Virus record (IMG/VR): IMGVR_UViG_3300042347_000370
Coordinates: 1 to 24,282 of that record
Length of the DNA stretch: 24,282 bases
Origin: a virus
Taxonomy: Duplodnaviria; Caudoviricetes
Direction: 5' to 3' (one strand)
Shown: positions 1 through 24,282 of the stretch, in pieces
Layout of the letters: each line of letters begins with the position of its first letter
Position numbering within the stretch: position 1 is the stretch's first letter
Program-made: the position numbers and the translations under genes
Notes under the pieces: generated by a model
What the model saw: only the letters and a program-made list of their open reading frames with translations
Told to the model about the DNA's origin: nothing
The model's database searches: none

Positions 1-162
1 CACGCTAAGGCTGCACTAGTTAGCATGGTTGGAGCACTTGAGGAAGTGGCTTTGGCTGTGTCAGCTAATTCTGAAAATAAGATCGATGACGTTGTAGTAC
101 CTGTACTTGCAGGTCCTGCTAAGCAAGCGTTGATCGATTTGATTAACGGAATCAAAATCTAA
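1..162 (+). CDS. 3' end of a small late gene (possibly holin-like or lysis-associated), truncated at window start
   Basis: Frame 1 is open from base 1 to TAA at 160-162 (HAKAALVSMVGALEEVALAVSANSENKIDDVVVPVLAGPAKQALIDLINGIKI). The next ATG is 2 nt later. Function is inferred from position only. Confidence 0.55.
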   Translation, partial: HAKAALVSMVGALEEVALAVSANSENKIDDVVVPVLAGPAKQALIDLINGIKI

Positions 163-164
163 GC

Positions 165-506
165 ATGAGCTTAGTTGACGTGGGCCTGGATGAACTCCGG
201 GCTCGTCTCATTAAGGCAGCGAAAGATAGAGTTATAAAGTCTATTCTTAAGAGTGCCCCCTGGTTCATCGTCACCCCTGGTGTTGGCACGTTAACTAACA
301 TGCTGATCGATTGGGTACTAGATAAGACCTACGACAAGGCCGAAGTATTGGCTTATTGGCAGCTTGTTGACTTAGTAAAAAATAGCCAGAATAGGACAGC
401 ACATGAAAAAGCAGAAGCCTTCTACAAAAACCCCACGTCGGAAACTAAACAAGCTCTTATTGATGCTGCTCGCGACCTTGTTCGGCTGCGCCTTACCAAG
501 CCCTAG
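165..506 (+). CDS. Hypothetical protein, possible inner-membrane spanin partner
   Basis: 113-aa ORF closely following the upstream gene. It has a weakly hydrophobic segment (PWFIVTPGVGTLTNMLIDWVL), and its 3' end overlaps a lipoprotein ORF in another frame. Confidence 0.5.
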   Translation: MSLVDVGLDELRARLIKAAKDRVIKSILKSAPWFIVTPGVGTLTNMLIDWVLDKTYDKAEVLAYWQLVDLVKNSQNRTAHEKAEAFYKNPTSETKQALIDAARDLVRLRLTKP

Positions 507-789
507 AGTACCCATGTACCTCGACTTCGGGGATACAGGACAGGAGCTATGGACACTGCCTGGCAAACCAGAGAGGGAAGTGTCAGGTCCAGAATGGACA
601 AGCATAAAACAAAAATCATTTGTCATACCTTTTGATTCATGGACCGAGATTTCTAAATTTATTTTGAAAGTGTGCAAGGATTGGCAACGCTGCACAGAAG
701 AAGAAGTCCCCCAAGTGGAGGACAACCTTAGTAAGATCAATGCTATTATGCTGGAGAAGCAGTCTTATTTAGAAGCCACGGTTCAATAA
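403..789 (+). CDS. Lipoprotein, candidate o-spanin (Rz1-like)
   Basis: Basic N-region, hydrophobic core LLLMLLATLF and lipobox LFG|C, followed by a Pro-rich segment and two more Cys. It overlaps the upstream gene by 104 nt and lies next to the endolysin. Confidence 0.55.
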   Translation: MKKQKPSTKTPRRKLNKLLLMLLATLFGCALPSPRVPMYLDFGDTGQELWTLPGKPEREVSGPEWTSIKQKSFVIPFDSWTEISKFILKVCKDWQRCTEEEVPQVEDNLSKINAIMLEKQSYLEATVQ

Positions 790-1315
790 AGCCAAGTAGC
801 TGCATGTCCCCATATCCTCTGTTACTTCTAAGTTTCTGAAACACACCATTGCCTTCGCGGTTAAGACCTGTGTCAGCATCTGTGTTGCCCTCGATAGTAA
901 CGAATGATCCATCTTGCTTTACTTCAGCAACTATCCCAGTGTGGCCATTGCTGTTGTTCTTATTCTTCCAGATCACGATAGATCCTACGGTAGGCTTAAT
1001 CGATCGACACCGCACATCCGTCTTGTTAAACACAGTTACGCAGTGCTCAGAGGCGAATAGAGCGTTAGCCATGATCCCTTTAACTTGGGGGTGGGCTATC
1101 TCAAACTGGCGTAGGGCATTGATAATACACGATTGAACAAAGGCCATGCACCACGGCTCTTTGACCGCTTGTCCATCCACTGCCTTCTGAAAGATCTCAA
1201 CGATCTGTCCGACATTGTTTCCCCCTCGCTCAGTCACGCCTACCCACCTGCGGGCTTCGTGGACCACGAGATTGTTAATCACATCGCTCAAGTTAATATT
1301 TACTGCATTAGCCAT
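746..1315 (-). CDS. CHAP-domain peptidoglycan hydrolase (endolysin)
   Basis: Motifs GVTE-GGNN, PWCMAFV (catalytic Cys), GHTGIV (catalytic His) and TIEGNT. Confidence 0.88.
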   Translation of the reverse strand: MANAVNINLSDVINNLVVHEARRWVGVTERGGNNVGQIVEIFQKAVDGQAVKEPWCMAFVQSCIINALRQFEIAHPQVKGIMANALFASEHCVTVFNKTDVRCRSIKPTVGSIVIWKNKNNSNGHTGIVAEVKQDGSFVTIEGNTDADTGLNREGNGVFQKLRSNRGYGDMQLLGFIEPWLLNKTASPA

Positions 1316-1598
1316 TTAGAAGCTCCTCTATACATTCGTCTAAGTTATCAGGTGTGACCACTCTTGCGATCCCCCCTGCGGTTTTAATATTATCTAGTAC
1401 GTACTTTTGTAGCTGGGTTACGTCGTTTCGTCCAACCTTAAGTTCCCAAGCGAAGAACTTTCCTTTGTAACAGATCAGCATGTCAGGCACCCCACGTAGG
1501 GCCACCTGTTGTATCTTTACGTGCCAGAGTTCTTTGATTGAACTCAGCCTGCTTTGTACTTTCATTTTAAACCTAGTCTCAGGATTTACTCTAGGCAT
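1308..1598 (-). CDS. VRR-NUC (PD-(D/E)XK) nuclease, Holliday junction resolvase-like
   Basis: N-terminal PE motif, GVPDMLI, WELK and downstream TQLQ; 96 aa; lies in the replication arm. Confidence 0.88.
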   Translation of the reverse strand: MPRVNPETRFKMKVQSRLSSIKELWHVKIQQVALRGVPDMLICYKGKFFAWELKVGRNDVTQLQKYVLDNIKTAGGIARVVTPDNLDECIEELLNG

Positions 1599-1873
1599 TG
1601 AACCACTCCAGGGAGAAGGTCAGGGGCGTCCGGTGGACTTAAGAACAGATGTAACGATTCGTTACGTACCTTCGGCTTTGCTGTCGTGTACGTACGAGGC
1701 ACGGACCTTCTAAACTTCTTTAGTAGGTACTCGTATCGGGGTTCATTTCTAAGGAAGCGTGCTTCGTAGCTCTGGCTAATGCCAGCCCTACCACGTGCAC
1801 TGCCCACACTCCATCCTTCGATAAGTAAGGATTGGAATGCTGCAATCTTTTCTTCTACTTCAGTGGACATCAT
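1586..1873 (-). CDS. Hypothetical protein
   Basis: 95-aa ORF overlapping both neighbours in the tightly packed leftward operon. Confidence 0.55.
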   Translation of the reverse strand: MMSTEVEEKIAAFQSLLIEGWSVGSARGRAGISQSYEARFLRNEPRYEYLLKKFRRSVPRTYTTAKPKVRNESLHLFLSPPDAPDLLPGVVQCLE

Positions 1874-2168
1874 TAGGCACTGCCTTTATGTTTGCACGTC
1901 TTTTAGCCACACACTTACTGCAGGTGCATTCATCGTTAGGGTCTCCATTTAATTGTTCAAAGTACCCCGACTCAACAAGCAACTGCACGGTAAGCTGTAC
2001 AAACATCATCGCTCCGCTGACTGCGCGGTTAGGTGCTATGCCCTTGTCCATGAAGTACTTCTTCAAGTCTACGGAAATTTGCTCGGCTTCTTCTTTAGTA
2101 GCTCCAAGTGCTTCTGGTCCTATCTCTATCATTCTATCCCCCTCACGTTGTACCCTAATAGTCCCCAT
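1860..2168 (-). CDS. Hypothetical protein with C-terminal CxCxxC
   Basis: ORF tiles the operon and contains ECTCSKC. The start is uncertain; the downstream Met of MIEIG is possible. Confidence 0.6.
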   Translation of the reverse strand: MGTIRVQREGDRMIEIGPEALGATKEEAEQISVDLKKYFMDKGIAPNRAVSGAMMFVQLTVQLLVESGYFEQLNGDPNDECTCSKCVAKRRANIKAVPNDVH

Positions 2169-2434
2169 ACCTCAAACCCTGGATTGACCACACTGTCTGA
2201 TGCAAGGAATACTAATCCTAATTGATTGTTCTTATAGTCGTGGGCAAAGCGCACCACTTCTAGTTTCTTTTCTTTAAATTTACGACGAATGTAATCGCGA
2301 TACCCCAGTGGGTCGTCATCGGTCTTAGGTGCAGAAGCTATATCCAAGTTGGTGATCGACACCATCACTGGTGTGTACGTGCGCTTTAGCTTCTCAAACT
2401 TTTTAAACATCGTTACGTCTATGCTGCGTGCCAT
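2129..2434 (-). CDS. Hypothetical protein
   Basis: 101-aa ORF overlapping the polymerase stop region and the next gene. Confidence 0.6.
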   Translation of the reverse strand: MARSIDVTMFKKFEKLKRTYTPVMVSITNLDIASAPKTDDDPLGYRDYIRRKFKEKKLEVVRFAHDYKNNQLGLVFLASDSVVNPGFEVWGLLGYNVRGIE

Positions 2435-4122
2435 TTTCTCATATCCCTTTCTGCTAAACTAATTTCGCTTTCTGATACGTCAACGATAAGTCTCATCATA
2501 CCAGTGCGGCTAATGTACTGTGATTCCATTATCTCTTTAATATCTAAAATCCATTGTGATGGGGCATCGATAGGTACTTCAAAGATTAATTGGTCATGTA
2601 TCTGCAGTACCATTGTACAATCTAATTTGCTGATGTACTCGTCAATCTCAATCATTGCTTTTTTCACTACGTCAGCCCCACCACTTTGAATTAAATGGTT
2701 AGGTAAAGCGTAGCAAAACTCCCTGTCTGCGTAAAGCTTTCTTCCCGACCAACTCCTAACATAGCCCCTACCTCTCCCCACTGCTATAACATCATTAACT
2801 AACTGCTCAACTTTAGGTAAGGCCATGAAATATTTATTCTTAAGTCTTGTTGCTTCCTCTACTGAGATGCCAAGCATCGCAGCAATCTTATTAACCCCTG
2901 CTCCGTACAAGATAGCGAAGTTCAAAGTCTTTGCATACTTGCGCGACACACCAAACATATCGGCTGTGACCTGATGAAAGTCTGCTCCCCCCATCACTGC
3001 AGTGATTACGTGCATCTCACCTGCGTAGTCCGCCATCATACGGTACTCCATTTGAGAGAAGTCCATAGAGATGTACTTGTACCCCGGACGTGGCCTGAAG
3101 CAACCACGAATCACGAACTCCGAGTCACTCCCTTCTTCTTTAGGAATGTTCTGAAGGTTCGGGTCACTGTAGCTAAAGCGTCCAGTACGTGTACCTGCTT
3201 GCCACATGGCTGGGTGTATGATTCCACCACGATCCTTTAGGTTAAGGTACGATTCATAGTAGGTGTTAATTCTTTTCTTATAGGTTCTCATCTCTCTGAT
3301 TAGTGAGAGTTTCTTTCTGTCTTCATCGCATGTGTACGTATCTTTAAGGATGTCCTCGATCACATCATCTGTTACTGATGGATTGCCCTTCTCTGTCGTA
3401 GGCAATATGTACATTATATTTTTCTGAATGCTCTTAGCCGAGTCCACGAATTCTGTGCCAGCTACTTCTTTCCATAGGTTCATCTTTTCTTTTAGCTGGT
3501 GGCTTTCCCTATGGTATCCAGCTAGGGTGTACTCTTGGTTGAGCATCAGCCCTGTGCGCTCCATTCGATAGCAAACTGGTGTGAGCCTTGCTTCCATGTG
3601 CATAAGCTTAAGGTCATCAGCGTCCGCTTTCTCGAAGTACTCTATGCCTAACCGTCTCGTGATGCGTGAGTCAAGTAGGGCGTACTTCTTAAGTATGCTT
3701 CTGTCCACCTTGTCGTAGCGTGGAACTTTATATTCTTGTCCGAAGAAATTGCGCCGGGTCTCATAATGTTTCCCGGCTTTGATCGCCTCTTCCACTGCAG
3801 TGGATTTCTCCATGCCGTGGCGCTTGGCTTGGGCGGCTAATGAGTACTGCATATAGTCGTTACGAAGTATGCGTGCCATGAACGTTGTGTCGAATACGTT
3901 CTTTTTTGTTAGGTCTATTCCCCAGTGTGATAGCATTCTATATTCAAATTTTGAATTTTGGCAGATGATTTTGTCTGCCGCCATTACTAGCTCCGCAGCT
4001 TCTTTAGGGTCCTCGGTGTAGTAGTCAGCATCAGCAGTGGACACAGTAACGCAGAATGGTCTGTCTGTTTCTTCAAGCCCAGTTGTTTCACAGTCTAGCC
4101 CGATTATCATATATGCGTCCAT
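2419..4122 (-). CDS. polA: DNA polymerase family A with 3'-5' exonuclease domain
   Basis: ExoI GLDCETTG, ExoIII YALLD, TGRFSYSDPNLQNIP, motif A DFSQMEYR, motif B RKYAKTLNFAILYG, motif C LQIHDQL. The start may be the ATG at 4110, which overlaps the HNH stop as ATGA. Confidence 0.97.
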   Translation of the reverse strand: MDAYMIIGLDCETTGLEETDRPFCVTVSTADADYYTEDPKEAAELVMAADKIICQNSKFEYRMLSHWGIDLTKKNVFDTTFMARILRNDYMQYSLAAQAKRHGMEKSTAVEEAIKAGKHYETRRNFFGQEYKVPRYDKVDRSILKKYALLDSRITRRLGIEYFEKADADDLKLMHMEARLTPVCYRMERTGLMLNQEYTLAGYHRESHQLKEKMNLWKEVAGTEFVDSAKSIQKNIMYILPTTEKGNPSVTDDVIEDILKDTYTCDEDRKKLSLIREMRTYKKRINTYYESYLNLKDRGGIIHPAMWQAGTRTGRFSYSDPNLQNIPKEEGSDSEFVIRGCFRPRPGYKYISMDFSQMEYRMMADYAGEMHVITAVMGGADFHQVTADMFGVSRKYAKTLNFAILYGAGVNKIAAMLGISVEEATRLKNKYFMALPKVEQLVNDVIAVGRGRGYVRSWSGRKLYADREFCYALPNHLIQSGGADVVKKAMIEIDEYISKLDCTMVLQIHDQLIFEVPIDAPSQWILDIKEIMESQYISRTGMMRLIVDVSESEISLAERDMRKWHAA

Positions 4123-4592
4123 GTTCTTCTGTTTACGATATAAGAAACTGTAGATCGTGGTACTCTAAATCTTTCTGACACTTCTTTTATCAGAGCACCT
4201 TTATCAAACATCTTCCGCATATCTAAAACGATTGAGTCGGTTAGATTACTTCTACCACTTTTTGCTCCGTGGTTCGGTGTTCGCAATCCTGTCCTATACG
4301 CGTGGGAAATATTATGAGAGCAGTTACTCTCTTCTAAGTTTTCTATCCTATTGTTTAGTTTGTTTCCGTCTATGTGATTGATCTGAACAGGAGGGTAGCC
4401 CTTGTGAAAAACCCACACCAGTTGATGCACTAGAAATGCATACCTAATAGGTGTGCAGACATGAACTAATAAGTATCCGCTATTCTGTTGGCGACTTACT
4501 AATGGCATACCGTTAATGCCCAGTATAGTTCCATTGCTATTAACTGAGTAGCCTCTATCAAATGCCTTTTTAGCCATACTAAAGTTCTTCAC
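4107..4592 (-). CDS. Free-standing HNH homing endonuclease with C-terminal HTH
   Basis: VHQLVW...INHIDGNKLNNRIENLE...HN (HNH_3-type) and a C-terminal IKEVSERFRVPRSTVSYIV HTH. Confidence 0.9.
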   Translation of the reverse strand: MKNFSMAKKAFDRGYSVNSNGTILGINGMPLVSRQQNSGYLLVHVCTPIRYAFLVHQLVWVFHKGYPPVQINHIDGNKLNNRIENLEESNCSHNISHAYRTGLRTPNHGAKSGRSNLTDSIVLDMRKMFDKGALIKEVSERFRVPRSTVSYIVNRRTWTHI

Positions 4593-4609
4593 TTGGGCAC
4601 CCTTTTGAT

Positions 4610-4819
4610 TTACTTCTTAGCTTTACGTAAGATAGTCTTACGTGGCTTAGCTTCAACCACTGCAGTCTTCTGTACTGCTAGTGCATCTGTCATAATTGTG
4701 TTGATCACTCGTGATCGTGTTACACCTAGCTCTTGCGCCTTAGCGTTGATTGCTTTGTGTGTTGCTTTCTCGAAGGTAACTTGAGAGTTAACCTTATCTT
4801 TAATTGGATACGTTTGCAT
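4610..4819 (-). CDS. Small DNA-binding protein, ribbon-helix-helix (Arc/CopG-like)
   Basis: Alternating strand SQVTF, helix KATHKAINAKAQELG and second helix VTRSRVINTIM, with a basic tail. SD TAGGAG lies upstream. Confidence 0.65.
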   Translation of the reverse strand: MQTYPIKDKVNSQVTFEKATHKAINAKAQELGVTRSRVINTIMTDALAVQKTAVVEAKPRKTILRKAKK

Positions 4820-5591
4820 TGTATGCTCCTATTGTTGCTGTTTGAAATGGGAACTGTCCCACTTCTTTTAAATCACATTCTTTAATTCTTCTAACCCAGG
4901 TCTTCTCGAACACCCTGCTATCACCCTTTGCTTTCTCCCATGAAAATCCATGAGCCTTAGCTAGGTCCGTTGACTTGCCCCCGTCTTCCCAAGGCTTCTG
5001 AACTTTAGCACGTAGGTACACGTAGGGTGAGTTACGGTATGCTAGTAACTTGTCCAGAGTTGCACCGCTTGCCACTAACATCTGTCGCATTAGTTCCACA
5101 TCTGCAATCGCTCGGTGCAAGGTGCTTGGGTCAACTGGCACGCCGTGGTCTAATGCTACGTGCATCAGCTTCCATGACTTACACTTGTAGTTGGGCTTGT
5201 GATCTTTCAATGCACATGCCCAATTAATTGCCATGCCTTGTTCAATCGGTAGGCCCTGTCTATTTAGTTCAGCTGCCCACATGTTACGATCAAACTCCTC
5301 ATTGTAGGCTATAATCTTTTCAACTTCGTGGCGTTGAATAAGCTTAGTCACTTCATTAAAAGCGAAAGCTGGTGACTCACCAGCCTCAACTAATTCTGCA
5401 GTGGTGATGCCTGTAAGCTCCGTTATCTCCTCAGTAATGACTGGGTAGGATTGATCCCACACCAATGTGTTGAATCCTTCCTCAACATCCTGAAAATCCT
5501 CAGACACTACCATTGCTCCGATTTCTGTGATCCTATCGTTAGCAAAGTCTAGGCCAGTGGTCTCGGTATCTAACAATAGAACCTTACGCAT
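4800..5591 (-). CDS. DEDDh 3'-5' exonuclease (DnaQ/epsilon-like)
   Basis: LLDTETTG, AYNEEFD and HRAIAD motifs. Confidence 0.92.
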   Translation of the reverse strand: MRKVLLLDTETTGLDFANDRITEIGAMVVSEDFQDVEEGFNTLVWDQSYPVITEEITELTGITTAELVEAGESPAFAFNEVTKLIQRHEVEKIIAYNEEFDRNMWAAELNRQGLPIEQGMAINWACALKDHKPNYKCKSWKLMHVALDHGVPVDPSTLHRAIADVELMRQMLVASGATLDKLLAYRNSPYVYLRAKVQKPWEDGGKSTDLAKAHGFSWEKAKGDSRVFEKTWVRRIKECDLKEVGQFPFQTATIGAYNANVSN

Positions 5592-6373
5592 TAGAACCGA
5601 CCAGCTGACTGTGTCTCTGGGCTTACTGGTTGTGCTGTAGCTGCGCCATTGTCCGACTCATCTACTACCACATTAGTGCCACCCTTAGCGATCATGTTGT
5701 ACCAGTACTTAGCTTCTTCTACGTACTCCGCTGGCGTGTTACCCACTGGCACCACTGCAGTTTGTACATAGATTTGGTTCTTATCATTCTTAACTTTCTC
5801 ACCTGTCAATGCCATGATCACACCAGCTGGGGACTTCTTAGCCATCTTGTTACGTACGTACATGAGGTTCAATAATATCTGCCCTGCCTTGTACGATGTA
5901 GACTGAAAGCTAATAGTAACTGGCATAGCGGACGCTGTCTTAACCTGTGATAGTAATAGACAGAAGAAGTCTAAGCGACGGATACGCTTTTGTTCTGTGC
6001 CATCAGCAAGGGTTACGTTCCACTCCATGTTGTCATTGTAGTCAGGGTGCGTAGGGTCTTCGACTACTGGCAGGGTCTTAACCCATTCGTAGTTCTGCTC
6101 ACCTGCTTTCTTTTCCTGAATGCTCCACATCTTACGAACGTGGAATGGGATGAACTCAACACGTGCACTAGCGATGTCTCCGTATAGTTCCTTAGTTAAA
6201 GAGTCGCGGAACTCGCCGATCTTTGCGCCGTCTTCAGTAACCTGAATGCTCATCGGCTGCATGGTTAGAACCTTTGAGATCAGTAAGTCCTTACCTACAT
6301 TAACGTCATCGCCCCACTGAACAACATCAGTGCTAACTGCATTCTCTTGTCTTGGTACAACTTCATTACTCAT
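5591..6373 (-). CDS. Probable single-stranded DNA-binding or recombination protein
   Basis: 260 aa, beta-rich, with an acidic low-complexity tail ending in Phe. It lies between helicase and exonuclease. SD AAGGAG. Confidence 0.5.
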   Translation of the reverse strand: MSNEVVPRQENAVSTDVVQWGDDVNVGKDLLISKVLTMQPMSIQVTEDGAKIGEFRDSLTKELYGDIASARVEFIPFHVRKMWSIQEKKAGEQNYEWVKTLPVVEDPTHPDYNDNMEWNVTLADGTEQKRIRRLDFFCLLLSQVKTASAMPVTISFQSTSYKAGQILLNLMYVRNKMAKKSPAGVIMALTGEKVKNDKNQIYVQTAVVPVGNTPAEYVEEAKYWYNMIAKGGTNVVVDESDNGAATAQPVSPETQSAGRF

Positions 6374-6612
6374 TGCTCTAACTCCTTAAATACGTTGTAT
6401 GCTTTACCTTTGCGTAAGAAGTACTCTTGCTTCTGTGTTACTGCATAGACTACTCCAGTGCTAGTCAGTACCTCACTGCCTTTGTCTGTGTCCACGATGC
6501 ACACTATGTGTGGGATGTGTAACAAGATCTCGCCACCTGCTGGCGCTACCTCACCTTTAGCTGCTACCTTTGATTGTAGCGTAGCGCGTACTACGAATGT
6601 TTCTCTGCTCAT
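6370..6612 (-). CDS. Hypothetical protein
   Basis: SD AAAGGAG; TAATG and ATGA coupling to both neighbours. Confidence 0.7.
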   Translation of the reverse strand: MSRETFVVRATLQSKVAAKGEVAPAGGEILLHIPHIVCIVDTDKGSEVLTSTGVVYAVTQKQEYFLRKGKAYNVFKELEQ

Positions 6613-7079
6613 TATGACTCCTTTCTAAAGCCTAATATTTCTGTTGATGTTGGTTGACCTAAGCCAGGGATGTTCAATGCACCTGCGTCGATCTCTTTCT
6701 TTGCCCATGAATTAAGTGTTGCACTGTTAATGCTAATCATAGACCGTAGTACTTCTTCTCCGTACTTAGTCCTGATGTAGTTAAACAACTGCACTTTGTC
6801 CTCACCTGTCTTAGGGGTTGTGAAGTTCTGACGGTGCGATATGTATGCAGTGCCAGCACCAGGGGTTGTGAACTTGTCGCGGTTAACTACCTTAAGTAGC
6901 CCGATCAACTTAGCTTCCACTTCCTTTACTGCCGCTGCCTTCCTATCATACTCTTGCTCCGCTGTATCCTTCGCAATCCTAGCCGATGAAAGTTCTCTGA
7001 TGAACTGGTCAAGTTGCTCAAGCCTATCTTGAGGGACCTCTGCTTGTGGTTCATCCCACAAATCTAATTGATTTTCCAT
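6612..7079 (-). CDS. Phage replication-module protein with N-terminal coiled coil
   Basis: 155 aa with a helical N-half and C-terminal LNSW...IPGL. Preceded by AAAGGTAGG. Confidence 0.7.
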   Translation of the reverse strand: MENQLDLWDEPQAEVPQDRLEQLDQFIRELSSARIAKDTAEQEYDRKAAAVKEVEAKLIGLLKVVNRDKFTTPGAGTAYISHRQNFTTPKTGEDKVQLFNYIRTKYGEEVLRSMISINSATLNSWAKKEIDAGALNIPGLGQPTSTEILGFRKES

Positions 7080-7085
7080 TGTTGC

Positions 7086-8519
7086 CTACCTTTCGTTTAC
7101 ATCCCACTGCAGTATGGAATCTGCAACGGATTGTTTATTCACTAATGCTTCTGATACCAGCTCGTCTATAGTGCCGCGAGTAATTATATCTATGCGTGTA
7201 ACCTTTTCATGTACCTCGCTGCCTGCTCTATAATTACGTGCCTCTGACTGAAGGTCAGCTTCAAGGCTAAAGTTCTTAGAGTAATAGATAGAGTAGCTTG
7301 CCTCGACTAGGTTCACACCTACACCAGCTGCACTCTGGTTTGCTATCATAACCCTGACACTATCATCGTGCCTAAAGTTATTCATGTTCTTCTCACGTGC
7401 TGCGTGAGCTATGTCCCCATGTATCTCTCTATAGTTTATACCTAAGCTGCGGCATAACTCTGCAATCATTAGGTAGTTCTCTTTGAAGTTGGCCCAGACT
7501 ATAACCTTGTGTTGTGGCGTTAGGTCAACAAGTAAATCCTTTAGCACCTTGAGTCGTGGTACATTATCCAGTCGGTGTACTGTACCTATCTCATCCTTTA
7601 CAAATCCAGTCACCAACTGCTGTAGTCTTAGTGCCTTCGTTACTGCCAGCTGTGCTACCACGGCACGTGGTTCGTTGTGCTTAGATGTAAGCCACGTGAT
7701 GTACTCCTTAGCCATCTCTTTGTACATCCTGCTTTGGTCCGCGTTCATCTCACAGTACACTTCCTGTCTTACTAACGGAGGTAGGTCTAAGCATTCAGAC
7801 TTAAGTACACGTATGGCCTTAGCTGATATTTTATCCTGCAATTCTCCGAAGGTGAAAGGCTTGGGTGTCCACTTAGGAAAGTATCCTTGTGATCCTTTTC
7901 GCCCTGCGTTCTCGTCTTCAAAGTATAGATGCCTAAATGTATAGAAGTTCTTGCCAAAGGTATCACCTCTATCAAGCACACGGAACTGCATGAATATATC
8001 CTGCGATGAATTCAATATGGGTGTACCTGTTAGGATGTAGTTCGACTCAGTAATGTCAGCAAGCTGTACCACTTTCTTCGCACGTATAGAGTCGGGGTTC
8101 TTAAGCTTCTGTGATTCGTCACACACCATGATCTCAGGCTGCCACTGCAGTAGTGCGTTGAACACGTCATTCATCTCTACAGTTTCATAGTTAGTTATGA
8201 TGATCTTGTTTCGTTTTAGATCCTGCCCTAGCTCTTTGACTAAGGACATGAGCCTTCGCTTACCACTACCTGATAGTACCACGATGTCCGACTGGGGTAT
8301 CTTAGAGTACATAGCGAATTCTTTCTTCCAATTCTCACACACTATGATCGGGCAGAATATAATCGTGCGTCGTACCCTGTTAGCTGCGGCGTACTTACGC
8401 CTTATGATTTCAATCAGTGTGCGTGTCTTACCTGTACCCTGCTCGAAGAACAAACCAAGGTCACGCAGTGCTAACCCTGCATTGATGCCCACTGCCTGAT
8501 GTTTCCAAAGTTCTTTCAT
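7086..8519 (-). CDS. SNF2-family (SF2) helicase
   Basis: Walker A EQGTGKT, Walker B VCDESQ, motif III LTGTP, motif V AAGVGVNL and motif VI QSEARNYRAG. Confidence 0.95.
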   Translation of the reverse strand: MKELWKHQAVGINAGLALRDLGLFFEQGTGKTRTLIEIIRRKYAAANRVRRTIIFCPIIVCENWKKEFAMYSKIPQSDIVVLSGSGKRRLMSLVKELGQDLKRNKIIITNYETVEMNDVFNALLQWQPEIMVCDESQKLKNPDSIRAKKVVQLADITESNYILTGTPILNSSQDIFMQFRVLDRGDTFGKNFYTFRHLYFEDENAGRKGSQGYFPKWTPKPFTFGELQDKISAKAIRVLKSECLDLPPLVRQEVYCEMNADQSRMYKEMAKEYITWLTSKHNEPRAVVAQLAVTKALRLQQLVTGFVKDEIGTVHRLDNVPRLKVLKDLLVDLTPQHKVIVWANFKENYLMIAELCRSLGINYREIHGDIAHAAREKNMNNFRHDDSVRVMIANQSAAGVGVNLVEASYSIYYSKNFSLEADLQSEARNYRAGSEVHEKVTRIDIITRGTIDELVSEALVNKQSVADSILQWDVNER

Positions 8520-10873
8520 TACATACCCTTCTCTATTATCTTAATACCTTTACGTACCCTAATAGACTTACCATTCCTAAAGGCTACTACTGGGTCATTG
8601 CTTAGTACCTTACCTAGCCTTTTAAAGAAAGCTGCTGATGTTATTTGTCTATACCCATTAACATCAGAGTATCTCTTATACATCTCGTACATCTGATCGT
8701 TAGTTACTTCATCTGTCTCTACGTTAGTAACCTCAACCCAGTCGTTACGATACATCTGCACCACATCTGCACTCTCACGATACTGATTCAATAATACTTT
8801 AGACTCATCTGCATCTTCCCACACTGGGTTAGCTAGCAGGTCACGATACTGTGCTATCATCTTGTTACATATCCCAGGTAGTTCGGTGGCCCATATCCTT
8901 TCCTTAAGGTCGGGTATGTAGGCAGCATCTCCAGGTTCAACTTTAAAATCAAATGGAATAATACTTAAGCGACGATAGAATGCAGGGGTAAAATCTCCAG
9001 TCTCGGGCATCTCATTGAAGGATATAATAAACTTAGCTTTGTTCTCTACTGTGTATTCTTGGGAGTATAGTTTCTTTACGTTCATCGAACCACCTTGGGT
9101 TAACGTCTTGAACATGGATGACTCTTTGAATACATGCTTGCTCGACTCATCGGAGAAGTTAAAGAATTTGTGCACCAACTGCAGTCGTGCTTGTTTGTCG
9201 TTGATTATTTCATTAAGCGGTAGCTTGCTCACGTTGTCATCGCCTATCACCTTTCCCAATGTTTCCATGAACACCGACTTACCATTACTACCACTACCGT
9301 ATAGGATGAGACACTTCTGTATCCAATATGAATCATACGCAAGACAGTAGCCAGCAAAGCGCATCAGCCTAGTAACAAGCCTCTCTCTGCCAAGCATGAT
9401 CTGATCTAGGAATTGATCCCACAATGGGCACGTGGCACGTGGGTCGTAGTCATAAGGGATGACGTTAAAGAATCCATACTCAGGTCCGTGAGTCATGGTC
9501 TTATTATTAATGATGTCATAGACCACGTTCTTAAAGTTAAGCATGCCCCTTGCCGTACCTGCGAACTCACTGCGATTGACCACACTCTTGCACTGCATTC
9601 GATAGACAGTCTCTTCTATCTCTGACTTCGATGCACTTGGGTGTATGATTGAAGACACCCATTCCTTAACCCTCTGCAGTTCTAGCTCTTCCCAGTGGGT
9701 GCCGTTAAATATAATGAACTGCTTGGTGTCAGCTAGTACCCTGTAGTTACGTGATAGCTGGAACTCTTTAATGATGTCGTCGTATGCTGGCAATCCCGGC
9801 TTTAGATTGCCACGCTTATCAACCTTGCGCTCTCTAAATCCAAAGTCCTTACTGGCTATGTACTCAGGTCCTTTGATCTGAATGGGTGACTTAATTTTCT
9901 GCCAGTGTGGGCACTGCTTGCACCCATCAAACATGGTAGCTATATTGCTGCACGTACGTGGACCTGCACTTGCCAGTGCTTGCTTGATCTTAGCATCTGT
10001 CTCGTAAGTATTATATTGTGGGTGCCCTTCGGATAACCTATGGGTTAGTAGCTCGCCATCCTCTAAGCGTGAGGTAATGGATACCATAGCGTACCACTCG
10101 TACTCTTTAACTAAGGCAGGTTTGTTCTTGCAATGTTGGATGAACCCACACTCTGCGATCACGGCAGGGGAGTCGGGGGTCGGGTAGTTCTTAAGGACCT
10201 CATCGGTGATGACCTCATACGTGGCGTCACCTATCCCCGCTAGCGTTACAATGTCCCAAGGCACAGGTAGTATGGTCCCCTGTACTATCTCTGCCATGCG
10301 CACTGCTTTATCTTTCTTCTTATTCAGGGTGTTAGGCATACGCATGATACGTGCGTCGTCGAACACGGTAGGGTCTAGCTCACCAGCCACGCCCATTTCA
10401 TTCAGCTTAAGGCTTATCAGATCACAGAGTACACCGTAGTGTTTCTTGTACTTATCAAAGTAAGCTACGTCAGTGATGGGTGTGTCCATGTTTACAAAGA
10501 CTTGAACCCCATGCCCACTAAAGATTACACCTAGGCTAGTGACTGGCACCTTAACGACTGACGCCACTGCAGTGGCTACCTGCATACACGTGGTTTTATA
10601 GTTCTCGTTGTATGTGATGTTGTCTATGTCAAAGCAGATGGTGCGCATCTCTGCCATCTTACGCTTGGCGTCCTCATAGCAGTGAGCCATAGTGAAGTAA
10701 ATATTATACCGCTCTGCCTCGGGTATCTTATTAACTATCTCTAGTCCTTTAGGTCCGAAGACATCTTGGATAGAATCCAGACGCCAGCCCTCTTGAAAGA
10801 ACCTATCTGTTTTCTTAGTCTTGTTTGTTCTTTTATCAACGTACTCACGTAAGCCTAGTACCTGTATTAACAT
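8519..10873 (-). CDS. Primase-helicase: AEP-type primase, Cys-rich PriL-like domain and D5/P4-alpha SF3 helicase
   Basis: FDID, FSGHGVQ and RIMRMPNTLN in the primase domain. CGFIQHC...PRTC...CKQCPH form a likely Fe-S domain. Walker A GSGSNGKS, Walker B FSDE and AFYRR mark the helicase. Confidence 0.93.
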   Translation of the reverse strand: MLIQVLGLREYVDKRTNKTKKTDRFFQEGWRLDSIQDVFGPKGLEIVNKIPEAERYNIYFTMAHCYEDAKRKMAEMRTICFDIDNITYNENYKTTCMQVATAVASVVKVPVTSLGVIFSGHGVQVFVNMDTPITDVAYFDKYKKHYGVLCDLISLKLNEMGVAGELDPTVFDDARIMRMPNTLNKKKDKAVRMAEIVQGTILPVPWDIVTLAGIGDATYEVITDEVLKNYPTPDSPAVIAECGFIQHCKNKPALVKEYEWYAMVSITSRLEDGELLTHRLSEGHPQYNTYETDAKIKQALASAGPRTCSNIATMFDGCKQCPHWQKIKSPIQIKGPEYIASKDFGFRERKVDKRGNLKPGLPAYDDIIKEFQLSRNYRVLADTKQFIIFNGTHWEELELQRVKEWVSSIIHPSASKSEIEETVYRMQCKSVVNRSEFAGTARGMLNFKNVVYDIINNKTMTHGPEYGFFNVIPYDYDPRATCPLWDQFLDQIMLGRERLVTRLMRFAGYCLAYDSYWIQKCLILYGSGSNGKSVFMETLGKVIGDDNVSKLPLNEIINDKQARLQLVHKFFNFSDESSKHVFKESSMFKTLTQGGSMNVKKLYSQEYTVENKAKFIISFNEMPETGDFTPAFYRRLSIIPFDFKVEPGDAAYIPDLKERIWATELPGICNKMIAQYRDLLANPVWEDADESKVLLNQYRESADVVQMYRNDWVEVTNVETDEVTNDQMYEMYKRYSDVNGYRQITSAAFFKRLGKVLSNDPVVAFRNGKSIRVRKGIKIIEKGM

Positions 10874-10915
10874 CTATCCTACCTTAGAATTATTTGGGAA
10901 AGCACTAAGTTTGTC

Positions 10916-10944
10916 TTGACTGCTAGGCATGTGTCAAATAGTTT
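10916..10944 (+). promoter_or_regulatory. Sigma70-like promoter facing away from the primase, within a TTGAC-N12-GTCAA inverted repeat
   Basis: TTGACT (10916-10921), 17-nt spacer, TAGTTT (10939-10944). A TTGACA on the - strand (10937-10932) overlaps it. Confidence 0.55.
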
Positions 10945-10949
10945 CAATG

Positions 10950-11023
10950 CCGCACAGTACTCTTAGCCTACCTTCGATTGCTTGCACTTAGGGCTGCGTA
11001 TTAAAACCACGCGGCCCTTTTCT
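10950..11023 (+). ncRNA. Candidate ~75-nt small RNA
   Basis: Bounded by the + strand promoter and a + strand intrinsic terminator, in an intergenic gap of an otherwise - strand arm. Contains GCCUACCUU. Confidence 0.5.
10990..11023 (+). terminator. Intrinsic terminator, + strand
   Basis: Stem AGGGCTGCGT/ACGCGGCCCT with a 9-nt loop, then TTTCTATTT. One pair is a U-G wobble on + but a C-A mismatch on -. Confidence 0.7.
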
Positions 11024-11116
11024 ATTTAGTGTACAGTAAGTACACAAGCCAAGCTGCAACACCAAAGGCTAGTATGTACTTAAATATTCCAAGTGAATGG
11101 AATGCTGCTTCGTGAA

Positions 11117-11362
11117 TCACTTGCTCACACAGTCCATAACATTGGACTCCACTTGCTCTAGTATTTCATACGGATAGTCGGTGCTCATCTCACATATCTT
11201 ATCACTGCAGTGGGCTTTCTCTTGCTCAAAGCACTGCTTGATTTTGTTGAGAAGAATGTCCTCTCCTTTGCGCATACCGTGCACTCCAATGGACACAGTC
11301 ATTACTATAAGTACAACCATACACCATGCAGCGACGGCTTCCCAACTTATATAATTTCTCAT
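11117..11362 (-). CDS. Small membrane-anchored hypothetical protein
   Basis: N-terminal hydrophobic helix AVAAWCMVVLIVMTVSIGV and three more Cys. Preceded by AAAGGTAG. Confidence 0.65.
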   Translation of the reverse strand: MRNYISWEAVAAWCMVVLIVMTVSIGVHGMRKGEDILLNKIKQCFEQEKAHCSDKICEMSTDYPYEILEQVESNVMDCVSK

Positions 11363-11434
11363 AACTCTACCTTTCTTGGACGAGTGGGCATCAACCTACT
11401 TAAAGATGTCTAGCCCACTGCGACTCAATGATTC

Positions 11435-11617
11435 TTATTTAATCTTAACCCATCCAGCTTTGTGCGCTTGCTGTGCACTACCGAATGCATCCTTTAGTTC
11501 ACGACCTGTAGTCTTGTGCTTGAACTTAAGCACTCGCTTCGCTGAATTCTTAGGGTACTCATACCCTGCAACAAACAGCTGGCCTTTAAACTTCTTTGTA
11601 TTTCTCCACTCGTTCAT
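11435..11617 (-). CDS. Small basic hypothetical protein
   Basis: 60 aa; SD AAAGGAG directly after the E1 stop codon. Confidence 0.7.
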   Translation of the reverse strand: MNEWRNTKKFKGQLFVAGYEYPKNSAKRVLKFKHKTTGRELKDAFGSAQQAHKAGWVKIK

Positions 11618-11628
11618 ACGTAACTCCT

Positions 11629-12297
11629 TTATTGAAACATCTGTACGTTATTAGATGACTTGTTTAGGTTCATCAGTATTGACTTAGGATGTGGCTCATC
11701 GGCAAGAATATTCTTCACTGCCTTGCACACCATGCTGCCTGCCGTCAGTGCTGTATAGATGGTGGACTTAGCGGTGCACCTCTCTGCTACTGCTTCCGCA
11801 TCAGTGTATAGTGTCTTGCCGTACGACTTAATGCTATCCTCACTGCGCATGTTGACCACGTACTGGTTGTACACCTCTGCCCCCATGCGTGTGTCGATCA
11901 TCCACTTGGCCTTAAGCTTAGTGTGTAGCTCGCGTCGTGCTTCCATACTATCCACTGCCATAACCACGATGTCGAACCTATCCTCACTGCCTTCAAACTT
12001 ATGAAGAACTGCAGTGATCATAACTTCTGTGAAGTCATAAACCAATGACTGTAGTGCGGTGGCCTTCGGCCTACCTATATCTTTGAACCTATAGAATTGG
12101 TTGTTCATGTTGACCGTGTCCACTGTATCGAAGTCATACACCGTGATGTCATTGACACCCATCTTAGCCAGCGCAAGAGTGGCAAAGCTACCGATAGCAC
12201 CGCATCCTATGACCAGCACCTTCAGTGCCTCGACCTTGTGTACTGGTATTAGATCGGCCTGCCTCATTAAGTCTTCTCGTTTAATTATCTTGTCCAT
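11629..12297 (-). CDS. E1-like ubiquitin-like-protein activating enzyme (ThiF/MoeB fold)
   Basis: N-terminal RQ, GCGAIG nucleotide loop, DFDTVDTVNMNNQ, IGRPKA, AVDS and candidate catalytic Cys174 (ERCT). No CxxC zinc motifs. Confidence 0.93.
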   Translation of the reverse strand: MDKIIKREDLMRQADLIPVHKVEALKVLVIGCGAIGSFATLALAKMGVNDITVYDFDTVDTVNMNNQFYRFKDIGRPKATALQSLVYDFTEVMITAVLHKFEGSEDRFDIVVMAVDSMEARRELHTKLKAKWMIDTRMGAEVYNQYVVNMRSEDSIKSYGKTLYTDAEAVAERCTAKSTIYTALTAGSMVCKAVKNILADEPHPKSILMNLNKSSNNVQMFQ

Positions 12298-13166
12298 TAC
12301 ATGTATCCTTTCACTTGCATTAACTTCTCTAGTTCATACTCATATTTCATTAGCTCTTGGTATTCGTTTCGCTCTAGTGCCCTACGATACACACCCTCTG
12401 TTAGTCCTAATAGCTCTGCCTCATCAGCTACACCAAACCCCATGATGCCGTGGTTCTTAACATCCTCGTGGTGCAACCCTGCCGTGGCATACAGTTCCTT
12501 TTGTGCTAATGCAGGTAGTACTAGCTGCGCCGATGGCGTCGCCTTCCCTTCCTTTTCTTCCGCTTCTTTCTTCGCTGCGAATTCTTGCCACGATGTATGC
12601 TGTGTGTAAGCACGCTCTTTAACTTTCTCTGTGAATTCAGCATCCCATTCCGCGATGCGTGGGTCACTAGTGTACTCGTACGTGGTCTCGATGTTATCCA
12701 TTAGGTGCACGTCTAGCTGTGTAGTCTCGCCGAATGCAGTTGTCTTAACAGTAGTTACTGCCTTGGTGCACACCGCTGATCTAATAGAACCTAGCTGGTT
12801 GAACACACTGGCTACGCATAGTCCGTTCTTACCTATCGACTTGATAGTCTCGGTATCTGTACCACTCCAGAAAGTATTCATCCTAACGTGGCTATGCCAC
12901 CACCAGTTAAGGCTTAGATGCCGGGTGTCTGGGTTAGCCACGATCTTATGCATGAGCTTGCCCAATGACTTAGCGTCGATGTCAGTGTGTGCTGCACCCA
13001 CCTCTTGATCGAGTAAGAATGCATCATGTACATACACACGATAAGAGCCATCGTCATCACGGGTAATACTCGTAGTACCAAACCCCGATACTTCTTTATC
13101 TGCCTTGTGCACCCAGTGTTGAACCTTCTTATATGCCAGTTCACTAATAACCAATTTGATATTCAT
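12297..13166 (-). CDS. JAB/JAMM (MPN+) metallopeptidase
   Basis: Glu25 (KEVSGFG) and HSHVRMNTFWSGTD give HxH-x7-S-x2-D (H91, H93, S101, D104), followed by a long C-terminal extension. Confidence 0.9.
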   Translation of the reverse strand: MNIKLVISELAYKKVQHWVHKADKEVSGFGTTSITRDDDGSYRVYVHDAFLLDQEVGAAHTDIDAKSLGKLMHKIVANPDTRHLSLNWWWHSHVRMNTFWSGTDTETIKSIGKNGLCVASVFNQLGSIRSAVCTKAVTTVKTTAFGETTQLDVHLMDNIETTYEYTSDPRIAEWDAEFTEKVKERAYTQHTSWQEFAAKKEAEEKEGKATPSAQLVLPALAQKELYATAGLHHEDVKNHGIMGFGVADEAELLGLTEGVYRRALERNEYQELMKYEYELEKLMQVKGYM

Positions 13167-14968
13167 GTGTCACTCCATTGCGCTATCGCGCTTCGTGTAA
13201 TAGGACGCCATCCATCCATGTGGGATGCATCCTTGATGTAAATGTTTTCATCGCACCGTTGATCGGTGCCCTCATAGTATCGTGCAAAGATCTGGTATTT
13301 ATACGTATCACCATGTGAAGGTAGTACCTTATGTTCTATGTACTCATCTGAATACTTACCTATCACCCATGCCAGTGGTTTAGTATCACGCGCTGGCTGA
13401 AATACTTTCTTCATGCTCTCGTACTTAGTCTTGTTCCTAAGTAGATCGAACTGAATTAGCTTGCGATAAGGTGAGCCCGGATTGTAGTCGGATAGTATTG
13501 ATCTAACTATCTTAAAGATAGTGGATAGCTTAGCCGTCTTGCGTGCTGCCTCGTACGCATCACGTCCAGTTCCCCAACATACACTACCACTGCCGTTAAC
13601 ATGTGGATGTCTATACCCATCAATGACTAGGTTGTCCGCTAGTGGGTGTACATCTACACTGCCATCGTGCCAGTAGAATGATACCATGAATGTACCCATG
13701 AGTACGTTCATTGGTTTAATATCTGGGTGTTGGCAGTACACTTTATCCGTTGAGAATGTTATTGCCTCGTCATCTATCTCCATTAAATCCCAGTACCCAT
13801 CTGCAAGTAACGTCTCAACTTCTTTAGTTAGGTCCTTGTTCATGGTCATGTTAGCTAGCATGTTGTCTATCTCATCCTGCAATCTATATAGCTTAGTGTA
13901 CTGCTCACTCAATGATCTATTAAGACCTTCGATGTTGACATTAGTAGAGACGAGTGACTTAACCTTGGCCTTGTACTCGGGAGAATTCTCCACCGAATAG
14001 GCACGTGCTATAAGCTTACGCTGCTCTTCTGTTAGTTGCTTAGGGCTGCGTGGTGCACCCTTCTTAGCTATGATATACTGATTGATCTCACTCTGCGATT
14101 GCAGTGTGTTCATGTGGGTGATGTCATCATTCGTGAGGCGTACCCCAATGAGCGATGCCATGATTTTACCCTTATCTACCAGTGGTTTATTCGCACCACT
14201 TGGTGCTACCTTTTCTGCCTGCATTGTATCTCCTTCCTCGCCTACCGATGAGGGGTTTGTTTCATTATTAAATTGTTGTGCTACCACGTCCGCTAATCTA
14301 TCAACGAACGGTCGCATGAAGTTATCCATCGGGCTTACTGCTACCTCGTCAACGATAGTATCAAAGAACGACCTGCCCCTTAGTCCACGTGACTCTGATT
14401 GCAGGGTGTTGTATTCATTTATCAACCTAGCCTGATCGCGTGAATAATCTAATGGTGAGTGTGTGCGCGCCCTCTGCTCTAGTATCGTGCGTCGTGTGCT
14501 GTCCATCCTCTCTTGTTCTTCATCCGTTGGTGGATAGTACCCTCTAAAGTGTACCGCATCGCCTTCACTAGCTGCTACCCATGTGCCGTGCTGCGTGAGG
14601 TGATAGTCCCATCTTATGCGTGGCACTTGTTGTCTCTGCTCGCGTGGGTCTGCGAATCTACCAGTGAATTCACGTGTATATTCCGGTGACTCTGGTGTTA
14701 CAACCTCGCTGTTAATTGTCGCAAGCCTACGAGTAAGCCACTCCTCTAGTCTGTATTGTTCTTGCCCATCGCTTGGTTCATAGGCTAACACTGCAGTGGG
14801 CTCCATCATTATAGCGATGCAGAATTCTCGTGCCTCTTCCGCTGTCTCAACTGTAGTGTACAGTGTCCATGAATTATAAAATCCTGATGTGTTTGTTCTT
14901 TGTAATCTATATATGCGAACGCGCCGAGTGATGCTGTCTCGTGGTTCATTAGCCCACATGTATGTCAT
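13163..14968 (-). CDS. Multidomain protein with a prokaryotic E2 (UBC-like) conjugating domain
   Basis: HPHVNGSGSVCWG (Cys464) matches the E2 HP(N/H)-x4-G-x-x-C signature, followed by a helix ending LSDYNPGSPY. A coiled-coil-like stretch precedes it. It lies between the Ubl and JAB genes. Confidence 0.8.
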   Translation of the reverse strand: MTYMWANEPRDSITRRVRIYRLQRTNTSGFYNSWTLYTTVETAEEAREFCIAIMMEPTAVLAYEPSDGQEQYRLEEWLTRRLATINSEVVTPESPEYTREFTGRFADPREQRQQVPRIRWDYHLTQHGTWVAASEGDAVHFRGYYPPTDEEQERMDSTRRTILEQRARTHSPLDYSRDQARLINEYNTLQSESRGLRGRSFFDTIVDEVAVSPMDNFMRPFVDRLADVVAQQFNNETNPSSVGEEGDTMQAEKVAPSGANKPLVDKGKIMASLIGVRLTNDDITHMNTLQSQSEINQYIIAKKGAPRSPKQLTEEQRKLIARAYSVENSPEYKAKVKSLVSTNVNIEGLNRSLSEQYTKLYRLQDEIDNMLANMTMNKDLTKEVETLLADGYWDLMEIDDEAITFSTDKVYCQHPDIKPMNVLMGTFMVSFYWHDGSVDVHPLADNLVIDGYRHPHVNGSGSVCWGTGRDAYEAARKTAKLSTIFKIVRSILSDYNPGSPYRKLIQFDLLRNKTKYESMKKVFQPARDTKPLAWVIGKYSDEYIEHKVLPSHGDTYKYQIFARYYEGTDQRCDENIYIKDASHMDGWRPITRSAIAQWSDT

Positions 14969-14988
14969 TATGCCTACCTTATGTACGA

Positions 14989-15018
14989 CCAGTGCACACC
15001 CATTCAGATGTGCACCAG
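14989..15018 (-). promoter_or_regulatory. mRNA hairpin between the Ubl and E2 genes
   Basis: On the - strand, CUGGUGCACAUCU-GAAU-GGGUGUGCACUGG forms 13 bp including four G-U pairs. No U-tract follows. Confidence 0.6.
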
Positions 15019-15029
15019 TACTCTATTAC

Positions 15030-15239
15030 TTACGCACCTTTTACTTTTTCAGATAGTGTTACCACTGCATGTGACTCAAGTTGAATCGACATATCTGATT
15101 CGGGTTCACCGTTTACAGTAGCAGCATACCCTCTATAGGCAGCGTCTAATGCAAGCACGTCCCCTAATGTAGCACCGTCTGCGATGTCAAACGATTTCAA
15201 TTCACCGCCCATAATTTGAACGAATACTTTTTTAGCCAT
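15030..15239 (-). CDS. Ubiquitin-like beta-grasp protein (ThiS/MoaD-like)
   Basis: 69 aa: KVFVQIMGG...ATLGDVL...ATVNGE...LESHAVVTL-SEKVKGA, with penultimate Gly68. Strong SD AAAGGAG. Confidence 0.88.
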   Translation of the reverse strand: MAKKVFVQIMGGELKSFDIADGATLGDVLALDAAYRGYAATVNGEPESDMSIQLESHAVVTLSEKVKGA

Positions 15240-15275
15240 AGCTATCTCCTTTATTTCTGGTGTACGTACACCATG

Positions 15276-15695
15276 TTAAAACGGAATTACTTCCGTGTTG
15301 TTATTGTTGTCCTCATGTACTGGTATCTCAACCAGTGGTTCTATTGCAGTGGCTGCCTTCTTAGTCGGTGCTTGTATCGCACTGATGTCTTGCTTAGTCA
15401 TCTCAAGTATAGCCATGTCACGCTTGCGCTTCTCAAGTGGGGTGAGCACTGGTGTGTCCACTGTCTTGATGATATGCACTGCCTCGGTCTCATCTACTGC
15501 GGTAAAGGCAGATACTATTTCTATATAGTCCGTCTTTGCAAGTAGCTTATCAACGAATCCTTGCACCGCATAAGTGTGGTTGTCCTGCATGCTAATGGCA
15601 GGGTTAACTTGATAGACCTCGCTGCCTGCTGCGTGGTTCAAGTACAAACGTGGTGGCTTATGCTGTGATACCCTTGTTCGTATTGCTTGGTTCAT
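15276..15695 (-). CDS. Hypothetical protein directly upstream of the Ubl gene
   Basis: Start reassigned from 15764 to the ATG at 15695 (MNQAIR), which has SD AGAGG and an ATGA overlap with the upstream stop. Confidence 0.65.
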   Translation of the reverse strand: MNQAIRTRVSQHKPPRLYLNHAAGSEVYQVNPAISMQDNHTYAVQGFVDKLLAKTDYIEIVSAFTAVDETEAVHIIKTVDTPVLTPLEKRKRDMAILEMTKQDISAIQAPTKKAATAIEPLVEIPVHEDNNNNTEVIPF

Positions 15696-15928
15696 TTGAA
15701 CGCCTCTAAAGATAAGAGTAATGTCACCGGACCACACGCTATAAGAATGAAAGGCATGTACCACATATCTCTGTAAGCCTGCACCCCTGCCTTCATGCGT
15801 ATCTTAAACCGCTCTGTCTTTGTGAACTCATCCTGTCTATTGATGCTAATGTATATGCTTCGTGCTTCGAGGATAAGGAATCCCAGTACACCGCATGCAC
15901 ACCAGCCTAGTAGTATCTGCATTATCAT
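15692..15928 (-). CDS. Small membrane protein with two hydrophobic segments
   Basis: ILLGWCACGVLGFLIL and WYMPFILIACGPVTLLL; ATGA coupling at both ends. Confidence 0.65.
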   Translation of the reverse strand: MIMQILLGWCACGVLGFLILEARSIYISINRQDEFTKTERFKIRMKAGVQAYRDMWYMPFILIACGPVTLLLSLEAFK

Positions 15929-16344
15929 ACCGATACCTCTATCTCTGATTGTCCCACTCGTTTGAACACTGTAGTTCCTTGGTTTAGTTGAGCAAAGTGT
16001 GCGTCATCCTTATAGTACATCGCCGATTGATACCAGCAACTACCCTTTTGGAATGCATAGATGGCAACCTTCACGGTGCGTGGTTCGGGGGTAGTGTTGT
16101 TACCCTTCACCACTAACTGGTATTGGTCATCGTCCTCAATCATCTCATCTGCTAACTGCTCGCAATCAGAAGCCACGATCAAAGAGTTACCTTCTATGTC
16201 CTCAAGTACTGCGAATAGATCACACTTGTACATGACCGCATAAACTTTGGGCCTGCCACTGTATGGTATTAGTACCACATCGAAAGGCAGGGGGGTGTTA
16301 GCATTAGCCCGAATGATCTCATGTAAATATTTCTTGTTAGCCAT
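15925..16344 (-). CDS. Hypothetical protein
   Basis: 139 aa; TAATG coupling to the upstream gene. Confidence 0.7.
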   Translation of the reverse strand: MANKKYLHEIIRANANTPLPFDVVLIPYSGRPKVYAVMYKCDLFAVLEDIEGNSLIVASDCEQLADEMIEDDDQYQLVVKGNNTTPEPRTVKVAIYAFQKGSCWYQSAMYYKDDAHFAQLNQGTTVFKRVGQSEIEVSV

Positions 16345-16667
16345 TAGCTCTGTCCTTTGTGAATGAATAAATCCGCTAGCGTGTACGACGTGCCCACCAT
16401 TGCAGGGGTAGGATATTCCGAGGCTTGTGACTGGACCATAGAGCAGAGGATAGAGAGCGCAACATGCTGCCTGATTGTCATCTCAAATAGAGGCTGTGCA
16501 CCGGGGTTAGGTTCGGGTTTCTTCCAAGACTTGGCTAGCTCTTCCGTTTTCTTTAACAGGTCATCGGCAATGCTTATTGCTTGATCGATGTTGCTCATGG
16601 CAGGGGGTGCTACCTCGGGGGTAGCGCCTAGCTCTGGGTGCTGTGTAAATAGTTTGTCTTTCTCCAT
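16344..16667 (-). CDS. Hypothetical phage protein
   Basis: SD AAAGGAG. The C-terminal MTIRQHVALSIL...SYTLADLFI resembles, from memory, the common phage 'MTLRDYFA...AY..AD.ML' small domain. Confidence 0.7.
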   Translation of the reverse strand: MEKDKLFTQHPELGATPEVAPPAMSNIDQAISIADDLLKKTEELAKSWKKPEPNPGAQPLFEMTIRQHVALSILCSMVQSQASEYPTPAMVGTSYTLADLFIHKGQS

Positions 16668-16669
16668 TG

Positions 16670-16969
16670 TTAGTACTCCTTTGTTTGTACGTTGTTAAGA
16701 TCTATTGTTATGGGTTCGTGTATCGGGTATCTCTCGACCACACCGTCGAGGGCAGTTAGTTCAACGTGCATTACGAACTTAATAGTACGCACACGTATGC
16801 AGTGTCGTGGTCTATACGTCGCAAGCCATGTGTTGATAGCCTTACGTGTGGATTGAGTAACCCATCCGCCAGTGTCGAACTTGATTTCATTTGTAAAGTT
16901 ATCGCATCGTACTACGGCAGTGTTGTATAGTACTGCCTTATGATTCTCTAGCTTAAGTCCGCGTTGCAT
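16670..16969 (-). CDS. Hypothetical early phage protein
   Basis: 99 aa with LYNTAVV...DTGGWVTQSTRKAIN. Preceded by AAAGGTAGG. Confidence 0.7.
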   Translation of the reverse strand: MQRGLKLENHKAVLYNTAVVRCDNFTNEIKFDTGGWVTQSTRKAINTWLATYRPRHCIRVRTIKFVMHVELTALDGVVERYPIHEPITIDLNNVQTKEY

Positions 16970-17007
16970 TTAAGTCCTACCTTTCTGCTTGTTGTTTAGT
17001 GTCTAAC

Positions 17008-17026
17008 TGTACAGTCACTGTACTGT
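17008..17026. repeat. Palindromic operator-like repeat, copy 1
   Basis: TGTACAGTCACTGTACTGT, identical to 18047-18065, with core GTACAGT-C-ACTGTAC. Confidence 0.7.
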
Positions 17027-17340
17027 CAACATTTATTTTTATAGTCTTGAAATTTTTTCTTATCGATTACTAATACATCAGTAGTTGTATTGAATGCCAT
17101 GAAGCTACGTGTTTTGTAGAAATCAAAATCGAATTTAAATCCAGTGGATTGCGGCGCTGTTATTACTACTGCCTTAACGTATGGGTGCAAGCCTTGAGCA
17201 CGAAGCATGGCATTGATAGTCTTTACTTCGTTAACCCCTTGGGTGCTTGAGTCGCGGTGCAAATGCAGGGTGATAGTCTCGGGAGTATCCTCTAGGGTTA
17301 GAAGTATCTTGTCTTTATATTTAACTGTTAGTTTGTTCAT
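17026..17340 (-). CDS. Hypothetical protein
   Basis: 104-aa ORF with SD TAGGA. Confidence 0.65.
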   Translation of the reverse strand: MNKLTVKYKDKILLTLEDTPETITLHLHRDSSTQGVNEVKTINAMLRAQGLHPYVKAVVITAPQSTGFKFDFDFYKTRSFMAFNTTTDVLVIDKKKFQDYKNKC

Positions 17341-17680
17341 GTTTTCCTATTAAGTTTGATGTCAAGTGTTACTTTATTTTTCTTATTTTTTCATTACACT
17401 TACCTGTTAAGAAATCTTTACCCGTAATGTTAGAGTTAGTGCTCTAATTAAATCTTAACCATTCCTTGATGACTCGTTGTTTAATTGCCTTTTATTACAG
17501 TTTCGATGTGTAATGTGGGGGATGTAGTGTAATGCAGGAATCGTGAGTCGTGTTGCGTAGTTACAATCCAGTATTACACATTACATTAAAACTATTCTCT
17601 ATAAAGTTTTAAAGTGTATACAGGAATATACATATAAACACATATATAGGAACTGCTGGAAAATCGATGTGTAATGTCAG
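17341..17680. repeat. AT-rich non-coding region with GTGTAATG iteron-like repeats in both orientations; candidate replication origin
   Basis: TCGATGTGTAATGT at 17503-17516 and 17664-17677, GTGTAATG at 17527-17534, CATTACAC at 17392-17399, ATTACACATTACA at 17573-17585. Confidence 0.55.
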
Positions 17681-17690
17681 GCTCACTGCA

Positions 17691-17933
17691 TTATCGAACC
17701 CCGAATCTCAATCGAATACACCACAACTTGCCGTCTATCGCCGCTAACACCCTGCCATCCTCGCACCTCGCCTCACGGCGCTCTCTAACCCTGCGGTCAA
17801 GGTCCGCGTGCCACTGGGCCACGATACGTGAGTCACGAACGCAATCAGCGTCACACTTGGTGTCCGCTTTCGCGGACCACGAACCAAGCGCATAGACAAT
17901 CAGGCTTGCATAGAACAAAAGAAATAGTTTCAT
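17691..17933 (-). CDS. Small exported protein
   Basis: Signal-peptide-like N-terminus ending SAKA|D, four Cys, TAATG-coupled to the upstream micro-ORF. Confidence 0.55.
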   Translation of the reverse strand: MKLFLLFYASLIVYALGSWSAKADTKCDADCVRDSRIVAQWHADLDRRVRERREARCEDGRVLAAIDGKLWCIRLRFGVR

Positions 17934-18034
17934 TAGTTACCAGCCCTTGCGTGAGCAATGGCAAGAGCCACGAACCCCGACGCGAACACGATAGTATACA
18001 TTGTAGCGAAGTCATTAACGAATGCAGATAACAT
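17933..18034 (-). CDS. 33-aa single-helix membrane microprotein (not in the ORF track)
   Basis: SD AGGAG then ATG at 18034: MLSAFVNDFATMYTIVFASGFVALAIAHARAGN. Its stop overlaps the next ATG (TAATG). Confidence 0.6.
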   Translation of the reverse strand: MLSAFVNDFATMYTIVFASGFVALAIAHARAGN

Positions 18035-18046
18035 ATAAGCTCCTAG

Positions 18047-18065
18047 TGTACAGTCACTGTACTGT
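18047..18065. repeat. Palindromic operator-like repeat, copy 2
   Basis: Identical 19-mer to 17008-17026, nested in the longer inverted repeat TAGTGTACA (18044-18052)/TGTACACTA (18069-18077). Confidence 0.7.
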
Positions 18066-18083
18066 TGTTGTACACTACCCTAT

Positions 18084-18100
18084 AGCGATATTCATGCCAG
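18084..18100 (-). promoter_or_regulatory. Candidate sigma54 (-24/-12) promoter for the leftward arm
   Basis: The - strand reads CTGGCATGAATATCGCT, with exact GG-N10-GC spacing versus consensus YTGGCACGNNNNTTGCW. Confidence 0.45.
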
Positions 18101-18483
18101 CTGTAAAGGAATATAACGGTAGCTTGCGCCGCGAATCGTGAAGCAATTACATTCAGCCATGTAATCCCTACAACCCAAGGCTCAGGCATAGAGCCTAGTA
18201 GGTACACGTCACACGCGCCCGCGCACATGTACGCCCGACGCGCGCCTCACGCGCCAGCGCGCGACCCCCCACCCCCAACACACAGACCCACCCCCTCCGC
18301 GTTATATAAGGTTTTTAGAAACGGCCCTAAATTTCTATAAGAAAATGACGCACGACCCCAGGTTCACACCCGTAAAGCACCCCTCTACCCTCGCTCAATG
18401 CCCCATAGAACGCACCACAAGGCCCGTGGCTCAACAAAGGTCCCACCCCCTGCCATAGTACCCCTCATTTCGAGCACGAAGCG

Positions 18484-18513
18484 TTGACAACCCCCTGCAT
18501 TTTCCCCCACACT
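18484..18513 (+). promoter_or_regulatory. Candidate promoter for the packaging genes
   Basis: TTGACA (18484-18489), 18-nt spacer, CACACT (18508-18513); ATG follows at 18520. Confidence 0.4.
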
Positions 18514-18519
18514 GCCATC

Positions 18520-19194
18520 ATGCCCCAAAATTTATTGCTCCCTGAGGAGAGTTTTGATCAGTTGATACGCAACAAAACACACAAGACACGCGTCGAAGGT
18601 GCTTTATTGCATATTTACAACGTCAAAACAGGGCTTACCGAATACATCCTTAAGAAAAACCCAACCCCTGGGAGGATCAGCGGGCTCGTTCCGCGTGAGG
18701 TCGAGGGCAGAATGGTTATGATTGAGGAAGATATAGAGGTTGCGATTACGGGATGCTCGAGATCGCCTGCATACTCCGACCTTTTGGTTGATCAGATATG
18801 CGAACTCTTGGTGGAAGGCCACTCGTTGAAGAAAATTTGCTCTATGCCCCAGATGCCATCGTACTCCACGCTTATGTCGTGGCGTAGGAGCATGCCGTGG
18901 ATACAGGAGAGAATGGATGAGGCACGAGAGGACCGAGGAGAGTACCTTCGCGATATGGCGATGGAGGCACTTGAGAATGCGAACGTAAACGAGGACAATA
19001 TCGCTGTACAGGTGGCCAAACATAAAGCCCTGGTGTGGGCAGCTGGAGTAGACAACGGTCGGTTCTCTCCTAAGGCTAAGTTTGAGGCGACAATAAATCA
19101 GCCAACGCAGATTATTGTTAACACTGGTATAGGGCAGGCACGGGTAGATACCCCTGCACCCGAACAAGTACCCCCTGCAGTGGGTGAAGAATGA
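18520..19194 (+). CDS. terS: Terminase small subunit (Sf6 gp1-like) with N-terminal extension
   Basis: YSDLLVDQICELLVEGHSLKKIC...MPSYSTLMSW HTH and ATGA overlap with TerL. ATG 18520 is preferred over TTG 18484. Confidence 0.85.
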   Translation: MPQNLLLPEESFDQLIRNKTHKTRVEGALLHIYNVKTGLTEYILKKNPTPGRISGLVPREVEGRMVMIEEDIEVAITGCSRSPAYSDLLVDQICELLVEGHSLKKICSMPQMPSYSTLMSWRRSMPWIQERMDEAREDRGEYLRDMAMEALENANVNEDNIAVQVAKHKALVWAAGVDNGRFSPKAKFEATINQPTQIIVNTGIGQARVDTPAPEQVPPAVGEE

Positions 19195-20489
19195 GTGTAC
19201 TCCACGTGGATACTGGCTACAGACCCCGTGCACAACAGGATACAGTGCATGCATCGCCGAGGCGCTTTCGAGTCATCATCGGTCATCGTAGGATGGGCAA
19301 AACCCACCTGGTGTTGAACGAAGTGATAGACAAAGCCTTGAGGAATACGCTCAAGAATCCACAGTATGGGTACATTGCGCCTACGTACGGGCAGGCTAAG
19401 AGGATTGCATGGGACCTGCTGAAAGACTATGTGAAGAACATCCCTGGAGTGGAGGTCAACGAATCGGAGCTGAGGGTGGACATCCCCAGACCCGCGATGC
19501 GCGACCGGATACGCATAATGCTCCTGGGTGCAGAGAATCCTTCCTCGATCCTTGGGATGTACCTGGATGGGGTAGTGTTCGACGAGTATGGGGACATGAA
19601 TCCTATCATCTGGACCCAAGTTATACGCCCCCTGCTGTCGGATAGACTGGGGTGGGGACTCTTTATCGGAACTCCTAAGGGACAGAATCACTTCTACGAG
19701 CTATACCAGTTTGCTAAGACTGATGAGCAGTGGGAAGCGTTCATGTTTAAAGCATCGGAGACAGGACTAATACCAGTAGCAGAGCTTGAGCAGAATAAAG
19801 CGATCATGTCTGAGTCGGAATACGCGCAGGAGTTTGAGTGTAGCTTCGCTGCAGCTCTAGTCGGTGCGTACTTTGGTAAGGAGATGGAGTGGCTGGAGCA
19901 GAACGGCAGGCTTAGTGCAGTGCCAATGGACCCAAGCCTCCCGGTGTGGACATCGTGGGATTTGGGTATTGATGACACCACTGCCATCTGGTTCATACAA
20001 CAGTATGGGCGAGAGATAAGAGTGATAGATTACTTAGAGAACTCAGGATCTGGGCTTGACTGGTACGTCAAAGCGTTAAGAGATAAAGATTACAACTACG
20101 AAGGGCACTTCCTGCCTCACGACGTAAAGGTTCGCGAGCTATCAGATGGCAAGTCTCGTTTAGAGAAGCTACAGAAGCTGGGGCTTAAGAACATCCGCGT
20201 TGTACCACGGCTCTCGGTAGCTGATGGTATAGAAGCAGCGCGCACACTTCTTAAGAAGTGCTGGTTTGACTTATCAAACTGCGATAGAGGGGTTAAGTCT
20301 TTGCGAAATTACGAACGTAAGTACGATACTAAGAATAAAATATTTCAACAGACTCCGTTGCACAACTGGGCTTCGCACGGAGCCGACTCATTCAGGACTT
20401 TGGCCGTAGGCTTTCGAGAAGATATGCCTGGGGTTCTGGACAAAAAGCGCCTTCAGCGCCAGAGTGATAACGACTACTCGGTAGTCTAG
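19191..20489 (+). CDS. terL: Terminase large subunit
   Basis: Walker A HRRMGKT, YIAPTYGQAK, Walker B VVFDE, IGTPKG and nuclease motifs WDLGIDD and HGADSFR. Confidence 0.96.
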   Translation: MSVLHVDTGYRPRAQQDTVHASPRRFRVIIGHRRMGKTHLVLNEVIDKALRNTLKNPQYGYIAPTYGQAKRIAWDLLKDYVKNIPGVEVNESELRVDIPRPAMRDRIRIMLLGAENPSSILGMYLDGVVFDEYGDMNPIIWTQVIRPLLSDRLGWGLFIGTPKGQNHFYELYQFAKTDEQWEAFMFKASETGLIPVAELEQNKAIMSESEYAQEFECSFAAALVGAYFGKEMEWLEQNGRLSAVPMDPSLPVWTSWDLGIDDTTAIWFIQQYGREIRVIDYLENSGSGLDWYVKALRDKDYNYEGHFLPHDVKVRELSDGKSRLEKLQKLGLKNIRVVPRLSVADGIEAARTLLKKCWFDLSNCDRGVKSLRNYERKYDTKNKIFQQTPLHNWASHGADSFRTLAVGFREDMPGVLDKKRLQRQSDNDYSVV

Positions 20490-20497
20490 GGGAAGAC

Positions 20498-21019
20498 ATG
20501 GGAAAAAGTAAATCAAACACTGGCATAGGCGTGATCGATCAGTCAGTCGATGCAGTGGTTAATGAGGGGACCAATAGAGTAGGTGAGGGCATACGCTCAG
20601 TAGATTCTGCTATTAAGAAGGGTGTAGACCCACTTAAGAATTTAGAGGGCGCAGGGCAGAGATTACTTCAGGGCATCGGTGAGATGTCTCGCGGTAACTT
20701 CAACAATGCCGGGAACACACTACTAGAACTTGGTGTAAATGGACTAACCTTCGGTGGAGCCGGAGCTTTAGGATATAAAGCAGGGGAGACAGCAACAGAA
20801 CGCCGAACGCGTGAGACTGTTGAGAAGGTAGCAGGGGAAGATGCAGCTAAGGCTGCAGCTGATGCACAAGCAGCTGCAGATAAAAAACAAAATGACATAA
20901 ACACCATCGTCAGTGAGATGGTTAACAGTAGAAAACGTCAGCCTGGTAGAGCAGCTACGATTCTAACAACCGTTGGAGCAGGTAGTGAATACGGTCCACT
21001 ACTTACTGGGAGACAATAA
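20498..21019 (+). CDS. Hypothetical virion-module protein preceding the portal
   Basis: Gly/Ala-rich, C-terminal GRAATILT, TAATG-coupled to the portal gene. Confidence 0.7.
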   Translation: MGKSKSNTGIGVIDQSVDAVVNEGTNRVGEGIRSVDSAIKKGVDPLKNLEGAGQRLLQGIGEMSRGNFNNAGNTLLELGVNGLTFGGAGALGYKAGETATERRTRETVEKVAGEDAAKAAADAQAAADKKQNDINTIVSEMVNSRKRQPGRAATILTTVGAGSEYGPLLTGRQ

Positions 21020-22602
21020 TGAAAAAACTTAAAGTAGCGGACGTAAAAAAGATATACGGAAAGCTAAAAGGCGAGCGCGGCACATGGGAAAATCACTGGC
21101 AAGAGGTTGCTGACCATATCCTGCCTAGAAAAAACACCATAAACACCACAAGAACCCCTGGTGAAAAGCGAACATGGCAGCTTTTAGATAACGTTGGGGT
21201 GCAGTCTAACGAATTACTCTCTGGATTCTTGCATGGCACACTATCAAACGCCGATGCTATGTGGTTTGAGATGACTACTGGTGATTTAGTCCTCGACTCA
21301 CAGGACGATGTACGTCAGTACTTGCAAGATGTAGCCAGACGCATACACCACACACTCAATAACTCCAACTTCCAGACAGAAGTGCATGAACTGTACACTG
21401 ACCTAGGAGCATTCGGTACAGCTTGTCAGCTGATTGAAGAAGATGACAGTGACGTGGTTAAGTTTTCTACAAAATTTATTAAAGATTATTTTATTAAGGA
21501 GAACCGAGCAGGGTTCGTTGACTTTCTAATTCACGAAGCTAACTGGAAGTCTGATGACTTAATCGAAGAGTTCACAGATAAAGGTATGCACAAAGACGTG
21601 ATGGATGATTACAACAAAGGTAAGAACGGTGACTTTAAAGTAGTCAACTGCGTTTACTCTTGCGAAGGTAAGTACTACTCAATGTACATCCTGTGGGATA
21701 AAGACAAATTACTTAGAGAAGATAAGTACAATGAGTTCCCATACACTGTACCACGATGGAGTAAGGCATCAGGCGAGAGCTACGGTAGATCCCCTGGTAT
21801 GAACGCACTTCCAGAAATGAAGGTGCTTAATAAAATGAATGAGACAATGTTAATCGGAGCACAGAAGAAGGTGGACCCACCTGTTCAGATGCCTGATGAC
21901 GGATTTGTCATGCCGTTTGTCACACGACCCGGTGGAATTAACTACTATCGCAGTGGCACAAACGATTTTGCGCGTCCAATCTTTAATGATACGAACTTAG
22001 ACTTCGGATACCAGGCTATGGAAGATCGTCGTCAACGTGTTCGCGACGCTTTCTACGTAGATCAACTTAAGCTGCGTCAAGCAGGGCCTATGATGACAGC
22101 AACAGAAGTACTTCAGCGTACTGAAGAAGCTATGCGCCTAATGGGACCTTTGTTAGGTCGTATGCAGTCTGAGTATTTACGCCCAATGATCGACCGCGTG
22201 TACAACATTATGGTGAGAAAGGGTAAAATACCTGCAGCTCCATTGGCACTTAAAGGTGTACGCCTAGATGTGCGCTACTCAAGTCTTATTGCACGCTCTC
22301 AGCGGCTATCAGAAGCTCAGAACATCATGCGCACTGTAGAAGCGATTGCTCCGTTCATACAGCTTGATAACCAAGTAGCTGATATATTCAATGGCGAAGC
22401 CGCAGCTCGAATCATCTCTGGTATTTACGGATTCCCACAACTTGCAATCAGATCAGCTGCAGATATTCAGAAGATCAGAGCGCAGCGTGCGGAAATGATC
22501 AGACAACAGCAAGAGATGATGAGGAAACAACAAGATATAGCTAACGCCAATAGCATGGCGGACACAGCTAAGAAAGTGAGTGGATCAAGTGGCCAAGAGT
22601 AG
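21019..22602 (+). CDS. Portal (head-tail connector), BPP-1/T7-like family
   Basis: WENHWQEVADHILP, SNFQTEVHELYTDLGAFGTA, PRW...GESYGRSPGM.ALP, MTATEV and LGRMQSEYL.PMI motifs; 527 aa. Confidence 0.93.
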   Translation: MKKLKVADVKKIYGKLKGERGTWENHWQEVADHILPRKNTINTTRTPGEKRTWQLLDNVGVQSNELLSGFLHGTLSNADAMWFEMTTGDLVLDSQDDVRQYLQDVARRIHHTLNNSNFQTEVHELYTDLGAFGTACQLIEEDDSDVVKFSTKFIKDYFIKENRAGFVDFLIHEANWKSDDLIEEFTDKGMHKDVMDDYNKGKNGDFKVVNCVYSCEGKYYSMYILWDKDKLLREDKYNEFPYTVPRWSKASGESYGRSPGMNALPEMKVLNKMNETMLIGAQKKVDPPVQMPDDGFVMPFVTRPGGINYYRSGTNDFARPIFNDTNLDFGYQAMEDRRQRVRDAFYVDQLKLRQAGPMMTATEVLQRTEEAMRLMGPLLGRMQSEYLRPMIDRVYNIMVRKGKIPAAPLALKGVRLDVRYSSLIARSQRLSEAQNIMRTVEAIAPFIQLDNQVADIFNGEAAARIISGIYGFPQLAIRSAADIQKIRAQRAEMIRQQQEMMRKQQDIANANSMADTAKKVSGSSGQE

Positions 22603-22882
22603 AGAGAAGAAAATCCAAGATCGTAGGTTATCTATGACCCAGGACTACAAAAACCTGTTCAACACAGTGACAGGCAAACGAGTCCTGAACGACATGATGG
22701 CAACTCATCATATTATGAGTTCGACCTTTGGACAGGATGCAAATGTAAACGTCGCTCTTATACGTGAGGGCGAGCGCAATGTAATTTTAAGAATACTGTC
22801 TTTGTTAAAACTAGACATAAACCAAGTAAGGGAAAGGATTGAGTATGATGAGAACATTCGGGACAATGAGACTATTGTTTAA
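22580..22882 (+). CDS. Small head-module protein (BPP-1 Bbp19-like)
   Basis: YKNLF...GKRVLNDM...REGERNVILRI; located between portal and scaffold. Confidence 0.7.
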   Translation: MDQVAKSREKKIQDRRLSMTQDYKNLFNTVTGKRVLNDMMATHHIMSSTFGQDANVNVALIREGERNVILRILSLLKLDINQVRERIEYDENIRDNETIV

Positions 22883-23807
22883 TAAAGCTGGAGGAGAAGG
22901 CGATGGCGGAGCGGGCGGAGGAACAAGTTTGCTTAATACAGGTGGAGGCGCAGGTGCTGGTACTGTACCCCCAGCTAAAGGTGCTGAGGGCGACAAAGGT
23001 GGCGGAGACAAGCCCCCTGGAAATGCTGGTGCTGCTGGAGGCGGAGCCGCTCCCACTTGGCTTAGTACGCTCCCTCAAGAGTTACAGGAAGATGCTACGC
23101 TCAAAAAGTTCACTGACGTTTCTACCCTTGCAAAATCTTACATAAATGCACAGAAGCTTTTGGGTGCGGATAAAATCCCCGTGCCATCACAGCACGCAAC
23201 GGACGAAGACTGGCAGAATGTATTTAAGAAGCTAGGCTTGCCAGAGGCTGATAAGTACGAAGTAAAGTTTGGCGACCAAGCTACTCTTGATGAAAACTTT
23301 GTTAAAGAATTTAAAGCTCTTGCGCACAAGTCAGGCATCTTGCCTAAGCAAGCTCAAGCACTAGCGGACTGGTTTACTGAATCAAACGGTAAGGCAGAGA
23401 GCCAAATTGTAGAAGCTAGAAACAAACAAGTTACCAAAGAGATCAACGATCTTAAGAACGAATGGGGTAACGCGTTCGCGACCAAACTGCAGTATGCCAA
23501 CAATGCATTGGCAAAGTACGCAGACACTGCCACACTGGAGTACTTAGGTAAAACCGGAATGGCAAATGACGTACGTTTAGTCAAACTATTATCTGCAATG
23601 GGCGAGGAATTATTTAAAGAAGGCAAAGTTCCAAATGCAGGCCAAGGTATGGGCGGAGCATTAACCCCAGCTCAAGCTAAAAAAGCTGCTCAGGATATCA
23701 TCGGGAATAAAGATCACCCGTATCACCTTAAAAATCACCCAGGACATAAGACCGCAGTCCAGGAAGTTCAGGAATTATTCCAACAATCGGTTCAAAAAAG
23801 TTCTTGA
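22839..23807 (+). CDS. Capsid scaffolding/assembly protein
   Basis: Gly-rich flexible N-terminus, LAKSYINAQKLLG, KLGLPE, LKNEWG and C-terminal HPGH; directly upstream of the capsid gene. Confidence 0.8.
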   Translation: MSMMRTFGTMRLLFNKAGGEGDGGAGGGTSLLNTGGGAGAGTVPPAKGAEGDKGGGDKPPGNAGAAGGGAAPTWLSTLPQELQEDATLKKFTDVSTLAKSYINAQKLLGADKIPVPSQHATDEDWQNVFKKLGLPEADKYEVKFGDQATLDENFVKEFKALAHKSGILPKQAQALADWFTESNGKAESQIVEARNKQVTKEINDLKNEWGNAFATKLQYANNALAKYADTATLEYLGKTGMANDVRLVKLLSAMGEELFKEGKVPNAGQGMGGALTPAQAKKAAQDIIGNKDHPYHLKNHPGHKTAVQEVQELFQQSVQKSS

Positions 23808-23831
23808 TTTTAAGAAACGATATGAGAACAT

Positions 23832-23867
23832 AGGGCCAAGGATAACCAATCTTGGCCCTTTCATGTT
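23832..23867 (+). terminator. Hairpin in the scaffold-capsid gap (weak terminator or leader structure)
   Basis: Perfect 9-bp stem AGGGCCAAG/CTTGGCCCT followed by TTCATGTT. Confidence 0.45.
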
Positions 23868-23960
23868 TAGTACGACTATGAGTACTACCCCCGGACCCCT
23901 GTTTAAGGGACAATCCAAAAATTGTTCCTAGAAATCTAAACAAATAAACAGGAGGACATA

Positions 23961-24282
23961 ATGTCATCTCAAATTACAGAAGCACACGTACAACAGTACA
24001 ACAGCAATGTTATGATGTTGTCACAGCAACAAGGTTCTCGTTTACAGGACAAAGTCCGTAACGAAACTCAAAAAGGTAAAGCTCAATTTTTCGACCGTAT
24101 CGGTCTAGTTGCAGCTGTTCTAAAAACTGGTCGCCATTCTGCTACACCGCAAATGGATACTCCTCACTCTAGACGTATGGTTACGTTGAATGATTACGAG
24201 TGGGCTGATCTGATCGACGATCAAGATAAAATCCGCATGTTAATCGATCCAACTTCTGAGTACGCTATGGCAGCTGCTTGGG
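23961..24282 (+). CDS. Major capsid protein, 5' part (truncated at window end)
   Basis: SD AGGAGG, then MSSQITEAHVQQYNSNVMMLSQQQGSRL...FFDRIG...DTPHSRR...WADLIDDQDKIRMLIDPTS, open to the window end; follows the scaffold gene. Confidence 0.88.
   Translation, partial: MSSQITEAHVQQYNSNVMMLSQQQGSRLQDKVRNETQKGKAQFFDRIGLVAAVLKTGRHSATPQMDTPHSRRMVTLNDYEWADLIDDQDKIRMLIDPTSEYAMAAAW

Follow-up and report, generated by a model that had tools for sequence, protein, structure and literature searches.

Among the closest described counterparts of the RNA considered here is C4 of P1 and P7, a phage-encoded RNA of about 77 nt in which a short loop pairing occludes the ribosome-binding site of its own mRNA; small changes in the loop set specificity between sister phages (excerpts of PMC5320573). 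The P4 CI RNA restrains the replication genes of its phage through base pairing to short complementary stretches close by (excerpts of PMC4825925), and P22 sar and lambda OOP are small phage antisense RNAs that repress one phage gene post-transcriptionally (partial text of PMC12197685). These described phage RNAs acting on phage genes (C4, CI, sar and OOP) belong to temperate lysis-lysogeny decisions. Sar and OOP overlap their target genes. CopA of R1 and RNA I of ColE2, which are cis-encoded and fully complementary to their targets, cap replication-initiator translation in proportion to copy number. OrzO, IstR and OhsC are divergent from their target gene and pair, in a partner-specific way, through a repeated leader segment (excerpts of PMC3919570). 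Table S1 of PMC12197685 lists 38 uncharacterised phage sRNAs, and a virulent-phage transcriptome gives candidate RNAs without assigned targets, classing an RNA upstream of the PAK_P3 primase/helicase with 5'UTR-derived candidates (PMC10914365); the available portions of these two papers contain nothing with a primase-divergent RNA layout. A search of mostly open-access literature found no description of a primase-linked antisense RNA.

We analysed a 24,282-base virus record over its full length, called the window below, in which a predicted small RNA gene lies upstream of a primase-helicase gene. The likeness to C4 (RF01695) is one of complementarity: in both, a phage mRNA has a ribosome-binding site complementary in sequence to a phage RNA loop. 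As C4 appears in the excerpts, it has three stem-loops and two pairing loops, whereas the window RNA has two hairpins, one of them the terminator, and one seed loop. C4 is cut by RNase P from a precursor, whereas the predicted promoter and terminator of the window RNA suggest a primary transcript. C4 serves immunity and lysogeny, whereas 12 near-complete relatives of the window have no integrase, and the window RNA appears to have a primase-helicase as main target together with several dispersed ones. Rfam gave no gathering-level match in the window or in 17 related loci, and C4 was absent among the matches of the gap at E<=10. A C4 model search found nothing in 15 related records but was uninformative, its control genomes giving no match either. 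The suhB/MmgR family (RF00519) was rejected, its score of 14.8 bits (E 1.4, gathering threshold 41 bits) coming largely from the terminator. P4 CI is described as processed from a same-strand leader, with premature termination at seqA and seqC, whereas the window RNA is on the opposite strand and its predicted targets are ribosome-binding regions; a sense terminator, as in a CI-type layout, was found near the primase in just 1 of 45 lineages of the family, and the unit is antisense to the operon. The first-pass annotation had set the locus beside C4 and CI. These stand as analogies only, the tests of the C4 covariance model, the C4 stem-loops and the CI strand and layout having failed.

The RNA gene resembles the OrzO type, as partly described, in being divergent from its target gene and not overlapping it, but there 18-19 nt of complementarity are directed at one small toxin mRNA, while the matches here are 8-9 nt long, reaching 16 in one relative, and concern several non-toxin phage genes. 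A type I toxin-antitoxin target is a small hydrophobic toxin paired over 15-19 nt; the target here is a 784-aa primase-helicase, matched over 8 nt. Sar and OOP have one target each in the lysis-lysogeny decision as seen in the excerpts, whereas the window RNA has its pairing sites outside the RNA gene. The role inferred for the window RNA is like that of the plasmid copy-control RNAs, which differ in being cis-encoded and fully complementary. By prediction the locus has what characterises trans-encoded bacterial sRNAs: its own promoter, an intrinsic terminator, an exposed seed and several short targets.

The predicted RNA gene and its matching sites

Profile matches place polA, a DEDD exonuclease, a Pam3 gp34-like gene, a gp33-like gene, an SNF2 helicase and a D5-type primase-helicase on the minus arm of the window, and a terminase, a portal and a Bbp19-like gene on the plus arm. 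The primase-helicase gene (8519-10873, minus strand, 784 aa) has D5_N, DUF5906 and Pox_D5 domains. Upstream of it sits a ubiquitin-like cassette of ThiF/E1, JAB, E2-like and a 69-aa Ubl candidate. The JAB assignment follows from 31 of 46 homologues matching Prok-JAB. The E2-like protein has weak PDB matches, nearly all to UBC enzymes (best E 0.01), and no named family was found for it in the ESM Atlas; only gene order points to the 69-aa ORF as the Ubl.

The gap upstream of the primase contains a predicted sigma70-type promoter on the plus strand (10916-10944), with TTGACT at -35 (10916-10921), a 17-nt spacer and TAGTTT at -10 (10939-10944). It lies where the first-pass annotation had placed it, though it agrees with 8 of 12 consensus bases, the -10 being weak, and a stock promoter and terminator scan of the window listed neither it nor the RNA terminator. 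It overlaps, back to back, a predicted primase promoter on the minus strand (10908-10937), with TTGACA at -35 (10937-10932) and, as a weak candidate -10, CAAACT (10913-10908). The predicted RNA runs from 10951 to 11022 on the plus strand, about 72 nt with the start placed to within 2 nt, and consists of a 5' hairpin (10952-10985) followed by an intrinsic-terminator-like hairpin with a U-rich tail (10990-11028, the hairpin itself 10990-11018, -17.5 kcal/mol). The terminator folds better on the plus strand (z -4.36 over 10985-11030) than on the minus (z -2.11 over 10975-11030) and its U tract, though short, is on the plus side, as had been claimed. The whole unit (10945-11025) gave z -3.43 on the plus strand and -0.73 on the minus. 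The apical loop of the 5' hairpin, CCUAC (10967-10971), has a computed unpaired probability of about 0.9.

The seed, GCCUACCUU (10966-10974, plus strand), spans this loop. An exact count of its 8-mer CCTACCTT across the window gave five copies on the plus strand and none on the minus. One copy is in the RNA loop and the other four stand as its complement 4-6 nt before start codons; the 9-mer GCCTACCTT is at 7084, 10966 and 14972, and the 8-mer additionally at 10878 and 16976. The gap to the ATG is 4 nt for the primase, 5 nt for the gene starting at 7079, 4 nt for the E2-like gene and 6 nt for the gene starting at 16969, so all four sites stand and all their coordinates are correct, but the range given for them, 4-7 nt, becomes 4-6 nt. 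The chance level had been put at about 0.4 per strand, and 300 dinucleotide shuffles of bases 1-18300 agree, with a mean of 0.44, a maximum of 3 and never 5.

The primase target, AAGGUAGG (10878-10885, minus strand), is 4 nt from the start, and its 8-mer is kept in the related lineage L274. The target of the gp33-like (Pam3) gene (6612-7079) spans 7084-7108 on the minus strand; it has a 9-nt seed match with a duplex predicted to extend to -29, and its net pairing energy, -17.2 kcal/mol, is the best among 35 leaders. The E2-like gene (13163-14968) has AAGGUAGGC at 14972-14980 on the minus strand (net -10.8), which the L274 orthologue does not share. The fourth copy, AAGGUAGG at 16976-16983 on the minus strand, precedes the gene at 16670-16969 and lies directly behind a TTGACA promoter-like site. 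These four targets are ranks 1-4 of the 35 leaders by net pairing energy, partly by construction. A weaker 7-nt target, AAGGUAG (11367-11373, minus strand), precedes the gene at 11117-11362, and the CTACCTT at 11367 on the plus strand bears out the earlier report of a 7-nt version there; the site ranks 6 of 35 by pairing energy and is altered at 11367 in one relative. The Ubl and E1 leaders carry a plain AAAGGA. Seed pairing in the window amounts to only 8-9 bp.

Read on the coding strand, the tag AAGGTAGG stands before 4 of 26 called genes in the window, and AGGTAGG before 3 of 28 genes in L274. Across the other 43 lineages the tag precedes 1 of 450 genes, which supports the view that the tag is private to the line of the window and L274. 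A second segment of the RNA, CAGTACTCT at 10955, also occurs in the E2 leader at 15016. That match, AGAGUACUG (15016-15024, minus strand), is real, but a role as a second seed does not follow: it is not colinear with the seed, it belongs to a stem strand and it is absent in L274. As CAGUACUCU the segment matches 46-47 nt upstream of both the E2 and the gp34-like gene, and the match in the E2 leader is probably incidental.

A relative about 98% identical, from three DNA runs, has three differences over 10780-11070, all at 11055-11057 and outside the RNA unit. A relative about 94% identical, a single contig of depth 3.8 from run X23, has 10 substitutions and 3 indels in 10874-10931 and no listed change in 10932-11036, with the target 8-mer and both -35 boxes intact. 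Charging the two unlisted differences of this contig to the RNA leaves 13 changes in 58 nt of spacer against 2 in 105 nt of the RNA stretch (p=3e-5). Runs X23 and X24 are guessed to be RNA and their contigs carry no strand, so X23 was used purely as a sequence variant. No RNA dataset was listed for the region, a result without bearing on expression.

In L274/L208, where the primase is 57% identical to that of the window, the promoter TTGAC-17-TAGTTT and the hairpin are kept, the loop is CCUACCU and the terminator differs in sequence. The L274 seed is GCCUACCUC. The L274/L208 seed CCUACCUC is matched by GAGGTAGG in the gp33-like leader and by GAGGTAGGCTA in the polA leader. Between the window and L274, a U in the seed is replaced by C and an A in the gp33-like site by G, and the orthologous site, GAGGUAGG, matches CCUACCUC. 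The L274 primase leader retains AAGGTAGG; there the seed change was not followed, and 7 pairs are left. The gap of the sister lineage L273 (primase 51% identical) has no seed, and plain AAAGGAAT stands at the primase and the gp33-like gene. L273 has AAGGTAGG before E1, and a 97%-complete member has AGGTAGG only once. The tag can thus stand without a seed, as a relic or an ordinary site.

Layout and matching across the family

Viral contigs searched with single proteins (primase, E1) gave no relatives, and no close relative of the window was found among GenBank phages; the relatives were recovered with alignments as queries. Loci were required to include the primase N-terminus and 260 nt or more of upstream sequence; the 62 that qualified were grouped into 45 lineages, the window included. 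A further 11 primase loci reached through a JAB alignment, some of which duplicate counted clusters, were kept out of the statistics, and 47 loci from a DNA pattern scan were taken as chance matches and excluded from the analysis.

The same layout, with other seeds, is present in distant relatives. An antisense terminator upstream of the primase, defined as a hairpin at least as stable as -12 kcal/mol followed by a T tail, occurs in 20 of 45 lineages, against 1 of 45 for a sense terminator and 3 of 68 for control genes; in 25 of the 45 this strict form is absent. In 30 of 45 lineages a sense TTGAC is found between -100 and -35 relative to the primase start; among other genes this holds for 34 of 442. 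An antisense promoter of the TTG..TA type overlaps the sense -35 in 16 of 45 (3 of 68 control genes), and antisense promoter and terminator occur together in 10 of 45 lineages and in none of the 68 control genes. The 5' domains fold better than their shuffles (mean z -1.64; downstream control +0.14), and this folding has no strand preference (p=0.37).

The test of seed against target used the 20 units selected on the terminator alone, with the primase region defined as -25 to +3. A match of 7 nt or more between the 5' domain and its own primase region was found in 10 of the 20, against 17 of 378 swapped pairs (p=4e-8); the other 10 have no 7-nt match within 25 nt of the start. Seed and target therefore covary in related phages, which had been suggested as a check on the RNA. 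Without the window and L274 the mean match is 7.2 against 5.3 (p=0.002). Each unit compared with its own shuffles gives 7.25 against 5.42 (p=7e-5, n=24 including four relaxed terminators), 9 of the 24 reaching p<0.05 individually, and when the fold is the sole criterion for the loop, the values are 6.4 and 4.3 (p=0.0009, n=18).

Distant lineages share no seed sequence, and several of the matches lie outside the Shine-Dalgarno core, such as AACGCGTGA in L224, CAGCTTTGGA in L235, TTCCTGGCAAGA in L243 and CAACTAGAAA in L230. The matching units are scattered over a quick primase tree with a median end branch of 0.72, which suggests that the seed-target pairs are largely independent. The tree is descriptive, omitting three of the 45 rows (L253, L254 and L255) and carrying hand-picked seed labels.

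Outside the primase, leaders with a match of at least 8 nt are also in excess (22 of 285, against 184 of 5364 swapped; p=0.0006), although part of the 22 are probably chance matches, being AT-rich or derived from promoters. Among the clearest are those of L243, whose unit has a 16-nt match before an HNH gene and a 12-nt match before a gene of no named product. The polA leader matches over 13 nt in L231 and 11 nt in L274, and L294 has the seed 8-mer before an exonuclease gene. By gene, matches of at least 7 nt were found for E2 in 3 of 6, polA in 3 of 11, gp33-like in 3 of 11, SNF2 in 0 of 11 and Ubl in 0 of 4; the significance of E2 (p=0.018) and polA (p=0.026) is nominal and uncorrected. For the four genes of the Ubl cassette taken together, 5 of 23 matched, compared with 37 of 428 swapped (p=0.052); for the replication genes together it was 8 of 61, compared with 77 of 1145 (p=0.059). 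The first-pass proposal that the RNA co-regulates replication and Ubl genes thus holds for the primase match and for the E2 site in the window, while family-wide the Ubl part is borderline. As the matches outside the primase vary by lineage, the primase seems to be a fixed target and the rest a shifting set.

Alternative explanations and proposed mechanism

The comparison with relatives supports a trans-pairing antisense RNA that has its own predicted promoter and terminator and a seed that tracks the primase ribosome-binding region and that of certain other phage genes. We consider it probable that this is a primary small RNA whose loop pairs with tagged ribosome-binding regions and blocks initiation at the primase and a few other phage genes.

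Alternatively, the repeats could act at the DNA level, as iterons or operators that flank the promoter pair and make up an origin or an autoregulatory site; their ligand would be the primase-helicase, through its winged-helix domain, or a different phage protein. Direct repeats would covary equally, and such a domain is consistent with what is described in part of PMC2777425. The flanking mismatches also show no bias towards G-U wobble (36 wobble-type against 46 opposite-type, p=0.89), in a set that contained many chance 7-mers. However, the copies stand 4-6 nt before start codons, up to 6 kb away and on a single strand, and the enrichment is confined to same-strand leaders, where the 8-mer density is 2.32 per kb against 0.94 elsewhere and 1.16 on the opposite strand of those leaders. 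One copy forms part of a hairpin loop, with a promoter on one side and a strand-specific terminator on the other, and the constraint covers the whole 105 nt, well beyond the 8-mer. We therefore think DNA sites an unlikely explanation.

It is also unlikely that the RNA is real but works otherwise, in cis on read-through mRNA or as an anti-Shine-Dalgarno RNA on host mRNAs, with the extra phage matches incidental. The gene does lie between two minus-strand genes in a family nearly devoid of sense terminators, the secondary targets are not conserved across lineages, and our target scan covered phage leaders. Yet pairing in cis requires no match between seed and leader, and the primase match is the strongest signal in the family; the matches of 11-16 nt to distant phage leaders in three lineages likewise speak against it.

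Rather improbable is a barrier terminator joined to a relic duplicate of the primase leader, with AAGGTAGG an ordinary strong ribosome-binding variant. The tag is like a Shine-Dalgarno sequence, it occurs before E1 in the seedless L273, and about half of the lineages have no unit or no match. Such a variant would not be expected before so few leaders elsewhere, and a relic would not account for matches that persist with unrelated sequences on long branches, often outside the Shine-Dalgarno core, or for the excess of fixed-window matches of at least 7 nt at primases (21 of 45) over other genes (101 of 439, p=0.0008). A leaderless micro-peptide gene (ATG 10947, 14 codons) is very improbable, for although the window and L274 both have a short 5' ORF (14 and 17 codons), five of the ten units with both promoter and terminator lack an ATG within their first 25 nt, the remaining peptides are unrelated, the seed frame differs between the two closest phages and the window ATG is 2 nt from the -10.

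On the reading we prefer, that of a small RNA repressing tagged phage leaders, we infer transcription, pairing, repression, promoter competition and copy-number feedback as follows. Host RNA polymerase would make the RNA from TTGACT-17-TAGTTT, and as this promoter overlaps that of the primase, the two would compete. The loop CCUAC would nucleate on AAGGUAGG, which stands in for the plain AAGGAG of other genes, and keep the 30S subunit off. If mRNA from the upstream arm read through the gap, the RNA would also be complementary to it along its whole length. Accumulating as genome copies increase, the RNA would limit how much primase-helicase is made, and expression of the replication arm would thereby come under negative feedback in a phage that does not integrate. 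A gene that gained the tag would enter the regulon, and the secondary targets would therefore differ by lineage.

The role is likely to be dosage control or shut-off of replication-arm translation and not a lysogeny switch, because the 15 related records, of which 12 have a completeness of 90% or more, yielded no tyrosine integrase, no serine recombinase over the cut-off (one weak match) and no ParA. HTH_3 was likewise over the cut-off in 0 of the 15, with five weak matches. A missing integrase is not decisive against lysogeny, since P1 itself lysogenises as a plasmid, but a plasmid state is not indicated here, given that ParA was found in none of the records.

In this family the RNA is predicted to act mainly on the replicative primase-helicase, and about ten seed-target pairs occur naturally, with no sequence relation between them. 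If the proposal is right, phage replication would be under dosage control at the RNA level, a regulon could grow simply as ribosome-binding sites acquire the tag, and the units would make up a collection of translational repressors, mutually orthogonal and ready for use. With about ten unrelated natural pairs a specific test is cheap: each RNA should repress its own leader alone. More speculatively, and we would not expect it to hold in full, this may be a private, lineage-specific RNA address system in which feedback on copy number is linked to the primase, seeds and tags are rewritten wholesale, genes such as those for Ubl conjugation or homing nucleases join by tag, and the seed distinguishes self from non-self, so that in co-infection no phages but close kin are silenced.

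Other features of the window and its relatives

A perfect 15-nt palindrome, GTACAGT-C-ACTGTAC, occurs twice, at 17009-17023 and 18048-18062, each time inside the same exactly repeated 19 nt. In one instance it takes up the spacer of the minus-strand TTGACA promoter-like site before the 16969 gene, itself a seed target; a half site lies within the E2-like gene (14857-14864) and a related dyad directly past the RNA terminator (11029-11045). The palindrome is a candidate operator of a phage repressor. Its binder could be a 69-aa ORF at 4610-4819 on the minus strand, ribbon-helix-helix-like by eye and with no Pfam or PHROG match. Directly behind the second copy is an unlisted 33-codon hydrophobic ORF (about 17930-18031, minus strand) with an AGGAG site, whose stop overlaps the start of the gene at 17933. 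A minus-strand upstream mini-ORF, with a GTG 11 nt behind the gap copy of the motif, was rejected; the equivalent start is absent in L274.

At 11212-11435 the relative of about 98% identity swaps 222 nt for 177 others, a stretch that spans the start of the 11362 gene and its 7-nt seed site. This relative was assembled in 21 small DNA runs (X2-X22) from 14 studies under one organism label, which could be that of the host or reflect a shared contaminant. L273 is within a bin titled Pedobacter and possibly mis-binned.

The cassette of E1 (ThiF), JAB, E2-like and Ubl-like genes (11629-15239, minus strand) also adjoins the primase in L273, L274, L231, L278 and L284. The E2-like protein has 601 aa in the window and about 350-410 in four of the cassette-bearing relatives. 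In L274 (3979-5584) the JAB gene is in two pieces flanking a 191-aa ORF, which suggests an inserted nuclease or intron. Between the two arms of the window, upstream of the terminase small subunit, a G/C-skewed non-coding stretch (18230-18480) is a candidate origin or packaging region. The SNF2 leader of L224 (12999-13037) carries GCAAGAAATAGGA, a 13-mer that is also a match to the RNA of L243 and to its HNH leader (L243 13073-13088), although the L224 seed differs; the leader may have been exchanged or a second RNA may exist.
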